Source: an uncultured Bacilli bacterium (lineage in GTDB: Bacteria; Bacillota_I; Bacilli_A; RF39; UBA660). Taken from it: DNA of 64,000 bases. The position numbers were made by a program, and so were the translations under genes. Below the pieces are notes generated by a model. The model saw only the letters and a list, made by a program, of their open reading frames with translations, was not told where the DNA came from and ran no database searches. Every line of letters starts with the position of its first letter. Positions within the stretch are counted from its first letter, which is position 1. Positions 1 to 64,000 of this stretch are shown here, piece by piece. Location of the stretch: NCBI GenBank assembly GCA_934085595.1, contig CAKOHK010000001.1, positions 145,705 to 209,704 of the forward strand, in the 5' to 3' direction.

Positions 1-127
1 TACTTCTATAACTTTCACTATTTATAGTAAACTTAGCATAGCTTATTGCAAGTACCGGACAAAGTCCAATAAGTACTAAAACTATAAAAATGTTTTTCTT
101 TATAAAATAAGATATTTTCTTCTTCAT
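1..127 (-). CDS. 5' end (about 42 codons) of another TasA/camelysin-like secreted-protein paralog. The gene runs off the window start
   Basis: ATG at 125-127 on the minus strand. Translation MKKKISYFIKKNIFIVLVLIGLCPVLAISYAKFTINSESYRS matches the N-termini of 20301..21818 and 62479..64000. DNA of 1..100 is near-identical to 63904..64000. Confidence 0.6.
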   Translation of the reverse strand, partial: MKKKISYFIKKNIFIVLVLIGLCPVLAISYAKFTINSESYRS

Positions 128-169
128 ATTATCTAGTTTACCCATAAACATACACTTCCATTATATAAA

Positions 170-200
170 ATTATAACAGGTACCCCCTCCCCCATGTCAA
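170..200 (-). promoter_or_regulatory. Candidate sigma-A promoter for the paralog starting at 127, with an interrupted homopolymeric tract (G5AG5 on the coding strand) in the spacer
   Basis: Minus strand reads TTGACA (195-200), then a 19-nt spacer tGGGGGaGGGGGtacctgt, then TATAAT (170-175). A second TATAAT lies just downstream. Confidence 0.45.
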
Positions 201-266
201 GTAGCAAACAAAAAGCGAACACTTTTGTGAACGCATTTTAATATCATATTCCTTTAAAAATCATTT

Positions 267-2429
267 TTACTTTTTATCTTTTTCAATATAATTTCCTTCA
301 AGTTTAACATTCAAAGTCATATCCTTAGTTATATCACTATCTTTTTTAATAGAGTATTCTTTTACATATCCATATCCCTCAAATGTAACATTAATACCAT
401 ACATTTTACATAAAAGTTCTACTTCACCCCTGCTCCATTTATTAATATCAATCATTTTATATTTTTCACCATTAGTTACCAAAAAAACTTTATTATCAAG
501 ATTAAGTATTGTTCCTTTACTTGGATATTGATTTATTATAACATCACCATCTCCAATTACTATAGGTGTAACTCCATCTTGTTTTAATAACTCTTCTACA
601 TCACTAACATTTTTATTATAATAATTGTCTACTGTATATGTTATTTCTTCATTCTCTTCATTATTATCATATATATTTAAGTATGTAGATATATTCTTAA
701 CTAAATCTTTAACAGCACTATACATTACTTTAGATGTACTAAGTTTACTTGCTGCTACATATATAATTATTTTTGGATCATTACCAGGAAATATTCCTCC
801 AAAACTTTTAACATAACTATTTTTTAAATATCCACCACTACCTGCTATTTCTGCAGTACCAGTTTTACCTACTAAATCATAACCCTTTAAATAGTATGAT
901 GTACCAGTACTCATTTTACTTGTCCCATCAACTACCCCTCTCATAAGTTCTATCATTTTGTTAACAGTTTCTGTGCTTGCTACTTTTTTAACTACTTCTC
1001 TTTCATTTTGTAAATATACTTCATTAGTAACTGGATTAACTATTTTATCTATTATATATGGTTTAATAACTTCTCCATCATTAGTAAGACTACTAAGAGC
1101 CTGCAGCATTTGTACAGCTGTTACCGTCATTCCTTGTCCATATGAAGCACTTGCTATTTCTGAATTATATCTTATATTATCAAGATTACCTTTCATCTCA
1201 TTAGAAAGCATAGTTCCAGTACTCTTACCAAATCCAAGAGAAGTATAATAATCTTTAAGTTTTGCTCTACCAAGAGATAAAGCAAGATTACTCGCAGCTA
1301 CATTACTTGAAGCCATAAATCCTTCATCATAAGTAATCTCTCCCCATCCTCTTTTATTCCAATCACGAATAGTATACTCATCTACCTTAACACTACCGCT
1401 TTTATATTTCTCATCTCCCTTATATATTCCATTTTCCATCGCAGCCATGAAACTAAAAGTTTTCATAACACTACCAGGTTCATATTCATATGAAACAAAA
1501 GGATCATAATATGATTTTATTTCTAGTGTATTATTATTAAAACTAGGACTACTAGCAACTCCAAGTATCTTACCACTTTTAGCATCCATAACACTTACTG
1601 TTGCCCATTCTAATGAAGCTGCTTCAAGTGCTTTAATTGCTTCTTCTGTAAACATTTGAATATTAGTATCTATCGTTAAATAAACATCACTTCCAGGAAT
1701 ACTTTCTACTTCTCTAGTAGGTGAAGTAGTTATCTGGTATCCATCTTTATCAGCCTGATATTCTATATATCCATCAGTACCAGTAAGTTTATCATTTAAT
1801 GTATACTCTATTCCCATTTCTCCCTTAAATACACCTTTATCATTCATTCTAGCATATCCAAGAGTATAAGATAAAAAATCTCCATTAGGATAATATCTCT
1901 TAGTACTAGAAATAAAATCTATCCCTGGAAGCCCAAGATCATCTATTTCATCTTTAACAAGTTCAGTAATTCCTCTTCCCCCAGGTCCAAGTTCTACTTG
2001 ATAAGGACTTACTTCCTTGCATTCTCCATTATCATCACATGATTTAATCTTAGTATTTAATATACTAAGTATCTTTTCTTCAGTCATATTAATAAGAGGA
2101 CTTAATTTTTTAGCAGTTTCTTCTTTATCTACAACATGATGTGGATGTTTACTATCACTAGTTCTACTAGAAGATAAATAAGCTATAACTGTATAACTAT
2201 TAACATCTTTAGCAAGTACTTCTTTATCACTAGAATATATAGTTCCACGCCTTGCTGTTATTACATCTTTCCTAGTATTTCTATTACTTGCAAACTCACT
2301 TAAAGATATACTTCCTACTTTAGTAGTTCCAAGACCAATTAAAAAAAGTTTTGCTATAATTATAACAAAAATAAAAACAACAATAATTAAAAAACTATTT
2401 GTTACATTAACTATTCTTGTTTTCTTCAT
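267..2429 (-). CDS. Class B penicillin-binding protein (FtsI/SpoVD-type transpeptidase with C-terminal PASTA-like domain)
   Basis: 720 aa with an N-terminal TM anchor, PBP dimerisation and transpeptidase regions (SxxK-type motifs, KTGTA). Sits directly downstream of ftsL-rsmH-mraZ. Confidence 0.9.
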   Translation of the reverse strand: MKKTRIVNVTNSFLIIVVFIFVIIIAKLFLIGLGTTKVGSISLSEFASNRNTRKDVITARRGTIYSSDKEVLAKDVNSYTVIAYLSSSRTSDSKHPHHVVDKEETAKKLSPLINMTEEKILSILNTKIKSCDDNGECKEVSPYQVELGPGGRGITELVKDEIDDLGLPGIDFISSTKRYYPNGDFLSYTLGYARMNDKGVFKGEMGIEYTLNDKLTGTDGYIEYQADKDGYQITTSPTREVESIPGSDVYLTIDTNIQMFTEEAIKALEAASLEWATVSVMDAKSGKILGVASSPSFNNNTLEIKSYYDPFVSYEYEPGSVMKTFSFMAAMENGIYKGDEKYKSGSVKVDEYTIRDWNKRGWGEITYDEGFMASSNVAASNLALSLGRAKLKDYYTSLGFGKSTGTMLSNEMKGNLDNIRYNSEIASASYGQGMTVTAVQMLQALSSLTNDGEVIKPYIIDKIVNPVTNEVYLQNEREVVKKVASTETVNKMIELMRGVVDGTSKMSTGTSYYLKGYDLVGKTGTAEIAGSGGYLKNSYVKSFGGIFPGNDPKIIIYVAASKLSTSKVMYSAVKDLVKNISTYLNIYDNNEENEEITYTVDNYYNKNVSDVEELLKQDGVTPIVIGDGDVIINQYPSKGTILNLDNKVFLVTNGEKYKMIDINKWSRGEVELLCKMYGINVTFEGYGYVKEYSIKKDSDITKDMTLNVKLEGNYIEKDKK

Positions 2430-2437
2430 ATCTTCTC

Positions 2438-2713
2438 CTATTCTTCTATTACTTTTATATTACTATTATTATAACTAAGTCCATAATTATTTGCAACACT
2501 TAAAGCATTATCAAGACTAGATAATTCATTTATTTTCATCTGCATTCCAAGATTTAATTCTTCTTGAGTATTTATTTCTTTTAATAGTCTTTGTTTAGTA
2601 GCATTCCCCGATTCAATAGCGGCACTAAATATGCTTTCACATAGTATTGTTCCTACCATGAATAATACTATTAAAGCTGTAAACATCTTTTCATACTTTG
2701 ATTTTGTTTTCAT
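2438..2713 (-). CDS. ftsL: Cell division protein FtsL-like (small bitopic membrane protein)
   Basis: 91 aa with a single TM and a coiled-coil-like tail. Lies between rsmH and the PBP gene, as in dcw clusters. Confidence 0.5.
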   Translation of the reverse strand: MKTKSKYEKMFTALIVLFMVGTILCESIFSAAIESGNATKQRLLKEINTQEELNLGMQMKINELSSLDNALSVANNYGLSYNNSNIKVIEE

Positions 2714-3630
2714 TATCTTACCCTTTCTATTACTCTTAGTTTTGCACTTCTGCTTCTATTATTTTCATCTATTTCTTTTTCGTTTGGTATTATTTTTATT
2801 ATTTGTTTTGCTCTTGCTTTCATATTTTCTGGTACCATAGGTAACTTACTTGCCATTTTATCATCACTACATAATTCTTTAAATATATTAGCTACTGTTT
2901 TATCTTCTAATGAATGAAATGTAATAACTGCAAGTCTTCCATCTACTTTAAGTAAATCAAACGCATCATTAATAGCTTTATTTAATATATCTATTTCATG
3001 ATTTACTTCTATTCTTATTGCTTGAAATACTTTTCTTGCTGGATGATGTTTAACTCTATAGCTCTCTGGAACACTATTTTTAATAACTTCTACTAGTTCT
3101 AAAGTAGTATCAATAGGTCTACTATTTACTATCTTTTTAGCTATTTGTTTACTATATTTTTCATCCCCATATTTATAAAATATATTAGATAATTCTTTTT
3201 CACTATAATTATTAACTACATAGTGTGCATCAAGTGTATTATCTCTATCCATTCTCATATCAAGATAAGCGTTTTTATGAAAGCTAAATCCTCTTTCATC
3301 TGTATCAAGCTGTGGACTACTAACTCCAAGATCAAACATGATACCATCTACATCTTTATCTATATATTTTTTAATATCTACAAAATTACTTTTAATTATT
3401 TTATAATTTTTAGATATTTTACTTAATTTCTGATCAGAATAATTAATCGCATCTATATCCTGATCAAAGGCGAATAAGAACCCCTTCTCATTCAATCTTT
3501 TAAGTACTTCACTAGAATGTCCTGCATACCCTAAGGTACAATCTATGTAAATGCCATCCGGCTTTACATTCAAATTATTTATTGTTTCCATAAGCATAAC
3601 TGATTTATGCTTCATAATTATCCCCCTCAA
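2713..3630 (-). CDS. rsmH: 16S rRNA (cytosine1402-N4)-methyltransferase RsmH/MraW
   Basis: 305 aa. Motifs DCTLGYAGHS and FHSLEDK are typical of MraW. Confidence 0.95.
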   Translation of the reverse strand: MRGIIMKHKSVMLMETINNLNVKPDGIYIDCTLGYAGHSSEVLKRLNEKGFLFAFDQDIDAINYSDQKLSKISKNYKIIKSNFVDIKKYIDKDVDGIMFDLGVSSPQLDTDERGFSFHKNAYLDMRMDRDNTLDAHYVVNNYSEKELSNIFYKYGDEKYSKQIAKKIVNSRPIDTTLELVEVIKNSVPESYRVKHHPARKVFQAIRIEVNHEIDILNKAINDAFDLLKVDGRLAVITFHSLEDKTVANIFKELCSDDKMASKLPMVPENMKARAKQIIKIIPNEKEIDENNRSRSAKLRVIERVR

Positions 3631-4078
3631 ATAAATCTTCTGCTATTTCTTCAAGTGTATTTTCATTTTCTTTAATAAACTTGTCAAACTCTTCTTTATC
3701 CCATATTTCAAGTCGTTCATTAACGCCAATAATAACACATTCTTTATTAATATTGGCGTAATGAATGAGCGGTGAGGTAATACTAATTCGACCTTGTTTA
3801 TCGAATTCATTTAAAGAAGCTCCACCAACGAAAAACCTTTCAAAAGCTCTTACATTTTTCTTAGTGAATTTTAAAGTGTTTAAGTCTTTAACAAGTTTAT
3901 TCCATTCATCTATTGAATATACAAATAAACATTTATCAAGACCTTTAGTTATTATGTATTGATTTCCAAGTTCATTTCTAAACTTAGAAGGAATTATAAG
4001 TCTACCTTTATCATCAATATTATGATGATATTCACCCATTAACATAAAAACTCCCCACTTTCCTCCACTTTGTTTCAC
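3605..4078 (-). CDS. mraZ: Transcriptional regulator MraZ
   Basis: 157 aa with the duplicated DxxxR MraZ fold (KGRLIIPSKFR ... KQGRISI). First gene of the dcw cluster. Confidence 0.9.
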   Translation of the reverse strand: MKQSGGKWGVFMLMGEYHHNIDDKGRLIIPSKFRNELGNQYIITKGLDKCLFVYSIDEWNKLVKDLNTLKFTKKNVRAFERFFVGGASLNEFDKQGRISITSPLIHYANINKECVIIGVNERLEIWDKEEFDKFIKENENTLEEIAEDLFEGDNYEA

Positions 4079-4160
4079 TTCCTACCACTATATTACTATA
4101 ACAATATATAAAAGTAAATACTAAATCATAAAAAAACACTCACTTTTTGTAAAGTAAGTG

Positions 4161-4838
4161 TTAATTACGTACTCTTTTAAGAATATCTCCTAAGTCAACT
4201 TCTATATCTTTATCACTACTAAGCATACTATTTATATATTCACTTAATTTTATTAATTCTTCTCTATCAAGAGTATCCTTATTTTTTTCTTCAGTTCTAG
4301 TCATAAAAGGTGTCACATTAGTATAAGTTTCACTATTAACTTGTTCATTTAAAGAAGCACTTACCGGTTTAATAACATCTTCTTCTTGATGATACTCATC
4401 AGCCCCCTCAAGAACATCAATACGTCTTGCTTTATATGGCTCCACTTCCTCAAACGCAACCCTACTAAGAGGTCTAAATAAACTATTATCAGGTTGCTTA
4501 ATAACACTAACATCATCAACATATATATCATTATTAGAATTAGTATTTTTAAAGTGTCCACTTAATACTTTACTATCTATAAAATCATTAAGACTCTTCT
4601 TATCATTAAGAAGTTTATTACATTTAATAACTGTATAAAATGGTATAAGTCCTTTCATATAATCACTTATATCAAGTAAACTTCCTTTATTTTTCTTAAG
4701 TCCCCTATTCTTAAGTTCAAAATTAATTCTAAAATTAACTTCATCACTCTTATATAAATAGTAAACTATACTAACTATTAATGTAATTAAATATATAATC
4801 ATTATATTGCTTAATACTTCACTCATAACTGCCTCCAC
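4161..4838 (-). CDS. Hypothetical membrane-anchored protein
   Basis: 225 aa with an N-terminal TM helix. No recognisable motif. Confidence 0.4.
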   Translation of the reverse strand: MEAVMSEVLSNIMIIYLITLIVSIVYYLYKSDEVNFRINFELKNRGLKKNKGSLLDISDYMKGLIPFYTVIKCNKLLNDKKSLNDFIDSKVLSGHFKNTNSNNDIYVDDVSVIKQPDNSLFRPLSRVAFEEVEPYKARRIDVLEGADEYHQEEDVIKPVSASLNEQVNSETYTNVTPFMTRTEEKNKDTLDREELIKLSEYINSMLSSDKDIEVDLGDILKRVRN

Positions 4839-4891
4839 ATCAAAAATATATTATATATTATAGTATTCTTTAGTATAGACTTCAAGTATTA

Positions 4892-5902
4892 TTACATAGC
4901 AAGTGCTAATTTCTCAAGACTATCATTATATTTGCTTTTAAGTCCTAGTTCTAATATCTCTCCAAAATGGTCACATAAATTATCAAACTCACTAGTTGCA
5001 TAGCGATCTTGATTTGGACATATTTGATAATTAAATCCATAATCTACAAGAAATGGTCTAATTAATCTATCTTGCCATCTTTCTCCTTGATATAAAATTA
5101 CTCTTTGCCCACATACATTAACTTGCATCCATCCAAGTACTTCAGTAGCAAAACTTTCTCTTATATCAGCAGTAACGTCACATACTCTTTGATATTCTTC
5201 ATATTTAGCACTCATTCTATTAAACGAATCTATATCATACTCTTTAAGTCCATCCATAAATGTTCTAAATAAACTTCCATGATCTTGTCTTCCATAACCA
5301 CCAGCAGCTTTATCATCATATTGACTAACAAGCTCACCATTAGGAAGTATCCAACCTCTAAAACTACTATTTCCACTTTTAGATGTAATATCTTCCATAA
5401 ACGAATCTATTATTTGCTTTTTATATTGTTCTCTTCTTTCTCTTTCAAGTCTTTCCCTTTCAAGTCTTTCTCTTTCGAGTCTTTCCCTTACAAGTCTTTC
5501 TCTTTCAAGTCTTTCTTGATCAATATCATCGCTTGTATTTGTTTGACTTTCTTCATTCTTAGTTTCTTCAGTAGTCTTACTAGTTTTACATAAATAAAGT
5601 GCTATTCTTTCAAGCTTTCTTATAACAGAATCTGTATTTTCACCTTTTGCAAGTTCATTTCTACAATAAGTTGTTAATTGAAGTAAACTCACTCCAGTAT
5701 CACGGCTTAAAGTAAGCAATAAATCATTTAGTACTACAGCACTATTAATATTACTATAACCGTTATTTAAATTACCATATCTTACATATCCTCTATCATC
5801 ATTACTATAGATTATTTTATCATTATTATTATACTTTATATCGTTATACTTATTATTTTCAATTTTTATATTATAATATTTTTTATCATCATAATATGAC
5901 AT
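4892..5902 (-). CDS. Hypothetical protein with a central (RERLE)n repeat
   Basis: 336 aa. The central ERLERERLVRERLERERLERERLERERRE is encoded by a 15-nt tandem DNA repeat. The C-terminal half is Cys/Trp-containing and unrecognised. Confidence 0.4.
   Translation of the reverse strand: MSYYDDKKYYNIKIENNKYNDIKYNNNDKIIYSNDDRGYVRYGNLNNGYSNINSAVVLNDLLLTLSRDTGVSLLQLTTYCRNELAKGENTDSVIRKLERIALYLCKTSKTTEETKNEESQTNTSDDIDQERLERERLVRERLERERLERERLERERREQYKKQIIDSFMEDITSKSGNSSFRGWILPNGELVSQYDDKAAGGYGRQDHGSLFRTFMDGLKEYDIDSFNRMSAKYEEYQRVCDVTADIRESFATEVLGWMQVNVCGQRVILYQGERWQDRLIRPFLVDYGFNYQICPNQDRYATSEFDNLCDHFGEILELGLKSKYNDSLEKLALAM
5436..5520 (-). repeat. In-frame 15-nt tandem repeat (about 5 copies) encoding the RERLE repeats
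   Basis: Plus strand reads ctttcaagtctttcc / ctttcaagtctttct / ctttcgagtctttcc ... inside CDS 4892..5902. Confidence 0.7.
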
Positions 5903-5995
5903 AGATTTACCCCCTTAATAAAAGTATTTACATTATAGCATATTTCTTCCATTTTGTCAAATTATTGTTCGTACGCAAAACCTTAAATAATATAA

Positions 5996-6451
5996 TTATT
6001 CTATATCATCTTTTTCGTATTTTTTCTTTTCTTCCATCATAAACTCAGTAATTTTATTTCCAATCTCAACAGCTCCATCAGGATCAATATTAGATAAATA
6101 TACATTTTCCTTAACTGTATCTATTTCTATATCACTCCATATTAGATTCTTTCTAATCTTTAAATCATTATACATATCAGGAGTAATAGTTGTTAAAACA
6201 TAACCCCATAACAATCCTTTCTGCCCTATTAATATTCTTTTATTAGTTAAAGCCATAACACAAGAATTAATAATCATAAAAGAACTTTCATTCTTTTGAG
6301 CACAAAAAGCATATAATACCTCTTCCCCAGGATTTAAATGCTTTCTAATAACTTTCGCATGAGATGTAACACGAAAAGCTACTGTCCTTTTATATTTCTT
6401 CTTAAACAACTTTGCAAGTTTAACTACATCCATTTTCTCTTTTCCTTTCAT
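5996..6451 (-). CDS. Bacterial PH-domain (YdbS/YdbT-like, bPH_2) protein
   Basis: 151 aa. LTNKRILIGQKG followed by a beta-rich tail is typical of bPH_2. Overlaps the upstream gene by 4 nt. Confidence 0.45.
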   Translation of the reverse strand: MKGKEKMDVVKLAKLFKKKYKRTVAFRVTSHAKVIRKHLNPGEEVLYAFCAQKNESSFMIINSCVMALTNKRILIGQKGLLWGYVLTTITPDMYNDLKIRKNLIWSDIEIDTVKENVYLSNIDPDGAVEIGNKITEFMMEEKKKYEKDDIE

Positions 6452-7149
6452 TTTCTTAAAGCCCTAACATTAACCCTATCAAGCACATTATCCATATAAA
6501 ACTCACCACTAAATATATCACTATTATCTTCTCTAGGATTATAAAATCTATCAAAGATATCAGTCATTTCCCTATCAAACACACTAGAAAAATATTTATA
6601 ATTTTCTCTTATTTCTCTACTTTTCATACCCATTATTATATTAGTACTTGTTATAAATAATCTCTCTTTATCTTTAGACATATCTTTGCTTACTCTTCTA
6701 ACACTATCCATATCACATAATAATATATCTCCATCATTATAAAGTATATTAGAAGTATTAACATCCCAATAATTAAATCCATAAGATAATATTAATCTAT
6801 ATAATTTATTAAGTTTAATAACAATATCTATTCTTTTTTCAGGATCAAGATCTCCCATTAAAAGCAATCTTCTTAAATTATCATATTCCTTATAATACTT
6901 CATCACATACCCAGCAAATATATCTTCTCTATTATTCCTAACAACTATCTTTTTTAAAGGAACCACTGATGATGGTATATTAAGCCTATTTAACTCTTCA
7001 ATCAAATCTTCTCTATAAGCATACTCTTTAAAATCATTATATATTTTATAGCAAAACTCATCATCATGATAAATAACACTTTCATAATGTGGCACTCTTA
7101 TACTATCTAGTTTATATATATTTAAGTTTTTTATATTAACTTTTTCCAT
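6448..7149 (-). CDS. Protein-kinase-like fold protein, possibly a spore-coat-associated kinase-like protein
   Basis: 233 aa. WDVNTSNILY...LLCDMDSV resembles a kinase catalytic loop (D.N..N) and a DFG-like DMD. Confidence 0.35.
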   Translation of the reverse strand: MEKVNIKNLNIYKLDSIRVPHYESVIYHDDEFCYKIYNDFKEYAYREDLIEELNRLNIPSSVVPLKKIVVRNNREDIFAGYVMKYYKEYDNLRRLLLMGDLDPEKRIDIVIKLNKLYRLILSYGFNYWDVNTSNILYNDGDILLCDMDSVRRVSKDMSKDKERLFITSTNIIMGMKSREIRENYKYFSSVFDREMTDIFDRFYNPREDNSDIFSGEFYMDNVLDRVNVRALRK

Positions 7150-7248
7150 AACTATATAATATCATATATTTGTAAAGTATACAAAATTATTAAATAAAAT
7201 TAAATATTTTAATCATTATATTATATAATTACATTAGAGGTAATTTAT

Positions 7249-8181
7249 ATGAAAAAAATATTATTTGCATTTTTATCACTTTTATTAACTATTAGTATTA
7301 TCTATACTATATATTATTTTATTAGTAAAGATAATAATATTAATAAAAACGATAACAACATAACTATTAAAGAAGATGAATTAACTACTATTGGTTATAC
7401 TAAAGAAGAAGCTAAAGAAATAAGAAAACTATTTACTAAAGAAGAAATCGATACTTATTTACTTAAAACTAAATATAATGATTTATTATCATATAAAAAA
7501 TGTAAAGCATTTAATATAGAAAACTTAAATAGATATATTGCTTACAAAGAAAAAAATAATTATTCTATAGAAAACATAGTTAATTATGTAGAAATAAACT
7601 TAGATAAAGAGTTCTATACCGATATTAAAGAAATAGATTCTTCTTCTATTAATAAACTTACTTTAGTAAATAAATATAATAAACTTATTGATAATTATGA
7701 AGCATCTGATTTAATAACACTTGATAAAAATTATTCTTCAAATAAACAAAAGGTTAAATCTGAAATATTTCCATATTTAAAAAATATGTTTGATGATGCT
7801 AAGAAAGAAGGACTTTCTCTTAAAGTAATATCTGGTTATAGAACACATTCTCTTCAAAATACTTTATTTAATAATTCGAAAAAAAGAAATGGTTTAGATC
7901 ATGCATTAATGTATTCAGCTCGTCCAGGTCACTCAGAACATCAGTTAGGTTACGCTGTTGATATAAATACTGTACAAGAAAAGTTTAAAAATACAAAAGA
8001 ATACGCATTCTTAAAAGATAATGCATATAAATATGGTTTTATAGAAAGATATAAAGAAGGAAAAGAGTTTATAACTGGTTATGGATATGAACCATGGCAC
8101 TATAGATATGTTGGAATAGATGCTGCTAAAATCATATATGAAAATGATTTAACTCTAGAAGAATATTTATTACTTTATTAA
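7249..8181 (+). CDS. D-alanyl-D-alanine carboxypeptidase, VanY/M15 family, membrane anchored
   Basis: N-terminal TM. SGYRTHSLQ, SARPGHSEHQLGYAVDI and EPWHYRYVG are the VanY zinc-peptidase motifs. Confidence 0.8.
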   Translation: MKKILFAFLSLLLTISIIYTIYYFISKDNNINKNDNNITIKEDELTTIGYTKEEAKEIRKLFTKEEIDTYLLKTKYNDLLSYKKCKAFNIENLNRYIAYKEKNNYSIENIVNYVEINLDKEFYTDIKEIDSSSINKLTLVNKYNKLIDNYEASDLITLDKNYSSNKQKVKSEIFPYLKNMFDDAKKEGLSLKVISGYRTHSLQNTLFNNSKKRNGLDHALMYSARPGHSEHQLGYAVDINTVQEKFKNTKEYAFLKDNAYKYGFIERYKEGKEFITGYGYEPWHYRYVGIDAAKIIYENDLTLEEYLLLY

Positions 8182-8882
8182 AATATTTTCTTAACAAACA
8201 ATAAATAAAAGCATAAAACAACAAGAAAACTACAAATAGTAATTACACAAATAATTACTATTTTTTTACTATTATAAGATAGTTCCCTAACACTATCTTC
8301 TTCACTTTTAAATACACTCTTAGTTTTACTAACATGAATAACATATTTATTATTATTCATATTGTTATTAGAAGTAATATTTACTATAACATCATTATTC
8401 CCATCATTAAAATTCCCATTATTTTCAATCTTAACTGTACTTATAGAACTATCTGTTTCATAATTAAATCTTAAATACTCATTATCATAAGCATCTATAT
8501 AATAATCATGTATATCATTCTTAAAATCTATATCATATCCATCTATATTAAAATATTTAAATGTAGCTATATTCTCATCATCATGACTATAATTTTTATA
8601 TACTCTTATAGTATACTCTCCACTCTTACTACTATTAATTTTAAATATATTTTCTCCATTAATTATATTAAAAACTCCATATCCATTTACTTCTTCATCT
8701 TTATCTTTAGATACACTTATTAATACACTATCTTTATCACTAAAATAATTATATACTTTAGTATTTATATCAAAATAAGGTATAACACTTTCATTATTAA
8801 TTTTTATATCAGATAAAGCAAATACTCTATCAAAACAAAAAGAAAAGATACACAAAATAATTATATAAAGTTTCTTTTTCAT
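8178..8882 (-). CDS. Secreted, C-terminally membrane-anchored hypothetical protein (beta-sandwich-like)
   Basis: 234 aa with a signal peptide and a C-terminal TM. No clear family. Confidence 0.35.
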   Translation of the reverse strand: MKKKLYIIILCIFSFCFDRVFALSDIKINNESVIPYFDINTKVYNYFSDKDSVLISVSKDKDEEVNGYGVFNIINGENIFKINSSKSGEYTIRVYKNYSHDDENIATFKYFNIDGYDIDFKNDIHDYYIDAYDNEYLRFNYETDSSISTVKIENNGNFNDGNNDVIVNITSNNNMNNNKYVIHVSKTKSVFKSEEDSVRELSYNSKKIVIICVITICSFLVVLCFYLLFVKKIF

Positions 8883-8890
8883 AGCTTCTC

Positions 8891-10195
8891 CTATATACTT
8901 TTTATAACTATATTATGTACTCTTTTCTTTTTATTATTTATTATAAATGCATTTTTAAATCTATTTTCCATATCATCTATGTTCTTATTATAATATATAA
9001 TTCCAAGTATATCATTACATCTTATCTTTTTACCTAAGTTTTCATTTATGTATACTCCTACATTATAATCTATATTATCTTCTTTTTTACTTCTTCCAGC
9101 ACCTAAATCAAATACTAGTTTCGCTATTTCTTCTGCATCTATTTTATTTAAATATCCTTCTTTATCACTACTTACTATATATTTATTAGCTTTAATTTCA
9201 AATCCATTTAATGTTCCATGTTGTGCTTTTATCCATTCATAAAACTTAGCTCTTGCCATTCCACTTTTAATACTTAATATAACCATTTCTTTTGCTTTTT
9301 TAAATGTTTTATTAAGTGAAACACTTACCATAGTACTTGCTATATAAATACATAATTCATATAATCTTTTATCATATATTCCATCAAAGAACTTAATTGC
9401 TTCTAATACTTCAAGTTTATTTCCAACATATTTTCCAAGTGGATTTTCCATATCACTAAGAACGCATATTAATTTCTTATTATATCTTTTAGCAATATTT
9501 TTCATAAGTTTACTAAGTTTAATAGCATCTTTCCTATTCTTCATGAAAGCACCACTACCTACTTTTAAATCTATAACTATACTATCAGCGCCACAAGCAA
9601 TCTTCTTAGACATAATAGAACTTGCTATTAAAGGTATTGAATTAGTAGCTCCAATTTCATTTCTAAGTGCATATATTTTTTTATCAGCAATGCACATATC
9701 ATCACTTTGACTAATTACATAACATCCTACTTTAGATAAAATATTTTTACTCTCTTCATCACTTATATTAAGTTTATAACCGCGAATGCTCTCAAGCTTA
9801 TCAGCAGTTCCACCAGTAAGTCCAAGACCCCTACCACTCATTTTAGGAACAGCCACTCCAAGAGATGCTACAATCGGAGCAACTATTATTGATACTTTAT
9901 CTCCAACTCCACCAGTAGAATGTTTATCTACTATCTTTTTATCTAAAAAACTCATATCATTAACTTTACCACTTTTAATCATAACATCAGTTAAATAATA
10001 AGTTTCTTCTTCGCTAATACCATTATTATATATATTAAGAATAAACTTACTCATATCTTTATCATTTATTTTGCCTTTAACATACCCCATAACCATATAT
10101 TCTATTTCACTATAAGTAAGTTTTTCTTTACCAGTTTTATTAATAATCTTATCTTTCATATATTCCCTTTCTATTCTATAACTATTATATAACAA
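8891..10195 (-). CDS. pdp: Pyrimidine-nucleoside (thymidine) phosphorylase
   Basis: 434 aa. HSTGGVGDKVS and SGRGLGLTGGTADKLESI are the family's signature motifs. Confidence 0.9.
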   Translation of the reverse strand: MLYNSYRIEREYMKDKIINKTGKEKLTYSEIEYMVMGYVKGKINDKDMSKFILNIYNNGISEEETYYLTDVMIKSGKVNDMSFLDKKIVDKHSTGGVGDKVSIIVAPIVASLGVAVPKMSGRGLGLTGGTADKLESIRGYKLNISDEESKNILSKVGCYVISQSDDMCIADKKIYALRNEIGATNSIPLIASSIMSKKIACGADSIVIDLKVGSGAFMKNRKDAIKLSKLMKNIAKRYNKKLICVLSDMENPLGKYVGNKLEVLEAIKFFDGIYDKRLYELCIYIASTMVSVSLNKTFKKAKEMVILSIKSGMARAKFYEWIKAQHGTLNGFEIKANKYIVSSDKEGYLNKIDAEEIAKLVFDLGAGRSKKEDNIDYNVGVYINENLGKKIRCNDILGIIYYNKNIDDMENRFKNAFIINNKKKRVHNIVIKSI

Positions 10196-10231
10196 AACTT
10201 AACATATTAAAAGATAGAATCAATCTATCTC

Positions 10232-11266
10232 CTATTTATCAAGAACTAATCTCGTTAGTGAATCTGAATAATTAATTCCATTACTAAACTTACTAGCTTT
10301 ATTAAAAGTATCTACACTCATAGATGCAATCATATTATACTTAAGTTCTTTTAATATCTCATCATAATATTTAGTAGTAGAAACAAGTTGATCATTATAT
10401 TTTGCATTCTCTTCAAAAACTCTTGCATCTACACTATTATCATATTTTATTAATCTTTCTATACTATCATCTCCATATAAAAATCTAACAAACACATTTT
10501 CTAATCCAGTAGACCATAAAGAACCATTTTCATCTTTATATCTTGTATTTCTTTGAATATCATTAAGTATATCTACTATACGATCAAAATCATATGAAAC
10601 CCTATATTTCCTAATCATATCGCCTTCTACTTTTAAATAAGTATCATTACTACAATTACGAAATACAAGATACCTAATATAATCTTTTTTACTTATTTCA
10701 TCTATTACTTCATAACTTATTGCTTCCATAACTGATTCATATAAACTTTTAAGATTAGGAAGATTAGAAGCTACATTTCTTTGTCTATATAACTCTCTTA
10801 TTTTATATAATTCTTTAGCATTAGCATTATTATCTTCTCTTTCTTTTATTTCTTTATCTATTAAAGAAACTAAATCTTCTTCACCATTATATTTTAAAAG
10901 TCCACTAATCGCAAGAGCTCCCATATATTCATTACTAAAGCATATATCATCTAAAAAAAATTCTTCTTCATCTTCTTCATCAAAATCATAAGCAACTCCA
11001 AGTAACATCGCAGTAAGTTTATAAAGTAAAGAATGATAAACTAATTTATATTCTATTTTTCCATCTTTACCTTCTTCTATAGTACTATCATCAAACTTTA
11101 CATACTTAAAATCAAGATCTTTTTTATCAAGAACGCCTTTATCTAACTTACTAGAATATTCAAAGTTACCCTTTCTAATCTCTAAAAATAAATCTTTAAG
11201 TTTATCATAATCAATATCTACTTTATATTTATAAAGCATTCCATCTTTTTCTTCAATATATTTCAT
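10232..11266 (-). CDS. Tandem-array paralog 1 (344 aa), unknown function
   Basis: Starts MKYIEEKDGMLYKYKVDIDYDKLKDL and ends LTRLVLDK, with GGAGG 7 nt upstream. Shares an N-domain, a DLVSLIDKEIKERE hinge and a C-domain (ELYxQRxVAS..., INIFR-like, FPxxxYNM, YYxEILxEL) with 11292..16902. Confidence 0.6.
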   Translation of the reverse strand: MKYIEEKDGMLYKYKVDIDYDKLKDLFLEIRKGNFEYSSKLDKGVLDKKDLDFKYVKFDDSTIEEGKDGKIEYKLVYHSLLYKLTAMLLGVAYDFDEEDEEEFFLDDICFSNEYMGALAISGLLKYNGEEDLVSLIDKEIKEREDNNANAKELYKIRELYRQRNVASNLPNLKSLYESVMEAISYEVIDEISKKDYIRYLVFRNCSNDTYLKVEGDMIRKYRVSYDFDRIVDILNDIQRNTRYKDENGSLWSTGLENVFVRFLYGDDSIERLIKYDNSVDARVFEENAKYNDQLVSTTKYYDEILKELKYNMIASMSVDTFNKASKFSNGINYSDSLTRLVLDK

Positions 11267-11291
11267 TTCAAAACCTCCATTAAATACTATA

Positions 11292-12143
11292 TTATTTTTT
11301 AAGAACTAATTTTGATATTTCTTCTTCACTTACATCATTATCAAATTCCATTATTCTTGTAACTACTTCCTTAGGTCCAGTTTCAATTAATTCAAATCTA
11401 AGTTCATTTAATATCTCATCATAATAATCTTGAGGTAAACCTACATTCATATTATATTTACTATTTGGAAACTCTATTCTAGCATCCATTAATAATTTAA
11501 TAGTTTCATCTATGTTACCATTGCTTATAGTAAGTTTATCAGCAACACCAAGTTGCTTAAAACGTTCTAAGCATCCACGTCTAAATATATTAATTTTTTC
11601 TTTTTTACTATCATATTGTATTAATGCTGAAATATATTCCTTTCCATTTAATACACCCCTTAATATCTGTTCTAAATTAGTCTTTGTCACAAAATATTCA
11701 GAATCCATAAATCCAGTATTTTCATCCAAATTAGCAAGTATTTCTTCCATCTTTTGTCTATCAAATGTTACTTCAAATTTATAATAAGAATCACCATCTA
11801 TTTTTAAATATTGAGTTTCAGATAAAGCTAATACTTTTTTACCCTTCAAATACTCTTCTTTACTTATTTCATCTACTTTTTCAAAATCAAAGTATTTCAT
11901 AAACTCATCAAATCTACCTACAAATCCAATAGGTCCAAATCGTTTAGCTATTGCTTCTTTTCTATCATATAATTTCTTTATTTCACATAATTCTTTAAAT
12001 GCATTATCAAAATCTAGTGCTTTTCTAAAAGCACATTTTCTTCTTTCAATATCTTCATCTATTGATAATAGTAGTTTATCTTCTTCCCTAGCTTTTACAA
12101 GATATTTATAAAGCATTCCATCTTTTTCTTCAATATATATCAT
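11292..12143 (-). CDS. Tandem-array paralog 2, internally deleted (N-domain mostly missing)
   Basis: Likely start MIYIEEKDGMLYKY at 12143 with GGAGG upstream. The ORF track begins 8 codons earlier at 12167. After about 25 aa it jumps straight into the C-domain (KELCEIKKLYDRKEAIAKRF...) and ends ISKLVLKK. Confidence 0.5.
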   Translation of the reverse strand: MIYIEEKDGMLYKYLVKAREEDKLLLSIDEDIERRKCAFRKALDFDNAFKELCEIKKLYDRKEAIAKRFGPIGFVGRFDEFMKYFDFEKVDEISKEEYLKGKKVLALSETQYLKIDGDSYYKFEVTFDRQKMEEILANLDENTGFMDSEYFVTKTNLEQILRGVLNGKEYISALIQYDSKKEKINIFRRGCLERFKQLGVADKLTISNGNIDETIKLLMDARIEFPNSKYNMNVGLPQDYYDEILNELRFELIETGPKEVVTRIMEFDNDVSEEEISKLVLKK

Positions 12144-12156
12144 TTTAAAACCTCCT

Positions 12157-13346
12157 CTAATTAACACATATTATAATATGTTCTATTTTTTTTGTCAATG
12201 ATAATTTCATCACTTCTTCACTTATACCTTCATCAAACTCTACTGCTTTTTTAACTTCTTCCACGCTTTCACTATCAATTAATTTAAATCTTAGTTCACT
12301 TAATATCTCATCATAGTATGCTTGAGGTTCTACTGTTAACTTCGTATTAAATTTACTATAAGGAAATTCGGCTTTAACACTCATTAATCGATCAATAATT
12401 TTGTCTATATCATCACCCATATTATCAGCAATTTCTTTTAAACGTTTTGCATACTTACGTCTAAATATATTAATTTCTTCTTTTTCACTATCATACTTAA
12501 GTAATGATGAAATATCTCCTCTTCCCTTTAATATACTTCTTAATATACATTCTAAATTAGTACTTATTATTATACCTTCATAATTCATAAAGCCACTATT
12601 TTTAACTAGTTTATTAAGTATTTCTTCCATATTATCTTTATTATATGTTACTTCATATTTACAATAACTACCGCATTCTATTTTCAAGCATTGATCTTTA
12701 GATAAAGCAAATATTTCTCTATCTTTAAGATACTCTTCTTTATTTATTTCTCCTACTTTTTTGAAACTAATACAGCCCATAACTTCAGCATACTTATCTA
12801 AAAATCCTGCAGGACTTAAAAGTTTTGACGCTACTTCTCTTTGATAATATAACTCTTCTATCTTAGAAGCTTCTTTAAGTTTACGCTCAGAATCACGTCC
12901 ATACACTCCATCATCTATTATTTTTTTCTTCCTTCTATTTCTTCATCTATTAAAGAAACTAAACTCTCTTCTCCTTCATAATTCAAAAGATTAGAAAGAC
13001 CTAGTATTTGTACATAGTTACTATCAAACCTTTTACCACTAGCATATAGTTCTTTATCAAGCGCTTCAATATTATCATCAAAATCAGCTAACCTACTTAC
13101 ATATTTATAAAGTTTTGAATAGTAAGTTAAATGATAACATAGTCTTTCACCAATTTTACTTTCAGTAATACTATCAGCATAACAAAAATCTAAATCATCC
13201 GCCTTAAGTATTCCATCCTTTAATAACCTATGGTAAATAAAATTACCCTTTCTTATTTCAGAAAATACCTCTTCAAGTCTATCATAATCAATATCTACTT
13301 TATATTTATAAAGCATTCCATCTTTTTCTTCAATATATATCATCAA
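12157..13346 (-). pseudogene. Tandem-array paralog 3, split by a frameshift at an A7 homopolymer. The two ORFs are 12918..13346 (N-domain) and 12157..12906 (C-domain)
   Basis: The N-half ends ...LVSLIDEEIEGRKK*. The C-half continues in the +1 frame as IIDDGVYGRDSERKLKEASKIEELYYQRE. The junction is minus-strand ggaagAAAAAAAtaatag (plus T7 at 12921-12927). One extra A would give a single ORF of about 398 aa. Confidence 0.6.
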
Positions 13347-13365
13347 AAGCTCCCTTAAATCTGTA

Positions 13366-14562
13366 TTACTTTTTAAGAACTAATCTTGATACTATTTCTT
13401 TATTTATTTCACTTTCAAACTTTTCACATCTAGCATATTCTTCAAGATCCATAGTAGAAATTAAAGTAAACTTTAGTTTACTCATTATTTTTTTATAATA
13501 ATCTTGAGGTAACTTTACTTTCATATTATATTCAGCATTTGGAAAATCTTTTTTAGCCGCTTCTAATAACTCAGTTATACGCATCAAATCTTCTTCATTT
13601 TTTCCTTTTTTATTTAACAGCTCTTCAATCTCTTTATAACGCTCATTACATTCTTTTCTGAAAATATTAATTTCTTCTTCAGCACTATTATAATTGATAA
13701 GTTCAGAAATATTAGCTTTACGATCAAATACATCACGTAATATATCTTCTAATTTAGTGGAACGTACATAGACATAAGGTTTATATCCAGTATTTCTATA
13801 TAAAGCATCAGACAATTCTCTCATATTATTTCTATTAAATGTTACTTTATATTTTTGAACATTGTTTCCTTGCACTCTTACATATGTATCATAGCTTTGA
13901 TTAGTAAAGCCTAAATATTTTTCATAGTCTTCTTTACTTATCTCATCTACTTTTTCAAAACTTATAGTTTCCATAACAGATTCATATAGTTTTGAAACAT
14001 CTAAAAGACTAGCTGCTTCTTCTCTTTGATTATATAACTCTTTTATTTTATAAGCTTCCCTAAGTTTCTTATCAAAATCAAATTTATTTTTTTTACTTTC
14101 TAACACTTTAATTCTTTCTTTAATTTCTTCATTTATTAAAGAAACTAGATCTTCTTCTCCATCATATTTTAAAAGTTCAATAAGACTTAATAGTTTTAAA
14201 TATTCACTATCAATCTTTCTATCAAGAGGGTACATTTGATCAGCAAAGTATAAATCATCTCTATGACATTTAACCTCATCTTCATAGCCAAGTAATCTAC
14301 CAATAATTATATAAAGTCTTGAACAGTGAACTAATTCATAACAAGTACCCAACATATCACCATTATTAGAAAGCAAATTCTTTTGATCAAACTTTGTATA
14401 TTCAAAATCTATATCATCCCAGTCATGTATATCTTTACCTAATGAACCAGTATAATAAAAATTACCTTCTTCTATCTTTAACATTAATTCTTTAAGTCTT
14501 TCTTCATCAATATCCACTTTATATTTATAAAGCATTCCATCTTTTTCTTCAATATATTTCAT
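13366..14562 (-). CDS. Tandem-array paralog 4 (398 aa)
   Basis: MKYIEEKDGMLYKYKVDIDEERLKEL ... VSRLVLKK. Full two-domain architecture. Confidence 0.6.
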   Translation of the reverse strand: MKYIEEKDGMLYKYKVDIDEERLKELMLKIEEGNFYYTGSLGKDIHDWDDIDFEYTKFDQKNLLSNNGDMLGTCYELVHCSRLYIIIGRLLGYEDEVKCHRDDLYFADQMYPLDRKIDSEYLKLLSLIELLKYDGEEDLVSLINEEIKERIKVLESKKNKFDFDKKLREAYKIKELYNQREEAASLLDVSKLYESVMETISFEKVDEISKEDYEKYLGFTNQSYDTYVRVQGNNVQKYKVTFNRNNMRELSDALYRNTGYKPYVYVRSTKLEDILRDVFDRKANISELINYNSAEEEINIFRKECNERYKEIEELLNKKGKNEEDLMRITELLEAAKKDFPNAEYNMKVKLPQDYYKKIMSKLKFTLISTMDLEEYARCEKFESEINKEIVSRLVLKK

Positions 14563-14587
14563 TTTAAAACCTCCCTTAAATATAAAA

Positions 14588-15709
14588 TTATTTACAAAGT
14601 ACTAACTTAGATGCTACTTCTTCACTTATTCCACTTTCAAACTCTTCTACTTTCTTATATGTTTCAATATCCATAGAAGAAACATTTTCATAATTAAGTT
14701 CACATAATATCTTTTCATAATATCCATATGTTGGAACTATACTCATATTATATTCTGCATAAGGAAAACTATTTCTAACTTCTTCTGTCACATTAATAAG
14801 ATCATCAACACTATTAGAATCTAAAGTGCCTATCTTTTTGGACTGTTCCATGCACTCTCTTCTATATATATTTATTTTTTCTTTATCAGGTTCGTAACTC
14901 AATAATGAAGTTATATTAGTTTTACCATTAATAAACTCAATTAATAGTTTCTCAAGTTCTGTACTTTCAAACTTACCAGAAGCATCCTTATAACGAGTAT
15001 CCATCTGCATAAGACGAAGTAAATAAACAAGACGATTCATATCAAAACATACTTTATTTTTATTAATATATTTTCCATCTTTTACCAAGAATGAATTATT
15101 ATCACATTTACATAGTTCCCTATATTTAGTATAATCTTTCAAACTTATTTCATCTATTTTTTCATAAGTTATTGTATTCATAATATCACTATAAAACCTA
15201 GTAATATCAGGAAGACTAGCTGCTTTTTCTCTTTGATTATATAGTTCTTTTAATATATATAGTCTAGTAAGTCTACCATTAAAATCATATTTAGATAAAC
15301 CACTATAAAGATTCTCTTTTCTCTTTTCTATTTCTTTATCTATTAAAGAAACCAAATCCACTTCCCCACTATAACTTTCAAGTTCATAAAGAGCATACAT
15401 CCTATCATACTCATCACAGTTACTTTTAGAAATTACATCATACTCTAATAATCTATTAGCAAGCTTATATAAATTAGAATAAAGAACTAATTCATAAGAT
15501 AACCCTTTTTCTCTACTAATACTATCTTCATCAAAATCTATATATGAAGTAAAATCTAAATCTTTATATGTAAGTGTTCCTTCTTCTACATCATGACTAT
15601 AATAAAAATTACCATCTTCTATCTTTAATATTAATTCTTTAAGTCTTTCTTCATCTATATCCACTTTATATTTATAAATCATTCCATCTTTTTCTTCAAT
15701 ATATATCAT
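14588..15709 (-). CDS. Tandem-array paralog 5 (373 aa)
   Basis: MIYIEEKDGMIYKYKVDIDEERLKEL ... ASKLVLCK. Confidence 0.6.
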   Translation of the reverse strand: MIYIEEKDGMIYKYKVDIDEERLKELILKIEDGNFYYSHDVEEGTLTYKDLDFTSYIDFDEDSISREKGLSYELVLYSNLYKLANRLLEYDVISKSNCDEYDRMYALYELESYSGEVDLVSLIDKEIEKRKENLYSGLSKYDFNGRLTRLYILKELYNQREKAASLPDITRFYSDIMNTITYEKIDEISLKDYTKYRELCKCDNNSFLVKDGKYINKNKVCFDMNRLVYLLRLMQMDTRYKDASGKFESTELEKLLIEFINGKTNITSLLSYEPDKEKINIYRRECMEQSKKIGTLDSNSVDDLINVTEEVRNSFPYAEYNMSIVPTYGYYEKILCELNYENVSSMDIETYKKVEEFESGISEEVASKLVLCK

Positions 15710-15735
15710 TTCAAAACCTCCTTTAAATACTTATA

Positions 15736-16902
15736 CTATTTACCAAGCACTAATTTAGATGCTGCTTCTTTATTTACTTCACTATCAAACTCTTGAGCTT
15801 TGTTATATATTTCACTATCTAGTGAAGGAATAAAAGTATATCTAAGTTCCTTAATTATTTCTTCATAATATGAATCAGTTGAATCTATGCTCATATTATA
15901 TTCAGCATATGGAAACTCATTTCTAAGTTTTTCCATTAGCTCAATCTCACCATCAATATTTTCTTCACTAAGTAAACCAATCTTTCTATAGCGTTCAGCA
16001 CATTTCTTTTTAAAAATATTTGCTTGTTCTTCTTCACTATTATAATTAATTAATGAAGAAATATCTCCTCCTTCATCAAGTATATTAACTAATATACGTT
16101 CTAAATTAGTTGGTACTAATCTTCCATCAAGAGCTTTAAATCTTGTATTATCTTCAATACTTTCTAATATATTTCTCATTCTCTCTTCATCAAATGAAAC
16201 TAAATATTTTCTAGCGTTTTCATTTTCAGTTTTACTAATAATTCTTGAGTTATAGTTAGATAAAACTAAATAAGCCATATAATCTTCTTTTAGAATCTCA
16301 TCTATTCTTTCAAAACTTATAGTGCTCATAACAGCATAAACAAATCTTCTAGCGTCCACAACGTCAGATGCCACTTTTCTTTGTTTATATAGCTCCTTTA
16401 TCTTATAAAGTTCTCCGCACTTTCCAGCATAATCAAACTTAGATGGTTCATTTCCGAGTAAACTTTCTCTTTCCTTAATTTCCTCATCTATTAAAGAAAC
16501 CAAATCCTTTTCACCATTATAATTTAAGAGTTCAAAAAGCCCAGAAGTCATTATATAATCTCTAATATCATCTTCATCACTAAATGGCTCCACGTAATAT
16601 TCTTCAATATCTTCAATATCTTCTTCCATACCAAGTAGTTTATTAACAATCTTATATAAATTTGAATAATAAACAAGTTCATATCTAGAACTAAATAAAC
16701 CGTCACTAAAAATCCAATTTATACTATCAAATCTTGTATAATCAAAATCTAATTCATCAAACTCTAACTTATCTTCATCTAGCGAATTAGAATATTTAAA
16801 GTTACACCCTTTCATCTCATTAAATATTTTTCTAAGTCTTTCTTCATCTATATCTACTTTATACTTATAAATCATTCCATCTTTTTCTTCTAAATATATC
16901 AT
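15736..16902 (-). CDS. Tandem-array paralog 6 (388 aa)
   Basis: MIYLEEKDGMIYKYKVDIDEERLRKI ... ASKLVLGK. GGAGG lies 12 nt after the stop of the upstream metallophosphoesterase gene. Confidence 0.6.
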   Translation of the reverse strand: MIYLEEKDGMIYKYKVDIDEERLRKIFNEMKGCNFKYSNSLDEDKLEFDELDFDYTRFDSINWIFSDGLFSSRYELVYYSNLYKIVNKLLGMEEDIEDIEEYYVEPFSDEDDIRDYIMTSGLFELLNYNGEKDLVSLIDEEIKERESLLGNEPSKFDYAGKCGELYKIKELYKQRKVASDVVDARRFVYAVMSTISFERIDEILKEDYMAYLVLSNYNSRIISKTENENARKYLVSFDEERMRNILESIEDNTRFKALDGRLVPTNLERILVNILDEGGDISSLINYNSEEEQANIFKKKCAERYRKIGLLSEENIDGEIELMEKLRNEFPYAEYNMSIDSTDSYYEEIIKELRYTFIPSLDSEIYNKAQEFDSEVNKEAASKLVLGK

Positions 16903-16914
16903 TTCAAAACCTCC

Positions 16915-18021
16915 CTATTTGATACCGTATCTTTTACTAAACTTATCTATCATAGATAAACTTCTACTATCTCCTACTTCTTCAATAATCTCTTCTTCTA
17001 TAACTTCTTGTGTTATTTCTTCACACACACTACTTTCTTCTTCTTTAAACTGTACATATCTTTTAAACTTATTTTCCGGACTACACACTATATGTGTCAT
17101 AATACTACTCTCTCCAAGAGATATAACCTTATGATCATTATTTAACCATAGTTCCTTTACATTTACAAGTGATATAGTATTATTTCCAGTATTAATAGTT
17201 ATATCTAAAAAACAAGGACACATTTCATTATTAATCATAATATCACTTAAAGTAGGAACTTTAATATATAAACTATTAGCGTGCTCTCTTATCTTAAATC
17301 TGTGTTCATGTCCACTAAGTACTATTCCACAAGCACTTTCTATATCAAGTTTAGTATTATTTTTATATGTTTTACCTAAGTCATGTCTCATAAATATATT
17401 AATCTTAGATAAAACAACTTTAGAAAGACCATACCCAGTAAACACCATATCATGCCTTCTAGAATTAATCATTTCCCCAATATCTATATTAAACTTCTCA
17501 TAAAAACTCATATCATGATTTCCACCAATCATAAAATTAATAATATTTTTATCAAACGGATATTTCTTAATCGTACTATCAATCATATCTATAGGATCAC
17601 TATAATTAACTTTATATATTGACGAAGGCATAAATCCTTCAAATATATCACCACTATTAAATATAATATTTATTCCATTCTTCTTAGCATAATCATATAC
17701 TATTTCCATATATCTATTATCTGAATATTTACTCTCTCTATGTTCATCACTAACAGCTATTATTCTATATATTCTATTAGTACTTTGCATAGGATTTCCA
17801 ACTATAAATATATCTTTATCTTCATTATTAAAAACACTTTTAATTCCATAAGTAATATTACCATTATCATGATAAAATCTATCTAAATTAATACCATAAC
17901 ATTTAAGTCTATTAAGTTTAATATATAACTGTTTATTACTAATTCCAAGTGTGCTAGCCATCTCATTAGCACTCTTCCCGTTTTTAATCATCTCTATTAT
18001 TTTAGCATTGTCTTCATCCAT
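16915..18021 (-). CDS. Helix-turn-helix N-terminal domain fused to a calcineurin-like metallophosphoesterase
   Basis: 368 aa. N-terminal GKSANEMASTLGISNKQLYIKLNRLK looks like an HTH. MPE motifs appear in canonical order: SDEH, GDIFEG, GGNHD, RHD, SGHEHR. Confidence 0.65.
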   Translation of the reverse strand: MDEDNAKIIEMIKNGKSANEMASTLGISNKQLYIKLNRLKCYGINLDRFYHDNGNITYGIKSVFNNEDKDIFIVGNPMQSTNRIYRIIAVSDEHRESKYSDNRYMEIVYDYAKKNGINIIFNSGDIFEGFMPSSIYKVNYSDPIDMIDSTIKKYPFDKNIINFMIGGNHDMSFYEKFNIDIGEMINSRRHDMVFTGYGLSKVVLSKINIFMRHDLGKTYKNNTKLDIESACGIVLSGHEHRFKIREHANSLYIKVPTLSDIMINNEMCPCFLDITINTGNNTISLVNVKELWLNNDHKVISLGESSIMTHIVCSPENKFKRYVQFKEEESSVCEEITQEVIEEEIIEEVGDSRSLSMIDKFSKRYGIK

Positions 18022-18063
18022 AACTATCCCCTAACATAATTTTAACAACTAATATTTATATAA

Positions 18064-18279
18064 TCAAGAATAATATTTAAACTTAATAAGTTTATATAAA
18101 TGAACTAAAACAAGCGCACTATTTAAAAACCATACACTAAAAGCATGTATTAATAGTCCATATATAACAAAAAGTATAGCTCCTATTAAATTAACTATTC
18201 TAATCTTTTCTTCACCCTTAAGTAAAAAAGATATTAAAACTATTACGCTCGCACAAACGCCTATAACTTCATAATTCAT
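18064..18279 (-). CDS. Small two-TM membrane protein
   Basis: 71 aa, hydrophobic. Confidence 0.4.
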   Translation of the reverse strand: MNYEVIGVCASVIVLISFLLKGEEKIRIVNLIGAILFVIYGLLIHAFSVWFLNSALVLVHLYKLIKFKYYS

Positions 18280-18281
18280 AT

Positions 18282-19022
18282 TTATTCCCTTTCAAAGCAA
18301 TCATTTACCTCACTATAACTATATCCTTTTCTAAGTAAATAATTAATTATCATATTTTTATCTTTATATTTCTTACTTGCTTTATTAAACTCATTAATTA
18401 TATTAGAATTATCTATATTTATATTACAAAGTTTACTACTTATCATATCTTTATCATATCCCATATTATATAAATCTATTTTAAGTTTATTTATTATCAT
18501 ATAACTACTTTTATTCTTAAGTGTTTTAAGTTTCTTTTCTATTATTTTATTTATTTTGTCTTCCCATACTTTATCATCAAATGTATATAAATATCCATCT
18601 ATTTCTTCACTACTAAACCCATTATCTATAAGTTCTCTTTTAATTTTATATGGTCCATCATACCCAAGATTAACTTTATCATTTATAAAACACTCTATAT
18701 ATACTTTATTATTAAGTAGTCCAAGTTCTTCTATTTTATTTATTGCAAAATCTATATATTTATTATCAAACTCTTTCTTTTCTAAATATTTAATAAGTTC
18801 CTTTTTATTTCTAAGTTTTACTTCTATATAACTAAGTAACATATGATATGCTTCATAATATTTATTTTCATCTATCATATTTGATAATTCTTCTATATTT
18901 ATATCACTTTTTAATAATAAATTATATTTAAGTATAATTTCTTCATATAAACATATTTGACTATCTTCTAAATATACATTATATCTATTCTTACCTACTT
19001 TTTTATACTTAGTAATTTTCAT
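18282..19022 (-). CDS. RecX-like regulatory protein
   Basis: 246 aa of three helical repeats. AINKIEELGLLNNKVYIECFINDKV and IINYLLRKGYSYSEV resemble RecX repeat signatures. Confidence 0.45.
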   Translation of the reverse strand: MKITKYKKVGKNRYNVYLEDSQICLYEEIILKYNLLLKSDINIEELSNMIDENKYYEAYHMLLSYIEVKLRNKKELIKYLEKKEFDNKYIDFAINKIEELGLLNNKVYIECFINDKVNLGYDGPYKIKRELIDNGFSSEEIDGYLYTFDDKVWEDKINKIIEKKLKTLKNKSSYMIINKLKIDLYNMGYDKDMISSKLCNINIDNSNIINEFNKASKKYKDKNMIINYLLRKGYSYSEVNDCFERE

Positions 19023-19044
19023 ATAAAATCACCCCCTAATATTA

Positions 19045-20232
19045 TTAATCATCTGCATAATTATCAAAATATCTTTGTACTAATACTACAGGTGTTCCTT
19101 TGTCTCCACTACCACTAGTAAGGTCACATAAACTTCCTAGTAAGTCTGTATAGTGTCTTGGTGTAGTACCTTGAGATGCCATTGTTCCAGCAAGATTACT
19201 ATTTTTATTCTTAATAGCTTTTTTCATAGCTTCATTAAGTTCTTCTCCTCTTAAATCTTTAAACTCATTCTCACTAAAATATTTAAGTTTAATTTCATTA
19301 GGGCTTCCATTAAGTCCACTTGTATAAGCAGGACTAACAACAGGATCAGCAAGTTCCCATATTTTACTTGTTGGATCTTTAAATGCTCCATCTCCATATA
19401 CCATTACTTCTATATTTTTACCAGTCTTTTTCCTCATCATTTCTTGTATTTTAAGAACAAGAGTGTCCCCAGTTCTAGGAAATAATTTAACCTTTTCACT
19501 AGTAGAACGATTACTACCAAGAAGTCCGTAAGGAGAATAACCACTACCATCTACACTACTATTAAGTATATCACTCATCATAATAACATTTCTAGCCCCA
19601 TGTTTAAGTAATCTATTTTTAGTATATTCTCTTGTATGTATATCACAGTTTATAATATCACCAGTATATTCAAGAATAACCTCAGGTTTATTAGCAAATA
19701 CCATTTCAAACTCACAGCCCTCTTTAGTAACTATATCTTTATATACTTGATACATATTAACACCAGTAAACATATGCTTAAAATGACTATAATTCTTCAC
19801 ATACTCTTCTTCACTAATAACATCATTACTTATATTTACATCATTCTTTATTAAATCTTCCATATACATAATATCATTACCAACTTCATCACTAGGATAA
19901 CTACATAATAATGTAATCTTCTTAGTACTTCTTGCCATAGCTGATAATAACACAGCAAATCTATTTCTTGATAATATCGGATACACAACTCCAATATGAT
20001 CACTATTAAGTTTATTTTTAATATCTTTAGCTATCTGATCTAAAGTAGCAAAATTACCTTCACTAATACCAACCACTGCTTCAGTAACTGCTATTACATC
20101 TTTATCATAAAATTCAAATCCTTCACTCTCACTTGCTTTAATAACACTATCTACTACTATAGAAGCTAAATCATCTCCTTCTTTAATAATAGGTGTTCTA
20201 ATTCCTCTAACTATAGTTCCAACGTTTCTCAT
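19045..20232 (-). CDS. COG1478 / CofE-like (F420-0:gamma-glutamyl ligase family) protein
   Basis: 395 aa. N-terminal PIIKEGDDLASIVVDSV...KDVIAVTEAVVGISEG resembles the CofE family motif. Confidence 0.4.
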   Translation of the reverse strand: MRNVGTIVRGIRTPIIKEGDDLASIVVDSVIKASESEGFEFYDKDVIAVTEAVVGISEGNFATLDQIAKDIKNKLNSDHIGVVYPILSRNRFAVLLSAMARSTKKITLLCSYPSDEVGNDIMYMEDLIKNDVNISNDVISEEEYVKNYSHFKHMFTGVNMYQVYKDIVTKEGCEFEMVFANKPEVILEYTGDIINCDIHTREYTKNRLLKHGARNVIMMSDILNSSVDGSGYSPYGLLGSNRSTSEKVKLFPRTGDTLVLKIQEMMRKKTGKNIEVMVYGDGAFKDPTSKIWELADPVVSPAYTSGLNGSPNEIKLKYFSENEFKDLRGEELNEAMKKAIKNKNSNLAGTMASQGTTPRHYTDLLGSLCDLTSGSGDKGTPVVLVQRYFDNYADD

Positions 20233-20261
20233 ATAATCCTCCTAAATAATAATATCACACC

Positions 20262-20289
20262 AAAAGAAAAAACTCTACACATGTAGAGT
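20262..20289 (-). terminator. Rho-independent terminator downstream of paralog 20301..21818
   Basis: Hairpin actctacaCATGtgtagagt (20272-20289) followed on the minus strand by a T-run (plus aaaagaaaaa 20262-20271). Confidence 0.55.
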
Positions 20290-20300
20290 AAATATTATAA

Positions 20301-21818
20301 TTATTCTATAACAAATGGATTATCTTTACTTCCATCACCTGACATATATTGCACACTCGAAGATAAAAATAATACGGGTCTTATATTATTATCAGTGTTA
20401 GTAGGCAAATAACTAGTTAAAGATCCATCATTAACTATGTTCATTACATTAGCAGCACTACCAGAACGAGGCGAAATTGTCCAATAATAAGAAGAATTAG
20501 CTAACCAATTAGTACTTGTACAAGTAGAATTATTATATGAACTTCCTAAAGTAGATGTATTATAGCATCCGCTACTTGCATACATATAATCACTCGGATA
20601 TACAAGTCCAACTTCTCCATCCCATGTTTGTTTATTTCCACTTGGCACACTTGTACTTCTTTCTTGAGTATATACTTGTTTTGTATTTCCAAAACTCATT
20701 CCATTTAATACTATATTTCCAAGATACCATTTTGTACTGCTTATTTGATTTCTTGCTTCAGCCGTTAATCCATTACTTGCATATGTTCCAGTTCTATTGT
20801 AATAATTCCCACTATTTAATGTTGTCTTTAAAGATGCTGTTGTCCAATCATTTTTTGATGCAGAAAACGCCACTTTTCCTATTTGATTCCTAATTATTTT
20901 TACTTTATTTTCTTTAGTATATGTTCCATCTTCATTTGGTGTTTCCACTTCAAATACCCCAATTATTCTCCATCTCTCAATTTCATCATTAAATGTTATA
21001 TAATTATTTGGACTTTTACCTTGATATCTATATTCAGTTGAATTATATTTTTGATTACCTGTTGCAGTTTGGTCAATTTTGGTTAGCTTCAAAGTTTGAT
21101 AATTACTTACTAAATACGTCACCAAAGATTTACTTTCTTCAAAATATAAACTGCATTTAGTTTGTTTATTTGAACCTATAATTATTTTTTTATTTAAAGT
21201 ATCATATTCTACTGTAGCATCATTATTACAAGTATAACTCTTTAACTTATAATATTTATTTAAATCGAGTTCATTTACTCTCTCACTATCAACATATAAT
21301 GCTGTTGTTTCAAAATCATATTTCCAGTAGTCATCTAAAATTTCTGTATATGTATCAAGAACTTTAATTTCATCTACGTCGTTAAATGAATATCCCCCAA
21401 ATACCATAAGTGATAATGTTTGTTTTTCATTGCTTTCATTTTTAATTATAAGTGATATTGTTCTTTTAGTGAGTATTCCTCCAAATGCTGGTTCAAGATA
21501 ATCTGAAGCATATTTAACATCAATGTAATCGTTATTTAAATATGCAAGTTTATAGTTAGTAGAAACTGCATTTAAACTTGTTATTTCTATAGTATGTTCT
21601 GTTTCTCCTGGATCTATATCAATAGTATAAGTGTTTTCATCATCTATTTTTATAGAATACAAAAGTTCCGAAATATACATTTCATTACTTCTATAACTTT
21701 CACTGTTTATAGTAAACTTCGCATAACTAAATGCAAGTAACGGACAAAGTCCGATCAACACTAAAACTATAAAAATGTTTTTCTTTATATAATATATTAC
21801 ATTTTTTCTTATACTCAT
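20301..21818 (-). CDS. Secreted TasA/camelysin-like protein with the shared unrecognised C-terminal domain (family member P1)
   Basis: 505 aa. Signal peptide ends ...LLAFSYAKFTINSE (SipW-cognate-like). C-terminal 260 aa carry NYQTLKLTKIDQTATGNQKYNSTEYRYQG, WRIIGVFEVETP, NQISSTKWYLGN, YPSDYMYASSGCY and NIRPVLFL. Confidence 0.6.
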   Translation of the reverse strand: MSIRKNVIYYIKKNIFIVLVLIGLCPLLAFSYAKFTINSESYRSNEMYISELLYSIKIDDENTYTIDIDPGETEHTIEITSLNAVSTNYKLAYLNNDYIDVKYASDYLEPAFGGILTKRTISLIIKNESNEKQTLSLMVFGGYSFNDVDEIKVLDTYTEILDDYWKYDFETTALYVDSERVNELDLNKYYKLKSYTCNNDATVEYDTLNKKIIIGSNKQTKCSLYFEESKSLVTYLVSNYQTLKLTKIDQTATGNQKYNSTEYRYQGKSPNNYITFNDEIERWRIIGVFEVETPNEDGTYTKENKVKIIRNQIGKVAFSASKNDWTTASLKTTLNSGNYYNRTGTYASNGLTAEARNQISSTKWYLGNIVLNGMSFGNTKQVYTQERSTSVPSGNKQTWDGEVGLVYPSDYMYASSGCYNTSTLGSSYNNSTCTSTNWLANSSYYWTISPRSGSAANVMNIVNDGSLTSYLPTNTDNNIRPVLFLSSSVQYMSGDGSKDNPFVIE

Positions 21819-21842
21819 CTTGATATACCTTCTTATATTAGA

Positions 21843-21874
21843 ATTATATCATAGGGTACCCCCCCCCCCGTCAA
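21843..21874 (-). promoter_or_regulatory. Candidate promoter of P1 containing a perfect homopolymeric tract (C11 on plus, G11 on the coding strand) between the -35 and -10 elements
   Basis: Minus strand reads cgccacTTGACgGGGGGGGGGGtaccctatgaTATAAT. C11 spans 21859-21869, the -35 is cgtcaa 21869-21874, and TATAAT is 21843-21848. The spacer of about 20 nt would be tuned by tract length. Confidence 0.45.
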
Positions 21875-21957
21875 GTGGCGAATGTGTATTTGCTTTAAGT
21901 ACTTCAAGTTTTTACAAAAAAATAGCAAACATTTTATATCATGTTCACTATTTATTA

Positions 21958-22356
21958 TTATTTATTTAACTCTTTATTTTGATAATCTTCTATAGCTGCT
22001 TTTATTGCTTCTTCAGCAAGTACTGAACAATGCATCTTTACTGGAGGTAATCCATCAAGTGCTTCAGCAACAGCTTTATTTGTTAAAGTTAACGCTTCAC
22101 TAATACTTTTACCTTTAATAAGTTCTGTTGCCATTGAAGAAGTAGCAATAGCGGAAGCACAACCAAATGTCTTAAACTTAACATCTGTTATAATTCCATC
22201 TTTTACTTTAATATACATCTTCATAACATCCCCACATACAGGGTTACCAACAGTACCTATTCCATCAGCATCTTCAATAACTCCAACATTTCTTGGATTT
22301 TCAAAATGATCCATAACTTTTTCTGAATACATTATTTTTTCTCCTCCTCTTCCCAT
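21958..22356 (-). CDS. iscU: Fe-S cluster assembly scaffold NifU/IscU
   Basis: 132 aa. DHFENPRNVG, GNPVCGD and HC motifs. Confidence 0.9.
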   Translation of the reverse strand: MGRGGEKIMYSEKVMDHFENPRNVGVIEDADGIGTVGNPVCGDVMKMYIKVKDGIITDVKFKTFGCASAIATSSMATELIKGKSISEALTLTNKAVAEALDGLPPVKMHCSVLAEEAIKAAIEDYQNKELNK

Positions 22357-23504
22357 AATGGTGACATATCTCTAAGTCTATCAATAATTTCTACCATACT
22401 ATCAATTAAATAATCTACTTCTTCTTTAGTATTATGTTTTCCTATACTTACTCTAATTGAACCATGTGCAACTTCATGAGGTAATCCAGTAGCAAGTAAC
22501 ACATATGATGGTTCTAGACTCTTAGAAGAACAAGCACTACCAGTACTAACACATATACCTTTAGCATCTAAAAGTAGTAATATACTCTCCCCTTCAACAC
22601 ATTTAAATGAGAAGTTAGCATTCCCTGGAAGTCTATCATTCCTGTCCCCATTTAATATAACCTCTGGTATTCTCTTTTCTATTTCACTTATATAGTAATC
22701 TCTAAGTTCTTTGATTCTCTTAGTATTTTCATCAAAATCTCTATAAGCCTTTTCAATAGCATAACTAATTCCAATTATACCAGGAGTATTTTCTGTACCA
22801 CTTCTTTTATCTTTCTCTTGGTGTCCTCCATCATTAATTCTACTAATTCTAACTCCAGTTCTAACAAACAAAACACCAATTCCTTTAGGTCCATAAAACT
22901 TATGTCCTGACATACTAAGCATATCTATATTCATTTCATTTACATCTATAAGTACGCTTCCAACTGCCTGAACAGCATCTGTATGAAATACTATATTATG
23001 TTTATGAGCTATTTCTCCTATTTCTTTAATAGGTTCTATAGTACCTATTTCATTATTAGCAAACATAATACTAATTAAAATAGTATCTTCTCTAATAGCA
23101 TCTTCTAATTCTTTAAGACTTATCTTACCATTTTTATCTACCCCAAGATAAGTAACTTCAAATCCTTCTTTTTCAAGCGCTTTCATACTATTAATAATAG
23201 CAGGATGCTCTATACATGATGTAATAATATGTTTTCCTTTATGTTTATTAGCAAGAGCAAACCCTTTAACAGCTAAATTATCACTTTCAGTTCCACCAGA
23301 AGTAAAATATATTTCACTTCCCTTAGCATTTATACATCCAGCTATTCTATCTCTTGCCTCATTTACTTCTTTATTTAAATCTTGACTTACACTATATATT
23401 GAAGATGGATTATAATACTTATCCATAAAATAAGGTTTCATTTTCTCAAATACTTCACTATCTAGCATAGTAGTCGCAGAATTATCAAAATATTTTATAT
23501 TCAT
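22332..23504 (-). CDS. iscS: Cysteine desulfurase NifS/IscS
   Basis: 390 aa. SGHKFYGPKGIGVL PLP-lysine region and CSSKSLEPSYVLLAT motif. Confidence 0.9.
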   Translation of the reverse strand: MNIKYFDNSATTMLDSEVFEKMKPYFMDKYYNPSSIYSVSQDLNKEVNEARDRIAGCINAKGSEIYFTSGGTESDNLAVKGFALANKHKGKHIITSCIEHPAIINSMKALEKEGFEVTYLGVDKNGKISLKELEDAIREDTILISIMFANNEIGTIEPIKEIGEIAHKHNIVFHTDAVQAVGSVLIDVNEMNIDMLSMSGHKFYGPKGIGVLFVRTGVRISRINDGGHQEKDKRSGTENTPGIIGISYAIEKAYRDFDENTKRIKELRDYYISEIEKRIPEVILNGDRNDRLPGNANFSFKCVEGESILLLLDAKGICVSTGSACSSKSLEPSYVLLATGLPHEVAHGSIRVSIGKHNTKEEVDYLIDSMVEIIDRLRDMSPLWEEEEKK

Positions 23505-23544
23505 TTTATTATTTCCTTTCTTTCAAAAATTATTATAACACTTT

Positions 23545-24432
23545 TTAATGATGATGGTGTCCTAATTCTTTATGTTCTATATGACATTCTTTATCATCAC
23601 ATACTTCTCCATCATATTCTATTTCTACTGTAACATGTGATATTCCATGTTCTTTAAGTTCTTCTTTTATAAGTGATTTTATATCTTTATTTTTATTTTT
23701 CTTATCTATCACTGCATGTAAAGATGCAAAACTATTAACTCCATCTATACTCCATATATGATAGTGATGTATATTCTTAACTCCATCTATAGAAAGTACA
23801 TGTTCTTTTATCTCATCAAACTTTATACCTTTAGGAGCTTTAAGTAAGAATAAATCATTTATATTTTTCATATTACCCGTGCATCCATAAAGTATAAATA
23901 ATGCTACTAGTATAGACATTATACTATCTATTAAACTAATATTAGTAAACTTCATAAGTATTGAACCTATAAGCACAACTATCCATCCAAGTACATCTTC
24001 AAGCATATGTAAGTTTACTGATTTTTGATTAAGACTATCTCCTTCTCTTGTAAAATATGCTGCTAGGAAGTTTATAATAACTCCAAATATCGCAAACACT
24101 ATCATACCATTATAATTTATAGTAACTGGATTTATTATTCTCTTAACACTTTCATAAATAACAAACACACTTCCACATATAAGCATAACAGTAGTTATTA
24201 AAGCACCTAAGACTGAATATCTTATATATCCATAAGTATAATTATCATTTGCTTTCTTTTTACTTATTTTTTCTAATATAAAGCTTATTAATATACTTAT
24301 CGCATCTATCATATCATGAACAGCGTCACTTACAATAGCTATACTTCCTGTAAATATACCACCTACAAACTCAAATATAGAAAATGTAATATTAAGTATA
24401 AATGCCACTAATATATTCTTTTCTGTTTTCAC
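23545..24432 (-). CDS. Cation diffusion facilitator (CzcD-like) metal efflux transporter with a His-rich C-terminus
   Basis: 295 aa with six TMs. HDMIDA motif and a GHHHH tail. Overlaps the ArsR gene. Confidence 0.8.
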   Translation of the reverse strand: MKTEKNILVAFILNITFSIFEFVGGIFTGSIAIVSDAVHDMIDAISILISFILEKISKKKANDNYTYGYIRYSVLGALITTVMLICGSVFVIYESVKRIINPVTINYNGMIVFAIFGVIINFLAAYFTREGDSLNQKSVNLHMLEDVLGWIVVLIGSILMKFTNISLIDSIMSILVALFILYGCTGNMKNINDLFLLKAPKGIKFDEIKEHVLSIDGVKNIHHYHIWSIDGVNSFASLHAVIDKKNKNKDIKSLIKEELKEHGISHVTVEIEYDGEVCDDKECHIEHKELGHHHH

Positions 24433-24803
24433 GCTTCTTCCTCCATCTTATGATATATATGTTCAAGTCCAACTTCAAATAATCTACTTACATGATCATC
24501 ATCTAAACTATAATAAACTATTTTTCCATCTTTTCTCGACTTAACTACACCACTTTCTTTAAGTGTACTAAGTTGATGTGAAACAGAAGACTTACTCATA
24601 GAAAGAACATTAGCTATATCACATACACACATTTCTTTATTATCAAGTGTATATAGTATTTTACATCTTGTATCATCTCCAAGTAATTTATAAAAAGCAC
24701 CTAATTTATTCATAATATCATTATTAGGCATCTTACTAATAACTTCATCTACATCATTTCTATTTATAACATCACAGTCACAAATATACTCGTTTTTACT
24801 CAT
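24429..24803 (-). CDS. ArsR/SmtB-family metal-sensing transcriptional repressor
   Basis: 124 aa. LGDDTRCKILYTL...CVCDIANVLSMSKSSVSHQL is a winged HTH with a metal-site Cys pair. Coupled to the CDF gene. Confidence 0.8.
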   Translation of the reverse strand: MSKNEYICDCDVINRNDVDEVISKMPNNDIMNKLGAFYKLLGDDTRCKILYTLDNKEMCVCDIANVLSMSKSSVSHQLSTLKESGVVKSRKDGKIVYYSLDDDHVSRLFEVGLEHIYHKMEEEA

Positions 24804-24869
24804 CCACTTCTCCTTTCATATATATTATAGTTGAATAGTTGTTCAACTGTCAACACAAAATAAAAAGAA

Positions 24870-25409
24870 TTAATAAATAATTCTCTTTTCACTTATAACA
24901 TAATCCATTAATATATCATTTTCATAACTAAACTTTATATCTGTGATAGTTTCATCATAACAAAGTCCTATTTTAACTCCCTTAGTATTTTCTAAATATC
25001 TATCATAATATCCTTTACCATAACCACATCTATCTTTATATATACTAAAGCATACACCAGGTACTATAAATAAATCTATATCATTTTTAAATGCTTCTTC
25101 ACTACTAATAGGTTCTTTTATATTAAACTTCCCATTTATATATTTAGTATTTTCATCTATATAATACATCTTCATAATCCCATCACTATAACTTTTAGGG
25201 ACACATACTTTCTTATTTAATCTAATACTTTCTTTAATTATATTTTCTGTATTAACTTCTTCACTATTACTTAAATATATACATATAACTTTACTATTCT
25301 TAAACTCTTCTATTTCAAATAATCTTTTTTCTATATTTTTATCTTTATCTTCTTTAAAATTAATACTCTTACGTATCACTTTGTATTTATTTCTAAGTTC
25401 GTTTTTCAT
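24870..25409 (-). CDS. 5-formyltetrahydrofolate cyclo-ligase family protein
   Basis: 179 aa. LFIVPGVCFSIYKDRCGYGKGYYDRYL matches the family motif. Confidence 0.7.
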   Translation of the reverse strand: MKNELRNKYKVIRKSINFKEDKDKNIEKRLFEIEEFKNSKVICIYLSNSEEVNTENIIKESIRLNKKVCVPKSYSDGIMKMYYIDENTKYINGKFNIKEPISSEEAFKNDIDLFIVPGVCFSIYKDRCGYGKGYYDRYLENTKGVKIGLCYDETITDIKFSYENDILMDYVISEKRIIY

Positions 25410-25411
25410 AA

Positions 25412-26023
25412 TTATAATTTAGATATCACAAGCAAAACAACTTCAATAATAGTAACTGCTACTCCAAGAGATATAAATAGTGATCCTTTATTTATAAATC
25501 CATAAGAATTACCTTTAGGTGTAAGTGTTAATGTAGTTTCTTCTTTCTTTTCCATACTTCTTTCTTTATCAAGCATTATTTGTCTTAATGCTTCTTCTTT
25601 TAAATATTTAAGTTCAGCAAGTTCTGGATTTTCTAAAGTAACCTTTTCTGGTTTTGGATATTTCTTTCTCTTTTCTTCTCTTATATTATCCATTCTAATA
25701 TTTAAACTCTTAAAGAAATTATGAATATTATCTACTTTATTACTAGGATAACTTCCCATTTCACTTCCCATATCCTGTACATATCCAAGATTAGTTTTAC
25801 TACTTCTAACAATAGTTCCATTTTTTCTCTCTTCCCCTATTATTCCAAGATATCTTTTATCACTTTCCATAACTTCTTTAACTCTACCTTTTAAAGCATT
25901 TAAAAGCCCATCAGACACACTATATAAAGTAGTAAACTCTGCTTCATTACTAACACTTATATTTTCATCTGACATAAAACCATCAACATCATTTAATATT
26001 TTTAAAGATTCATTATTTATCAT
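25412..26023 (-). CDS. Hypothetical C-terminally membrane-anchored protein
   Basis: 203 aa with a single C-terminal TM. Confidence 0.35.
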   Translation of the reverse strand: MINNESLKILNDVDGFMSDENISVSNEAEFTTLYSVSDGLLNALKGRVKEVMESDKRYLGIIGEERKNGTIVRSSKTNLGYVQDMGSEMGSYPSNKVDNIHNFFKSLNIRMDNIREEKRKKYPKPEKVTLENPELAELKYLKEEALRQIMLDKERSMEKKEETTLTLTPKGNSYGFINKGSLFISLGVAVTIIEVVLLVISKL

Positions 26024-26024
26024 A

Positions 26025-26264
26025 TTATTTCACTAAAGACTCTATAAATTTATTAATCGCAAGTCTATGCCCTTCATCATCTACTTTAACAAGTTTATCA
26101 TTTCCACTCTCATCTTTAATTATCTTAGATGCAACAAGTAAACTAGTATTATCAGTATTCTTAATACTATATAATAAATATCTTACCCCAGATATACTAA
26201 TAACAGTAATCTTAGTAGCTTCTTTTAAAACCCCTTTATCATTTACTTTAAAAGTATCATCCAT
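26025..26264 (-). CDS. Small hypothetical protein
   Basis: 79 aa. Its stop/start overlaps 25412..26023. Confidence 0.35.
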   Translation of the reverse strand: MDDTFKVNDKGVLKEATKITVISISGVRYLLYSIKNTDNTSLLVASKIIKDESGNDKLVKVDDEGHRLAINKFIESLVK

Positions 26265-26358
26265 ATTCTTCCTACTTTCCTATTTAAATTATAATACAAA
26301 ATTATTTTATTGTAAATATATTTTAAAATTGATAAAATAATTAAGTTAGGAGTTATAT

Positions 26359-28500
26359 ATGAATAAAGAAATAATAAATGAATTAGTACAAGAATTAAAC
26401 ATTAAGAGTGTCCAAATAGAGAGTGTTCTTAAATTATTAAGTGAAAATAACACTGTTCCATTTATAGCTAGATATAGAAAGGAAGCTACCGGCAACCTTA
26501 ATGAGGAAGAAATTAGAAGAATTAATGAACTTTATACTTATGAGTGTAATTTACTTAAGAGAAAAGAAGATGTTATTAGGTTAATAGATGAAAAAGGTCT
26601 TTTAACTGATGAGTTAAAGAATAATATAATGAGTGCTAAGAAATTAGTTGAGGTTGAGGATATTTATTTACCTTTCAAAGAGAAAAAGAAAACTAAAGCA
26701 ACTGAAGCTATTAAAAATGGTCTTGAACCTCTTGCTAAAATAATTATGTCACAGCCTGCTACATTTAATGATGATATTATAAATAAATATTTAAATGAAA
26801 ATGTTAAGACTAAGGAAGATGCTATCACTGGCAGTAAATATATAATCGCAGAATGGATAAGCGATAATGCTTACTATAGAAAATATATAAGAAGTTATAT
26901 ATGGAAAAACGGTAATCTTACTAGTACTTTAAAACCTAAAAGTAATGATGAAAATAAAACATATGAAATATATTATAATTTTACTGAACCAGTAAAATAT
27001 ATTAAATCACATAGAGTTCTTGCTATTAACAGAGGTGAAAATGAAAAAATACTTACTGTTAAAATAGATATTAATGATGAAGATATAATTAAATATTTAG
27101 AATCAAGAATAATTAAAAAAGACTCTATAGTAAATGAATATATTAAAGATGCTATTAAAGATAGTTATAAAAGATTAATATTCCCTTCTATCGAAAGAGA
27201 AATAAGAAGTGAACTTACTCTTAGAAGTGAAGATGTTGCTACTAAAGTATTTCAAGATAACTTAGAGCATTTACTTCTAGTGCCACCTATGAAAGATAAA
27301 GTAGTACTTGGCTTTGACCCAGCATTTAGAACTGGATGTAAACTTGCTATTATTGACCCAACAAGTAAAATATTAGGTATATTTAAAATATATCCTCACG
27401 AACCACAAAATGAATGGGAAAAATCTAAAGAAGTATTAAAAACACTTATTAAAAAATATAATGTAGACATAATTGCTATCGGAAATGGAACTGCATCAAG
27501 AGAAAGTGAAAAGCTTGTAAGCGAAACATTAAAAAAAATGAATACCGCTTGTAAATACGCTATTGTAAGTGAAGCAGGAGCTAGCGTATACTCAGCATCA
27601 AAATTAGCAATTAGTGAGTTTCCAGATTTACACGTAGAAGAAAGAAGCGCTATATCTATCGGAAGGCGTCTTCAAGACCCACTAAATGAATTAGTTAAAA
27701 TCGATCCTAAAAGTATCGGTGTCGGTCAATATCAGCATGATATAACTCCTAAAAAACTAAGTGAATCTTTAGATTTCACAGTAATAAAATGTGTAAATAA
27801 CGTCGGAGTAAATATAAATACCGCTTCCCCTTCTATACTAAAATATATCTCAGGCCTAACAAAACCAGCTATAGATAAAATAATTAAATATAGAGAAACA
27901 AATGGTAAAATAAAATCAAGAAAAGAAATAAAAGATAAAAAAATACTAAATGATAAAATATATGAACAATCAATAGGTTTCATGAGAGTAATTGATGGAA
28001 CTAACCCACTTGATATAACAAATATACATACAGAAAGTTATGATATTGTTACTAAACTTCTAGAAAGTATAAACTCTTCTGTAAATGATCTTGGTACAAA
28101 AGAACTTATAGATAAATTAAATAATATTAATATAGAAGAAAAATGTAAAGAATTAAATACTGATATTTATACTCTTGAAGATATTATTAAATCTCTTGAA
28201 ATGCCTAATAGAGATTATAGAGATAACTATGATATGCCTCTTTTAAAAAGTGATATATTAACTATAGATAATTTAAAAGTTGGTATGGAACTTGAAGGAA
28301 CAGTAAGAAATGTAGTAGACTTCGGAGCATTTATTGATATAGGTCTTCATGATGACGCACTTGTTCATATATCAAAAATAACTAAAAAGTTTATTAAGCA
28401 TCCAAGCGAAGTATTAAGTGTTGGTGATATAGTTAAATGTTATATATTAAATATTGATAAAGATAAAAACAAAGTATCTCTTACTCTAATAAAAGAATAA
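26359..28500 (+). CDS. tex: Transcription accessory protein Tex (YqgF/RNase H-like, HhH and S1 domains)
   Basis: 713 aa. N-terminal PFIARYRKEATG and a C-terminal S1 domain (GTVRNVVDFGAFIDIG). Confidence 0.9.
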   Translation: MNKEIINELVQELNIKSVQIESVLKLLSENNTVPFIARYRKEATGNLNEEEIRRINELYTYECNLLKRKEDVIRLIDEKGLLTDELKNNIMSAKKLVEVEDIYLPFKEKKKTKATEAIKNGLEPLAKIIMSQPATFNDDIINKYLNENVKTKEDAITGSKYIIAEWISDNAYYRKYIRSYIWKNGNLTSTLKPKSNDENKTYEIYYNFTEPVKYIKSHRVLAINRGENEKILTVKIDINDEDIIKYLESRIIKKDSIVNEYIKDAIKDSYKRLIFPSIEREIRSELTLRSEDVATKVFQDNLEHLLLVPPMKDKVVLGFDPAFRTGCKLAIIDPTSKILGIFKIYPHEPQNEWEKSKEVLKTLIKKYNVDIIAIGNGTASRESEKLVSETLKKMNTACKYAIVSEAGASVYSASKLAISEFPDLHVEERSAISIGRRLQDPLNELVKIDPKSIGVGQYQHDITPKKLSESLDFTVIKCVNNVGVNINTASPSILKYISGLTKPAIDKIIKYRETNGKIKSRKEIKDKKILNDKIYEQSIGFMRVIDGTNPLDITNIHTESYDIVTKLLESINSSVNDLGTKELIDKLNNINIEEKCKELNTDIYTLEDIIKSLEMPNRDYRDNYDMPLLKSDILTIDNLKVGMELEGTVRNVVDFGAFIDIGLHDDALVHISKITKKFIKHPSEVLSVGDIVKCYILNIDKDKNKVSLTLIKE

Positions 28501-28530
28501 TTGACATATATGTATCACTTTTGATACAAT
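28501..28530 (+). promoter_or_regulatory. Promoter (TTGACA-18-TACAAT) driving a probably leaderless HTH gene
   Basis: ttgaca 28501-28506 and tacaat 28525-28530. ATG at 28539 lies about 8 nt after the -10. Confidence 0.45.
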
Positions 28531-28538
28531 ATAAAACC

Positions 28539-28799
28539 ATGAAAGAAGAAAATATAAATTATATTAAACCTAAAAGAACTATTAATGAACTTGAAAAAGA
28601 TTTTTTAAGAGAATTCAAAATATTTAGAAGAGAAAACAACCTAACTCAAAAACTAATGGCTGAATATACTCTACTTACAAGAGAAAAAATAGCCAGAATT
28701 GAAACAGGAGCACACTCTCCTACTTTAAGGACATTACTTACTATTTTAGGTCCTTTAGGTTATACACTTAAAATCGAAAAAATAAAAAGAAAGCACTAA
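28539..28799 (+). CDS. XRE-family helix-turn-helix transcriptional regulator
   Basis: NLTQKLMAEYTLLTREKIARIETGAHSPTLRTLLTI is a Cro/C1-type HTH. The ORF-track start at 28521 is a TTG inside the -10 box, so ATG 28539 is preferred. Confidence 0.6.
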   Translation: MKEENINYIKPKRTINELEKDFLREFKIFRRENNLTQKLMAEYTLLTREKIARIETGAHSPTLRTLLTILGPLGYTLKIEKIKRKH

Positions 28800-28805
28800 A
28801 ACATT

Positions 28806-28830
28806 GAGCCTACAATAAGGCTCTTTATCT
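28806..28830 (+). terminator. Rho-independent terminator after the tex/HTH gene pair
   Basis: gagcc-tacaataa-ggctc hairpin followed by tttatctt. Confidence 0.55.
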
Positions 28831-28997
28831 TGTACAATTAAAAATATACTTACTTCAAATTATAAGTATATTTTTTTATTTTATTCACTCTATTCTTTTT
28901 AATCTTATATAATATAACCCTAGTTATAACAAGTACTATACTAAGTATTAAAGCACATATAAATAATGTACATAACCAAATATCTTTTTCCATATAT

Positions 28998-29741
28998 CTA
29001 CTCCATATCATTTATTATAAGATTACATTTATTAAGAAGACTATAATATTGTACATCATTATTCTTATATAATATAGGTATCTTGTTATTAAATAAATAC
29101 CCAGTTATATTTTTAAAAAATCCTTCTCTTAAAATAGTATAATCTATATTAGCCCCTATTATTTCTATCATTTCTTCATAACTAAAATATTGATCTTTAA
29201 AATCAAATGCACTATTATAAAGTACTTTATATTTATAAATTCCTATATCATTAAACATAGTTATAACATTTTTCATATTCTTAATATTTACTATATCATT
29301 AGTAAGAATAAGTAGTACTTCATCACATAAATTAAATATATTTTCATTAAAATCATTATAAGAACTATTAGTATCTATAACTATAAAATCATATATATTT
29401 TTAGCATCTTCTATAATTTTATCCATATATTTTTCTTTAATTAAACTTGCTTCTAATTGTATTTTAGTAGAACATAATATATCAAGTCCTTCATTATAAT
29501 TATATACATAATCAAGTATACTTTCATATTTATTATTCTTTATATCATTTGATAATGTATATATATTCTTTTTTATTTCTTCATTTACAAATAAAGATAA
29601 TCCTCCATCATATAAATCTGCATCTATAAGTAATGTTCTTTTTCCCATAAGATAACTACTACCCGCTATATTAGCAGATATTATTGATTTTCCTACTCCA
29701 CCCTTAGGTGAGTACACACATAACACTTTACCCTTTTTCAT
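28998..29741 (-). CDS. ParA/MinD/CpaE-family P-loop ATPase
   Basis: 247 aa. Deviant Walker A SPKGGVGKS and LLIDADL. Confidence 0.7.
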   Translation of the reverse strand: MKKGKVLCVYSPKGGVGKSIISANIAGSSYLMGKRTLLIDADLYDGGLSLFVNEEIKKNIYTLSNDIKNNKYESILDYVYNYNEGLDILCSTKIQLEASLIKEKYMDKIIEDAKNIYDFIVIDTNSSYNDFNENIFNLCDEVLLILTNDIVNIKNMKNVITMFNDIGIYKYKVLYNSAFDFKDQYFSYEEMIEIIGANIDYTILREGFFKNITGYLFNNKIPILYKNNDVQYYSLLNKCNLIINDME

Positions 29742-29750
29742 AATACTTCC

Positions 29751-30191
29751 TTATTTAAAACATTCACTATAAATACTATTTGATGAAACATTTTTATCTG
29801 TATAATATTCACTACCACATGCTAAATATACATTTGCTCCAGTACTATCAAATGTTATAACTCCTTTGCAATCGGTTTTACTATATTTAACACTTTCTAT
29901 ATAAGGTTCACTTCCACTAGTAAGTTCACTTAAGCACACAAACTTACTACTATTATAAGTAGAAGGACATGTATAAAGTTTTCCAGTTTCAGGATCATAT
30001 AAAGGATCCGTGCAGTGTTCATTAACATATATATTTGCTGCATCTTTAACATTATTTTCTACTATTTCCATACTTTTATTAAGAGAGTTTTTATAACTAT
30101 CAACAACATTTGGAACAACCATAATAGCAAGCACACCAATAATTGCAATAACAGCAAGTAATTCTATTAAAGTAAATCCACTCTTTTTCAT
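29751..30191 (-). CDS. Type IV pilin / pseudopilin-like protein (prepilin-type N-terminal methylation domain)
   Basis: MKKSGFTLIELLAVIAIIGVLA is a class III signal with G-F cleavage and E+5. Cys-rich C-terminal region. Confidence 0.8.
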   Translation of the reverse strand: MKKSGFTLIELLAVIAIIGVLAIMVVPNVVDSYKNSLNKSMEIVENNVKDAANIYVNEHCTDPLYDPETGKLYTCPSTYNSSKFVCLSELTSGSEPYIESVKYSKTDCKGVITFDSTGANVYLACGSEYYTDKNVSSNSIYSECFK

Positions 30192-30199
30192 ATATTCTC

Positions 30200-30448
30200 C
30201 TATCTAAGTTTAATAACAACAATTATAAACACAATAATTATCATAAATATAAGCGTTAGTAATATATAATCAGTTATCTTCATCATTCTTTTCTTTTTAA
30301 CTACACTCTCTTCTTCAGATATTTGTGTTTTAGTTACAATTGGATCCATTTTAATTGTATTCATTAATTCTTCATTATTTATATCATCATCTATATTTTT
30401 ACTCATAATCAACTTCCTTACTATATATAATAATATCAAAATCACCAC
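30200..30448 (-). CDS. Small single-TM membrane protein
   Basis: 82 aa. Confidence 0.35.
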   Translation of the reverse strand: MVILILLYIVRKLIMSKNIDDDINNEELMNTIKMDPIVTKTQISEEESVVKKKRMMKITDYILLTLIFMIIIVFIIVVIKLR

Positions 30449-30482
30449 ATTAATTCAAGGGCATATTTGTTAAAAAAAGTAC

Positions 30483-30503
30483 AAAAAAAGCATCCGAAGA
30501 TGC
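30483..30503 (-). terminator. Rho-independent terminator following tRNA-Arg
   Basis: gcatc-ttcg-gatgc hairpin followed by a T7 run on the minus strand. Confidence 0.6.
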
Positions 30504-30516
30504 TTATTTACTAAAG

Positions 30517-30593
<77 letters not shown>

Positions 30594-30747
30594 ATTTCTT
30601 TCAAGTACTAGTTAAGTATACAATAGAAATTATACTTTTTCAAGTACTTTTTACAAGATTTTTCAAAAAAATATACTTTTTTTATACGGTTTAACATAAC
30701 TTTAAAAAAAATATTAAATAAAATTAATAAAACTTTCAAAAAACATA

Positions 30748-30776
30748 TTGACTAGTATTATCAATTTTGATATTAT
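30748..30776 (+). promoter_or_regulatory. Promoter TTGACT-17-TATTAT for the Y-family polymerase gene. A weak Cheo/LexA-box-like element cgAAAgtgtgTTTg lies at +7..+20
   Basis: ttgact 30748-30753 and tattat 30771-30776. GAAA-N4-GTTT at 30784-30797 has two mismatches to GAAC-N4-GTTC. Confidence 0.4.
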
Positions 30777-30796
30777 ATCTACGAAAGTGTGTTTGT

Positions 30797-32029
30797 ATGA
30801 ATAAAAATATAATTTGTATTGATTTAAAAAGTTTTTTTGCATCAGTCGAATGTATAGATAGAGGACTAGATCCATTCACTACTCCACTAGTGGTAGCAGA
30901 CATTTCTCGTGGTGAAGGAGCTATGACTCTCGCGGCGACCCCATATTTAAGAAGTCTTGGCGTAGAATCAAGAAGCAGAGTTTTCACATTACCAAAAAAC
31001 ATCAAAATAATATTCGCAAAACCAAGAATGAAATTATATGAAACATACAGTAAAAAAGTAATGAATATATATAAAAGTTTTGTAAGTGAAGAAGATGTAT
31101 ATGTTTTTTCGGTAGATGAAGCATTTTTAGATGTTACTAAATATCTAGACTACTATAAAATGACTGACTTTGAACTAGCAAAAACAATAATGAACAAAGT
31201 AAAAGAAGAAACAGGACTTACTACAACATGTGGTATCGGTCCAAACATGTTTTTATGCAAAGTAGCAATGGACACAGAAGCAAAGAAAAATAAAAGTTTT
31301 ATAGCTAAATGGACATACAAAGATGTAGAAACTAAACTGCAAGAAATAACACCACTAAACAAAATATGTGGAATTGGAAGACAATACGAAAAGCATTTAA
31401 ATGATTTAAAAATATACAAACTAAAAGATGTATTTAAATACACAAGAGGATTTTATATAAAAAGATTTGGAAATGTAGCAGGTAACGATATATGGCTTAA
31501 AGCATCAGGCCTAGACTACAATACAGTACAAGAACTGAATAAAAAGCAAAGAGAAAAGTCTATGAGTTTAAGCCAAATATTAAAAAGAGATTATAAAATA
31601 GAAGAAGCATTTACAATAATAATAGAAATGACGGATATGCTTTGTAGAAAATTAAGAAAAAGTAATAAAATGACTGGAAGAATCACTCTATTTTTAAGAT
31701 ATACAAGAGACTTAAATAATGGATTTTCAAAATCAATAAGTATAGAACCAACAGATAATCAAAATAAAATAATAGAAATATTTAAAAGAATATATAATGA
31801 AAATATAGAAGACTATCCAGTTAGAAAACTAGGCATAGCATTTAGTAATTTAGAAACTAAAAACACATCCCAGTTAAGCATATTTGATGATGTAGAAAAA
31901 GAAGATAAATACACTTCCGCAATAGACGAAATACAAGAAAAGTATGGCCCACTATCTATCCTAAGAGCTTCTTCTTTAATGGAAAACTCAACAATAAAAG
32001 AAAGAGAAAAGTTTAAAAATCTATTTTAA
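30797..32029 (+). CDS. Y-family (DinB/UmuC-like) translesion DNA polymerase
   Basis: MNKNIICIDLKSFFASVECIDRGLDP...PLVV is the Y-family N-terminal catalytic motif. Start at 30797 is preferred over the upstream ATG of the ORF track. Confidence 0.8.
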   Translation: MNKNIICIDLKSFFASVECIDRGLDPFTTPLVVADISRGEGAMTLAATPYLRSLGVESRSRVFTLPKNIKIIFAKPRMKLYETYSKKVMNIYKSFVSEEDVYVFSVDEAFLDVTKYLDYYKMTDFELAKTIMNKVKEETGLTTTCGIGPNMFLCKVAMDTEAKKNKSFIAKWTYKDVETKLQEITPLNKICGIGRQYEKHLNDLKIYKLKDVFKYTRGFYIKRFGNVAGNDIWLKASGLDYNTVQELNKKQREKSMSLSQILKRDYKIEEAFTIIIEMTDMLCRKLRKSNKMTGRITLFLRYTRDLNNGFSKSISIEPTDNQNKIIEIFKRIYNENIEDYPVRKLGIAFSNLETKNTSQLSIFDDVEKEDKYTSAIDEIQEKYGPLSILRASSLMENSTIKEREKFKNLF

Positions 32030-32818
32030 CAACTCATCCAAAGAAACTATATTAAAACCTTTACTCTTAATATATTTAATCGCAACACTAAGTTCACTCA
32101 AAATATACTCATTTTCACTAATAAAAATAATATTCCCCGCACCTACATTATTTTTAATATAAGAAACAAGATTACGATTAACTACTTCACTTACATATAA
32201 AGTACTTATATTATCATTAGCGCACAAACTCAAAACATCAAACTTATCACTCTTACTACAATAATATTTATCTATATTATAAGATTTAAGTGTATTTTTA
32301 AAACTCTTATACTCTCTTTCACTATTCCCACTAAAAACTATATTACTTCTTCCATCAATATACTTAACATTATTATAATTAGCAAGCATATTAACAAAAG
32401 CATTATTTTTATCAAAAATACTTACCATCTCATTAATATATTTTCCATCATTAATCTTAACAACTATACTAACCTTATTTAAAGTATTAAAAGCACCTAT
32501 AATATACTTATCCAAATTATTACTAGCACTCGTAACACACTCGTCACTATCATAAGATATTAAATCTTTTCTAAAGCCAATTCCTTTCATATTACCATAA
32601 CTTTTAATAACATTAACACTTTTCCCACTATTTCCAATAATAATGTTACTATCATTAATGCTTCCCTCAGCACACTTATAATCAAAATCATCTTTATATA
32701 AATTAATCGCATCCATAATAACATCATTCTTTTTAGAAAGTTCAAAAACCTTATTCATATATATAATACAAAATACAAAAATCATAATCATATAAAAATA
32801 TCTAATAAACCTCTTCAT
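32021..32818 (-). CDS. Hypothetical N-terminally membrane-anchored protein
   Basis: 265 aa with an N-terminal TM. Confidence 0.35.
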   Translation of the reverse strand: MKRFIRYFYMIMIFVFCIIYMNKVFELSKKNDVIMDAINLYKDDFDYKCAEGSINDSNIIIGNSGKSVNVIKSYGNMKGIGFRKDLISYDSDECVTSASNNLDKYIIGAFNTLNKVSIVVKINDGKYINEMVSIFDKNNAFVNMLANYNNVKYIDGRSNIVFSGNSEREYKSFKNTLKSYNIDKYYCSKSDKFDVLSLCANDNISTLYVSEVVNRNLVSYIKNNVGAGNIIFISENEYILSELSVAIKYIKSKGFNIVSLDELLK

Positions 32819-32848
32819 ATTAAACTATATGAAAAAACACTTTAAATA

Positions 32849-33940
32849 TTATAAAGTGCTTGAAATATTAAATCTCTTATTAAAATCTTGAACTCTCTTT
32901 CTAATATAAGGCTCTACATAATCTCCATCAATAAATGAATCAATATCTATTTTAAAATAATCAAGTATCTGCCCTATATCATAGTCAAAATATAATCTAT
33001 TACTGCATATCTCATCAAGAATCTCAAGAGCCTTCTTTTTATCTTTTCTATAAAGAACTGCTAAATGAAGACTTACATAATTACCAATAAAATAATTAAA
33101 ACTTTCATTGTAATTATATAATTCTTCAAGCTTTATATTCCCATTATCATACCCCTCAGACATATAATTATAAAAATCAATAACGTCATCTGCATAACAA
33201 ATAAATGGAAAAGACCTTCTATTAAAATAAACATCACTAGCTTTTTCATCTATTTTATTATCTTTAATATAATCTAAAAATATTCTTTCATAAAATGTAG
33301 ATGGAACTTCATCCAAAAAGCATTTATAATATGGCTTCATCTGACCATAAGGTAAAGCATACTTATAAAAATCAATAGCGTGCCCTATCTCATGAGATAA
33401 AATACACCCGTTTCCATAATGAGAAAGTCCAGTAAATAACAAAACATAACATTTTTGTAAATAATAACTCCAGTTACATACTCCGCCATACACCGGATTA
33501 TAAAACTCATCACTAACAAGGCCATTTTTAAACATACTCTTAGTTATTTCATAATCCCTATCACTTACACTTTTCATAAACTCAAGTAAAGTACAAATAA
33601 TATCAGATTTACTTTTACACTCAAGCGCGTCATCCATAGGCATATAAATATAACCACAAGAATCATATATATCAGTAATACTACTAGCCATAGTATTTAA
33701 ATATAATTGATTATCTTCTAAAGCTCTTAGTAGTTTATCTTCATTCTTCTTATTTATATCTTTTACTCTAGAATATTTATACTTACTCTCAATACTACTT
33801 TTAACGCCTCCCAAAATATTAGCTGACATATTTCCAAGAGTATTCACATCAGTAGGATACATTAAAGAATTATTTCCTTTTTCTAAGAACTTATAAAGTC
33901 TATCCATGTCTCTTTTAATTTGTTTAACATCAAAATCCAT
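32849..33940 (-). CDS. Putative zinc metallopeptidase (HExxH)
   Basis: 363 aa. GCILSHEIGHAIDFY contains HEIGH. Otherwise unrecognised. Confidence 0.4.
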   Translation of the reverse strand: MDFDVKQIKRDMDRLYKFLEKGNNSLMYPTDVNTLGNMSANILGGVKSSIESKYKYSRVKDINKKNEDKLLRALEDNQLYLNTMASSITDIYDSCGYIYMPMDDALECKSKSDIICTLLEFMKSVSDRDYEITKSMFKNGLVSDEFYNPVYGGVCNWSYYLQKCYVLLFTGLSHYGNGCILSHEIGHAIDFYKYALPYGQMKPYYKCFLDEVPSTFYERIFLDYIKDNKIDEKASDVYFNRRSFPFICYADDVIDFYNYMSEGYDNGNIKLEELYNYNESFNYFIGNYVSLHLAVLYRKDKKKALEILDEICSNRLYFDYDIGQILDYFKIDIDSFIDGDYVEPYIRKRVQDFNKRFNISSTL

Positions 33941-33967
33941 TATAATCCCCCTCTATAAGAAAACCTA

Positions 33968-35257
33968 CTAATGGCTAGTAGGCACAATTTTATCTTTACC
34001 ACCCATATAAGGTCTTAATACTTCTGGTACAGTAATACTTCCATCTTCATTATAATTATTTTCAATAACAGCAATTAACCCTCTAGGACTAGCAACAACA
34101 GTATTATTTAGAGTATGTACAAAATAAGTACCATCTTCACCCTTAGTTCTAATACCAAGTCTACGAGCTTGAGCATCACCAAGAGTACTACAGCTACCAA
34201 CTTCAAAATACTTTTGTTGTCTTGGACTCCAAGCCTCTATATCACAAGATTTAACTTTCAAATCAGCAAGATCACCACTACAGCACTCAAGTTGTCTAAC
34301 TGGAACATTAAGATTTCTAAATATTTCTACTGTATATCTCCACATTTTTTCATAAAAATCCATAGACTCACTAGGTTTACATAAAACTATCATTTCTTGT
34401 TTTTCAAATTGATGAACTCTATAAAGTCCTCTTTCTTCAAGTCCATGACTTCCACCCTCTTTTCTAAAACAAGGACTATAAGAAGTCATAGTAATTGGAA
34501 GTTCACTTTCATTAATTATTCTATCTTTAAATCTACCAATCATAGAATGTTCACTTGTACCAATTAAATATAAATCTTCATTTTCTATTTTATACATCAT
34601 AGCTTCCATTTCAGGAAAACTCATAACACCTTCAACTACACTTGCATGAATCATAAAAGGTGGAATAGCAAATGTAAATCCTTTATCAATCATATAATCA
34701 CGAGCATAAGCAAGCATTGCTTCATGAAGTCTAGCAGCATCTCCAAGTAAATAATAAAAACCTTGACCACTAGTTTTACCAGCACTATCTTTATCAAGTC
34801 CATTTATAGATTCAAGTATATCAGCATGATAAGGTATAGTATAAGAAGGAACAGTTGCTTCTCCAAATCTTTGAACCTCAACATTCTCACTATCATCTTT
34901 TCCGATAGGTACACTCTCATCTATTATATTAGGAATAACCATCATTTTTTCTCTAATTAATTTTTCAAGTTCAACTTCCCTATTACCGCATTCTTCAATT
35001 TCACGAGATATCTCTTGAACTCTCTTTTTAGCTTCTTCTATCTTATCAGTTTCTTTGTTTTTAACATACTCTCCTATAGAAGCACTAACTTTATTTTTTT
35101 CACTTCTTAAATTATCAGCCTTAAACTTAGCAAGTCTATATTCTTCATCAAGATTATACACTTCATCCACAATAGGAAGTTTTTCATCTTGGAACTTTTT
35201 CTTAATATTTTCTTTAACTAAATCTCTATTTTCTCTTATTAATTTAATATCTATCAT
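33968..35257 (-). CDS. serS: Serine--tRNA ligase
   Basis: 429 aa with an N-terminal coiled coil. Class II motifs: YSPCFRKEGGSHGLEERGLYRVHQFEKQE. Confidence 0.85.
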   Translation of the reverse strand: MIDIKLIRENRDLVKENIKKKFQDEKLPIVDEVYNLDEEYRLAKFKADNLRSEKNKVSASIGEYVKNKETDKIEEAKKRVQEISREIEECGNREVELEKLIREKMMVIPNIIDESVPIGKDDSENVEVQRFGEATVPSYTIPYHADILESINGLDKDSAGKTSGQGFYYLLGDAARLHEAMLAYARDYMIDKGFTFAIPPFMIHASVVEGVMSFPEMEAMMYKIENEDLYLIGTSEHSMIGRFKDRIINESELPITMTSYSPCFRKEGGSHGLEERGLYRVHQFEKQEMIVLCKPSESMDFYEKMWRYTVEIFRNLNVPVRQLECCSGDLADLKVKSCDIEAWSPRQQKYFEVGSCSTLGDAQARRLGIRTKGEDGTYFVHTLNNTVVASPRGLIAVIENNYNEDGSITVPEVLRPYMGGKDKIVPTSH

Positions 35258-35357
35258 ATTTCACAACCTCACTCATATTTTAACATCAAAAATATTAAAT
35301 GTAAATGATAACAAATATTCTAAAGAAAAAAACTAACAAACTATAGTTCATTAGTTA

Positions 35358-37553
35358 TTACATAACAGGTCCTGAATCTTCAAGATTTGCATTATTATTC
35401 ATATTCATCTCATTCATATGAGTTTGCATTAAATATTGAATCATTTGTTTACTATAATCGCCTTTTTTTCGTTCTTTAGAATAATACATATCATAATATC
35501 CTAAAACATCACTTTCACTTACTCCCATCTTCTGTGAAACATCACTTAAATATTCTTGTATCTTACTATTATCAGGCATCTTTTTCTTTTTTTCCATTAA
35601 CAACTTACAAAAACTAGATTTTTCTTTAGCCTCTAAAGGAAATGTTCTAATCGCTTCAGGATTCCTCTGAAACAAATCAGTTATTTGACTATACATATAA
35701 TCTGATGTATTAAATCCACCAATCATCATATTATCAACAACATTATTAAGAGGTGAATAATCATAATACTCTGAAGGTATATCAAAATTATCAGGAGAAA
35801 AACTAGTACTCCTCTTCATCACTTCAGCATTACCAGCTATAGATTGCATCGCCATAAGATCACCTACTAACTTATTACCCTCAAAGTTAATATCACCCGC
35901 ATAATCCTTATCCCTAACAGCATCTTGATAATGTTCAATCTCCGTTATTATTTGAGCTTTAATAGTTTTTAAAGCACCTTCATCATAACTACTAATATCT
36001 ACTCCATTAAGCATCTGTGCAAACACACTATCAACATCAAAATCATAACTATCAGATTTATCCAAAAGATATTTCAAAAACTGAGCTTGATGTGCATACT
36101 TACCACCAGCTTCTTTAGAAAAATCTAAATTAAGACTCTTTAACATAGATATATTAAGTGATGAAATATAACTATCTTCTTTACTCCTATTAATCAAATC
36201 TAAAATATCATCACTACCCTTTGCATATTTACCACTCACATTAGCAGTATAAGCAAGTAAATAGCCTAAATACTTACTCTTTAATTCATCATAATCAGCA
36301 TTAATACTATCTTCAATCGGAGGAATATTTACTTTAGTTTCAGCTTTAGGTAAAACTATACCCTTTTCTTCATCTGTTAAAGTACGACTAAGTATTTCTT
36401 CACTACTACTTGTTAAAAATAAATCTGTATTATATGCTTTAAGAAAACTATCAGAAGGACTTCCAAGTCTTTTAACATTAACAAAATCATATTCAGACTG
36501 TAAAGTCTTTGCCATAACTGCGATTTCATCTAATTTACTATAAAATAATTCTTCGTTTTTAGCTATATCAACAAGCATAGGATATCTTCCAATGATACTT
36601 GATATAGGATGAAAAGAAACAGTCTCATCAAAAGAAGATATTTTATTTTCACGTACACTTTCAATTGCTCCCATTATTGCTCTAACGCCATATCCCATGT
36701 CAAAGAAATCATATTTTCCACTAGCCTCAACTTCATGAACATGATTTTCAAACGACGCTTTAGCAAGGCTAGGATCAATTCCTTTCATATTATAAGCTTT
36801 ATAAGCAGCAATAGATTCAAATCTATCAAGTTGGCTAGCCGTAGGCACAACAAGTCTATCCATATCCGCAAATACCATTACTTGACTACGTCCAAACTTA
36901 TCTAAAACAGCAGCATAATCCATATCTTTTCCAATAGTAGTACTTACATTTTCTTTACCGTAAACTTTTTCAGTTATTGCTTTTACCATATCTTCCATTT
37001 TTTTAGGATAAACATTAACCACAATAGGTGCTTTAACTGTATTTACTCCATACTTATTTACCTGCATCTCACCAGCCTCATATATCGCATGATGTAAGCA
37101 ATATAAGTTCCACTTTTCATTTGACTTCTGTGCTACCTCCATCTCATCTTCTCTATTCTTGCACACATCACTAGAAAATATAGGAAGTCCTTCTTTTTTC
37201 TTATATTCAACAGTTTCAAGAGTATGATTCGCTTTTACATATCTAGATTCAACTTCATCTTCCTTAACCCCATACATAAAATCAACAAATGGACTTATAT
37301 AAACAGATCTACGTAATGCATCATTTATAGAATATTCTGTAAGTGAATCACTAGTATCATAACCAGTCATAGCGTACAAAGAAGGTATGCTTCCTTCTAA
37401 AGCCTCTTTACTCTTATCATACCCAGTCCATATCCTATAATAATTAGGATCAATACGCACACTCGTCATAAAGTTTGGATAATCACGCATATTTTTATCA
37501 AAATAATAAAGATTACTAGGTATCTCACCATAATTTACTACAAAATCAGCCAT
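35358..37553 (-). CDS. Large (731 aa) cytoplasmic hypothetical protein with no recognisable domain
   Basis: No signal peptide. Acidic. Ends in an Asn/Met-rich tail. Immediately upstream of serS. Confidence 0.4.
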   Translation of the reverse strand: MADFVVNYGEIPSNLYYFDKNMRDYPNFMTSVRIDPNYYRIWTGYDKSKEALEGSIPSLYAMTGYDTSDSLTEYSINDALRRSVYISPFVDFMYGVKEDEVESRYVKANHTLETVEYKKKEGLPIFSSDVCKNREDEMEVAQKSNEKWNLYCLHHAIYEAGEMQVNKYGVNTVKAPIVVNVYPKKMEDMVKAITEKVYGKENVSTTIGKDMDYAAVLDKFGRSQVMVFADMDRLVVPTASQLDRFESIAAYKAYNMKGIDPSLAKASFENHVHEVEASGKYDFFDMGYGVRAIMGAIESVRENKISSFDETVSFHPISSIIGRYPMLVDIAKNEELFYSKLDEIAVMAKTLQSEYDFVNVKRLGSPSDSFLKAYNTDLFLTSSSEEILSRTLTDEEKGIVLPKAETKVNIPPIEDSINADYDELKSKYLGYLLAYTANVSGKYAKGSDDILDLINRSKEDSYISSLNISMLKSLNLDFSKEAGGKYAHQAQFLKYLLDKSDSYDFDVDSVFAQMLNGVDISSYDEGALKTIKAQIITEIEHYQDAVRDKDYAGDINFEGNKLVGDLMAMQSIAGNAEVMKRSTSFSPDNFDIPSEYYDYSPLNNVVDNMMIGGFNTSDYMYSQITDLFQRNPEAIRTFPLEAKEKSSFCKLLMEKKKKMPDNSKIQEYLSDVSQKMGVSESDVLGYYDMYYSKERKKGDYSKQMIQYLMQTHMNEMNMNNNANLEDSGPVM

Positions 37554-37642
37554 CTTACACCTCCATTATATCATCTAGTAATATATCTTCTATTTAAATT
37601 ATACTCTAATATATTAAATACCACAAGGACTAATAAAAATCC

Positions 37643-38158
37643 TTATTTTATACTATTAAGCCCTCTAGCATACTCTTCTAACATCTTACATTTTCTTTCT
37701 ATCTCATTAACAACATCTTTTATACTTCTATGATTACCATCTCTATCATAATAATCAATCACAGATTCAATAGTACTCCTCTTTTCATCTTCACCATCAT
37801 CTATCCTATAATAAAAACCATCAGGTAAGTTATCAAACTTATATTCTCTTTCAAATAATATGTATAAAAGAGTATTTTCAATTTCTTCAAAGCAATCAAA
37901 ACCATCTTCCCTTATTCTTTTAATAAGTATTTTATTATTATTTTGATATTCTTTCAATTTATCAATACTAACATTCAAACTCTCACGAAACTCTATTTTA
38001 TAATGTCCTGAACAACTAGCAAATGTCTTATATCCTTTTTTATTAAATAATGAAACTGCATTAGCTATAGCTTTATCACAAATAAACACATCTTTATTGT
38101 CTTCAGCATGAAACCACACTTCAAAAGTATTTCTATCAATCAAACTATTTTTATCCAT
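37643..38158 (-). CDS. Hypothetical protein
   Basis: 171 aa. Confidence 0.35.
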   Translation of the reverse strand: MDKNSLIDRNTFEVWFHAEDNKDVFICDKAIANAVSLFNKKGYKTFASCSGHYKIEFRESLNVSIDKLKEYQNNNKILIKRIREDGFDCFEEIENTLLYILFEREYKFDNLPDGFYYRIDDGEDEKRSTIESVIDYYDRDGNHRSIKDVVNEIERKCKMLEEYARGLNSIK

Positions 38159-38233
38159 TTACTTCTCCCGTTAATATTATATCATCACTTCTAAAAAATT
38201 AAAAAACAATCAGCAACTAATTCACTAATTGTT

Positions 38234-39046
38234 TCATTCTTTAACTATCTTATAACTTTCATAAATATACTTTAAACTATCTTTAACATATATAGTCTTC
38301 TCTACTTCACTACCAGACAAAACCATTTTAGGTGGTATAGAAATCAATATCTTAAATAAAAGTTCTTCTTCTTTAAGTAATTCAAAATTATTTTTATATG
38401 TTTTAAATAGTATATCAAAATTAAGTTTATATCCATCACTTTTATAATATTTATATAAATCTAAAACGGGAGTATCGACCAAATGTTTTTCCCAACTAAT
38501 TAAATAATTTTTATCCCCTCTAATAAAATGTTCTTTTTTAATATTATTATGAACTATACATACTCTCTCAGTAGTTTTATCTTTTACAATATTCATCCAT
38601 TTCTTAATATTTTCTTCAGCATACTTTAAACTACCAAGAATAGTACTATAATTTCTAGCAAGTAAATAATGTGATGGACTCATATAAACTTCACCCTCTA
38701 TACTATCCATAAGATTCTCATAGTAATCTTTTAAATAAAGAATATTACCCTCTATTTTCTCTTTAACCTCTTTATGTTTATTACTACTTATATCTTTATA
38801 AAATACAGTTTTACTATGAAGTTTAGCCATAGTTTCTATTATAGATGTCCCACTAGCTACTTCCCTATACTTTTCGCTCTTAATATATTTACTCCTAACA
38901 CTATCATCAAGAACCTCTATAACAGAAGGAAAATTATCAAACCCACTCAAAAGTAAATAATCATATAGCTCAAGTACCTCATCATTTCTTTTCTTAACAA
39001 CACTATCCCCATCTATAACCACACTATTTTTATATTTCTTACTCAT
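38234..39046 (-). CDS. CotS/YsxE-family (kinase-like) spore coat protein
   Basis: 270 aa. CIVHNNIKKEHFI...YLISWEK...DTPVLDL is the CotS/YutH-type catalytic-loop and DFG-like region. Downstream of the SpoVID-like gene, as spoVID-ysxE in Bacillus. Confidence 0.5.
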   Translation of the reverse strand: MSKKYKNSVVIDGDSVVKKRNDEVLELYDYLLLSGFDNFPSVIEVLDDSVRSKYIKSEKYREVASGTSIIETMAKLHSKTVFYKDISSNKHKEVKEKIEGNILYLKDYYENLMDSIEGEVYMSPSHYLLARNYSTILGSLKYAEENIKKWMNIVKDKTTERVCIVHNNIKKEHFIRGDKNYLISWEKHLVDTPVLDLYKYYKSDGYKLNFDILFKTYKNNFELLKEEELLFKILISIPPKMVLSGSEVEKTIYVKDSLKYIYESYKIVKE

Positions 39047-39740
39047 TTATATAAGGTATTATTATCTTATCTCCAACACTTACATTACTTAAATCATTAT
39101 AATCTTTAATATCATCATACTTAACATTATATTTCTGACATATGCCATCTATCGTATCATTATCTCTAACTATATAAACTTTATAAATATTATAATTTTC
39201 TTTATTAACAATATTATTAGTTAAATTACTAATTTCTTCATTCCCTATATTATTAACCTCTTCATTAATATTAGTAGTCTTATTATTAGAATTATTAATT
39301 ATATTATCACTTATATCAGTATTAATATTAACATCAACATTATTATCATTAATTTCATTTTCTTCTTTAAAATAATCTTCATTATTTAAATTATCAAATA
39401 CATCCATAGGAATACTCTCTTCTTTCTTATCACAAGTAAATAATAAACTAGCATTAATACTCATAATATCTTTTACATAATCATATTTAAAATCATCTAT
39501 TTCTATATTAATAGTATCTTTTAATACATCATCTCCTATAGATATTTGATATGGTACTTCATAATAGAAATCTTCTTCTATTAAAGATGCCTCCGTCATT
39601 TTATATGTACCTGATATTATAATGTTTCCATTAACTGTATTATCTTTAATTTTATGATTTTCTTCTACATCTATTGATGTAACTTCACTAATTTTACTTT
39701 TAAAAATTATATCTTTTTTAAGTGGTATTAACTCTTTCAT
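39039..39740 (-). CDS. Short SpoVID/SipL-like spore morphogenesis protein with a C-terminal LysM domain
   Basis: 233 aa. N-terminal region (NGNIIISGTYKMTE...) resembles the SpoVID N-domain. C-terminal YIVRDNDTIDGICQKYNV...GDKIIIPY is LysM. Confidence 0.5.
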   Translation of the reverse strand: MKELIPLKKDIIFKSKISEVTSIDVEENHKIKDNTVNGNIIISGTYKMTEASLIEEDFYYEVPYQISIGDDVLKDTINIEIDDFKYDYVKDIMSINASLLFTCDKKEESIPMDVFDNLNNEDYFKEENEINDNNVDVNINTDISDNIINNSNNKTTNINEEVNNIGNEEISNLTNNIVNKENYNIYKVYIVRDNDTIDGICQKYNVKYDDIKDYNDLSNVSVGDKIIIPYINE

Positions 39741-39804
39741 ATTTCTCCTCTCACAAAAATATATGAAAGACTATCTTTTTTTAGTACAAAAAACCTCATA
39801 ACAT

Positions 39805-40155
39805 TTAATTACGAGGTTTAAATAAAAGTGTAACAATAAAAGCACATACAATAGCAGTAGTAAGCCCAGCTCCTGCATTATCAAATAATCCTTTAATAAG
39901 CCCTAGAAATCCAGATGCTTTATATCCAGCACTAGCACCAGTTACTAAAAGATGTCCAAAGTTAACTATCGGAACAGTTGCTCCAGCACAGCAAAGTCCT
40001 ATTATTTTATCATATATTCCAAATCCAGAAAGAGCACATCCAAATATAACTAAAATTGTATTCATATGTCCAGAAGTTAAATTAGTTTTTTCAAGAATAT
40101 ACTGTGAAATAGCACAAAGCAAACCACAAAATAGAAAAGCATAAAAATATGTCAT
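39805..40155 (-). CDS. spoVAE: Stage V sporulation protein AE (SpoVAEb-like)
   Basis: 116-aa membrane protein. Third gene of the spoVAC-AD-AE arrangement. Confidence 0.65.
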   Translation of the reverse strand: MTYFYAFLFCGLLCAISQYILEKTNLTSGHMNTILVIFGCALSGFGIYDKIIGLCCAGATVPIVNFGHLLVTGASAGYKASGFLGLIKGLFDNAGAGLTTAIVCAFIVTLLFKPRN

Positions 40156-41120
40156 AGAACCTCCAAACTAACAGCGTGACTAACACTAGGTATACTAAGA
40201 GATAAATTACAGCTTGTAGTATTATGAAGTGACCCAGTAGCCACTATTAATATTTTCTTATATTCTTTATTCTTTAATATATAATCAAACAAAACTAAAG
40301 GAAGACACGCAGGCCCACTAGCCCCAGCATAAATACTCTTAGAAGAATAATATATACTCCCCGCATCTATAACATTATTAAGACGCGCCCCATAACTTCT
40401 ATAGTAATATTCTTTCATAACTTCTACACCATATTTACCAAGATCGCCAGTTAATATAAGATCATAATATTCACTTTTTCTTTTACTACTTTTCAAGTGT
40501 TCATAAATAACCTTAGCACATGAAGGAGCCATCGCACTACCCATATCATTCGCATCCTTATGATTAGTTACGCACACTTTTCCAATACTAGCACTCTCAA
40601 CTCTAATATTACTTTTTTTACTGCTCAAAAGAACACTAATCGCACCACTTGCTGTCGCACTATTACTCATTTTTCTAATCGCACCATATTCAAGCGGATA
40701 CCTAAACTGTTTCTCACTCGCAAGATAATGAGAAGAAACACTAATAATAGCTTTATCTCTAGTATTATCAATAAACTTACTACCAATAATTAACCCCTCG
40801 CAAAAAGAAGCACAAGCACTATATATATTAAGAGATGGAATATCAAATCTCGAAGATGCAAAATTAGAAGCAAATAACTGATTTAATAAATCACTATTAA
40901 TCATAAGACTAATATTCTTACTAAGTAATTTATTCTTCTTAAGTATCCCATTAATACACATATATTGGTACTCGCTCTCAGCTTCCTCTACGCTTCTCTT
41001 TCCATTATAATAATCATTCTTAAATACATCACAGTTATCTTTAACTATAGGATTCTTATAGCCAGAAAACACACAAGAAAACTTATCATTAATATAAACT
41101 TTATCAAAATAATATATCAT
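40152..41120 (-). CDS. spoVAD: Stage V sporulation protein AD (thiolase/KAS-III-like fold)
   Basis: 322 aa. Translationally coupled between the AC-like and AE-like genes. Confidence 0.75.
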   Translation of the reverse strand: MIYYFDKVYINDKFSCVFSGYKNPIVKDNCDVFKNDYYNGKRSVEEAESEYQYMCINGILKKNKLLSKNISLMINSDLLNQLFASNFASSRFDIPSLNIYSACASFCEGLIIGSKFIDNTRDKAIISVSSHYLASEKQFRYPLEYGAIRKMSNSATASGAISVLLSSKKSNIRVESASIGKVCVTNHKDANDMGSAMAPSCAKVIYEHLKSSKRKSEYYDLILTGDLGKYGVEVMKEYYYRSYGARLNNVIDAGSIYYSSKSIYAGASGPACLPLVLFDYILKNKEYKKILIVATGSLHNTTSCNLSLSIPSVSHAVSLEVL

Positions 41121-41602
41121 AACAATACTCCCCTTATAAATCCAAATATAAGTCCAAAAATAACACCATATAATATAATACTTCCAGTAAGTTTAAACAT
41201 ATTACCGCCTATTCCCTTAACAAATCCTTCATTTCTATAATCCATACTACTACTTGTCATAGAATTAGCAAATCCAGTACTAGGTACTATAAGTCCACTC
41301 TTAGTAAAAGATAATACTTTATCAAAAAAACCAAGTCCTGTTAAAAGAGAACCAACTAAAACAAATGTAATAAAAACAAGTAAAAATGAATCACTAGAAT
41401 TAATGCTAAGTGTTCTAATATAGTAGTTATACAAATACTCTCCTATAAGTCCCATAATACCTCCACTTATAAAAGCAATAAAAACATTTTTAAATGTACT
41501 TTCTTTCTTAACAATACTACTAACTAATTTATCATATTCTTCATTATTCATATTAATATTGTGCTCTTTATATTTAAGTTCATACATAAAAAATAGTGCC
41601 AT
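41117..41602 (-). CDS. spoVAC: Stage V sporulation protein AC
   Basis: 161-aa polytopic membrane protein. First gene of the tricistron. Confidence 0.65.
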   Translation of the reverse strand: MALFFMYELKYKEHNINMNNEEYDKLVSSIVKKESTFKNVFIAFISGGIMGLIGEYLYNYYIRTLSINSSDSFLLVFITFVLVGSLLTGLGFFDKVLSFTKSGLIVPSTGFANSMTSSSMDYRNEGFVKGIGGNMFKLTGSIILYGVIFGLIFGFIRGVLL

Positions 41603-41629
41603 TTTTAGACACTATATTATTCTAGTAAA

Positions 41630-43630
41630 CTATTTTATTTCAAATGCAAAGCACGAACTTCCATTACCTGTAATATATGTTACATTAGATTTAAGATATA
41701 ATGTAGGCTGAAAGCCAGGAAAAGCACTATTTGTATCTTGAGGCTGAACTTCGCCATTAGCTGACACAGCTATTGAATTATGGAATATATTAAAGAAAGT
41801 AGGCATAGGTGAAATAGTTAAATTATGAGAATTAACATATAACCAATTTGTATTCCTACAAATACTAGCTCTATAATCTGTATTACAAGTATTTAAATTT
41901 GAACTACATGATGAATTATTATAATCACACGCTTTTTTTGTACTATCATTATAGCAACTACTACTTGCATACATATAATCACTTATGTATATTAACCCTA
42001 CTTTTCCATCCCAAGTTTGACTATTTCCACTATCTACACTTGCGCCTCTCTCTTGGATATATACTTCTGGTGCTGTTTTAAGAAGTCCACCATTTGATGC
42101 ATTATAATCTATGTTACCTATATACCATTTTGTACTACTTATCTGATTTCTTGCACTGTTTGTTAATCCATTATTAGCATATGTACCAGTTCTATTAAAA
42201 TATTCTCCACTATTTAAAGTTCTCATTAATGACGATTTTGTCCAATTGTTTGTACCTGCAGAATCCCAAGCAGCAGCTCCAATTTGATTTCTCACTATTT
42301 TCACTCTATACTGTTTTGTATAGCCATTACCATTAGGAGTTAATACTTCAAAGACTCCAATAATTCTCCACACACCATTATCCATATTTATTCCGGTTGT
42401 CCACATTCCTGTTTCTCCATTAAATATAATATAATTGTTAGGATTTGCCCCTTGATATCTATATTCTGTAGTAGCATAATTTTGATTACCTGTTGCTGCA
42501 TGTGATATTTTAGTTAAACCTAAAGTTTGATAATTACTTATAAGACAATTTGCTAAAGTTTTACCAGAGCATAAAGATTCAATAGGATTATTCCATCTAG
42601 CAGTTAAAACAGTATTTTTAGTTGCTATAGTATTGCTTGTTACTAGATTTCCACTTTCATCATACCATCCGCCAAAATTATATCCGCACTTGCTTGTACT
42701 ACACAATGTTCCATATGTTTCACCTTGCATAACATTCTTTTTTGAGCATTCACTTCCACCATTAGTATCATATACAAGAGTATACATTTTCAAACTCCAC
42801 TTAGCATAAAGAGTAATATCGTTTTTTACTATATCAGTACTTTCAATTTTAGTTTCATATGTTTTACTAGTATACCATCCATCAAAAGTATAATTGTCTT
42901 TACTAGGAGTACATAAATCGCCATAAGCTTGCCCTTTTTGGATACTATCACTCGCGCATCCTCTACCACCATTATTATCAAAAGTTATCTTTTTCATATC
43001 TTTTTCAAATGATACATAACAGTCCATATCATCACTAACAGATAATAATGTTAAAGTATTATTATCATTTAACATACCACATGTATTAGAAGAATACTTA
43101 TATCCAAGAGATGGAATATATTCAAAACTAACTCTATCTAAATATCCAGCATACACTTTATTTTTATTAACTTTTCCCATACTTTCATCTGTACTAAATA
43201 AACTAACTATATACATATTTGTAAATCTCCATGGATCTTTATATGTACCTTTACCTGTAATTTTAGTTCCTTTTTTTACATATTCAGTAACTCTTATATT
43301 ACTATCATCACTATTACTATTATCAGATATCTTTTTACCACTAATCTCCCAGTATGAAAAAGATGCTGTAAGATAACTTAAATTATTTATTTTTGATGTA
43401 TTAACTTCATAATTATTTATAAGTCCTCCAGTAATAAACTTATTATCATAACTTATATTTTTATTATTATATATAAATGGAACTCTATCTTCTTTTATTA
43501 AATATATTTCATTCTTAACATTATTATTTATATAATTATTAGAAACACTTATAGTATCATTAAAAGAATATGCTTTTACATTTATTATCGTAAATAAAAC
43601 TAATAAAGCACTTATAATTATCTTCTTCAT
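41630..43630 (-). CDS. Secreted protein with two Listeria-Bacteroides (Flg_new) repeats and the shared C-terminal domain (family member P2)
   Basis: 666 aa. Signal peptide ...INVKAYSFNDT (TasA-like AxFND). Two ...YTFDGWY...LYAKW / YNFGGWY...LTARW repeats. C-terminal domain carries LTKISHAATGNQNYATTEYRYQG, WRIIGVFEVLTP, NQISSTKWYIGN and YISDYMYASSSCY. Confidence 0.6.
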   Translation of the reverse strand: MKKIIISALLVLFTIINVKAYSFNDTISVSNNYINNNVKNEIYLIKEDRVPFIYNNKNISYDNKFITGGLINNYEVNTSKINNLSYLTASFSYWEISGKKISDNSNSDDSNIRVTEYVKKGTKITGKGTYKDPWRFTNMYIVSLFSTDESMGKVNKNKVYAGYLDRVSFEYIPSLGYKYSSNTCGMLNDNNTLTLLSVSDDMDCYVSFEKDMKKITFDNNGGRGCASDSIQKGQAYGDLCTPSKDNYTFDGWYTSKTYETKIESTDIVKNDITLYAKWSLKMYTLVYDTNGGSECSKKNVMQGETYGTLCSTSKCGYNFGGWYDESGNLVTSNTIATKNTVLTARWNNPIESLCSGKTLANCLISNYQTLGLTKISHAATGNQNYATTEYRYQGANPNNYIIFNGETGMWTTGINMDNGVWRIIGVFEVLTPNGNGYTKQYRVKIVRNQIGAAAWDSAGTNNWTKSSLMRTLNSGEYFNRTGTYANNGLTNSARNQISSTKWYIGNIDYNASNGGLLKTAPEVYIQERGASVDSGNSQTWDGKVGLIYISDYMYASSSCYNDSTKKACDYNNSSCSSNLNTCNTDYRASICRNTNWLYVNSHNLTISPMPTFFNIFHNSIAVSANGEVQPQDTNSAFPGFQPTLYLKSNVTYITGNGSSCFAFEIK

Positions 43631-43704
43631 AACTAGACCTCTATCTTATATCTTTATTATACAATCTTTAATTAAATTAAAAAAGACCATTTTTTAAAAA
43701 TAGT

Positions 43705-44586
43705 CTAATCTATAACTTCTTGTTCTAATATTAAATCTATATTATATTCTTTTTTAACTTTATCTTTAATAGTTTTAACTAATACATCATAATCTTCTTT
43801 ACTGCCTTTTCCCTTATTAATTATAAAGTTAGCATGCTTTTCACTTATACATAAATCTCCCACATTATATCCTTTTAATCCAAGATCATCTATAAGTTTA
43901 CCTGCCGCAATATCATCTGGATTTCTAAATACACTACCGCATGATGGATAATTTAAAGGTTGACTTTTAATTCTTTTATCCAGTCTTTCTTTTATTATAC
44001 TTTTAATTTCTTCAAGGTTGCCTTTACTAACTTTCATCATGCATGATAACACTATTTTATTCTTATCATTTCTAAATATACTAGTTCTATATCCAAACAA
44101 TGCTTCACTATTATTTATAGTTTTAATATTTCCATTATCTAATATTGTAATAGATGTTATCACATCACTAATTTGTCCTTTATATGCCCCTGCATTAGAA
44201 TAAATACTTCCACCAATAGTCCCAGGTATATGACTAGCCCATTCAAGACCAGTATACCCTCGATTAGAAACATCACTCGCTATCACATTAAGCATACACC
44301 CAGCTTCAGCATATATATTTCCATTATCAAAAGTATAATTATTTAATTTATTAAGTTTAATACACACCCCATCATAATATATAGGTAATATCACATTAGA
44401 TCCATTACCAAGTATAAAATATTTACTTTTATACTTTGAAACTATATCAAGAACACTCTTAAGTTCATCTATATCTTTAGGTTCAACAAGAACATGTGCT
44501 TTACTTCTAAGTTTCATAGTATTTAAATCAGTTAAATCATAATTTACATAATGTTTTATATTTAATAAATTAAACTCATCTATCAT
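43705..44586 (-). CDS. murB: UDP-N-acetylenolpyruvoylglucosamine reductase
   Basis: 293 aa. FAD-binding ILGNGSNVI, plus GYRTSIFRN and CGSVFRNP motifs. Confidence 0.9.
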   Translation of the reverse strand: MIDEFNLLNIKHYVNYDLTDLNTMKLRSKAHVLVEPKDIDELKSVLDIVSKYKSKYFILGNGSNVILPIYYDGVCIKLNKLNNYTFDNGNIYAEAGCMLNVIASDVSNRGYTGLEWASHIPGTIGGSIYSNAGAYKGQISDVITSITILDNGNIKTINNSEALFGYRTSIFRNDKNKIVLSCMMKVSKGNLEEIKSIIKERLDKRIKSQPLNYPSCGSVFRNPDDIAAGKLIDDLGLKGYNVGDLCISEKHANFIINKGKGSKEDYDVLVKTIKDKVKKEYNIDLILEQEVID

Positions 44587-45116
44587 TTTAAATACTCTTC
44601 TATTTCTTCTTCACCAGTTTTATACATATCAATCTTACCATTTTTAATTCTAATTAAAGTTACATCATTAATCTTAAGTTCACTTGCATTCTTAGCATTC
44701 TTATTTGTTTCATCACTAGCATACTTTTTATTAAATCCATCATTCATATCAACATAATATACTTTATCTTTTCTACTAGATAATAAACTTCTAATATAAC
44801 TACTTCCATTATTATCAAGTTTATCAAATAATACTAAATATTCATCATTATTTCTATTAAATACTTCTCCTATTAATATATTAGTTTCACTAATAGTTAC
44901 ATCATTACTTGGTTTAGTATATCCTTTTTCAAATAATCCAAGTTTTTCAAGTCCAAGTAATCCTAAATATACAAGTAATATGAATGCCACTATGCATGCG
45001 GCAGATATTATATTCTTCTTAAGTTCATTATCACTACTTACATTTACATTTTTATTTCTTTTTCTTTTAGGCTCCTTATATTTAATTTGCATTTTATTTT
45101 TAGACATTTTAACCAC
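44583..45116 (-). CDS. Hypothetical membrane-anchored protein
   Basis: 177 aa with a basic N-terminus and one TM. Overlaps murB by 4 nt. Confidence 0.35.
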   Translation of the reverse strand: MVKMSKNKMQIKYKEPKRKRNKNVNVSSDNELKKNIISAACIVAFILLVYLGLLGLEKLGLFEKGYTKPSNDVTISETNILIGEVFNRNNDEYLVLFDKLDNNGSSYIRSLLSSRKDKVYYVDMNDGFNKKYASDETNKNAKNASELKINDVTLIRIKNGKIDMYKTGEEEIEEYLK

Positions 45117-45198
45117 TCCTCTAATAAATTATAGCATATCAATTATATTTTTAGTAGTATTTTATATTTAAAATTAAAAGTAGTACTTAGTACTACAA

Positions 45199-46680
45199 TT
45201 ATTTAATTATAAATGGATTAGTGCTTTTTCCGTTTCCAGAAACAAATTTTACATCAGCATTAAGATACACAGTAGGTCTTATATTGACATCACTAGCAGA
45301 ATCTACACCATTAATATATAAAGTACCTTCACTCTGTGCAATAAGTACAGCGTGTTGGTCTATAGATTCAGGTGACAACAACCAATAAACGGTATTATTC
45401 ATCAGCCAATTAGTACTAACGCACTCATCATCTTTATAATTTCCAGAGTCTGCCCCATCATAACATACATTACTAGCATACATATAATCACTAGGATATA
45501 AAAGTCCTACTTTGCCATCCCATGTTTGACTATTTCCATCCCATACATCAGTACTTCTTTCGCGTGTATATATGCTTTCTGCTGTTCCATAACCACCAGA
45601 AGAATAAACCTGATTACCAAGGTACCATTTCGTAGTACTTATTTGACTTCTAGCTTCATCAGTTAATCCAGTAGTTGTATAATCGCACAAAGGATTAGTA
45701 TCATCATATGGATGAAAATATATTGAACACCCAAGAGGAGAATATCCATATTGTCTATTAAAATATGCTCCTTCATTTAACAAAGTCATAAGTGATGCTT
45801 TTGTCCAATCATTAACAGAGCCAGAAGCAGAACTAAAATCCCAAGCTGCTTGTCCAATAGAATCTCTAACTATTTTAACTTTGTTTTCCTTTTTATAAGT
45901 TCCATCACTCTGAGGTGTTTCTACTTCAAATAATCCAACTATTCTCCACAGTCCCTCTTCTTTATTAAATGTAATATAATTGCTAGGATCTTTCCCTTGA
46001 AATCTGTATTCAGTAGTACTATATTCCTGATTTCCTGTAGCTTCATGCGTTATAGATATTAAATCAAGTTTTTTATAATTATCTATTAAAGTTTGAGCAA
46101 GTGTAGCTGTTTGAATACTTTCTGCGACACCAAGAACACCATAAAACTTCTTTCCTTGATTATAGTTTTGCGCTTTATCAGTATAATTAACAAAACGAAT
46201 TGAAACAGTGTAAGTATGAGTTTCTCCAGGTAATATTTTTTGTGATTCTTTATATGGATACAACACTTCACCCTTATTAGCTATAGCCTCAGTAGTAACT
46301 TGTGGCACAATAACTGTAGAACCATTAACACAGCTTCCATTATCAACACCACTACTACCACAAACGCATCTAATCATAAGTTCATCTTTTTGAATCCCAT
46401 TATAAAGCTTCTGCCATCCAAGACTATAATAAGTTTCTTCATTTCCTTTGTTTTCAACAGTTATAGTTTTCGTAGTTGTCCATCCAGGCTCTATATTTTC
46501 TGCAATTATTTGATTACCATCAGTATATTTAAGTTCAAGCTTAGTAGTACCAACATCTATAGTTTCAGCCACATCATTACCACTAACAGTCTGACTAAAA
46601 TACGCATAAGTAAGCCCAACCGTTAATAAAAATGCAACTGTAAGTACACTTCCATAAATAAACTTTTTATCTTTCATCAT
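45199..46680 (-). CDS. Secreted TasA/camelysin-like protein with the shared C-terminal domain (family member P3)
   Basis: 493 aa. Signal peptide ...VGLTYAYFSQT (AYFSD-type SipW-cognate motif), then TTKLELKY...NIEPGW...ITVENKG as in TasA. C-terminal domain carries ITHEATGNQEYSTTEYRFQG, WRIVGLFEVETP, SQISTTKWYLGN and YPSDYMYASNVCY. Confidence 0.65.
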   Translation of the reverse strand: MMKDKKFIYGSVLTVAFLLTVGLTYAYFSQTVSGNDVAETIDVGTTKLELKYTDGNQIIAENIEPGWTTTKTITVENKGNEETYYSLGWQKLYNGIQKDELMIRCVCGSSGVDNGSCVNGSTVIVPQVTTEAIANKGEVLYPYKESQKILPGETHTYTVSIRFVNYTDKAQNYNQGKKFYGVLGVAESIQTATLAQTLIDNYKKLDLISITHEATGNQEYSTTEYRFQGKDPSNYITFNKEEGLWRIVGLFEVETPQSDGTYKKENKVKIVRDSIGQAAWDFSSASGSVNDWTKASLMTLLNEGAYFNRQYGYSPLGCSIYFHPYDDTNPLCDYTTTGLTDEARSQISTTKWYLGNQVYSSGGYGTAESIYTRERSTDVWDGNSQTWDGKVGLLYPSDYMYASNVCYDGADSGNYKDDECVSTNWLMNNTVYWLLSPESIDQHAVLIAQSEGTLYINGVDSASDVNIRPTVYLNADVKFVSGNGKSTNPFIIK

Positions 46681-46797
46681 CCACCTCTATTCTCTATAAG
46701 CATTATACTCTTTTATAAGCGTTCAAGTCAATACAGTTTTTGGCAAATTGCATTTTATTATTTAAATAAGTTTATATAATAGGATTTTCAAAAAAAC

Positions 46798-46826
46798 TTG
46801 ATTTTTTTTCACTTTTAGTGTATACT
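46798..46826 (+). promoter_or_regulatory. rpsD promoter TTGATT-17-TATACT with a roughly 150-nt leader
   Basis: ttgatt 46798-46803 and tatact 46821-46826. The long leader is consistent with S4 autoregulation. Confidence 0.45.
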
Positions 46827-46974
46827 TTAGAAGTATTTATGTGGCAAGACTATAAATAGTTATAATGTGTTTCTATAATAAAACAAGTAACTTATGCCAA
46901 AGCGAAAGGAAAGAAACTCCCTATAATGAAAATATAGTTGCCTGATACAAATATTTGTAGAAGGAGGAAAATAC

Positions 46975-47574
46975 ATGTCAAGATATACTGGACCATCATT
47001 CAAGAAATCTAGAAGATATGGTTTTTCATTAACTGAAACTGGTAAAGAATTAAGACGTAAACCTACTGCTCCTGGTATCCACGGAACTAGTAGAAAGAAA
47101 CTTAGTGATTACGGTGTTCAATTACAAGAAAAACAAAAAGTTAAATTCATGTACGGACTATCTGAAAAGCAATTCAGAAAAACATTTGATGCTGCTGGTA
47201 AGATGAGTGGTATTCATGGTTATAACTTATTAATACTTCTTGAAAGCAGACTAGATAACTTAGTTTATCGTATGGGTCTTGCTAAAACAAGAAGAGCTGC
47301 TAGACAACTTGTAAATCACGGTCATATCACTGTAAATGGAAAGAAAGTTGATATTCCATCATACAGAGTTAAAGTTGGAGATACTATCGCTGTTAGAGAA
47401 AGTTCTTTAGAACATCCAGTTATTACTGAATGCTTAAATATGGATGTTACATTACCAGCTTACGTTTCATTTGATAAATCAAAGAAATGTGGAAGCTATG
47501 TAAGATATCCTGAAAGAGAAGAATTAAATAGCGAAATTAACGAAGCTTTAATAGTTGAATACTACAATAGATAG
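46975..47574 (+). CDS. rpsD: 30S ribosomal protein S4
   Basis: 199 aa. [19 protein letters not shown]... with a C-terminal S4 domain. GGAGG upstream. Confidence 0.95.
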
Positions 47575-47581
47575 TATATTA

Positions 47582-47608
47582 AAAGAGTTCACATCGAACT
47601 CTTTTTTT
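47582..47608. terminator. Bidirectional rho-independent terminator between rpsD (+) and alaS (-)
   Basis: aagagttc-acatc-gaactctt hairpin with a T-run on plus and an A/T-rich flank on minus. Confidence 0.6.
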
Positions 47609-47615
47609 ATATAAA

Positions 47616-49361
47616 TTATTCTAATATAGCTTTAATTCTTCTAACCCCAGCACTACTAGCTTCCTCTTTAACTATTTTAAAATGCCCAAGTTCACTTGTA
47701 TTCTTAACATGAGGACCACCACATAATTCTTTTGAAACATCACCAATAGAATATACAGTTACCATATCAGGATACTTCTCAATAAACATACACTCAGCCC
47801 CACTATTAATCGCATCTTTCTTACTCATCTCTTCTACTTTTACATCAAGACCTTCTTTAATCCATTCATTAACTAAATCCTCAGTCTTTTGCTTCTCTTC
47901 ATCACTAAGTTTATGATCACAAGAAAAATCAAATCTCATTCTCTCTTCAGTAATATTACTTCCCTTTTGATGTACATCTTTATTTACTACAACTTTTAAA
48001 GCAGCATTTAATAAATGAGTCGCAGTATGATATTTAGTTTCCTTTTCACCATTACCACCAAGACCACCTTTAAACTGTCCACTACTAGCAGTTCTACTAA
48101 GTTCCTGATGAGCCTTATACTTTTCCTTAAAACCATCTTCATCAACTTTAATACCTTTTTCTAAAGCAAGTTCTATAGTAAGTTCAATAGGAAATCCATA
48201 AGTATCATATAATCTAAATGCACTACTAGCATCTATATCTTTTCCATCTTTAACTGTTTTTTCAAACTCTCTAAGTCCTTTTTCTAATGTTTTATTAAAC
48301 TTCTCTTTTTCATTCTTTAAAACTTCTAAAACAACATTTTTATTTTCTTTAAGTTCACTATAATATTTTTCATATTTACTAATTATTAAAGATGCTACTT
48401 TGCTTTCCCAATCACTATTTATATCTATATTTAATTTCTTAGCATGTCTTATGCTTCTTCTTATAAGTCTTCTAAGTATATACCCTTGTCCTACATTACT
48501 AGGTTTAATTCCTGCTGGATCTGCACTTATAAATACACTAGTTCTAATATGATCTGCTATTATACGCATACTTTTTTCATTACCTTCATATGGCAAAGAA
48601 GTAATTTCACATATTAAATCAATAACATCTTTCCATATACTAGATGCATAATTATCATTTACCCCTTCAAGTACACTTGTAACCCTTTCAAGACCCATAC
48701 CCGTGTCTACATTCTTATGTGCAAGTGGAACTATGCTACCATCTTCCTTATGTTCATACTGCATAAACACATCATTCCATATCTCAACCCATCTATTATC
48801 TTCAGGATCAAATACTTCTGGTACTTCTTCATCACTTCTGAAATAAAACATTTCTGTATCAGGCCCACATAACCCTACCATCTCAAGATTAGGCCACCAG
48901 TTATCCTCTTTAGTCCTAGCTATTCTCTCTTCCTTAATACCTAAACTTTTCCAAAGTTCAATAGCCTCAGTATCCTCATCAGCTATTTCATTCCCAGCAA
49001 ATACAGTAACCGCAAGTTTTTCCACTGGTATATTAAGTACTTTAGTTAAAAACTCAAAACTCCACTCAATAGCTTCCTTCTTAAAATAATCACCAAGACT
49101 CCAGTTACCAAGCATTTCAAAGAAAGTATGATGATATGAATCCCCTACTTCATCTAAATCATTAGTTCTAATACACTTTTGATAATCACAAAGTCTTTTC
49201 CCATAAGGATGCTCTTTCCCACTTAAATATGGTACTAATGGCTGCATACCAGCTGTATTAAAAAGAACAGTATTATCATTCTCTGGTACAACCGGAGCAC
49301 TAGGTATTTGCTTATGTCCCTTACTAACAAAAAAATCAATAAATAAATCTCTTACATTCAT
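47616..49361 (-). CDS. alaS: Alanine--tRNA ligase, unusually short form (581 aa) with aminoacylation and editing motifs but no C-Ala domain
   Basis: N-terminal FNTAGMQP, HHTFFEMLGNWSLGDYFK and WPNLEMVGLCGPDTEMFYF. Editing-domain HTATHLL (HxxxH) and CGGPH. Preceded by a T-box with a GCU specifier. Confidence 0.75.
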   Translation of the reverse strand: MNVRDLFIDFFVSKGHKQIPSAPVVPENDNTVLFNTAGMQPLVPYLSGKEHPYGKRLCDYQKCIRTNDLDEVGDSYHHTFFEMLGNWSLGDYFKKEAIEWSFEFLTKVLNIPVEKLAVTVFAGNEIADEDTEAIELWKSLGIKEERIARTKEDNWWPNLEMVGLCGPDTEMFYFRSDEEVPEVFDPEDNRWVEIWNDVFMQYEHKEDGSIVPLAHKNVDTGMGLERVTSVLEGVNDNYASSIWKDVIDLICEITSLPYEGNEKSMRIIADHIRTSVFISADPAGIKPSNVGQGYILRRLIRRSIRHAKKLNIDINSDWESKVASLIISKYEKYYSELKENKNVVLEVLKNEKEKFNKTLEKGLREFEKTVKDGKDIDASSAFRLYDTYGFPIELTIELALEKGIKVDEDGFKEKYKAHQELSRTASSGQFKGGLGGNGEKETKYHTATHLLNAALKVVVNKDVHQKGSNITEERMRFDFSCDHKLSDEEKQKTEDLVNEWIKEGLDVKVEEMSKKDAINSGAECMFIEKYPDMVTVYSIGDVSKELCGGPHVKNTSELGHFKIVKEEASSAGVRRIKAILE

Positions 49362-49364
49362 ATA

Positions 49365-49560
49365 TAACCTCCAAAATAAAAAGAACAGTACAAGGAGCCA
49401 ATATAGGCGGTACCATCCTTTAATTAACTTAATTATTATAACGCATTACCGTGATAGTTTTCTATCAAACAAAGAAAAGTAGCTTCAAATAACAATATTA
49501 TTAGTTCGCACCAACCACTAACTCTCTTAAAATATTTAAATATTCTAATAATCTTTCCCG
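49365..49560 (-). promoter_or_regulatory. T-box riboswitch leader (tRNA-Ala-responsive) upstream of alaS
   Basis: The minus-strand RNA contains AAUUAAAGGAUGGUACCGCC, close to the T-box consensus AAUUAGGGUGGNACCGCG, with a UGGU bulge to pair NCCA. Candidate specifier uugaaGCUacu lies at 49481-49483. A U-rich tract precedes the RBS. Confidence 0.6.
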
Positions 49561-49568
49561 ATGAACAT

Positions 49569-49597
49569 ATATTATCACATTTTTAATATCTATGCAA
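49569..49597 (-). promoter_or_regulatory. Promoter TTGCAT-17-TAATAT for the T-box/alaS transcript
   Basis: Minus strand has ttgcat (49592-49597) and taatat (49569-49574). Confidence 0.45.
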
Positions 49598-49868
49598 GTA
49601 CCCTATTTAATAACTATATACTTATAATATTTATCTATCATATCAAGATTATCTTTTCTCTTATCATTTAAATATTAATTAATTAACACAATACCACATT
49701 TGAAGGGTTCTATCTTTATCTTTTTAATTAAACCAATTCCACTTATGAAAGAAATCTAAACTGCCCGAACTAATAATTGAAACTACTATAGATATTATTA
49801 AAAATATAATAAATAATACTAAAGTTATAAATCTAGTATTTTCATATTTATTTCCTTAAATAATATTT

Positions 49869-50096
49869 TTAATCTCTAACACTTTTAATATTCTGTAGTT
49901 CAAAGCGATACTTTTGTCCATTCTTATTAACTTCTTCAGTAAACATATCATAAGGTCTACACCATAAACCATTGTCACCATATAACGCTCTATATATAAC
50001 CATTACTTCTTCAGTCTCACTATTACGAGCTATATCCTCTACTAAATATAAGTCACCCTTAAAATGTCTATAAATCCCTTTAACTTTAACTTCCAT
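49869..50096 (-). CDS. DUF1653-like small protein
   Basis: 75 aa. YRHFKG...Y...SETEE..V.YRALYG...LWCRP...F pattern. Confidence 0.45.
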   Translation of the reverse strand: MEVKVKGIYRHFKGDLYLVEDIARNSETEEVMVIYRALYGDNGLWCRPYDMFTEEVNKNGQKYRFELQNIKSVRD

Positions 50097-50114
50097 AATT
50101 CCTCCAAAACATTA

Positions 50115-51860
50115 TTATTTATTATATAAAACTTTTTTAAGTTCTTCTATATCTTCAGCCATAACATTAAATCCTGACTGCATTACATCTGTATTTATTA
50201 AATTAATATTAAGTAGTTTTAATAAATCTAATGAATACATACTACTTCCAGCAGATAAAAAATTAATATAATCAGCAATTTCCAATTTTTTCTTATCAAT
50301 AAGACTATCACAAACAGCACTTGCCATCAACAATCCCGTAGCGTACTTATACGGATAATAACTATGTCTATATAAATGTCCAAGCCTACACCAGCCATTA
50401 TTATCTACTTCTTCATATTTTACATTTCCATAATATTTTCTAATTATATTACCATACTTTTCACTTAGTACTTCTTTAGTTAATTCAATATTTCTCTTAG
50501 TATTATATAAATCATCTTCAAACTCAGTATACATAGTTTGTTTAAATACAGTTGTAAAATAATTTTCTATTTCTTTACTTAAATAAAATATCTCTTCTTC
50601 TTTACTTCTAGCATTCTTACGTAAATATCTATTTAATAATATTTCATTTATAATAGATGCTGTTTCTCCAACAAATATAGTACTATCTTCGTACATAAAA
50701 GGTTGTTTCTTTTGAGATAAATAATAATTAACAATATGTCCTATTTCATGTATCATATTTTTTAAATCTACATACGATCCTCTATAATTCATAAAAGAAT
50801 ATGTATTCCAAGAAAAAGTAATTGACTGATGTTTATTTTCATCTATTACTGCATCAATATGACCATCAAATAATAATTTAACTACATCTATATACTCTTT
50901 TCCAAGAACACTAAGCGCATTTAAAATAATATTTTTAGCTTCATCTAAAGAATATTCTATTCTTAAATTACTATCAAAAGGTACATTAAAATCATATAAA
51001 TATGCTTCATCTACTCCAAGCAAACTTGCTTTAATTTTTAAATATTCATGAGCAAGATTCAAATTATTATTTACAGTTTTAATTAACTCATTTATGATTC
51101 TCGAATTAATATTTTCTTCAAATAATATTTTTTCTAAAACAGAATCATATTCTTCTAAACTAGCATTTTCTATTCTATATCCATATATTTTATTTATAAT
51201 ATCAGCAAACCCATCTAATTCTTTTTGATTAGCTTCTCCTACTATAGAATATGCCTGTTTTCTCACATCTCTATCTCTAGAAGATAAATATTTAGCAAGA
51301 TTAGATGATGTTAAAAGAATATCTTCTCCATCTATATTTATATATCCATATTTTATATCTCTAAGTATATTATTATATCTAGATACTTCTTCACTTATAT
51401 TAATATTATTATTTTTAATTTTTTCATTTATTTCATTAGACATTATATGTTTTTTTAATCTAAATAAATTACATAATGAAAATCTATATGTTTCTAATTT
51501 AGGATTTTCATCTACAAATAATAAAACTTTATCTATTCCAAGGTTTAATATCATTCTATCAATAAACATAAGTTTCGTATTAACTTCACCATTAAACTCT
51601 TCAGCATCCTTTTTTAACTTAATACTTTCTTCATCATTAATATTCTTATAATATCTTAGTGACCCATATACTAATATATTATTACTCATTTCTTTAATTT
51701 TCCATTTTTCATCAAGTACTTCTTCTAACACACTTGCGTTCATTTCTACCTTTTCATATTTTTTAATATCTTCAAGTAATAATTTAGTTTTATCTATTTC
51801 AGCATAAAATGCTTCACTACTTTCAAATAATTCATCTAGATTCCATTCTAAACTTTCCAT
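50115..51860 (-). CDS. Oligoendopeptidase F-like M3B metallopeptidase
   Basis: 581 aa. HEIGH zinc motif within MIHEIGHIVNYY and a PepF-like length. Confidence 0.7.
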   Translation of the reverse strand: MESLEWNLDELFESSEAFYAEIDKTKLLLEDIKKYEKVEMNASVLEEVLDEKWKIKEMSNNILVYGSLRYYKNINDEESIKLKKDAEEFNGEVNTKLMFIDRMILNLGIDKVLLFVDENPKLETYRFSLCNLFRLKKHIMSNEINEKIKNNNINISEEVSRYNNILRDIKYGYINIDGEDILLTSSNLAKYLSSRDRDVRKQAYSIVGEANQKELDGFADIINKIYGYRIENASLEEYDSVLEKILFEENINSRIINELIKTVNNNLNLAHEYLKIKASLLGVDEAYLYDFNVPFDSNLRIEYSLDEAKNIILNALSVLGKEYIDVVKLLFDGHIDAVIDENKHQSITFSWNTYSFMNYRGSYVDLKNMIHEIGHIVNYYLSQKKQPFMYEDSTIFVGETASIINEILLNRYLRKNARSKEEEIFYLSKEIENYFTTVFKQTMYTEFEDDLYNTKRNIELTKEVLSEKYGNIIRKYYGNVKYEEVDNNGWCRLGHLYRHSYYPYKYATGLLMASAVCDSLIDKKKLEIADYINFLSAGSSMYSLDLLKLLNINLINTDVMQSGFNVMAEDIEELKKVLYNK

Positions 51861-52041
51861 ACTACCCTCACTCTTATCTAACTAATAACTATCCAAAGTA
51901 TAGCATTTATATAAAACAAAAACAAGTATCATTAATTAGAGAATACTTATACTTTTCAGCACGAATTACAAAGAAATACATTGACAAATCGCAATAAATA
52001 AACTATAATAACAAACAACATTTGAAGGGAGAAATATTATC

Positions 52042-52626
52042 ATGTATTTAAAAGAATTAGATTTAAAAGATGGAGTAAAATGTACTTGTGAAGTATGTAA
52101 TGGAACCGGAGTTTTTAAAGGATATTCAGAAAAAGATGATATTGGTGTTTTATGTCATTATTGTAATGGTAAAGGCTATAATACTATGTATTCAAAAATG
52201 GACTCACACGATATTATGCTTGTAGAAGATGAAAAAAATAAAATCATTTACAAAGTTGTTGATGGTATTATTGAAGATAGTGTTACTTTATTTGATAAAT
52301 TACAAATAAGAGATGATATTAAATATGTTATGTATGGAATTGGTAAAATAGTATCTACAGAATGTCTTTTCGCACAAGGAGCAAATGAAATTAATCTTAT
52401 GTCTTACAAAGAATTCATTAATGGAAAATATCCATTACCTTTAATGAGGTATACTTGTCCAAAATTTTTATCAGAAAACTATGGTAATGGCGAATTTGAT
52501 AACGATTGTAAAGAGGGATATATGTTTGACTGTGAAAAGTTCGGAACACAAGAATGTTGGAAAAAGTTCTATGGTGAAGCTGAAAGTATAGAAGAAAAAC
52601 AAGCTGTATTAGAAATGATCAGATAG
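52042..52626 (+). CDS. Cys-rich hypothetical protein (CxxC...CxxC zinc-ribbon-like N-terminus)
   Basis: 194 aa. CTCEVCNGTG...CHYCNGKG. Confidence 0.4.
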   Translation: MYLKELDLKDGVKCTCEVCNGTGVFKGYSEKDDIGVLCHYCNGKGYNTMYSKMDSHDIMLVEDEKNKIIYKVVDGIIEDSVTLFDKLQIRDDIKYVMYGIGKIVSTECLFAQGANEINLMSYKEFINGKYPLPLMRYTCPKFLSENYGNGEFDNDCKEGYMFDCEKFGTQECWKKFYGEAESIEEKQAVLEMIR

Positions 52627-52644
52627 TAGTTTATAAAAAGGGGG

Positions 52645-53154
52645 GTGAGATTTAATATGGATAAAGAAATAATAAAAGAAGAAGAACTAGATAATAAAAA
52701 AGTAATTTTAAGAACAATAAAAATAAATGATACTGAATATGGAAACATCATTTTACCACACTTAACAGATCTAGAATTATTTGAAAGATATAAAAGAATT
52801 AAACCTATAGTAGTTTTTAATAGCTTATGTTACTATTTAAGAGATTATTCATTAAAAGAATTAAGAGGTCAATCATATCTATGGAATGCTCATAATGACA
52901 TAAGAAACAAAGTAGACTTATCAAATACAGAAATTCTAATGGATTTCTCATGTTATCATACTTATGGATATTACGGTTTATTTAAACCTTCTATTGCAGA
53001 AGTTTTAGAACAATTTCCAGATGAAGTTTTAGAAGAAGCAAACGCATTTTACGTGTTATCACATCCAGAAGATATTAGAGATTTAAACTTAGAAAAAAAA
53101 ATTACTGAAGCAGGATGTCATCATTCAAGAGTTAGAGCACTAGTTATAAAATAA
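52645..53154 (+). CDS. Hypothetical protein
   Basis: 169 aa. GGTGAGA RBS-like sequence upstream. Confidence 0.4.
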   Translation: MRFNMDKEIIKEEELDNKKVILRTIKINDTEYGNIILPHLTDLELFERYKRIKPIVVFNSLCYYLRDYSLKELRGQSYLWNAHNDIRNKVDLSNTEILMDFSCYHTYGYYGLFKPSIAEVLEQFPDEVLEEANAFYVLSHPEDIRDLNLEKKITEAGCHHSRVRALVIK

Positions 53155-53191
53155 CATAAGCAAAAACACACTTTAGCATTAGTGTGTTTTT

Positions 53192-54349
53192 TTACAAACT
53201 CTTTTCATTCTCCATACTCAAAGCGTATTCAAGCACATTATCAATTCCATTCAAATAATCTTCCTTACTCTGCTCTATATAAACGTCAGGCATAAAAATA
53301 ACAGGTGTAATAAACTCATCTCTTACTTCAGATTTATATTCTTCTTTTGAAGAAGCACTCCACTCATAATTAGGAGCAAAGAAACAAGAAGACGAAGAAA
53401 AACGATAACCATTATATTCTATCCAATCTGAATTACCATAGCAATTTAAAGGTGTTGATATCCCAGTTCCAATAGTAATTGCTCCAAGTTTTATTAAATC
53501 TACAAGTAGAGATTTACCAGAAGAAAACACTCTATAATCAGTCAAACATATTATTCTTTTTTTAGTCTTAATAATAAAATCAATTAAAGGTTTATTAAGC
53601 CCAGAATTACCACCAGTATTACCTCTTATATCTACAATTATTGTATCTATTTCTGATAAATCAAGTTTACTTATTTCACTCATCATATTCTCAATATTAC
53701 TTTTAAACTTATTTTGAACAGAAGAATAATTAATAATTAATTTCTTATCTTTAACACCATAAGTTCCAACATTTCCATAAGCAAATATATCCCAATCAAA
53801 CATTTCTTCTTCACTATATTCTTCATCTTTTTTAAACTCTCTAGTAATTATTCTACCATCAGTTTTTTTAAAACTCATAACTAAAGAATCAGCACCTCTA
53901 AACATAGGTATTCCAAACATTTTTTTCTTATTAAATAGTGCCTTCTCAAGTTCATATATTCTTTTCTCTTCAGTTCCATAAGTAATGACATCATCTAATT
54001 GATCTAATACATCTTTTATATCATACCCATTTATAGATATTAATTCATAACCCTTTAAATTATCAGGATAGTTTATAATAACATCTTCACCAAATATTCT
54101 AAAGTTCATCGGTATCATTTTAACATCTTCATACTTACTATGAGCATCCACTTCACCACATAATCTCTTTAAAATAACATTCATCAAATAATTAAAAGAA
54201 TAATCATCATTTATATCTTGATTAGAAACTATATTATTATAAAGTTTATCTAACTCACTTTCACTAATCTCATGCCATGGATTTACATGTTTATTTTTAT
54301 AATGATTTATAAATACATCATACATTTCTTTATATTTAATAGAAATCAT
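53192..54349 (-). CDS. S41-family (C-terminal processing peptidase-like) protein, cytoplasmic
   Basis: 385 aa. IVDIRGNTGGNSGL resembles the S41 catalytic-region motif. No signal peptide. Confidence 0.4.
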   Translation of the reverse strand: MISIKYKEMYDVFINHYKNKHVNPWHEISESELDKLYNNIVSNQDINDDYSFNYLMNVILKRLCGEVDAHSKYEDVKMIPMNFRIFGEDVIINYPDNLKGYELISINGYDIKDVLDQLDDVITYGTEEKRIYELEKALFNKKKMFGIPMFRGADSLVMSFKKTDGRIITREFKKDEEYSEEEMFDWDIFAYGNVGTYGVKDKKLIINYSSVQNKFKSNIENMMSEISKLDLSEIDTIIVDIRGNTGGNSGLNKPLIDFIIKTKKRIICLTDYRVFSSGKSLLVDLIKLGAITIGTGISTPLNCYGNSDWIEYNGYRFSSSSCFFAPNYEWSASSKEEYKSEVRDEFITPVIFMPDVYIEQSKEDYLNGIDNVLEYALSMENEKSL

Positions 54350-54450
54350 AACTTACCTCTTCAATGATATTATATCACATAAAAGAACTTTATAATAAAG
54401 TCCTTACTCTTATCACTATCATTATATTAATAGCCTTCAAATTACAATAA

Positions 54451-54678
54451 CTATCTTCTTCCATTTTGTTGAAATTGCTTTAAGGTATAATCTTCATAAC
54501 TCATTGTTTTTTGATTTGCATATGCTCTTTGATTTTCATTATATTCTTTTAAAACACCTGTAGTCACAACTGCTCTACCATAAGCATCTTCATTAAAGCC
54601 ACAAACAACTCTACTTTTTTCTGCTTGATATGCTTGTTTCTTTAATAACAATAAATATTCTTTTTCTGTCATATGCAT
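54451..54678 (-). CDS. Small hypothetical protein
   Basis: 75 aa. Confidence 0.3.
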   Translation of the reverse strand: MHMTEKEYLLLLKKQAYQAEKSRVVCGFNEDAYGRAVVTTGVLKEYNENQRAYANQKTMSYEDYTLKQFQQNGRR

Positions 54679-54743
54679 CTCCTTTAACTGTTTTATATTA
54701 TATCAAAACTATGGTAGGTGTCAACTTTCAAAAAAGCTATTCT

Positions 54744-55106
54744 TTATACATTTTTAGGAACTAATTCTTTTTTAATTTCATTTTTATTATTTCTAAGTTT
54801 CCACCAAAAACATCTAATAAAATCAAAATCATATAAAACTTTTAATACCTCTATTGGAAGAAAATCTAAGTTATAACTACAACTATTAGATGGTATAATT
54901 ACTTCTCCAATTACTTTAAAATCACCATAACTTAATGATTCAGAAGTGACTATAATATCTAAGTTTCTTTTATTAAACTCTTTTTGTAAAAAATAACCAA
55001 ATTGATTAAGTTCTGATATTGTAATATATCCTTCATTAAAAATATGCTTCTTTGATTCAATAAGTGATATTGCTACATATCCGTTTCCTAAAAAATAAGT
55101 ATTCAT
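54744..55106 (-). CDS. Hypothetical protein
   Basis: 120 aa. Confidence 0.35.
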   Translation of the reverse strand: MNTYFLGNGYVAISLIESKKHIFNEGYITISELNQFGYFLQKEFNKRNLDIIVTSESLSYGDFKVIGEVIIPSNSCSYNLDFLPIEVLKVLYDFDFIRCFWWKLRNNKNEIKKELVPKNV

Positions 55107-55328
55107 AAAACCTCCTTCATAAAATATATATTAGCTAACATTTATTATTTATTATTTTTTTACATAAGCACCATTACTGATTACTTCTCTGCCCAAGAAA
55201 TCCAGTACTTAACATACAATTAGAACATTCGCACAAATAATGCTTGGTTCGATGTACCTTAAAGGTCTTCTAACAATATCATATCATTTTTTTACAGATT
55301 TACAACAAATTATCACTTATAAAAATTT

Positions 55329-55390
55329 AAAAAGCCTAAGGCTTCTAAAGTTTCATAGGCACTTTTCAATATATAATATTGCATTATTTA
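55329..55390. repeat. Intergenic repeat A, copy 1 (hairpin-containing, about 60-80 nt)
   Basis: aaaagcctaaggcttctaaagtttcataggcacttttcaatatataatatt is about 80% identical to 57836..57900. aagcc-taa-ggctt hairpin with a T-run on the minus strand. Confidence 0.55.
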
Positions 55391-55503
55391 AAACAAAAAA
55401 GCAAGTCAGACGCATCTAACTTGCTCAGATGGGATCCGAAGATACACCATCGCCATTCACATTTATAATATACCATAATTGCAAAAATTATGCAATAATT
55501 CGA

Positions 55504-56490
55504 TCAACTTTTTATAAATTTTCGTAAAGCTGATAATTTATTCTTTGTATCAGAATATATAATCTTATTATAAATACTAATGGAAATCTTATTTCTAAAC
55601 TCCTCAATAATTTTTTCATAATCATTTACAAATTTATTAATTTCAGTTTTAGTAATTCCATACTTTTTTAATAAAACTGAAATAATAAGAACATAATCAG
55701 TAATTGTATTAAAATCTATTCCAGTACAACATATTTCATTTTCTAGATATTTAGATAATTTAGTATCAATTTGCCCGTCTTTAAATCTCACATCAAAAAC
55801 TACATCATTATGTGCAATTGAATTTCTTAATGATTTAATTAAATACATAATCTTTTCAGGAAATTTAGCATTAGTATCAAATGCAATATTTATATTCATT
55901 TCTTTATCAATTTTATTTCTAACTTTAAATTCTAAACTTTTAATTAAATCCGCAAACGTTCCTAATGTAATTATTTCAAATATACCCCAAATTGGAACAT
56001 ATCTATCTTTTGAATAAAAATGACTAACAATTTTATTTTCATTATTATAACTTCTAGATAAAGAAGAATAAATACTATTTTGTACTGATAATCTTTGCTT
56101 CATTTTCTTTTTATATTCTTCGCTAGTATTACTATTTCTATAATCAGTCATACCATTTTCATAAATAACATTAAATTCATCAGTTTTATACTCTTCAACT
56201 AACATTTGAAGTACAATATTTTTTGAAATCGTTTCTATTTGCATTATTTGTGGATATAATAAACTTTTTAACTTAGAGTCAAAATCAACTATTGAAACTA
56301 TTTCATCAAAACTAGATAAATTTATTCTATTTTGTGTATTATTAATGTATCTATAACCCTTATAACCATGATAATAACCTATATTTCTTAAACTCTTTTT
56401 ATCTTTAGTACCTCCAATAGAAATATTATGCTTTTTTCTTAAATATATCATTAAAGCATTTGTTGTTCTAACTTTCATTTTTATATTCAC
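55504..56490 (-). CDS. Abi_2 (AbiD/AbiF-like) abortive-infection family protein
   Basis: 328 aa. N-terminal LRNIGYYHGYKGYRYI matches the Abi_2 NIGYYRLSGY signature. Confidence 0.6.
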   Translation of the reverse strand: MNIKMKVRTTNALMIYLRKKHNISIGGTKDKKSLRNIGYYHGYKGYRYINNTQNRINLSSFDEIVSIVDFDSKLKSLLYPQIMQIETISKNIVLQMLVEEYKTDEFNVIYENGMTDYRNSNTSEEYKKKMKQRLSVQNSIYSSLSRSYNNENKIVSHFYSKDRYVPIWGIFEIITLGTFADLIKSLEFKVRNKIDKEMNINIAFDTNAKFPEKIMYLIKSLRNSIAHNDVVFDVRFKDGQIDTKLSKYLENEICCTGIDFNTITDYVLIISVLLKKYGITKTEINKFVNDYEKIIEEFRNKISISIYNKIIYSDTKNKLSALRKFIKS

Positions 56491-56567
56491 CTCATTTCTA
56501 CATATAGAAAAAGAGCAAAATAAATCTTATTCCTAATAAGTCACTACTTGCCCTTATTTTTTCTTAT

Positions 56568-57434
56568 TTAAATATATTTAATATTATTTCTGATATTTAT
56601 GTTTGGTATTCTTCTAACAAGAGTTTTCTGTAATTCTGTTTTTTCTCTACAAAAAGCTAAAGAATGCTGATTTTTTTCATCTTCAAAATCTTTATCTGTT
56701 AATCCATAATCATCTAATAATAACTCATGAAACGTTTTTGTAATTTCTATTTCTTTTTTATCATCATCAGTTAATTCTTTTTTTGCATCTAACTGATTAA
56801 ACTTTTCTTCATATGCTCTTATTTTTCGAGCATGTTCAAAATCCCATTGTGGAGCAGGTCCACCATAAGTATTAGGTCTAGAATGATATGGATTTCTCTC
56901 ATCGTATAATCTATCTAATTCACTTATTACTCGCATCAATTCTGCTTCCCTATGTTCTTTACTATCGATAGTTTGAAATAAAGAAATATTACCTATTTTC
57001 ATTGTTTTATAACCACTCGGTATTTTTGAACTAAAGCCCATAGGACCTTCATGATAATCAAAGTCAAATAATTTAAAGCTTCTTTCTTCGCCTAATGAAG
57101 CATATACTTCTAATCCTTCAATATCATCATTATCATCAGATATTTCAAGCTCTGATTCATTTTGTTTAAATATGTTTAATGCCCTATTATAAATATTATA
57201 CATTGCTATTCTTTTATATACTTCTAATTCTGATATAGCAGCTCTATCATTATCACTAATGTACTCTCTGATAACTGAAAATTCCAAATCTATTAAAGAC
57301 TTTAAATAGTTAATCATTGAAACATTTAGTATTCCCTTATAACCTTTCAAAAGTTCAATTAATTCTTCCCTAGTGTTTATTTTATTCCAATTCTCATTCA
57401 TTTGCATTATTTCCATTTTTAAACCTCCCTTCAT
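56568..57434 (-). CDS. Hypothetical protein (288 aa), possibly co-transcribed with the Abi gene
   Basis: Acidic, cytoplasmic, no motif. Confidence 0.4.
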   Translation of the reverse strand: MKGGLKMEIMQMNENWNKINTREELIELLKGYKGILNVSMINYLKSLIDLEFSVIREYISDNDRAAISELEVYKRIAMYNIYNRALNIFKQNESELEISDDNDDIEGLEVYASLGEERSFKLFDFDYHEGPMGFSSKIPSGYKTMKIGNISLFQTIDSKEHREAELMRVISELDRLYDERNPYHSRPNTYGGPAPQWDFEHARKIRAYEEKFNQLDAKKELTDDDKKEIEITKTFHELLLDDYGLTDKDFEDEKNQHSLAFCREKTELQKTLVRRIPNINIRNNIKYI

Positions 57435-57710
57435 CTAATCATTTATTATAGCATAATTTTTATAATTTGAAACAAAAATTGTTTTTTTGAGTATTATCTT
57501 TCAAAAGTTAGGTTTTAAATAGTTTTTCTTGTTTCAGATAATTTAATCTTATTATTTAAATTTTAAATAAACATCTCGTTAGAATAATCAAAAGATATAA
57601 AGATAATATTATTAATTATAATTCTATGTGGTTCTAGATAAGTAAGATTGGTCTTATCAATACCCCTCAAATCACCATTAATAACAATTGGCTTAACTCT
57701 ACAAAACCAT

Positions 57711-57900
57711 AAAAAGTTCAAGTAGATTTTCCTATGGTGTCCTAAGGAAAGAAGTAAAACAACTTTTAAGCAACATTTAATAGTTAGTAATAAAATAAAC
57801 TAATACAAATATATCATAAAAATTTATAAAATGAAAAAGACCTAGGGCTTCAAAAGTTTTATAGGCACATTTTAACAAATAATATACACTATTTATTGAT
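57711..57900. repeat. Intergenic repeat B copy 1 (57711-57815) followed immediately by repeat A copy 2 (57836-57900)
   Basis: B reads aaaagttcaagtag...tatggtgtcctaaggaaagaagtaaaacaacttttaagc...aatagttagtaataaa..aactaatacaaatat and is about 85-90% identical to 59463..59575. Confidence 0.55.
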
Positions 57901-58111
57901 AATTTATAGTTAAGTATCAATTTTATTGTTAGTTTTATCACTAGTTTTATCTTTATCGAATAATGATTTTTTTAATTCTTTCTAATTCATAAGTTTTTCC
58001 ATATCCATTTGGTCATATAAATATTTATAACATAATTCACTTCTAACCACATAAAAAGAGCGTAGTATTCCTTATTATATTAATAAGTCTTTACTAGCCC
58101 TTATTTTTAAT

Positions 58112-59311
58112 TTAATTATTTTTTAATACTAATTGTTCAGTACTCGTTTTTTTCTTCATATTTTCAATTGTAACTTCTGATGCATAGCTTGCCGTTTTTA
58201 ATAATTCATCATAAACAAAAGCAATTTGTTCAGGAGTAGCAGGGATTTTATCTTCATAAGTTTCTCCAGCTTTTCCATTAGTAATATTCAATCTTATATC
58301 AATTTTATCAACATTATCTCCACAATAATAAATTGCTACAACTTCACCCTTATCTGATTCAAAATTACCACTAGTTGAAAAATAATGTAAAACCTGCAAA
58401 TAATTTTCTTCTCCCAAATTATAAGATAATTGAAATGAAAATCCATCTGGGCTTCTATAATAGGTTGTTTTATTTCCTGTACTAATATCTGTTATTTCTA
58501 GCCTACAACAACCTTGTCTATATTTACCATGTTCAGAGTTATATGAGTTAGCATTAATTTTAACATTCTTTAAATAGTTACTAATCTCATCAATTTCAAT
58601 ATCGTCATTAAGAAAAGGATTAACAGCTTTATCAAAATCTAGAACAGCCTTTCTAAATATTTGTCCCAATTTTGTTTTATTATCTCTCTCAACTGAAGAA
58701 TTATAATTGTTTTTATTTTCTTTATCATCTTGCATCCAGTCATATGCGGAAATATAAGGATTTACCTTTTTTAAAATTTCAGAAGTAATCTTTGATATTA
58801 ATTCATCATACTTTTCAACTTCAGTTTCAGGTAAATTATTTTTTCTCAAGAAATAATCTTTCATTTCAGTTAAAAAGATTAATAGTCCTTCTTTTGAATC
58901 AATATGATAGGTTTTTAAATATTTATCATCAATATTTTTCCTTCTTTTGAAATTTCTTTTAGCATTTTCACATTTTGATAAATACTCATCAATACCAAGA
59001 TGTTCTTCCACATATTTTTGAATATCTTTTTCATATTTCTCATCTGTAGCCCAATCAATTGGATTCCAATCCTTACATCCTCCGTCTACTCTAATATCAT
59101 AAGGATTACCAGGATATTTTTGATAAATAATATTTGCAACTTCTAGTGGGATTCTACCATTAACTATTGTATAATAACTACCACCAAAACATATTGCGAG
59201 ATTATTCCAATAATGTACTTCTTCTATTGTACCATATCTTCCTTCAGCTGTTGACAAAGGATTATTTATACCAACAGCTTTCATAACCTCATTAAATTCT
59301 AAACGATTCAT
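58112..59311 (-). CDS. Hypothetical protein (399 aa)
   Basis: Single gene between repeat units. No motif. Confidence 0.4.
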   Translation of the reverse strand: MNRLEFNEVMKAVGINNPLSTAEGRYGTIEEVHYWNNLAICFGGSYYTIVNGRIPLEVANIIYQKYPGNPYDIRVDGGCKDWNPIDWATDEKYEKDIQKYVEEHLGIDEYLSKCENAKRNFKRRKNIDDKYLKTYHIDSKEGLLIFLTEMKDYFLRKNNLPETEVEKYDELISKITSEILKKVNPYISAYDWMQDDKENKNNYNSSVERDNKTKLGQIFRKAVLDFDKAVNPFLNDDIEIDEISNYLKNVKINANSYNSEHGKYRQGCCRLEITDISTGNKTTYYRSPDGFSFQLSYNLGEENYLQVLHYFSTSGNFESDKGEVVAIYYCGDNVDKIDIRLNITNGKAGETYEDKIPATPEQIAFVYDELLKTASYASEVTIENMKKKTSTEQLVLKNN

Positions 59312-59462
59312 TATAAACCTCCCTTGTTAATTGTTTATTGTAACACACACAATTTAAGATGTAAACATTTGCTACTCTAGATATTTTGATACAAGCATCA
59401 AAATTATCAGTGATGATTTTATTACATAAAAACGTACCTATATTTCAAACTGAAAATATATT

Positions 59463-59600
59463 AAAAGTTCGAATAGTTCAAACATATTTACTTATGGTGC
59501 CCTAAGGGAAGAAGTAGAACAACTTCTAGGGCAAAAGAAATAGTTAGTAATAACTATTAACTAATATAAGTATAACACAAATTTTCAAAAAAACATTAAA
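59463..59600. repeat. Intergenic repeat B copy 2 plus a truncated A-like start
   Basis: aaaagttcgaatag...tatggtgccctaagggaagaagtagaacaacttctagggc...aatagttagtaataac..aactaatataagtat. Here GCCCTA...GAAG...CTTC...TAGGGC forms a nested stem. Confidence 0.55.
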
Positions 59601-59657
59601 TAATGTTCATATTTAAGTAAAATATGTTATAATATCAATCACTAAGGAGGTCTTTTT

Positions 59658-60485
59658 ATGAATGCTTATGTTGAAAGTGGAATTTCTATTTTGAATGACA
59701 CTACTAAAGATTTGAAAAATTTAAATGAACTTGGAATATATTTGGCTAAACAAACTGATATTGATGCTTTAAAATCATTAAAACTTTTAATTTTAGCCTC
59801 TGAAAATTCATTATTAGATAAAGAGTTTGATATTAATAGTATTAAGTCTTATACCGAAACAATTATGCGTAATACGTATAAAAGAAATGAAACAGTAATT
59901 GGTAACTTATCTATGAATCCACAAAATATTGCTCTGGAATTAATGGACTATATTTTACATAATTATAAAGTTGATTTAACTGTTCAACCCTATGATAGCG
60001 GTTATACTGTATTCGATTTTTGGGTTCGTTCACTTGTTAGAATCGAAGATGACCAAGACATATTTTATAAAAGATATGATATGATTGATAAAAAGTTAGA
60101 AATTGCTTCGTACATGATTAGAAGTGAATTATTGAATGTTAATCAAATTGATTATTTACTAATTGCATTTGATAGATGTATACAGCGTCAACATTCTTAT
60201 ACAAAAGAACAATTGTTAAGAATGCAAGAAATGCTTAATAGTGTGAAATTAAGAGAACAATTAGAACTTAATGTTGCAAATTTAATTACTCAAAATAAAA
60301 TACAACTTAATTGTTCTAGAGATGAACTTATTAAAGGTTTATCAACGACTGGGACTCAAGTAGATCAACATTCTGGGAAAGAAGATTTTTGGGGTGAAAT
60401 ATCGAATTATCAAATGTTAAATGACCAATGTGTATATATGTTACAAACTATACCTACATTAGTTAAGAAAAAAATAATAAAATAA
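59658..60485 (+). CDS. Hypothetical protein (275 aa)
   Basis: Strong RBS aaggagg. No motif. Confidence 0.4.
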   Translation: MNAYVESGISILNDTTKDLKNLNELGIYLAKQTDIDALKSLKLLILASENSLLDKEFDINSIKSYTETIMRNTYKRNETVIGNLSMNPQNIALELMDYILHNYKVDLTVQPYDSGYTVFDFWVRSLVRIEDDQDIFYKRYDMIDKKLEIASYMIRSELLNVNQIDYLLIAFDRCIQRQHSYTKEQLLRMQEMLNSVKLREQLELNVANLITQNKIQLNCSRDELIKGLSTTGTQVDQHSGKEDFWGEISNYQMLNDQCVYMLQTIPTLVKKKIIK

Positions 60486-60618
60486 TACTATTTACACACG
60501 CTAATTGATTATGTCGATTTGCAAGTGTGTTTCTAAATTATTAAAATAAAAACTAGTTTCAATTTAATTTGAGAGTAGTTTTTATATTATCTCGAAAAGT
60601 TCGAGTTTCCTATCAATC

Positions 60619-60695
60619 TGGTGCTGAAAACAGGAATCGAACCCGCAACCTACTGATTACGATTCAGTTGCTCTACCTAATTGAGCTATTTCAGC
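60619..60695 (-). tRNA. tRNA-Thr (anticodon CGT)
   Basis: GCTGAAATAGCTCAATTAGGTAGAGCAACTGAATCGTAATCAGTAGGTTGCGGGTTCGATTCCTGTTTTCAGCACCA. Anticodon loop is auCGUaa. Confidence 0.8.
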
Positions 60696-60776
60696 ATATA
60701 TAAATTATATGACAATATTTAATAAATGTATAGATTTTTATTATTTTTTTAGATATAATTTTCATGGAGGAATAAA

Positions 60777-60977
60777 ATGGAAAAATTACATGTAGATAGT
60801 AATAAATGTATAGGATGTGGACTATGCGTAAGTATGAATGAAGAACACTTTGAGTTTAATGATGAAGGAGTAAGCACAGTTAAAATACCTGAAGTAACTC
60901 CAGAAGAAAAAAATGATTTACTTACAGTAGTTGAAAGTTGCCCTGTAGGCGCTATTACTATTGAAGAAGAAAACTAA
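60777..60977 (+). CDS. Small [4Fe-4S]/[3Fe-4S] ferredoxin
   Basis: 66 aa. CIGCGLC ... CP motif. RBS ggagg. Confidence 0.8.
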   Translation: MEKLHVDSNKCIGCGLCVSMNEEHFEFNDEGVSTVKIPEVTPEEKNDLLTVVESCPVGAITIEEEN

Positions 60978-61004
60978 ATAAAATAAAAGAACACTTAAGT
61001 TCTT

Positions 61005-61718
61005 TTATTTTGCACTATTATATAATTCTTTAACTTCTTTAGGATTTATTCTTCTATATTCACCCTTCTTTAAACCATCAAGAGTAAGAAAATCAAATCT
61101 CTCTCTTTTTAATTTAAGAACTTTATATCCAAAATAATTAAATAAGTTCTTTACTTCATGATTTCTTCCCTCAGTTAAAGTAATCATTAGATAAGATTTA
61201 TTATTTTTCTTATCTATTTTTTTAAGTTTAATTTTACACCTCTTTGTTTTAACTCCATCAATTACAACACCTTTTTCTAAAGTTTTAATCTCAGGTACTT
61301 TTATTATTCCATCTATCTTAACACTATATTCTTTTTCAATATCATTTTTAGGATGTGTTAAAAGATTAGTAAGTTCTCCATCATTAGTTAATATTAAAAG
61401 CCCACTAGTATCATAATCAAGTCTACCAACAGGAAATATTTTAGCTTCACTATTAATAAGTTCTATAACAGAAGTTCTTCCTTTTTCATCTTTAGTAGTA
61501 GTAACAACTTTCTCTGGTTTATATAAAAGAAAATACTCTTTATCCTCATAATTTATAACATTACCATTAACCATTACCAAATCTTTTGAAGATACTTTAG
61601 TTCCAAGTTCTCTTACAACTTCACCATTTACACTTACTTTTCCATTTTTAATTAACTCTTCACTCTTACGTCTTGAAGCAACCCCACATTTACTTAAATA
61701 TTTTTGTAATCTTTCCAT
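61005..61718 (-). CDS. Pseudouridine synthase, RsuA/RluB family, with an N-terminal S4 domain
   Basis: MERLQKYLSKCGVASRR is S4-like and GRLDYDTSGLLILTNDG is the catalytic motif. The ORF-track N-terminal extension to 61769 is probably not translated. Confidence 0.85.
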   Translation of the reverse strand: MERLQKYLSKCGVASRRKSEELIKNGKVSVNGEVVRELGTKVSSKDLVMVNGNVINYEDKEYFLLYKPEKVVTTTKDEKGRTSVIELINSEAKIFPVGRLDYDTSGLLILTNDGELTNLLTHPKNDIEKEYSVKIDGIIKVPEIKTLEKGVVIDGVKTKRCKIKLKKIDKKNNKSYLMITLTEGRNHEVKNLFNYFGYKVLKLKRERFDFLTLDGLKKGEYRRINPKEVKELYNSAK

Positions 61719-61776
61719 TTTAAACACCACCACAATTTTATCAAAAAAATAGAAATAATTAAATATCATTTCTAAT

Positions 61777-62424
61777 TTATTTTTTTAATTTAGGACATAC
61801 CCCATACATTCTTTTATCTTTATCTAGTGCTTCTTCTCTACTTATAAGTCCAAAATATGCCGGCTTACACTTATCTTTTTCACTTTCATCTTTTGCTGGA
61901 TACTTTCTATTACAACTTTCACACGTTAAATAATACTTATATTTAGGATTAGAATCAGTTAAAATAGTTCTAAAGTATTCACAATCACAGCATCTTACTT
62001 CATTAACTTTATATTTATTGCCTTTTCTAAGTATATCAGAACTACTAACTTCATCAAAATCAGGAACTTTAATAGAAGGTAAATCAAGTATCAAATCAGC
62101 AAGTCTATCAGAACCATTTTCAATTAAAGTTGAAGCACTTTTAACCATATTTGAAAGTTTGCCATATATTGATTCCAAAGTACCTTTTTCATCAGTAAGT
62201 TTTTTTAATCTAGATATAACTCTTCCCTTTTCATCAAGTGTAACATTAGGCATAAACTTAATATTTTTACATACAAAACCAATAATATACATCTTTTCTT
62301 CCATATTATTTCCAAATACTGTAAAAGTATCTAAAAAATCATATAAATTCATATCACCAGAATATGTAATACCTTTTTTAAGTATCATTGCATCTAAATA
62401 TACTCTTCTTTTATTATCTATCAT
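61777..62424 (-). CDS. Cys-rich hypothetical protein
   Basis: 215 aa. C-terminal CCDCEYF...CESCNRKY...CKP...CPK cysteine cluster. Confidence 0.4.
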   Translation of the reverse strand: MIDNKRRVYLDAMILKKGITYSGDMNLYDFLDTFTVFGNNMEEKMYIIGFVCKNIKFMPNVTLDEKGRVISRLKKLTDEKGTLESIYGKLSNMVKSASTLIENGSDRLADLILDLPSIKVPDFDEVSSSDILRKGNKYKVNEVRCCDCEYFRTILTDSNPKYKYYLTCESCNRKYPAKDESEKDKCKPAYFGLISREEALDKDKRMYGVCPKLKK

Positions 62425-62478
62425 AATAACCCCCTAAAGCATCTAGATTATATCACATATATGTTTGCATGTCAATTA

Positions 62479-64000
62479 TTACTTAATTATAAACGGACTA
62501 TTACTGCTTCCATTACCTGAAACATAAGATGTATTTGCATCAAGGTATACTGACGGACGTACATCAACATTTGAAAGAGTAACTTCATCAGAGCCTAAAT
62601 TACCACTACTACCAACATACATAACACGAATCATACCAGAAGTTGGTGATATATTCCAAAACCAATTACTAGATGAATACATCCAGTCAGTATTTATGCA
62701 AGTTTCATTTCTATAATCATAGCTTGAACCACTATAACTAAATCCATACATTGTATCATTATTATAGCATCCACTACTTGCATACATATAATCACTTGGA
62801 TACACAAGTCCTACTTTTCCATCCCACGTTTGATTATTTCCACTCCACACACTTGTACTTCTTTCTTGAGCATACAACGCTTTTGTATTTCCATAGCCAA
62901 CACTATTTGTCCAAATCGCATTACCTAAATACCACTTTGTACTACTTATTTGATTTTTAGCTTCATTTGTTAAACCATTACTTGCGTATGTAGCAGTTTT
63001 ATTATAATAATCTCCACTATTTAGTACTCCCATTAATGATGTAATTGCCCAGTTATTATAATTGGATCCTGTTTTTGATGTATTCCACGCTTGTGTACCT
63101 ATGGAATCTCTTATTAACTTCACTTTATACTCTTTTGCGTATCCACTACTACTAGGTGTTTCTACTTCAAACACACCAACAATTCTCCACACTCCAGTTT
63201 CACCATTAAATGTTATATAGTTATTTGGGCTTTTTCCTTGATATCTATATTCAGTTGTTGCATAATTTTGATTTCCTGTTGCTGATTGTGATATTTTAGT
63301 TAGTCCTAAAGTACCATAACTTAGCATCAAATAATCACTAAACTTATTATATTCTTCAAAATACAAACTACATTTAGTTTGTTTAAAAGTATTTATAGTC
63401 AAATCATTAGTTTTCGCATCATATTTCACAGTTGCATTATTTGTACAAGTATAATTAACAAGATTATATTTTTTATTACTATCAAGTTCATCCACTCTAG
63501 TATTATCTACATAAAAAGCAGTTGTCTCATAGTCATAATGTAAATAGTTTGTATCTATTTCTGTGTATGTATCAAGTACTTTCACTTCCTCTACATCATT
63601 AAATAAATATCCTCCAAAGACCATAAGTGATAATGTTTGTTTTCTGTTACTTTTATTTTTAATCGTAAGTGATATTGTTCTTTTAGTAAGTATTCCACCT
63701 AGTGATGGTTCTAAATAATCACCCGCATATCTGATTTCTAAGTTGGTGTTATTTAAATATGCTAATTTATAATTTGATGATATTGCATTTAAACTAGTTA
63801 TCTCTACTGTATGTTCCATTTCACCAGGTTCCATCTCTATTGAATACACATTATTTCCATCTATTTTTATAGAATATAAAAGCTCTGAAATATACATTTC
63901 ATTACTTCTATAACTTTCACTATTTATAGTAAACTTAGCATAACTTAGTGCTAGTACTGGACATAAACTTATCAACACTAAAACTATAAAAATGTTTTTC
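62479..64000 (-). CDS. Secreted TasA/camelysin-like protein with the shared C-terminal domain (family member P4). Its 5' end runs off the window
   Basis: ...KNIFIVLVLISLCPVLALSYAKFTINSESYRS... N-terminus is about 70% identical to P1. C-terminal domain carries LTKISQSATGNQNYATTEYRYQG, WRIVGVFEVETP, NQISSTKWYLGN and YPSDYMYASSGCY. The true start lies beyond 64000. Confidence 0.6.
   Translation of the reverse strand, partial: KNIFIVLVLISLCPVLALSYAKFTINSESYRSNEMYISELLYSIKIDGNNVYSIEMEPGEMEHTVEITSLNAISSNYKLAYLNNTNLEIRYAGDYLEPSLGGILTKRTISLTIKNKSNRKQTLSLMVFGGYLFNDVEEVKVLDTYTEIDTNYLHYDYETTAFYVDNTRVDELDSNKKYNLVNYTCTNNATVKYDAKTNDLTINTFKQTKCSLYFEEYNKFSDYLMLSYGTLGLTKISQSATGNQNYATTEYRYQGKSPNNYITFNGETGVWRIVGVFEVETPSSSGYAKEYKVKLIRDSIGTQAWNTSKTGSNYNNWAITSLMGVLNSGDYYNKTATYASNGLTNEAKNQISSTKWYLGNAIWTNSVGYGNTKALYAQERSTSVWSGNNQTWDGKVGLVYPSDYMYASSGCYNNDTMYGFSYSGSSYDYRNETCINTDWMYSSSNWFWNISPTSGMIRVMYVGSSGNLGSDEVTLSNVDVRPSVYLDANTSYVSGNGSSNSPFIIK

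Follow-up and report, generated by a model that had tools for sequence, protein, structure and literature searches.

A genuine frameshift beside an A7 run in a tandem orphan gene array of an uncultured gut Bacilli bacterium, probably marking a stable, decaying pseudogene

When one member of a tandem gene array breaks at the edge of a homopolymer, is the break a sequencing or assembly error, the OFF state of a phase-variable switch, or a pseudogene? The 64,000-nucleotide stretch of DNA analyzed here (the window) raises this question for the fourth of six tandem minus-strand paralogs (10232–16902), and all three readings had been offered in the initial annotation of the locus. Our comparison with related contigs in public metagenome assemblies indicates that the lesion is genuine and inherited, and points to decay as the likely explanation.

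The break in the fourth array copy

The array and the gene directly upstream of it are organized as follows:

16915–18021, minus strand: gene for an HTH and calcineurin-like metallophosphoesterase protein, directly upstream of the array in every locus reaching that far
15736–16902, minus strand: array copy 1, 388 aa, intact paralog
14588–15709, minus strand: array copy 2, 373 aa, intact paralog
13366–14562, minus strand: array copy 3, 398 aa, intact paralog, with an AlphaFold2 model (pLDDT 85.5)
12918–13343, minus strand: N-terminal fragment of copy 4, 141 aa from ATG 13343; an identical protein is encoded on 15 public contigs
12157–12906, minus strand: C-terminal fragment of copy 4, 249 aa when GTG 12906 is taken as the start; an identical protein is encoded on 18 public contigs
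11292–12143, minus strand: array copy 5, 283 aa, without most of the N-domain; 283 aa wherever fully covered in the fetched loci
10232–11266, minus strand: array copy 6, with 344 aa in the window, 351 aa in certain strains and only a 48-aa remnant in L018–L022

Within copy 4, three short features define the lesions, with L001 denoting the contig that carries the nearest intact ortholog:

12921–12927, minus strand: A7 homopolymer at the frameshift junction, of length 7 in the window and in 16 other split-allele contigs
12918–12920, minus strand: premature TAA stop produced by the frameshift, directly 3' of the A7 run; GGAAGAAAAAAATAATAG in the window against GGAAGAAAAAAATTAATAG in L001
12186–12193, minus strand: second homopolymer lesion, A8 in the window against L001, where the fetched relatives except L025 have A7

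Read from the window on the minus strand, the junction is GAAATAGAAGGAAG-AAAAAAA-TAATAGATGATGGAGTG, with the codons GAA ATA GAA GGA AGA AAA AAA TAA TAG ATG ATG GAG TG. The N-terminal ORF, called as 12918–13346, therefore ends in ...EEIEGRKK*, and ATG 13343 is the likelier start than 13346, an SD (GGGAG) preceding it at 13350–13354. Relative to this fragment the C-domain lies in the −1 (equivalently +2) frame. Insertion of one A yields a single uninterrupted ORF of 395 aa from the ATG, reading GRKKIIDDGVYGRDSE. The minus-strand sequence and the ORFs thus confirm that one array copy is split by a frameshift beside an A7 run, as had been proposed; the accompanying statement that an A8 would restore a full-length protein is arithmetically right, although the length is 395 aa from the ATG and not 398. 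At the site of the premature stop, intact alleles read TTA ATA (Leu-Ile), and the frame of copy 4 is disrupted with respect both to its orthologs (386, 383 and 392 aa) and to the five paralogs in the window.

Two further properties of the junction bear on its interpretation. The A7 run, together with the preceding A of the AGA codon, forms a formal −1 slippery heptamer, A_AAA_AAA. In addition, the break aligns with the end of helix 139–154 in the AlphaFold2 model of copy 3, and the paralog alignment places the most length-variable loop of the family directly after the break point. The run is not remarkable in itself, because A/T runs of at least 7 nt are common in this 26.7%-GC window, where 61 of them occur in 64 kb, i.e., about one per kb.

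Recurrence of the split allele and the intact junction states

The same A7+T junction was found in 17 fetched contigs, which derive from approximately 15 independent gut-metagenome assemblies and represent two strain backgrounds. Eight fetched contigs of the window type (L002–L009) trace to different samples and to three kinds of assembly—metaSPAdes NODE contigs from Hadza samples, MEGAHIT k141 contigs and MERR22 scaffolds, all of them short-read—and are 99.94–100% identical to the window over 2–20.4 kb (up to 20,426 bp); they therefore represent one clonal strain sampled many times. The second background (L026–L032; seven contigs fetched, eight on record) carries an identical junction and differs from the window by 10–12 SNPs within the 1.19-kb gene (~1%). 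Overall, about 26 of the ~80 contigs carrying copy 4 have the split allele. A homopolymer sequencing or assembly error concealing an intact gene, one of the possibilities initially raised, draws its one support from the general prior that homopolymer-adjacent frameshifts are commonly artefactual. It is refuted because contigs from ~15 independent samples, assembled in three different styles, share the junction across two strain backgrounds; moreover, the nearest intact relatives (L001) differ by one T, with the length of the A run unchanged. We give this reading virtually no chance of being correct.

The nearest intact ortholog, P0015 on L001, is 99% identical to copy 4. Over 6.5–7.1 kb, the window and L001 differ by 60–63 substitutions and only two indels, both of which fall within copy 4. 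At the junction, L001 has A7-TTAATAG (KKLIDD) against A7-TAATAG in the window, i.e., equal A runs and a difference of one T. All eleven alleles of this A7+TT type fetched as DNA (L001, L010–L017 with L012, L023, L024 and L038) also have A7 at the C-terminal tract. Apart from L025 and L033, every intact allele fetched as DNA has A7 followed by TTA, at least 15 distinct intact single-ORF protein alleles read KKL, and A7+TT (Leu) is present in the more divergent 383-aa alleles as well. On this allele distribution, the ancestral and commonest intact state is A7+TT (A7+TTA), not A8.

An A8 allele does exist. The 392-aa protein P0050, a member of the 90%-identity cluster of P0015, reads GRKKIIDDGV, and its contig L025 has A8-TAATAG; the junction of L033 is likewise A8+T. 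The A8 allele predicted in the initial annotation is thus real, but it is rare and sits on distinct SNP haplotypes. Similarly, the comparison of orthologous loci that had been suggested there did yield intact orthologs, although these mostly carry A7+TTA, with A8 confined to L025 and L033. The notion of the A7 as a shortened run fails for the commonest intact allele, which has the same A7 followed by TTA; a shortening from A8 would hold against the rare A8+T alleles only, the nearest as well as the commonest intact alleles being A7+TT. Three junction states are therefore found in copy 4: A7+TT in frame with Leu, A8+T in frame with Ile, and the frameshifted A7+T. On the T1 background, the A-run lengths at the junction and at the C-terminus pair as 8/8 in L025, 8/7 in L033, 7/8 in the window and 7/7 in the L026 group; since all four combinations occur, recombination or recurrent slippage is required.

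SNP haplotypes were used to ask which nucleotide was lost, and they reveal copy 4 as a mosaic. In its 5' part the L026-group alleles match the A8+T alleles and the window matches L001; between −108 and +312 relative to the junction, the two split groups do not differ. Within this central block, L038 (A7+TT) lies 1 SNP from the split allele, and L001 (A7+TT) and L033 (A8+T) lie 2 SNPs each; over the 1.19 kb of the gene, A8+T and split alleles are separated by 17–20 SNPs. The haplotypes would accordingly slightly favour a T deletion from A7+TT, with a likelihood barely better than even. The mutational mechanism favours A8-to-A7 slippage, because the other short indels among closely related copy 4 alleles are of the slippage type: three short indel polymorphisms are found in these 386-aa-type alleles, all at simple repeats, and the others comprise the C-terminal A7-to-A8 change on two local haplotypes and an (AAAT)2-to-(AAAT)3 change in L033. 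The functional conclusion is the same whether a T was deleted or A8 slipped to A7.

Decay, switching and residual function

Copy 4 carries lesions beyond the junction. In the window, the A8 at 12186–12193 puts the normal stop (TAG, 12183–12185) out of frame, and the resulting stop loss adds nine residues (IEHIIICVN), the ORF end at 12157–12159 overlapping the SD of copy 5. In L001 the corresponding C-terminus is ACA-A7-TAG (...LTKK*), resembling the LVLKK* of the paralogs. The A8 of L025 sits on a different local haplotype, and this tract has probably mutated twice. Two samples of the second background, represented by L028 (~1507) and L030 (~323), share an AAA>TAA change at about window position 13106 that creates K80* in the N-fragment; as their copy 4 alleles are already frameshifted, this is a second disabling lesion. 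L033 has an independent copy 4 frameshift on its A8+T allele, caused by an (AAAT)2-to-(AAAT)3 tandem duplication at ~5935 (about window position 12749) that splits the copy into 202 and 167 aa. When the window was compared with seven other strains over 9–18 kb, the only coding indels altering a frame in the window were the two in copy 4. Added lesions of the kind expected under relaxed constraint after a first break were therefore found, namely the stop loss at 12186–12193 and K80* in L028 and L030. Counts of nonsynonymous and synonymous substitutions gave no separable signal of relaxed selection in copy 4, substitutions being few and the ratio high in every copy of the array.

The reality and stability of the lesion, its allele spectrum and the secondary lesions are direct observations; from the sequences we infer the loss of copy 4 function, as well as the identity of the lost nucleotide. 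In the scenario we propose, a single-nucleotide frameshift at the 3' edge of the A7 run would inactivate copy 4, or at least cut it in two. The lesion would have arisen once or twice by replication error, either through loss of a T from A7-TTA or through A8-to-A7 slippage in A8-TA, and the split allele would then have spread both vertically and by homologous recombination, becoming fixed in the clonal strain of the window and entering a second strain background. Toggling does not occur at a rate visible against SNP accumulation, and copy 4 is gathering lesions; because of this combination—no visible toggling and accumulating damage—copy 4 appears to behave as a decaying pseudogene. Turnover of the array as a whole also speaks for decay: copy number varies, copy 6 is reduced to 48 aa in L018–L022, N- and C-domains are mosaic, and copy 5 has lost most of its N-domain. 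We consider it likely that copy 4 is a stable, lineage-specific decaying pseudogene within a dynamic, recombining and species-restricted orphan family. The earlier suggestion of a fresh pseudogene holds insofar as the lesion is passed on, does not vary within clones and has extra lesions beside it, but the allele is not very fresh, as it occurs in two backgrounds ~1% apart in the gene. Like ordinary frameshift pseudogenes of fast-turnover multigene families, copy 4 has a single-nucleotide indel at or beside a mononucleotide run, intact orthologs and paralogs, a lineage-restricted lesion, further lesions (stop loss and nonsense) and an independent loss elsewhere. Unlike them, it retains both fragments as open frames in most carriers and is present in two recombinant backgrounds at appreciable frequency, features that leave room for adaptive loss or residual function.

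A phase-variable ON/OFF switch, the remaining possibility raised at the outset, is not supported by the behavior of the tract. No length variation was seen within the clonal groups, the junction being A7+T in 10 of 10 window-type and 7 of 7 second-type sequences, as read from consensus contigs, many of 2–5x coverage, in which minority A8 reads would not show. Instability at the junction would have been visible, because two poly-G tracts in the same data vary between near-identical strains. Alleles with tract lengths that could serve as ON and OFF, A8+T (L025, L033) and A7+T, exist on different haplotypes, and the majority ON allele is A7+TT; from the 17–20 SNPs that separate A8+T from split alleles, it follows that A7/A8 changes occur no faster than substitution. 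The run is, in addition, shorter than the ~9 nt at which A/T runs generally slip and at which many bacteria typically begin to show selection against slippage-prone runs (Baranov et al. 2005, PMC1088944), so that it does not reach a hypermutable length. A slow, contingency-type switch could still operate if the tract slipped between A8+T (ON, KKIIDD) and A7+T (OFF) during replication and selection on copy 4 fluctuated between hosts or phage exposures. Such a switch would agree with the downstream TAATAG shared by the A8+T contigs and the A7+T contigs (window, L026–L032), with the single slippage step between the two states, with the occurrence of all four A7/A8 pairs at the junction and C-terminus (which needs recurrent slippage or recombination), with the slippage character of the other short indels among closely related alleles, and with the repeated hits to copy 4, whose SD in sister strains is a variable poly-G (G5/7/8/9). 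We nevertheless judge it quite unlikely, given 17 invariant sequences across the two clonal split groups, the SNP distance of the A8+T haplotypes, a closest intact central-block haplotype that is A7+TT (L038), the shortness of the A7/A8 run, and the K80* in L028 and L030, a decay left unreversed. Simple-sequence contingency loci are exemplified by the poly-G/C tracts of Campylobacter, Neisseria and Haemophilus and the poly-A/T tracts of Helicobacter. Copy 4 is like these loci in having a coding mononucleotide run with alleles of putative ON (A8+T) and OFF (A7+T) length in the species; it is unlike them in that its tract is short (7–8 A) and invariant among clonal sequences, its ON and OFF states lie on different SNP haplotypes, and the difference between its commonest ON allele and the OFF allele is one T, with A7 in both.

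It is also conceivable, if unlikely, that copy 4 still works, either as two polypeptides—the 141-aa N-domain and a C-domain re-initiated at GTG 12906, 11 nt past the premature stop—or as a minority full-length product arising from −1 slippage or from an extra A inserted during transcription. Helix 139–154 ends where the break falls, and a variable inter-domain loop follows; in copy 5, every strain retains a naturally occurring form with the C-domain only; both fragments are open in most split contigs; and the split allele persists in two backgrounds, in roughly a third of copy 4 contigs. Against two functional polypeptides, GTG 12906 is without a convincing or usable SD of its own, K80* removes most of the N-fragment in L028 and L030 with no apparent consequence, and the stop-loss extension suggests relaxed constraint. 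Regarding recoding, programmed −1 ribosomal frameshifting at A_AAA_AAG/A is known from dnaX and from IS3/IS1 transposases, and like these copy 4 has a zero-frame heptamer of the canonical X_XXY_YYZ form, with the downstream ORF in the −1 frame: the slippery motif is in the correct frame (A_AAA_AAA_UAA), a −1 slip gives exactly GRKKIIDDGV, and the peptide bridging the junction in a recoded product would be GRKKIIDDGVYGR. A little full-length copy 4 protein could thus be made through the heptamer followed by the stop. Unlike dnaX and IS3/IS1, however, copy 4 has neither a stimulatory hairpin nor a well-spaced internal SD, and most of its orthologs are single-ORF genes. A search of the junction for a −1 stimulatory element, whether a downstream structure or a well-spaced upstream SD, found none: the fold has an MFE z of −0.9, and just 2 nt separate the upstream SD-like AAGGA from the heptamer, a distance unsuited to stimulating a −1 shift. 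The two-ORF layout is not conserved either, at least 15 distinct intact alleles being single-ORF; and because intact orthologs carry the same heptamer, it did not evolve for recoding. As in the poly(A) frameshifts rescued by transcriptional slippage in Buchnera/Blochmannia, Thermus dnaX and IS elements (PMC1088944), one additional A in the copy 4 mRNA would restore the frame. According to Baranov et al. (2005, PMC1088944), the described cases involve runs of ~9 or more A, with 8 sufficing in certain IS elements of Deinococcus, whereas the run in copy 4 has 7 and its layout is not conserved across orthologs.

Taken alone, the broken copy 4 is probably an unremarkable pseudogene of one lineage and adds another case to a well-known phenomenon. 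Its value lies in the use of public assemblies to identify a homopolymer-adjacent frameshift as genuine biology, neither an error nor a fast switch.

An orphan family in a variable region

Of more interest is the background in which the break occurs: a fast-recombining orphan tandem family with a confident predicted structure and without sequence or fold relatives, whose copy number, domain make-up and integrity vary between strains of one gut bacterium, in a region that also holds two truly length-variable poly-G tracts. No match to the family was found in Pfam, NCBIfam, PADLOC or PHROGs, and a fold search of PDB and BFVD with the copy 3 model returned no relative. The family accounts for 22 clusters among 5.8 billion proteins; a profile search of 1.84 billion representatives returned only 11 proteins below 1e-10, all of the same family, and two scans of GTDB species representatives found no relatives among them. 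So far the array has been seen only in metagenome contigs and in the MAG GCA_964329685.1, and the family does not seem to extend beyond a single species or genus of uncultured gut bacteria.

Among the loci examined (L001–L038), the family is present in 6, 7 or at least 8 copies, and N- and C-domains are mosaic or shuffled between copies, as in P0019 and P0002. The nonsynonymous/synonymous ratio is high in all copies relative to the neighbouring pyrimidine-nucleoside phosphorylase. The array proteins are probably cytoplasmic, no obvious signal peptide being apparent by eye. Each copy has its own GGAGG SD, and the SD plus the first ~60 nt are nearly identical DNA across the six copies (minus-strand starts at 13343, 12143, 11266, 14562, 15709 and 16902), with the shared consensus GGAGGTTTTnAAATGAwATATwTwGAAGAAAAAGATGGAATGmTTTATAArTAT, a degree of conservation well above that of the remaining gene sequence. 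This near-identity would fit gene conversion, or an element for recombination or regulation that the copies have in common. Rfam matches in the 64-kb window comprise two tRNAs only.

A role of the family in some genetic conflict is a reasonable guess, and if the family is a conflict system, the loss pattern of copy 4 would inform on selection in the gut. A more elaborate proposal would make copy 4 contingency-like under fluctuating selection—repeatedly lost through the A7+T frameshift carried by recombination into two backgrounds, through the AAAT duplication and through the nonsense change, re-activatable by A7-to-A8 changes and, in sister strains, tuned through its poly-G SD—within an array that forms a new conflict system (such as phage defence or immunity) tied to the HTH-metallophosphoesterase gene; we regard this combination as quite unlikely.

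The first of the variable tracts is found in sister strains, in which the copy 4 SD (about window position 13350; GGGAG in the window) is a poly-G of 5, 7, 8 or 9 residues, located at ~9989 in L013, ~590 in L017, ~8376 in L014, ~5914 in L016 and ~9990 in L010. Contigs that all encode one and the same 383-aa protein, P0013, have G7, G8 or G9, and L010 and L011 have G5. This tract is the only indel among the P0013-encoding strains over 2.7–14.9 kb, contig L015 breaks there, and its 3' end keeps a fixed 5-nt spacing to the ATG.

The second is a G11 on the minus strand (C11 on the plus strand) at 21859–21869, upstream of the minus-strand ORF 20301–21818, whose 505-aa product has no Pfam match and seems, on visual inspection, to carry a membrane anchor at its N-terminus. 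The tract sits precisely in the interval separating a consensus −35 (TTGACG) from an extended −10 (TGATATAAT), ~40 nt upstream of the gene, and gives a promoter spacer of 20 nt in the window; in L035, which encodes the identical protein, the tract is G9 and the spacer 18 nt. Two contigs, L036 and L037, end at the tract or close to it. The G11 tract is a much better candidate for a phase-variable element, here a promoter, than the A7 run. The region upstream of the 505-aa gene (window 21819–22360, compared with positions 1–3000 of L010 and L013 and 1–1500 of L035) is rearranged between strains, with NifU/IscS genes upstream in the window, TGT/queuosine genes in L035 and a peptide deformylase gene in L010. 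L010 and similar contigs also have a different 505-aa allele, with colicin V and thioredoxin genes inserted downstream.

Two further apparent gene splits occur elsewhere in the fetched loci. In L029, copy 5 is interrupted by Ns at a scaffold gap and not by a mutation. In L019, a single Hadza contig, the pyrimidine-nucleoside phosphorylase downstream of the array (10266–11534; about window positions 8891–10159) is called as 49 and 363 aa instead of 422 aa, which may be a strain-specific disruption or an assembly problem. Finally, the longest A/T run of the window is an A9 at 53093–53101 on the plus strand, inside the plus-strand ORF 52645–53154.

Follow-up and report, generated by a model that had tools for sequence, protein, structure and literature searches.

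A pilin and TadZ-like ATPase cassette in an uncultured Bacilli bacterium as a probable shortened derivative of a Tad operon

We analyzed a 64-kb stretch of DNA from an uncultured Bacilli bacterium (hereafter the window), in which a prepilin-type gene lies next to a ParA-like ATPase gene. As presented in Table 1, the locus is a tight four-gene unit on the minus strand encoding a 68-aa membrane protein, a 146-aa prepilin, a 247-aa ParA/MinD ATPase and a 47-aa membrane protein. A preliminary description of this DNA had reported a gene trio. Matches to the N_methyl and ParA-type families confirmed the prepilin gene and the ATPase gene of the ParA/MinD/CpaE class, and the count had to be raised because the fourth gene, coding for the 47-aa protein, had been overlooked. 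The position of the cassette downstream of tRNA-Arg and its terminator was also confirmed, with a hairpin and a T-run between them. On the other side, the cassette does not adjoin tex as had been described, an XRE-type HTH gene lying in between. A search upstream of the pilin gene for RNA elements, riboswitches or others, returned only the tRNA. The promoter-like site preceding the 68-aa gene matches the consensus at 9 of 12 positions, and such sites are no commoner than in shuffled sequence. The open reading frame of the 68-aa gene extends from a GTG (30448..30200); its likely start is the ATG at 30406, behind AGGAAG, and the resulting length agrees with the gene calls on conspecific contigs.

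Table 1. Features of the pilin and ATPase cassette and its borders (positions in the window).
Feature	Positions	Strand	Evidence or characteristics	Remark
tRNA-Arg(TCT)	30517..30593	-	ARAGORN; Rfam tRNA 68.7 bits	neighbour 5' of the cassette, context only
Intrinsic terminator of the tRNA gene	30488..30505	-	hairpin AAGCATCTTCGGATGCTT then T-run	parts the tRNA from the cassette
Promoter-like site	30430..30458	-	TTGAAT + 17 nt spacer + TG-TATTAT; consensus match only	5' of the 68-aa gene
68-aa bitopic membrane protein gene	30200..30406	-		first gene of the transcription unit
146-aa prepilin gene	29751..30191	-	PF07963, TIGR02532	
247-aa ParA/MinD-fold ATPase gene	28998..29741	-		TadZ/CpaE-type, without N-terminal receiver domain
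47-aa membrane protein gene	28850..28993	-	gene calls on L001	starts 4 nt past the ATPase stop codon
Hairpin terminator, bidirectional	28806..28823	.		common to the cassette and the convergent XRE gene; end of the cassette
XRE-type HTH gene	28521..28799	+		between the cassette terminator and tex

The prepilin carries GFTLIELLAVIAIIGVLA and matched both PF07963 N_methyl (3e-7, 30.2 bits for a cutoff of 21.2) and TIGR02532 (2.5e-7). Its class III signal peptide reads MKKSG|FTLIELL (leader and helix MKKSG|FTLIELLAVIAIIGVLA) and displays all the traits of a type IV pilin signal: a short basic leader, G at -1, F at +1, E at +5 and a hydrophobic alpha-1 N-terminus of about 20 aa. In the AF2 model (pLDDT 85.9), a helix spanning residues 8-61 is followed by a beta-sheet head, so the predicted structure is a lollipop fold in which the long alpha-1 helix bears a small alpha/beta head rich in Cys. 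The six cysteines align among the window and the related loci L017 and L019; four of them are among the residues invariant in 13 family members (G5, F6, T7, L8, E10, C60, C75, C108 and C125). The leader (G-1, F+1, E+5), the long alpha-1 and the small head are common to ComGC/GspG-type class III pilins and to Gram-positive modular pilins. However, the scores were far under the equivalog cutoffs for ComGC (NF040999, 39.2 vs 75 bits) and GspG (34 vs 89 bits), and neither comGA nor comGB is a neighbour. The family of this pilin module is widespread (59 representatives at E<=1e-30), and some other members bear LRR_5, DUF285 or flagellin-like C-terminal extensions, just as modular pilins of Gram-positive type IV pili carry C-terminal modules. 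By analogy, such extensions are what surface-displayed modular pilins would be expected to have.

The ATPase contains the deviant Walker A motif SPKGGVGKS and matched AAA_31 (7e-16) as well as ParA, CbiA and MipZ, while it scored far below the cutoff of every named NCBIfam equivalog (for example 62 vs 212.9 bits for minD_bact, TIGR01968). The Walker A (K13-GGVG-K18-S), D40, D42 and the Walker B D123 are intact, and the nucleotide-binding and catalytic residues of the family are invariant in 18 aligned sequences. The AF2 model (pLDDT 93) resembled 3EA0 (Foldseek TM 0.84) and MinD (0.77). Among solved proteins, MinD, FlhG and FleN were matched best in both structure and sequence, but the locus has neither MinC/MinE nor flagellar neighbours and the protein lacks a MinD-type C-terminal membrane-targeting sequence. 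Its last helix (residues 233-246) was modelled with high confidence, has acidic end residues and leaves the C-terminus packed. TadZ and CpaE (Eubacterium rectale TadZ, PDB 3FKQ, and Caulobacter CpaE) share the ParA/MinD fold, the deviant Walker A and the signature lysine with this ATPase. In contrast to these proteins of about 370-410 aa, the 247-aa ATPase has no N-terminal atypical receiver domain. As modelled, its C-terminus may not be an amphipathic membrane helix. No REC match was obtained in the protein, which begins only 12 residues before Walker A, and the sequence profile matched 3FKQ (2.3e-7) over residues 141-345 only, that is, the ATPase domain. TadZ without a receiver domain is known from Bdellovibrio (TadZA), whose tad genes are spread over several loci (bioRxiv 10.64898/2026.07.08.737194).

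The comparison with related low-GC gut Bacilli placed both proteins in a Tad context. The ATPase is 36-46% identical to homologues in their complete Tad operons, and 39-42% identical, in end-to-end alignment, to TadZ of the complete operons L013, L021 and L132. These homologues sit directly upstream of TadA (T2SSE) and two T2SSF genes (TadB/TadC), and the gene immediately precedes tadA in L011, L013, L015, L021-L027, L102, L124 and L132. Since its homologues sit inside complete Tad operons, the ATPase is a TadZ/CpaE without receiver domain. Likewise, homologous pilins occur between flp and tadE in the Tad operons of four species (L013, L021, L124 and L132), and the pilin of the window is the counterpart of this non-Flp pilin. 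The complete operon of the relatives comprises a divergent DUF192 gene, flp, a class III N_methyl pilin, tadE, tadE, tadZ, tadA, tadB and tadC; a DUF192 gene also lies alongside the Tad operon of Bulleidia (PMC12786226). More broadly, both the ATPase and the pilin find their nearest relatives in the Tad (type IVc) operons of monoderms such as Bulleidia extructa, Bifidobacterium breve and Clostridia. In the Erysipelotrichales, comG is inherited vertically and tad is patchy (PMC12786226). A scan of a genome collection with the ATPase alignment, in fact a generic Walker-A pattern, returned among the matches listed only distant full-operon relatives and Actinomycetota CpaE; the species of the window and the trio loci were absent among the matches listed.

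By comparison with these operons, the cassette is much reduced: only the pilin, TadZ and the 47-aa protein, with its weak likeness to the N-terminus of TadB, are left. Tad systems use a Flp pilin, whereas the pilin retained here has the G|FTLIE (N_methyl) signal and a globular head. The tadZ gene of the relatives overlaps tadA directly downstream, whereas here it is uncoupled, and the 47-aa gene and a terminator come next. The claim that the window holds no pilus core was borne out by three empty searches. First, tblastn with the TadA (L013, L021), TadB and TadC of the relatives gave no match in the 64-kb window. Second, T2SSE (PF00437), T2SSF (PF00482) and Peptidase_A24 were absent from the precomputed Pfam annotation of about 10 kb on either side. 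Third, reading the remaining ORF translations of the window yielded no pilus-core candidate. TadE had no match in the window either, and a Flp HMM, built from six relatives, matched only the N-terminal helix that the N_methyl pilin shares with it. Thus, neither the locus nor the 64-kb window contains Flp, TadE/F, TadA, TadB/C or TadV.

Three abundant TadA candidates were looked up for the species of the window, and none could be tied to the genome. The first, L102 (P0152), was found in the same cohorts as that species, and even in the same sample, with a dinucleotide signature distance of 0.16, compared to 0.03-0.08 within the window. The second, L124 (P0081), has the signature of the window but was found in other cohorts only. 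For the third, L132 (P0099), the distance was 0.08-0.10 and the places listed were all from other cohorts. No repeats are common to the window and the candidate Tad loci. Judged on these features, each candidate most likely belongs to another organism.

The two small membrane proteins have distinct distributions. In the 68-aa protein, the N-terminal 40 aa are acidic, a KKKR cluster is present and a TM helix lies at the C-terminus. Its homologues were found at 12 related loci that have neither pilin nor ATPase (L110-L121), usually in the order tex / tRNA-Ser / 68-aa gene / gltX. The 68-aa gene is thus a resident of the chromosomal slot and no dedicated component of the pilin cassette, and its assignment to the trio in the preliminary description is not upheld. 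It would supply merely the promoter and the first cistron of the unit. In size and in its first position it matches the flp genes of L013 and L021. We rejected it as a diverged Flp pilin, the Flp HMM giving an E of about 0.6, the Gly cleavage site being missing and the gene being widespread where pilus genes are absent. The small protein that travels with the ATPase is instead the 47-aa product of the downstream gene, which is kept 3' of the ATPase in L017, L019 and L122. In this protein, a TM helix at the N-terminus is followed by a basic tail (KIKKNRVNKIKKYTYNLK), and the sequence shows a weak similarity to the TadB N-terminus. With a TadB N-terminal HMM, the copies of the window, L017 and L019 ranked 2nd-4th of 387 ORFs (E 0.007-0.04), and hhalign aligned the protein with TadB residues 12-43 (P 0.007, probability 5%). 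A 104-bp deletion removes this gene in two of the ten conspecific contigs (L005 and L006).

We then compared the cassette across relatives, a check that the preliminary description had proposed. The window, L017 and L019 all have an intact trio of pilin, ATPase and 47-aa genes, and a further lineage, L122, has TadZ and the 47-aa gene intact. At least two lineages besides that of the window, L017 and L019, hence keep pilin and ATPase linked, in contexts of their own, so that the lack of conserved linkage, named beforehand as speaking against the reading, was not what we found. The gap between the two genes measures 9-10 nt in all three lineages. Synonymous sites are saturated (pS 0.45-0.7), and the ATPase shows a pN of 0.12 between L017 and L019 and of 0.24-0.25 between the window and either, compared to 0.20 for gltX and 0.11-0.17 for tex. 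The pilin evolves far faster (pN 0.32-0.38 vs 0.12-0.25 for the ATPase). Within the species, the ATPase gene shows 9 synonymous and 4 non-synonymous differences, and the ATPase, 68-aa and 47-aa genes together show 14 and 5. These substitution patterns indicate that the trio is kept intact under purifying selection in several lineages. An identity of 81% for the ATPase vs 67% for GltX made us consider whether the trio had recently passed horizontally between L017 and L019. This transfer is unsupported because the synonymous sites of the two genes are saturated to the same extent, and strong constraint explains the difference.

The cassette is nevertheless dispensable, having been lost wholly or partly in many relatives. 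The slot contains a full operon in L021, the trio in the window, L017 and L019, the 68-aa and pilin genes without the ATPase in L123, and the 68-aa gene only in L110-L121. A tRNA-Ser(GCT) gene flanks the full operon of L021, the 68-aa gene and trio in L017 and L019, and the loci with only the 68-aa gene; the order 68-aa gene, trio and XRE gene of the window corresponds to 68-aa gene, gltX and XRE gene in relatives. This graded series of states in one chromosomal slot would suit a cassette that no longer functions and is being lost as the remnant of a deleted Tad operon, as would the missing motor and platform and the deletion of the 47-aa gene segregating within the species. But all ORFs are intact and conserved in length in lineages with saturated synonymous sites, and the catalytic and signal-peptide residues are invariant. 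At non-synonymous sites the ATPase has diverged as much as tex and gltX, and the differences within the species are mostly synonymous. Given the saturated synonymous sites and an ATPase constraint similar to that of tex and gltX, the cassette would not be a dead relic, and we regard decay as improbable. The position directly downstream of a tRNA gene and the flanking genes that vary between lineages could also evoke an island with a mobile or defence role that integrated at the tRNA gene. This is very hard to credit, as we found no integrase, no att-like repeat of the tRNA 3' end, no meaningful PADLOC family match and no relatives among 2.9 million viral contigs. The same slot (68-aa gene to gltX/XRE) is occupied in all lineages, which fits vertical descent with rearrangement.

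Overall, the last three genes of the unit appear to be a cut-down descendant of a Tad (type IVc) operon that is complete in sister low-GC spore-forming gut Bacilli, that is, a variant of the known Tad system and no new kind of machine. The earlier suggestion of a fragment of a Tad/Flp-like system is thereby strengthened, the closest non-self relatives of the ATPase and the homologues of the pilin lying in complete Tad operons. As to what the cassette does now, we consider it somewhat more probable than not that it is a shortened, still-conserved derivative whose pilin is served in trans by a machine elsewhere and whose ATPase is tethered. In such a scheme, the prepilin would be cleaved at G|F by a putative prepilin peptidase, and the processed pilin would then be inserted or assembled by a putative type IV filament machine whose genes lie elsewhere in the genome, candidates being the ComG competence machine and another Tad core. 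The ATP-bound ATPase dimer, apparently having no membrane-targeting tail, would depend for its place at the membrane on the 47-aa protein, whose basic cytoplasmic tail would hold it there as a TadB-N-terminus-like tether. The ATPase could thus be a docking or positioning factor for the machine, as TadZ/CpaE is for CpaF; CpaE/TadZ forms a ring of dimers round the CpaF motor at the inner membrane (PMC13170226). We counted against this explanation the separation of pilin and ATPase in L123, the deletion of the 47-aa gene, the weak likeness to TadB, the loss of the loop CAPKDPRQ (see below) and the fact that no core was tied to the genome.

Some of these observations would also suit functionally unlinked survivors, in which the pilin is an extra subunit for a machine elsewhere (e.g., ComG), the ATPase together with the 47-aa protein has taken on an unrelated role in positioning at the membrane, like MinD, FlhG and other ParA-like proteins, and the adjacency is historical only. 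The pilin occurs without the ATPase in L123, and the rate of ATPase evolution is far below that of the pilin. Moreover, all trio-type ATPases carry another sequence in place of the loop CAPKDPRQ, which does not vary in most TadZ proteins of full operons, and contact with TadA could have been lost with that loop. The close spacing of pilin and ATPase genes has, however, persisted in three lineages despite saturated synonymous divergence, and the surrounding genes, which differ in every context, include no conserved cargo or partner. We consider this reading unlikely.

The converse possibility is an autonomous module without a motor, in which a pilin-like membrane protein is organised by a membrane-tethered ParA/MinD ATPase, the 47-aa protein serving to tether or activate it; this corresponds to the minimal pilin-positioning module of the preliminary description. 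In line with it, three lineages conserve the trio as a unit in three contexts, with neither motor nor platform, and no Tad core could be tied to the genome among the TadA candidates looked up. The basic tail of the 47-aa protein would add to this, as we take it to resemble the short basic peptides that activate ParA/MinD ATPases. On the other hand, the invariant class III signal makes sense only with a prepilin peptidase, normally part of a filament system, and the 47-aa gene is dispensable in some strains. Known TadZ/CpaE proteins, furthermore, act on the TadA/CpaF motor (PMC13170226). No result favoured a minimal pilin-positioning module as such, and we hold it to be rather unlikely. Little credence is likewise given to its most specific form, a trio that became self-sufficient after the loss of TadA/B/C. 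Here, a micro-protein derived from the TadB N-terminus would tether and perhaps activate the ATPase, and the processed pilin would be organised in the membrane or wall without a conventional filament.

The preliminary description had also raised a link to several secreted TasA-like proteins nearby. Among the four paralogues, one (45199..46680) matched Peptidase_M73/camelysin (1.9e-6), in agreement with that designation, and the other three had no such match. As for a functional link, its support amounts to two adjacencies (L017 and L132) in a highly paralogous family, and we did not retain it.

Taken together, these results suggest that an apparent orphan pilin beside a ParA-like ATPase is explicable by the reductive evolution of a Tad operon, which should aid the annotation of many uncultured low-GC gut Bacilli. 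They also document a clade of Tad operons that combines a Flp pilin, a class III globular pilin and a receiver-less TadZ. The cassette appears to be a piece of a pilus operon, devoid of motor and platform, which selection has preserved across deep divergence, and its TadZ-type ATPase is constrained to the same degree as housekeeping genes. In a genome with another Tad or Com machine, it would count as an ordinary accessory set of pilin genes. If the trio were instead self-sufficient, TadZ would normally dock on the N-terminal juxtamembrane segment of TadB. The cassette suggests a testable contact of TadZ with the TadB N-terminus, and it would offer a natural experiment on what TadZ/CpaE does away from its cognate tadA.

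As presented in the table, the prepilin and the ATPase lie in a compact four-gene cassette with gaps of 4-10 nt between its genes. Neither a T2SSE motor, nor a T2SSF platform, nor an A24 peptidase was found in the window by family matches over about 10 kb either side, by homology search or by reading the ORF translations. These absences, the gene layout and the family matches therefore confirm the preliminary description, which had placed a pilin and a ParA/CpaE-like ATPase beside tRNA-Arg with no pilus core in the window. The strand needed correcting, all four genes being on the minus strand; the genes it listed are present, the gene for the 47-aa protein had been missed, and tex is close by but separated from the cassette by an XRE-type gene. 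Exact-sequence look-ups place the host as a prevalent, uncultured, spore-forming species of the human gut with 26.7% GC; SpoVAC and SpoVAD are encoded near the cassette, whose layout is identical on conspecific contigs.

Table. Coordinates of the cassette, its surroundings and related features
Feature	Locus	Position	Strand	Remark
tRNA-Arg(TCT)	window	30593..30517	minus	upstream of cassette
tRNA terminator	window	30505..30488		hairpin + T-run, after tRNA-Arg(TCT)
68-aa small membrane protein	window	30200-30406	minus	ATG 30406 behind AGGAAG most likely start; longer GTG start 30448 possible
Prepilin, 146 aa	window	30191..29751	minus
ATPase, 247 aa	window	29741..28998	minus
47-aa membrane protein	window	28993..28850	minus
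Closing hairpin	window	28823..28806		common to cassette and XRE-type gene
XRE-type HTH gene	window	28521..28799		convergent to cassette
tex	window	26359..28500		beyond XRE-type gene
104-bp deletion	L005; L006	about 11195-11290; about 9563-9660		window equivalent about 28890-28993
DUF192 genes	L013; L021; L102; L124; L132	8280-8600; 8331-8657; 5809-6138; 7582-7872; 7624-7920		complete Tad operons
Class-III pilins	L013; L021; L124; L132	8870-9334; 8924-9331; 8123-8551; 8184-8573		relatives' Tad operons
Secreted family	window	20301-21818, 41630-43630, 45199-46680, 62479-63978 (minus)
Secreted family	L017; L132	7354-9204; 13561-15060
Six-gene tandem array	window	10232-16902	minus	split copy 12157-12906 and 12918-13346; scanned copy 13366-14562

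The ATPase matched AAA_31, ParA, CbiA and MipZ in a family search and fell far under every curated equivalog cutoff (MinD, ParA, BcsQ and the Actinomycetota CpaE homologue). Its family is narrow in a search of 5.8 billion proteins, and the alignment separates two groups, with 54-74% versus 27-45% identity to the window protein. The first group lies outside Tad operons, whereas the second was found in a complete Tad (tight adherence) operon in every context examined (for example L011, L013/14, L015, L021, L022-L027, L102-109, L124-131 and L132-141). The order in these relatives is flp, an optional N_methyl pilin, two tadE genes, ATPase, tadA, tadB and tadC, with the tadA start overlapping the ATPase stop, an flp product of 62-71 aa whose leader ends G↓QAL(T/V)EY, and usually a divergent DUF192 gene upstream. 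Since the second-group ATPases all sit in Tad operons in the contexts examined, the window protein is classed as a TadZ/CpaE-type ATPase that has no N-terminal receiver domain. The AF2 model of the protein (pLDDT 93) shows a MinD/ParA fold, with a TM-score of 0.84 to 3EA0 and 0.77 to MinD; the E. rectale TadZ (3FKQ) was reached by sequence profile, over its ATPase domain only. The Walker A residues K13 and K18, D40 and the Walker B residue D123 are invariant in 18 of 18 sequences. In alignment A1, eight of the 10 TadZ proteins of the Tad-operon type have an unvarying CAPKDPRQ loop (window residues about 90-99), the exceptions (P0043, P0044) being the two most distant; it is missing from all ATPases of the trio type (the trio being pilin, ATPase and 47-aa protein), where C(S/A)(T/P)K(I/T)QL(E/Q), or CAPISYKQ in P0032, replaces it. 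With this replacement a contact may have been lost or altered.

The prepilin scored above cutoff for PF07963 and TIGR02532, and matched ComGC and GspG weakly. It is homologous to the N_methyl pilin in the Tad operons of four relatives (35% identity across 131 aa with that of L021, with the common motif ENxVxDAAxxYxxxxC), and G-1, F+1, E+5 and four cysteines are invariant in 13 of 13 sequences. A word-indexed search gave 15 clusters of this family; exhaustive HMMER with the family profile gave 59 representatives at E<=1e-30 and 933 at E<=1e-10. Many members have 130-170 aa, and others carry the roughly 150-aa module N-terminally on proteins of 300-1,460 aa whose C-terminal regions are BspA-type LRR (LRR_5), DUF285, DUF6273 or flagellin-like (P0218, P0219, P0223, P0226, P0230, P0237 and P0268, with LRR_5, DUF285 + DUF6273 or a flagellin-N-like helical region). 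These long proteins look like modular pilins presenting adhesin-like domains, and such extensions would be expected if the module is exposed on filaments or the cell surface. In four species, the Tad operon encodes both an Flp pilin and, between flp and tadE, a class-III globular-head pilin (G↓FTL(I/V/T)E), a pairing for which no description was found in the literature searched. The Flp tail GGYLKD(A/S)I(T/Q)K(T/S)(S/G)C...C is conserved with its two cysteines in L013, L021, L022, L023, L025, L102, L124 and L132, which is unusual among the short, tail-less Flp pilins.

A receiver-less TadZ and a class-III pilin of a family also found in Tad operons are thus recognisable in the cassette, possibly with an N-terminal fragment of TadB. 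A Tad-derived origin of the pilin and ATPase is very probable. Because the defining motor, platform and Flp features were tested and not found at the locus, the cassette does not qualify as a full member of any pilus system. The 47-aa protein resembles the first TM helix of TadB and its K/R-rich K(F/I)xKY(T/S) segment. With a 52-residue TadB N-terminal HMM, the three copies tested ranked 2nd-4th of 387 ORFs (E 0.007-0.04), and hhalign placed the family on TadB residues 12-43, weakly (P 0.007, probability 5%). This likeness is a lead, not a result.

Evidence on the maintenance of the cassette points both ways. It is absent from most relatives, and in 2 of 10 conspecific contigs, from different cohorts (L005, L006), the 47-aa gene has lost its start codon and TM helix to a 104-bp deletion. 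On the other side, all four ORFs hold their length among the window and two other lineages (L017, L019) despite saturated synonymous sites (pS 0.43-0.71), gltX and tex being saturated likewise in comparisons of these lineages. The pN of the ATPase was 0.12 between L017 and L019 and 0.24-0.25 between the window and either, beside 0.20 for gltX (L017-L019), 0.11-0.17 for tex, 0.32-0.38 for the pilin and 0.32-0.42 for the 47-aa gene; within the species, the ATPase has 9 synonymous and 4 non-synonymous differences. That the cassette is a dead relic is improbable.

The layout in L017 and L019 is 70 aa, pilin, ATPase, 46-47 aa; in L122, a contig beginning just before the ATPase and so giving no reading of the pilin, a 49-aa homologue follows the ATPase. 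This recurring order speaks against the reading of pilin and ATPase as unlinked survivors, and the L123 state (68-aa gene and pilin, no ATPase) speaks for it; we consider that reading unlikely. The genes flanking first-group cassettes differ in every case. A mobile or defence island is very improbable. Scanning metagenomes from the 68-aa protein gave 12 further loci, usually arranged tex(-), tRNA-Ser(GCT)(-), 68-aa gene (+), gltX(+), and pilin, ATPase and 47-aa gene are absent from all 12; the 68-aa gene is therefore taken as a resident of the slot, not a pilus component. An XRE homologue lies just past gltX in L111 and 1-3 kb past it in L113, L114 and L119. Beside tRNA-Ser(GCT), gltX and tex, the small 68-aa gene is conserved in no fewer than 13 related loci. 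The N-terminal part of its product is acidic and includes a conserved TIKM(D/E)PI; the protein also has a KKK cluster, ends in a TM helix (window, L110-L121, L123), and gave no family match. Since tRNA-Ser(GCT) flanks the complete Tad operon of L021 as well as the 68-aa gene and trio of L017 and L019, and L123 adds its own state, the slot forms a series (full operon; trio; pilin alone; 68-aa gene only), for which stepwise reduction is the simplest reading. The window version (tRNA-Arg, 68-aa gene, trio, XRE, tex) represents this slot in rearranged form. Five complete Tad operons have a divergent DUF192 gene immediately before flp, resembling Bulleidia extructa, for which a DUF192-Tad association has been reported (PMC12786226); in Erysipelotrichales, comG is vertical and tad patchy, with DUF192 alongside (PMC12786226).

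Two other paralogous families were observed nearby. Six tandem genes (about 290-400 aa) encode proteins starting M(I/K)YIEEKDGM(L/I)YKY(K/L)V; one of them seems to be divided into two ORFs, and the copy scanned matched no Pfam family. A secreted family has a common C-terminal domain of about 280 aa (ATGNQ.Y.TTEYRYQG...WR(I/V)(I/V)G(V/L)FE) with no Pfam match, and N-termini that are SipW/camelysin-type (Peptidase_M73, 1.9e-6; 45199-46680), Listeria-Bacteroides repeats (41630-43630) or without match. In L017 a copy comes after the trio, and in L132 another lies two genes past tadC; this adjacency may be chance, given four copies in 64 kb.

TadA homologues, sought as partners encoded elsewhere, abound (6,263 at E<=1e-120), and the three most abundant were examined. 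Among the best 120 of the 6,263 hits, P0152 apart, no variant has a longest contig that reaches the size of the 382-kb contig bearing the trio, which counts weakly against a TadA in this genome. P0152 has cohorts and one sample in common with the window's species, with a dinucleotide signature distance of 0.16 versus 0.03-0.08 within the window. P0081 shares the window's signature (0.038), as do other family members, and comes from different cohorts. P0099 has a signature unlike the window's, and the 10 places shown belong to other cohorts. An autonomous module working without a motor is quite unlikely in our estimate.

At the inner membrane, dimers of CpaE/TadZ encircle the CpaF motor and assist in positioning the machine (PMC13170226; PMC6668835), and Bdellovibrio has a receiver-less TadZ and scattered tad genes (bioRxiv 10.64898/2026.07.08.737194). 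That tad loci are diverse and prone to decay is already well known; a selected, motor-less Tad remnant was not found described in the literature searched. Overall, we slightly favour a reading in which, beyond the Tad-derived origin, the pilin would undergo processing and serve a type IV filament machine whose genes lie elsewhere, and the ATPase, tethered by the 47-aa protein, would act as a docking or positioning factor of that machine.

Follow-up and report, generated by a model that had tools for sequence, protein, structure and literature searches.

Organization of the P2 gene and its product

The window, that is, the whole stretch of DNA analyzed (64 kb), carries on its minus strand the gene P2, situated between murB and spoVAC (Table 1). 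The host is an uncultured organism of ~27% GC found in human-gut metagenome assemblies, and is a spore-former, spoVA genes being present. The open reading frame of P2 is intact, with exactly the coordinates given in the first-pass annotation. Upstream lie a ribosome-binding site (AGAGG) and a -10 element resembling TGnTATAAT, and downstream a terminator-like hairpin. The exact protein also occurs in public NCBI and ENA assemblies, its cluster comprising three sequences, and the copy in L083 is identical at 659 of the 666 residues. P2 is, judging from these sequences, a genuine 666-residue protein, predicted to be secreted.

Table 1. Positions of P2 and its parts, of the other head-bearing genes of the window, and of the alleles found at the P2 locus.
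Feature	Position	Strand	Description and basis
P2 gene	41630..43630	-	666 aa plus stop, ATG start; ORF list
Signal peptide of P2	43571..43630	-	aa 1-20 (MKKIIISALLVLFTIINVKA); predicted cleavage before YSFNDT; read from sequence
Orphan module N1	43217..43570	-	aa 21-138; ends GKGTYKDPWRF
Orphan module N2	43001..43216	-	aa 139-210
Flg_new (Listeria-Bacteroides) repeat 1	42794..43000	-	aa 211-279; best PF09479 stretch, aa 214-277
Flg_new repeat 2	42584..42790	-	aa 281-349; second PF09479 stretch
C-terminal head of P2	41633..42595	-	aa 346-666; predicted divergent DUF6273-type, C-type-lectin-like
P2 stop codon	41630..41632	-	ORF list
Allele-variable segment	41597..42592	-	Head cassette plus 33 nt past stop; no counterpart in L001, L082, L090 (blastn)
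Type B paralogue	20301..21818	-	Second N-module plus head, 505 aa; tblastn with P2 aa 346-666 and alignment, 51% identity, E 1e-82
Type A paralogue	45199..46680	-	TasA/BsaA-like N-module plus head, 493 aa; tblastn, 42% identity, E 1e-69
Type B paralogue	62479..64000	-	N-terminus cut by window end; tblastn match 62479..63978, 50% identity, E 1e-87
563-aa allele	murB-spoVAC locus		One Flg_new repeat plus Gly_rich_2 (PF21722)
713-aa allele	murB-spoVAC locus		Three Flg_new repeats plus Gly_rich_2
666-aa allele (P2)	murB-spoVAC locus		Two Flg_new repeats plus DUF6273-like head; L083

The signal peptide is predicted to be cleaved between MKKIIISALLVLFTIINVKA and YSFNDT, and the junction motif A↓Y[ST]F[ND] is conserved in three homologues (P0299, P0121 and P0122). 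The first-pass annotation assigned P2 and its three paralogues in the window to the same class of signal peptide. All four indeed start with basic residues that lead into a hydrophobic stretch, but the alignment of P2 to the ...SYA[YK]F[ST] junction of the other three is not significant. Neither P2 nor any of the three paralogues has the G↓FTLxE prepilin cleavage motif. At the other end, the protein stops with ...GNGSSCFAFEIK, right at the end of the head domain, and has no LPXTG-type motif, hydrophobic stretch or basic tail; no cell-wall-binding or membrane anchor is visible in the sequence.

The signal peptide is followed by two modules, N1 and N2, neither of which has a Pfam match. A word-index search of 5.8 billion proteins yielded only four matches to N1-N2 and missed the homologue P0299, whose N1 is 61% identical to that of P2. 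N2 is also common to the alleles that carry a Gly_rich_2 domain and to P0123 and P0124. The idea that the end of N1 (YWEISG...NIRVTEYV...GKGTYKDPWRF) is a degenerate copy of the head tail was rejected: hhalign did pair precisely the suspected N1 and head-tail segments, but not significantly so (E 0.02, Prob 2%).

The middle of the protein is formed by two repeats of the Flg_new family. Pfam model PF09479 matches P2 in two stretches (E 8.7e-26; 90.3 bits versus a cut-off of 27), as does NCBIfam model TIGR02543 (E 8.4e-15; 54.9 bits versus a cut-off of 20.95), and PF18998 gives a weak match within repeat 2 (aa 289-347). A local alignment of the two repeats scores 128 under BLOSUM62, and the region matches itself in tblastn with an E value of 1e-10. 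The tandem units of ~70 aa bear the signature GG...Y.F.GW(Y/F)...L.A.W, in the forms YTFDGWY...LYAKW and YNFGGWY...LTARW. Repeat 1 also bears a weak similarity (E 0.028) to an InlB B-repeat of known structure, 2y5p. Because both profiles score above their cut-offs, the two ~70-aa repeats proposed in the first-pass annotation, which named lack of support in a profile search as what would refute them, hold.

The head domain and its carriers

The C-terminal domain, here termed the head, has ~320 residues and occurs in four genes of the window, all on the minus strand. Its presence in P2 and three further genes had been proposed beforehand and is confirmed by identities of 42-51%. The reading frame of the paralogue that starts at 62479 stays open to position 64000. 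The head of P2 has no Pfam or NCBIfam match. Model PF19789 (DUF6273) is absent from it even at E values up to 10, and is also absent from the three paralogues in the Pfam scan. PDB sequence searches with P2 and with the family profile returned nothing matching the head. By contrast, a search with the profile of the head family matched 5725 proteins, many of which contain PF19789 and PF07963 (the prepilin N-methylation motif).

An AlphaFold2 model of the head computed from a 139-sequence alignment reaches a pLDDT of 91.6 and a pTM of 0.92. The corresponding pLDDT with an 18-sequence alignment is 41, and the diverse homologues from the profile search raised the confidence. The model supports the C-terminal domain as a discrete, confidently folding module. 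Foldseek identified a sole match in the PDB, 9qa6, the DUF6273 N-terminal domain of the IgA protease ThomasA from Thomasclavelia ramosa, which shares 14-18% identity with the head; among viral models the matches are mostly 'DUF6273 domain-containing' gut-phage proteins. Because DUF6273 recurs in the profile relatives and in these fold matches, so that intermediate homologues and a shared fold both link the head to it, the head of P2 is placed, on the strength of its modelled fold, as a divergent member of the DUF6273 superfamily and a putative lectin-like extracellular module. In 9qa6, DUF6273 spans residues 31-322 and is dispensable for IgA cleavage, with no known role (PMC12402451), and in phage receptor-binding proteins DUF6273 has been called C-type-lectin-like (PMC10743442). 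Ligand binding by the head is plausible from such a fold.

Compared with its DUF6273 relatives, which include the ThomasA domain as well as gut-phage receptor-binding and DGR-target proteins, the head of P2 displays several differences. The Pfam model covers 172 positions, so that the ~320-residue head would comprise a further N-terminal subdomain. The domain is C-terminal in P2, whereas it is N-terminal in ThomasA, and, unlike the DGR-target proteins, P2 has no DGR in the window. The core of the head contains invariant polar residues across the 139 sequences. The tail of P2 deviates from the family consensus (FQPTLYL versus [VI]RPxxYL; FAFEIK versus NPFIIK), a sign, perhaps, that constraint has been relaxed.

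Among its 120 closest homologues in the databases, the head is preceded by two types of N-terminus. Type A begins MKDKK...TYAYFSLTVSGNDVAETINV, as in the gene at 45199..46680, and type B begins M.IRKN...LALSYAKFTINSESYRSNEMY, as in the two other paralogues of the window. The type A gene matches PF12389 (Peptidase_M73, TasA/camelysin) over aa 15-80 only (E 1.9e-6; 28.3 bits versus a threshold of 22.5) and TIGR04090 (BsaA family) with 25 bits, below the cut-off of 60; its junction reads ...TYA↓YFS. The type A N-module also aligns with SipW-type N-modules, a broad set located ahead of the same head in other taxa (hhalign Prob 98.7%, E 3e-16, 161 columns). Type B N-modules have no Pfam or NCBIfam match, align with type A at the signal peptide only, and reach a Prob of 59% against the SipW-type set. 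The TasA-like region that had been ascribed to all three paralogues is, as far as profiles can tell, justified for the type A gene, and for the two type B genes it is suggestive only, because of the missing profile match and the Prob of 59%. N1-N2 of P2 show no relation to type A, type B and TasA-type N-modules (hhalign Prob below 5%), and neither PF12389 nor TIGR04090 has a profile match in P2.

Beyond these types, a GFTLIE prepilin N-terminus occurs in no fewer than 37 of the top 120 profile matches (5725 in all), and a SipW-type junction in many others. P0131, for instance, contains N_methyl (aa 3-27) and DUF6273 (aa 302-463), above the gathering score; P0127 combines a TasA-like signal peptide, one Flg_new repeat and the head, and P0162 an Ig-like surface domain and the head. 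An exhaustive search revealed Flg_new followed by the head also in P0299, P0296 and P0408. The head is thus found on at least four kinds of carrier, namely type IV prepilin N-termini, TasA/BsaA-like N-modules with SipW-type signal peptides, type B modules and Flg_new stalks.

Among these homologues, P0299 (577 aa), encoded at a different locus in another assembly, shows the full architecture of P2 with one repeat. Its head is 57% identical to that of P2, and the linker is also alike (ESICTGKTLANCL versus ESLCSGKTLANCL). The existence of this full-length homologue rules out that P2 is a unique chimera. The first-pass annotation viewed P2 as a member in which the TasA-like region had been replaced by the repeats; since P0299 has the same architecture and N1-N2 show no relation to the type A and B modules, that replacement is contradicted. 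P2 belongs instead to a subfamily, rare yet established, that is built of signal peptide, N1, N2, Flg_new repeats and head.

Conservation was compared through pairwise identities within type A (81 sequences) and within type B (41 sequences). The median identity of the N-module exceeds that of the head in type A (89% versus 72%) and in type B (78% versus 62%), and the N-module is the more identical part in 98-99% of pairs. The least conserved portion of the head is its last ~70 residues, although in same-locus orthologues from different strains these tails are 90-100% identical. Because the N-module outconserves it in both families, what stays constant about the head is its fold rather than its sequence.

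Exchange of the head at the murB-spoVAC locus

The same region was retrieved from many metagenome assemblies, with sample names pointing to human-gut cohorts, through a look-up of ribosomal protein S4. In strains whose S4 proteins are identical, the space between murB and spoVAC is occupied by one of three genes, which differ in the number of Flg_new repeats and in the C-terminal domain (Table 1). At least three alleles, P2 among them, occupy this position in one species. The P2 allele is rare, being present on 5 contigs, whereas the listed members of the murB cluster are on about 126. In one strain the locus is split into three ORFs, and the type A gene at 45199..46680 is missing from the strain contig L001.

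In blastn comparisons of the window with L001, L082 and L090, the flanks of the variable segment are 97-99% identical in DNA. The part of P2 that encodes the signal peptide, N1, N2 and the repeats is about 89-92% identical in DNA to the 563-aa and 713-aa alleles. The homology to the 563-aa allele ends at position 42796 of the window (aa 279, the end of repeat 1), and that to the 713-aa allele at 42593 (aa ~347, the end of repeat 2); homology with the other alleles resumes at 41596, 34 nt after the P2 stop. Because DNA homology breaks at repeat and domain boundaries between near-identical flanks, the stalk is the constant part at this locus and the C-terminal head is the exchanged part. The first-pass annotation considered the C-terminal domain to be the functional constant, presented on different stalks. 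This is upheld insofar as a confident fold stands behind varied carriers, but not at the P2 locus, where the head is what is exchanged, nor in conservation, in which it falls behind the N-module.

Possible function and relation to known surface proteins

We favour, with a probability of roughly 60%, the reading that P2 is a Sec-exported modular protein in which a Flg_new spacer presents a portable lectin-like head, and that the alleles at its locus recombine heads. The protein would leave the cell through Sec as a chain of signal peptide, N1, N2, two Flg_new repeats and head, with the repeats acting as a spacer or stalk. The head would serve as a portable display module in gut Bacilli, carried on type IV pilin-like, TasA/BsaA-like and Flg_new proteins, and would most likely bind a glycan or protein on the host, on mucus or on other microbes through a design of conserved core and variable C-terminal tail. 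Recombination at the ends of the Flg_new repeats would have exchanged heads, either DUF6273-like or Gly_rich_2, and altered the repeat number to one, two or three.

The same head occurs on two kinds of fibre-forming N-termini, four genes within 64 kb encode it, and its core retains invariant polar residues in 139 sequences. These observations would also fit an assembly or docking module that joins P2 and the type A and type B proteins to each other or to a common TasA-like or type IV fibre, with P2 as an accessory subunit decorating that fibre. Moreover, BsaA-type proteins of Clostridium perfringens are tied to SipW and type IV pilus genes (PMC11580942). However, no sipW, signal-peptidase or pilus genes were found among the scanned neighbours of the four head-bearing genes, and the head is also found at the N-terminus of a sortase-anchored protease and within receptor-binding proteins of phages, settings in which it would hardly assemble together with a bacterial fibre. 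In addition, the C-terminal grafts of modular pilins are adhesins and not assembly elements (PMC8179133). We therefore regard docking as unlikely, if worth keeping in mind. The variable tails might, in turn, suggest a DGR target scaffold diversified by mutagenic retrohoming. The 64-kb window contains neither an ORF with RT motifs nor a repeat resembling a template for any tail, and the tails of same-locus orthologues show no strain-level hypervariation, so that a DGR origin is largely ruled out for the window and the variation is attributed to paralogue divergence; for the head as such, this origin is extremely improbable.

It might also be argued that P2 is a recent chimeric by-product of no particular function, drifting to loss at a hotspot of junk surface-protein genes. 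The rarity of the allele, the locus broken into three ORFs in one strain, the tail that departs from the family motifs and the strain-dependent presence of the adjoining type A gene are all in line with such decay. It is nevertheless quite improbable, given that three distinct sequences, the L083 version among them, keep all 666 codons in an unbroken frame, that the junction coincides exactly with a domain boundary and that the head models with high confidence. The same-architecture homologue at another locus, at 57-61% identity, further indicates that the architecture has been maintained over the long term. A role of P2 and its paralogues at the spore surface or in sporulation is very unlikely. 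TasA was first found as a spore-associated protein, and P2 lies 27 nt upstream of spoVAC, spoVAD and spoVAEB on the same strand, but it possesses its own promoter-like element and terminator-like hairpin, and the other three paralogues reside amid unrelated housekeeping genes. Distant members of the head family are also present in MAGs deposited as 'Tenericutes' or 'Mycoplasma sp.', which are, to our knowledge, non-sporulating groups.

The reading of P2 as a stalk that displays an exchangeable head has its closest parallel in Streptococcus sanguinis, whose modular type IV pilins carry grafted adhesin or lectin modules (PMC8179133, PMC9934059). The proposed portable-head design is analogous to these pilins PilB and PilC, the shared principle being a functional module grafted C-terminally on a fibre-forming one. 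Many head homologues are truly type IV pilin-like (PF07963 N_methyl, GFTLIE), whereas P2 lacks the prepilin motif and the window lacks pilus machinery genes. The modules grafted in S. sanguinis are reportedly von Willebrand A-like or of a lectin fold other than DUF6273. The type A gene resembles the SipW-dependent fibre proteins TasA, camelysin and BsaA (PF12389, TIGR04090), whose processing peptidase is usually encoded in their own operon, in its junction and through a remote profile match, while P2 has no such module; we know of no TasA or BsaA that is other than a single-domain fibre subunit without a 300-aa C-terminal head. With the Flg_new proteins that end in Gly_rich_2, P2 shares the stalk, the DUF6273-like head taking the place of the glycine-rich domain. 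In the literature searched, we found no description of DUF6273 on TasA-like or pilin-like carriers, nor of TasA-type modular fibre subunits as counterparts of modular pilins. The diversity of carriers and the exchange of heads also suggest that fibre subunits of the TasA/BsaA type can have a modular build, as type IV pilins do. What is new here is the specific domain combinations and the exchange of heads within a species; domain shuffling in surface proteins is itself known and commonplace, and P2 gives no sign of a new mechanism.

A broader and more tentative possibility, which we hold to be doubtful, is that one DUF6273-type head is a universal plug-in adhesin of uncultured gut Bacilli, used on type IV pili and on TasA/BsaA-type donor-strand fibres, which are unrelated systems, as well as on free Flg_new stalks, with strains swapping heads at the repeat joints. 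If so, surface specificity within a species would be altered by exchange of the whole head, lectin-like or glycine-rich. DUF6273 is a large family that spans gut bacteria, their phages and an IgA protease, and the case of P2 places a DUF6273-type domain on pilin-like, TasA-like and repeat-stalk carriers. Within one human-gut species, a DUF6273-like domain is traded as a cassette against a glycine-rich domain, and this offers a concrete, testable hypothesis of a displayed binding head together with natural allele pairs on which it may be tested.

Strain variation at the type A and P2 loci

The head-bearing type A gene (45199..46680), which carries a TasA/BsaA-like N-module, is a presence/absence polymorphism in the species. 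The whole gene is absent from L001, a contig of another strain, whose flanks are 98% identical to those of the window, as read from the comparison of window positions 45174..46785 with L001 positions 2964..2987, and a further ten contigs of the species carry it. At the P2 locus of L001 (4528..6170), the gene is broken into three ORFs of 103, 306 and 63 aa; this split reflects either a frameshift in a Gly_rich_2 allele or faulty assembly.

Head insertion of P2 and the type B gene at the window end

In the alignment, the head of P2 displays 11 extra residues, MWTTGINMDNG (aa 405–415; window ~42386..42418), located after FNGETG. The insertion occurs neither in the three aligned window paralogues nor in P0299, the full-length P2 homologue at another locus, and the confidence of the predicted structure of the P2 head drops at these residues. 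The reading frame of the type B paralogue (62479..64000, minus strand) is open up to the window end; the ORF listing had a GTG start at 63978, and the true N-terminus (M.IRKN...KKNIF) lies beyond the window.

Other genes of the window

The three tandem ORFs share the N-terminal start M[KI]YIEEKDGM[LI]YKYKVDIDEERL (3/3), and a Pfam scan of one of them gave no match. Pfam likewise returned no match for the 731-, 171- and 270-aa ORFs, which are placed between the spoVA/LysM genes and a 429-aa ORF whose counterpart in L001 is a seryl-tRNA synthetase. The 581-aa protein is short with respect to a full alanyl-tRNA synthetase.

Positions and domain matches of the other window genes
Feature	Position	Strand	Domain match
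Tandem paralogous ORFs (398, 373, 388 aa)	13366..16902	-	
ORF adjoining the tandem ORFs	16915..18021		Calcineurin-like phosphoesterase (Metallophos)
429-aa ORF	33968..35257		
Consecutive ORF, 731 aa	35358..37553	-	
Consecutive ORF, 171 aa	37643..38158	-	
Consecutive ORF, 270 aa	38234..39046	-	
581-aa protein	47616..49361	-	tRNA-synt_2c + tRNA_SAD (L001 orthologue)
328-aa protein	55504..56490	-	Abi_2 (abortive-infection-like), E 3.6e-31

Head family in other genomes

In the genome-collection scan (loci L003–L081), certain MAGs carry very large sets of head-family paralogues, and over 25 of the 79 loci come from the record CAYYLF01, deposited as 'Muribaculaceae'. This label looks doubtful, because the remaining head-family matches belong to MAG records labelled Bacilli, Tenericutes, Mycoplasma sp. 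or Clostridium sp. by their depositors.

Follow-up and report, generated by a model that had tools for sequence, protein, structure and literature searches.

Recent papers on alanyl-tRNA synthetase (AlaRS) describe a four-domain prototype structure throughout biology, in which C-Ala is the main tRNA-binding module, and it is this module that is reported to be chiefly responsible for both tRNA-elbow binding and oligomerisation (PMC10036535, PMC8887476). C-Ala-free forms are represented by the Tupanvirus mini-AlaRS and the engineered Aquifex aeolicus N453 fragment, which bind the acceptor stem only (PMC10036535). A further architecture, termed small-AlaRS, has been described from CPR, DPANN and Asgard proteomes (bioRxiv 10.1101/2023.05.29.542759). 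With regard to regulation, the characterised alaS T-box leaders use a GCU specifier and a UGGU bulge, and forms lacking Stem II are known among alaS leaders (PMC4695836).

We have analysed a stretch of 64,000 nucleotides (the window) from an uncultured gut Bacilli bacterium, and observed that its alaS gene is a member of the already catalogued small-AlaRS family (NF002436/PRK01584). Our main reading, to which we give a probability of about 0.78, is that the gene is the functional, housekeeping and probably sole alaS of this low-GC organism, present in a presumed single copy, and that it is induced by uncharged tRNA-Ala. The features on which this reading is built are collected in Table 1.

Table 1. 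Features of the alaS locus, in window coordinates
Feature	Position	Strand	Basis or detail
Small-AlaRS CDS	47616..49361	-	581 aa + stop codon, ATG start; ORF list and NF002436 match
Aminoacylation domain (catalytic + tRNA-recognition/ATL), residues 1-424	48090..49361	-	Pfam, fragment match, Foldseek, residues
Short flexible linker, residues 425-438, family motif FKGGL	48048..48089	-	AlphaFold pLDDT and alignment gap
Editing core, AlaX-S-like, residues 439-581, H445xxxH449 and C547xxxH551 zinc/editing motifs	47619..48047	-	Profiles, Foldseek
Likely bidirectional terminator, hairpin with flanking T/A runs	47581..47605	.	Terminator scan
Shine-Dalgarno GGAGG	49368..49372	-	6 nt before ATG, direct sequence reading
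Intrinsic terminator	49373..49421	-	12-bp hairpin (49421-49410 with 49391-49380) and U tract to 49373
T-box leader, Stem II/IIA-B deletion class	49390..49564	-	Rfam RF00230, 61 bits, full model 1-219
T-box sequence AAUUAAAGGAUGGUACCGCC	49406..49425	-	Predicted UGGU bulge pairing with tRNA 3' ACCA end
Specifier codon GCU (Ala)	49481..49483	-	S-turn GAA before, purine A after; GAA-GCU-A = 49486-49480
Stem I AG bulge AGAGA (49527-49523) and distal loop GGUUGGUGCGAA (49516-49505)	49505..49527	-	Rfam consensus alignment
Possible promoter (putative)	49569..49597	-	TTGCAT, 17-nt spacer, extended -10 TGaTAATAT

The first-pass annotation had described the encoded protein as unusually short, and had held that it is not a frameshifted fragment. 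The open reading frame falls ~295 residues below E. coli AlaRS (876 codons), a length which would fit if the gene were what remains of a canonical alaS after truncation or a frameshift, or if the assembly were faulty. Against such an origin, NF002436, a 595-position NCBIfam equivalog model named "alanine--tRNA ligase", was matched end to end at 766.8 bits (cutoff 529), with residues 3-581 corresponding to profile positions 6-593. When E. coli AlaRS and 3 canonical AlaRS were used as tblastn queries over all frames of the 64-kb window, no second alaS and no split-off remainder was found besides this reading frame; the matches covered E. coli residues 8-440 and 564-698 and nothing else, residues 441-563 (barrel) and 699-875 (helical linker and C-Ala) having no counterpart anywhere in the 64 kb. 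In alignments with the same canonical proteins the missing parts appear as 2 clean, domain-sized deletions, which are common to the whole family. Moreover, lengths are confined to 581-583 aa in all of the >100 related clusters at 80-99% identity, and 10 nt beyond the stop codon stands the terminator hairpin, followed by the convergent gene rpsD (46975-47574). Because of the end-to-end match, the constant length of the relatives and the absence of the missing parts from the 64 kb, we conclude that this is an intact, naturally short AlaRS and no fragment; the remnant or artefact explanation is effectively refuted. The description "unusually short" holds in comparison with textbook AlaRS, but not within a large, curated and named family, of which hundreds of members have the same length.

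The domain content of the protein was examined by profile, structure and residue comparisons, which agree that an aminoacylation domain and an editing core are retained and that the barrel and C-Ala are gone, as the first-pass annotation had proposed for C-Ala and for the shortened mid region. In the N-terminal part, Pfam tRNA-synt_2c covers residues 2-430 (profile positions 1-436 of 552), the A. aeolicus N453 fragment (3htz/1riq) matches at ~50% over residues 3-423, and Foldseek comparisons of the residue 1-424 region with AlaRS catalytic fragments gave target-normalised TM scores (TMt) of 0.79-0.87. This domain is 41% identical to that of canonical E. coli AlaRS, and the editing core 44% identical, with the key residues shared: the equivalents of E. 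coli R69, D235, G237, N303 and D400 are conserved in the former, and those of H564, H568, Q584, C666, H670 and R693 in the latter (R693 corresponding to R574). In place of the ~120-residue beta-barrel of canonical AlaRS (E. coli ~441-563) stands the linker of ~14 residues, for which AlphaFold pLDDT falls below 50 at residues 425-432; the model as a whole (pLDDT 90.3) consists of 2 confident domains with this disordered segment between them. The editing core aligns with AlaXM profile positions 96-233 of 234 and with residues 5-136 of AlaX-S (1v4p), superimposes on 1wnu with TMt 0.85 and rmsd 1.8 A, and includes a Pfam tRNA_SAD match at residues 534-576. Both active sites reported in the first-pass annotation were recovered, and none of the 49 family members compared departs from H445/H449 or C547/H551. 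Since the C-terminus corresponds to E. coli residue ~698, the coiled coil and C-Ala (~699-875) are lacking along with the barrel, and therefore also the reported main module for tRNA-elbow binding and oligomerisation. Of the 5 domains of the canonical prototype (catalytic, tRNA-recognition, barrel, editing, C-Ala), the barrel and C-Ala are thus absent, although TIGR00344 was matched in 2 stretches at 616 bits, above its cutoff of 457.

From these features, the class II aminoacylation domain would be expected to activate alanine and to choose tRNA-Ala through the acceptor-stem G3:U70 pair, and the editing core would be expected to hydrolyse Ser-tRNA-Ala. As both the beta-barrel and the C-Ala domain for elbow binding and dimerisation are absent, the enzyme is most likely a monomer that touches the acceptor arm alone. 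A search for tRNA-Ala genes in which G3:U70 and A73 could be read found none in the window, which carries only Arg-TCT and Thr-CGT tRNA genes, and none in 27 related loci.

The same 3 domains (catalytic, ATL and editing), without cradle-loop barrel or C-Ala, define the small-AlaRS subgroup of the preprint cited above (bioRxiv 10.1101/2023.05.29.542759); the present member differs in belonging to a gut Bacilli lineage and in having a Firmicutes-type alanine T-box, which is not mentioned there. The acceptor-stem-only binding of the Tupanvirus mini-AlaRS and A. aeolicus N453 is likely the mode of this protein too. Those 2 proteins, however, have no editing domain at all, whereas here an editing core is carried in cis at residues 439-581, so that the protein is not a viral-type mini-AlaRS consisting of the aminoacylation domain only; also, the conserved N/D pair for recognition is kept, whereas Tupanvirus AlaRS has lost it. 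With Pyrococcus horikoshii AlaX-S (1v4p/1wnu) the C-terminal 143 residues share their fold, the HxxxH/CxxxH site and the lack of the N-terminal barrel found in AlaX-M, but AlaX-S is free-standing and acts in trans, while here the editing module is fused to a synthetase.

The proposal that the gene lies under an alanine T-box with a GCU specifier was borne out by the match to the full RF00230 model, by the GAA-GCU-A arrangement and by the T-box sequence (Table 1). The leader was the sole T-box in the window (E-values of 1.3e-12 in a local search and 8.6e-11 over the whole window). Its score lies below the Rfam gathering score of 93 because the Stem II region is missing, and the default Rfam scan overlooked it where a search by E-value did not. 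Stem II and the Stem IIA/B pseudoknot are absent, RF00230 positions ~105-135 being largely deleted, which places the leader in the known deletion class of glyQS and C. acetobutylicum alaS (PMC4695836). The AG bulge and distal loop of Stem I are predicted from the consensus alignment to form a platform for tRNA-elbow docking, and 4 of the 6 pairs in the distal helix have changed in a compensatory way among 9 leaders. This helix was the only one recovered by RNAalifold from the 9 leaders, owing to the misalignment of the 4 divergent ones by MAFFT. The GCU triplet with a purine adjoining the closing helix is also present in 8 related leaders, and AGGAUGGUACC is invariant in all 9; the segment AAAGGAUGGUACCGCC at 49421-49406 holds the UGGN bulge.

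The leader can form 2 mutually exclusive structures, a terminator (-14.6 kcal/mol) and an antiterminator (-7.6 kcal/mol) paired through AAGGA/UCCUU and GCC/GGC, the AAGGA and UGGUAC segments taking part in both. The terminator is favoured by 7 kcal/mol and is contained in the minimum-free-energy fold of the leader, and an equivalent hairpin and U run occur in 8 of 8 relatives, where one-sided changes have left the pairing intact. We also considered a translational T-box in which the Shine-Dalgarno element is sequestered; this was rejected, as the CUCC/GGAG pairing would comprise only 4 bp over a 20-nt loop, against a conserved 12-bp hairpin with its U tract. By default, then, the leader would fold into the terminator. 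The anticodon of uncharged tRNA-Ala would pair with GCU, the UGGU bulge would pair with the free ACCA end of the tRNA, and these contacts would stabilise the weaker antiterminator and allow read-through into alaS.

In its GCU specifier, its UGGU bulge, its Stem I with AG bulge and distal loop, its Stem III and its terminator/antiterminator pair, this leader resembles that of C. acetobutylicum alaS, and neither has Stem II or the pseudoknot (PMC4695836). The C. acetobutylicum leader, however, controls a canonical AlaRS and the present one a small-AlaRS. A second difference is that here the T-box sequence itself (AAAGGAUGGUAC) serves as the terminator's 5' arm, so that the UGGU bulge is also buried when the terminator forms.

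A promoter of its own had likewise been claimed for the gene. The arrangement of a TTGCAT element and an extended TGaTAATAT element directly upstream of the leader makes this plausible, but the claim found no statistical support: a promoter scan returned 16 sites against 17.5 in shuffled sequence, and the site in question failed the scan criteria.

Small-AlaRS genes occur in uncultured gut Bacilli, Clostridia, Spirochaetes, Lentisphaerae, Patescibacteria and DPANN archaea, and the barrel-less architecture was found in 71 of the 143 nearest 50%-identity representatives of full length. A neighbour-joining tree of aminoacylation domains, which is crude and midpoint-rooted and carries no inference on monophyly or the direction of transfer, set most small forms apart from canonical ones. 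Among the relatives the T-box is patchy. T-boxes with an Ala specifier lie upstream of the orthologue or its operon at 8 loci, and a Clostridia locus has a T-box with an unreadable specifier upstream of alaS; for many relatives at 56-77% identity, none was found within 3 kb upstream, and this regulation is therefore not shared by the whole clade. In the literature we searched, no biochemical data on any small-AlaRS, no papers on PRK01584, none on BB0220 that concern AlaRS, and nothing relevant on AlaRS in Borrelia were found, and as far as that search extends the small-AlaRS proteins appear to be biochemically uncharacterised and to have been noted bioinformatically only. The only AlaRS of Borrelia burgdorferi may be a ~594-aa protein of this family, which has not been used as evidence here.

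An intact gene of this type might nevertheless serve as an auxiliary paralogue, induced only when tRNA-Ala charging drops, everyday charging being left to a canonical alaS at another place in the genome. T-box control of spare synthetases is established for other amino acids, as with thrZ and tyrZ in Bacillus, and the patchy occurrence of the T-box among relatives would suit such a role. We regard it as unlikely, however, because the length and sequence of the short form are conserved in many species and phyla, and because it is annotated as the AlaRS in complete genomes of the cultured spirochaetes Treponema primitia ZAS-2, Gracilinema caldarium and Breznakiella homolactica. NCBI, too, curates the family as an alanine--tRNA ligase equivalog, no translational duplicate of AlaRS appears where a review tabulates duplicated synthetases (PMC9437257), and a housekeeping alaS under T-box control is the norm in Firmicutes (PMC4695836).

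Much less probable still, in our judgement, is that the protein does no translational charging and has been recruited elsewhere, for example as a ligase of the amino-acid:carrier-protein type or, in fused form, as a trans-editing factor. AlaRS-like paralogues that work outside translation do exist (PMC9437257), but here conservation extends to the catalytic residues of class II, to the N/D pair for G3:U70 and to the editing arginine R574, and a leader that senses tRNA-Ala fits a role in translation. The genuine alanine-specifier T-box itself argues for a working alaS, and we retain the reading of the gene as the functional small-AlaRS of this organism. The gene is real, and it represents no new kind, small-AlaRS being already known as such.

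Whether this Bacilli lineage uses a barrel-less and C-Ala-less enzyme as its only AlaRS, although its tRNA-Ala is of normal L shape, is in our estimate evenly balanced; a normal tRNA elbow is suggested because the elbow-docking platform of Stem I is intact. If true, a probably monomeric enzyme would recognise its tRNA by the acceptor stem alone and would edit without a barrel, and this would constitute a natural cellular counter-example to the claim of one AlaRS prototype structure throughout biology. Editing by AlaX-S is limited to Ser-tRNA-Ala, and editing here might be limited likewise. The alanine T-box may be ancestral, the small gene having taken the place of a canonical alaS behind it. 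For the family, the alanine T-box over a small-AlaRS is indirect physiological evidence for wiring to the charging status of tRNA-Ala, and makes the T-box-controlled member a tractable candidate for studying charging and editing without barrel or C-Ala. Many free-living and host-associated prokaryotes, as the family shows, manage without C-Ala and the barrel. Genes for alaS of 580-600 aa and of the small-AlaRS type should not be labelled truncated in annotation.

We searched all frames of the 64-kb window by tblastn with E. coli AlaRS (from NC_000913), and observed 41% identity over E. coli residues 8-440, 44% over residues 564-698, and no match, in any frame, to residues 441-563 and 699-875; 3 canonical AlaRS of ~880 aa gave the same pattern as queries. 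Multiple alignment also agreed with the first-pass annotation, which had described a short AlaRS that keeps the enzyme's core, has a shortened mid region and lacks C-Ala: the aminoacylation and editing domains are retained, and relative to the canonical enzymes 2 clean deletions have removed the segment between them and all that lies past the editing domain. The class II AlaRS core (Pfam tRNA-synt_2c) occupied residues 2-430 and matched only profile positions 1-436 of 552; the tRNA_SAD domain occupied residues 534-576.

An AlphaFold model computed from 49 family members (mean pLDDT 90.3) was disordered at residues 425-432 only. In Foldseek searches, its N-terminal ~440 residues resembled catalytic fragments of A. 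aeolicus, E. coli and human AlaRS as solved by crystallography (target-normalized TM score, TMt, 0.79-0.87), and its C-terminal ~150 residues the free-standing editing protein AlaX-S (1wnu; TMt 0.85, rmsd 1.8 Å). By sequence search, AlaX-S residues 5-136 aligned with AlaRS residues 441-567, and the C-terminal residues with positions 96-233 of the 234-position AlaX-M profile, a stretch that excludes AlaX-M's own N-terminal barrel. These matches divide the protein into an aminoacylation domain, with catalytic and tRNA-recognition parts, and an editing core, joined by ~14 linker residues. When residues were mapped by alignment to E. coli AlaRS, with both numbering registers tried, equivalents of all mapped functional residues were conserved here and in the other aligned small forms. 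These are R69, D235 and G237 of the active site; N303 and D400, for G3:U70 recognition; H564, H568, C666 and H670 of the zinc/editing site; Q584 of the editing site; and R693, an editing-domain tRNA determinant.

Features of the alaS locus and of other parts of the window
Feature	Sequence or content	Position	Strand	Basis
alaS ORF	581 codons, ATG start	47616..49361	-	ORF list
Shine-Dalgarno	GGAGG	5' of alaS ATG	-	sequence
T-box leader	RF00230, full-length	49390..49564	-	Rfam, E-value mode
AG bulge	AGAGA	49527-49523	-	
Distal loop	GGUUGGUGCGAA	49516-49505	-	
S-turn, specifier codon, purine	GAA-GCU-A	49486-49480	-	
T-box sequence	AAUUAAAGGAUGGUACCGCC	49425-49406	-	
Terminator hairpin	12 bp, then UUUUUAUUUU	49421-49410 with 49391-49380	-	
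Proposed promoter	TTGCAT, 17-nt spacer, TGaTAATAT	49597-49569	-	sequence
Non-coding, very AT-rich	~260 nt, DUF1653 gene to putative alaS promoter	49610-49868		
serS	TIGR00414, 412.7 bits	33968-35257	-	
SpoVAD-like protein	289.8 bits, under subfamily cutoff of 402	40152-41120	-	
493-aa secreted protein	camelysin/TasA-type N-terminal signal region (weak)	45199-46680	-	Peptidase_M73
666-aa protein	Listeria-Bacteroides repeat domains	41630-43630	-	
4 consecutive similar-sized ORFs	368-398 aa	13366-18021	-	

The description "unusually short" holds against textbook AlaRS only; judged by its sequence, the protein is a typical member, in length also, of a catalogued and named family. The NCBIfam model NF002436 (PRK01584.1, "alanine--tRNA ligase", an equivalog of 595 positions), which has a curated cutoff of 529 bits, aligned at 766.8 bits over residues 3-581 and profile positions 6-593. 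The best 120 matches in a collection of 5.8 billion proteins were 80-99% identical and 581-583 aa long, with one exception of 599 aa; gut metagenomes were their main source, and the handful that bore names were alanine--tRNA ligases of "Clostridium sp." or "Mollicutes bacterium" MAGs. An exhaustive search of 50%-identity representatives aligned dozens of distinct 565-650-aa clusters end to end at 42-64% identity and canonical 850-900-aa proteins in 2 separate stretches; the barrel segment was absent from 71 of the 143 near-full-length representatives. GTDB species genomes returned 80 loci, each spanning essentially the whole query. The closest (68-82% identity) were from uncultured Bacilli, "Tenericutes" and Erysipelotrichaceae MAGs of human, rabbit, mouse and ruminant guts, and those at 50-59% from Clostridia (e.g. 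Clostridium sp. CAG:1219), Spirochaetes/Treponema, Lentisphaeria/Victivallis, Kiritimatiellae and Patescibacteria and, among archaea, from Woese-, Pace- and Nanoarchaeota; some loci that submitters had labelled Muribaculaceae, Methanosarcinales or Alphaproteobacteria may have been binned wrongly. When a Treponema member was used as the query, the ~595-aa form proved to be the annotated AlaRS in complete genomes of the cultured spirochaetes Treponema primitia ZAS-2, Gracilinema caldarium and Breznakiella homolactica.

This architecture is on record: a 2023 preprint defined as "small-AlaRS" those enzymes of bacteria and archaea that consist of catalytic, ATL and editing domains only, without cradle-loop barrel or C-Ala, and reported them from CPR, DPANN and Asgard proteomes (10.1101/2023.05.29.542759). 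Experimental AlaRS papers describe the prototype structure as conserved "throughout biology", and name as exceptions C. elegans mitochondrial AlaRS, Tupanvirus mini-AlaRS and the split N. equitans enzyme (PMC8887476, PMC10036535). Three barrel-less, small-type homologues, P0123 (776 aa), P0124 (781 aa) and P0179 (834 aa), carry insertions of ~190-240 residues inside the aminoacylation domain that could be inteins or an extra domain. P0277 and P0282, both in the 90% cluster of P0107, are 441-aa variants of one small AlaRS and occur on 9 and 3 contigs; a frameshift, a break in the assembly or a form with the aminoacylation domain only could explain them.

At Rfam default thresholds no T-box was reported. 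In E-value mode, RF00230 aligned full-length upstream of alaS at 61 bits (E 1.3e-12 in a local search, 8.6e-11 for the whole window), as expected from the proposed T-box with a GCU specifier; it is the sole T-box in the window at E<0.01. The score falls short because the Stem II/IIA-B region is largely absent. Folding of the leader yielded 2 competing structures, an antiterminator of AAGGA/UCCUU and GCC/GGC helices flanking a UGGUACC bulge (-7.6 kcal/mol) and the terminator (-14.6 kcal/mol), whose 5' arm is the T-box sequence itself, so that the terminator also buries the tRNA-acceptor-binding bulge. In characterized alaS T-boxes the specifier is likewise GCU, and a UGGU bulge pairs with the tRNA ACCA end; both the canonical form and one with Stem II deleted have been described for alaS leaders (PMC4695836). 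The present leader is thus ordinary for an alaS T-box and falls into the deletion class. The promoter proposed for the gene is sensibly placed just upstream of the leader, but it did not qualify in a promoter scan, in which promoter-like sites were no commoner here than in shuffled sequence. In the AT-rich region beyond it, Rfam in E-value mode found no known RNA family.

Leaders of this kind recur at several related loci. An 84%-identical orthologue (L001), whose neighbours are not those seen here (rlmN, rsgA, rpe and genes for a PP2C phosphatase and a PASTA kinase), has a T-box of 73.9 bits with the same GAA-GCU-A; at L005-L007 (80-82% identity) the leaders were near-identical. At L008, L010 and L013 roughly 550-570 nt separate the T-box from alaS downstream of it, a gap that in L010 (2288-4743), the one locus of the 3 read for ORF content, is filled by a 171-aa P-loop, dNMP-kinase-like gene. 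At L015 (413-3580), the gene order behind a 103.7-bit T-box is P-loop gene, cmk, alaS. From this order in L010 and L015, the nucleotide-kinase genes appear to be co-transcribed with alaS under tRNA-Ala control. In each leader of L001, L005-L008, L010, L013 and L015, GCU plus a purine abuts the closing helix of the specifier loop, and all these relatives have a terminator hairpin and U run. Among the 5 closest leaders, the 3' arm of the terminator differs (GUACUGUUC, GUACUAUUC, GUACUAUCC, GUAUCAUUC) and still pairs with the invariant T-box arm, and the inner helix is GCC/GGC in some and, by covariation, GUC/GAC in others. Across 9 leaders, 4 of the 6 pairs of the distal Stem I helix carry compensatory changes. 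At L009, L011, L012, L014 and L016-L026, the 3 kb fetched upstream yielded no T-box. One is present at L037, from a separate GC-rich Clostridia lineage, with a possible GCC-G specifier (a low-confidence read). L026, from an uncultured Clostridia MAG of rabbit gut, carries a full-length OLE (ornate large extremophilic) RNA (404-1009, 329 bits) ~2 kb upstream of its small alaS.

The window is AT-rich (GC about 23-31%), with most genes on the minus strand. Ten bases past the alaS stop codon, a terminator scan found a 10-bp hairpin with flanking T/A runs, beyond which lies a convergent gene for ribosomal protein S4. Other ORFs code for PBP, MurB, RsmH, SerRS and a SpoVAD-like protein; the last hints at a possible retention of sporulation genes in this reduced lineage of gut Bacilli. 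Among the scanned ORFs we identified 2 aaRS genes, alaS and serS, with a recognizable T-box at alaS only. The 493-aa and 666-aa proteins, just downstream of alaS/rpsD, are probably surface proteins of no assigned function. The 4 consecutive ORFs went unmatched in NCBIfam at E<1e-5; they could form an array of paralogues, also without assigned function.

The most economical reading is that the gene is the working alaS of a low-GC, cell-walled Firmicute, and the first-pass interpretation was largely right. A fragment of alaS, with a frameshifted remainder downstream, is effectively excluded, since tblastn placed coding for the barrel and C-Ala in no frame of the window and the deletions are clean. 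That the gene is a spare AlaRS paralogue, and not the main alaS, seems to us improbable.

The gene encodes a small-AlaRS. As the product of the working alaS, this enzyme would charge tRNA-Ala by acceptor-stem recognition and proofread with its barrel-less editing core, and accumulation of uncharged tRNA-Ala would induce its expression. Recognition of the acceptor stem only is plausible by analogy, because the A. aeolicus N453 fragment and Tupanvirus mini-AlaRS charge minihelix/microhelix substrates although they have no C-Ala (PMC10036535). Stem I has an intact elbow-docking platform, which implies a cognate tRNA with a normal elbow; we infer that C-Ala loss here is unlike the case of nematode mitochondria, where tRNAs are armless. 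AlaX-S is reportedly Ser-specific; the present enzyme would edit Ser-tRNA-Ala and perhaps Gly-tRNA-Ala also. The interest of the family arises from our finding no biochemical study of small-AlaRS in the literature searched; the T-box described here ties such a short AlaRS to the charging status of tRNA-Ala in a Firmicute.
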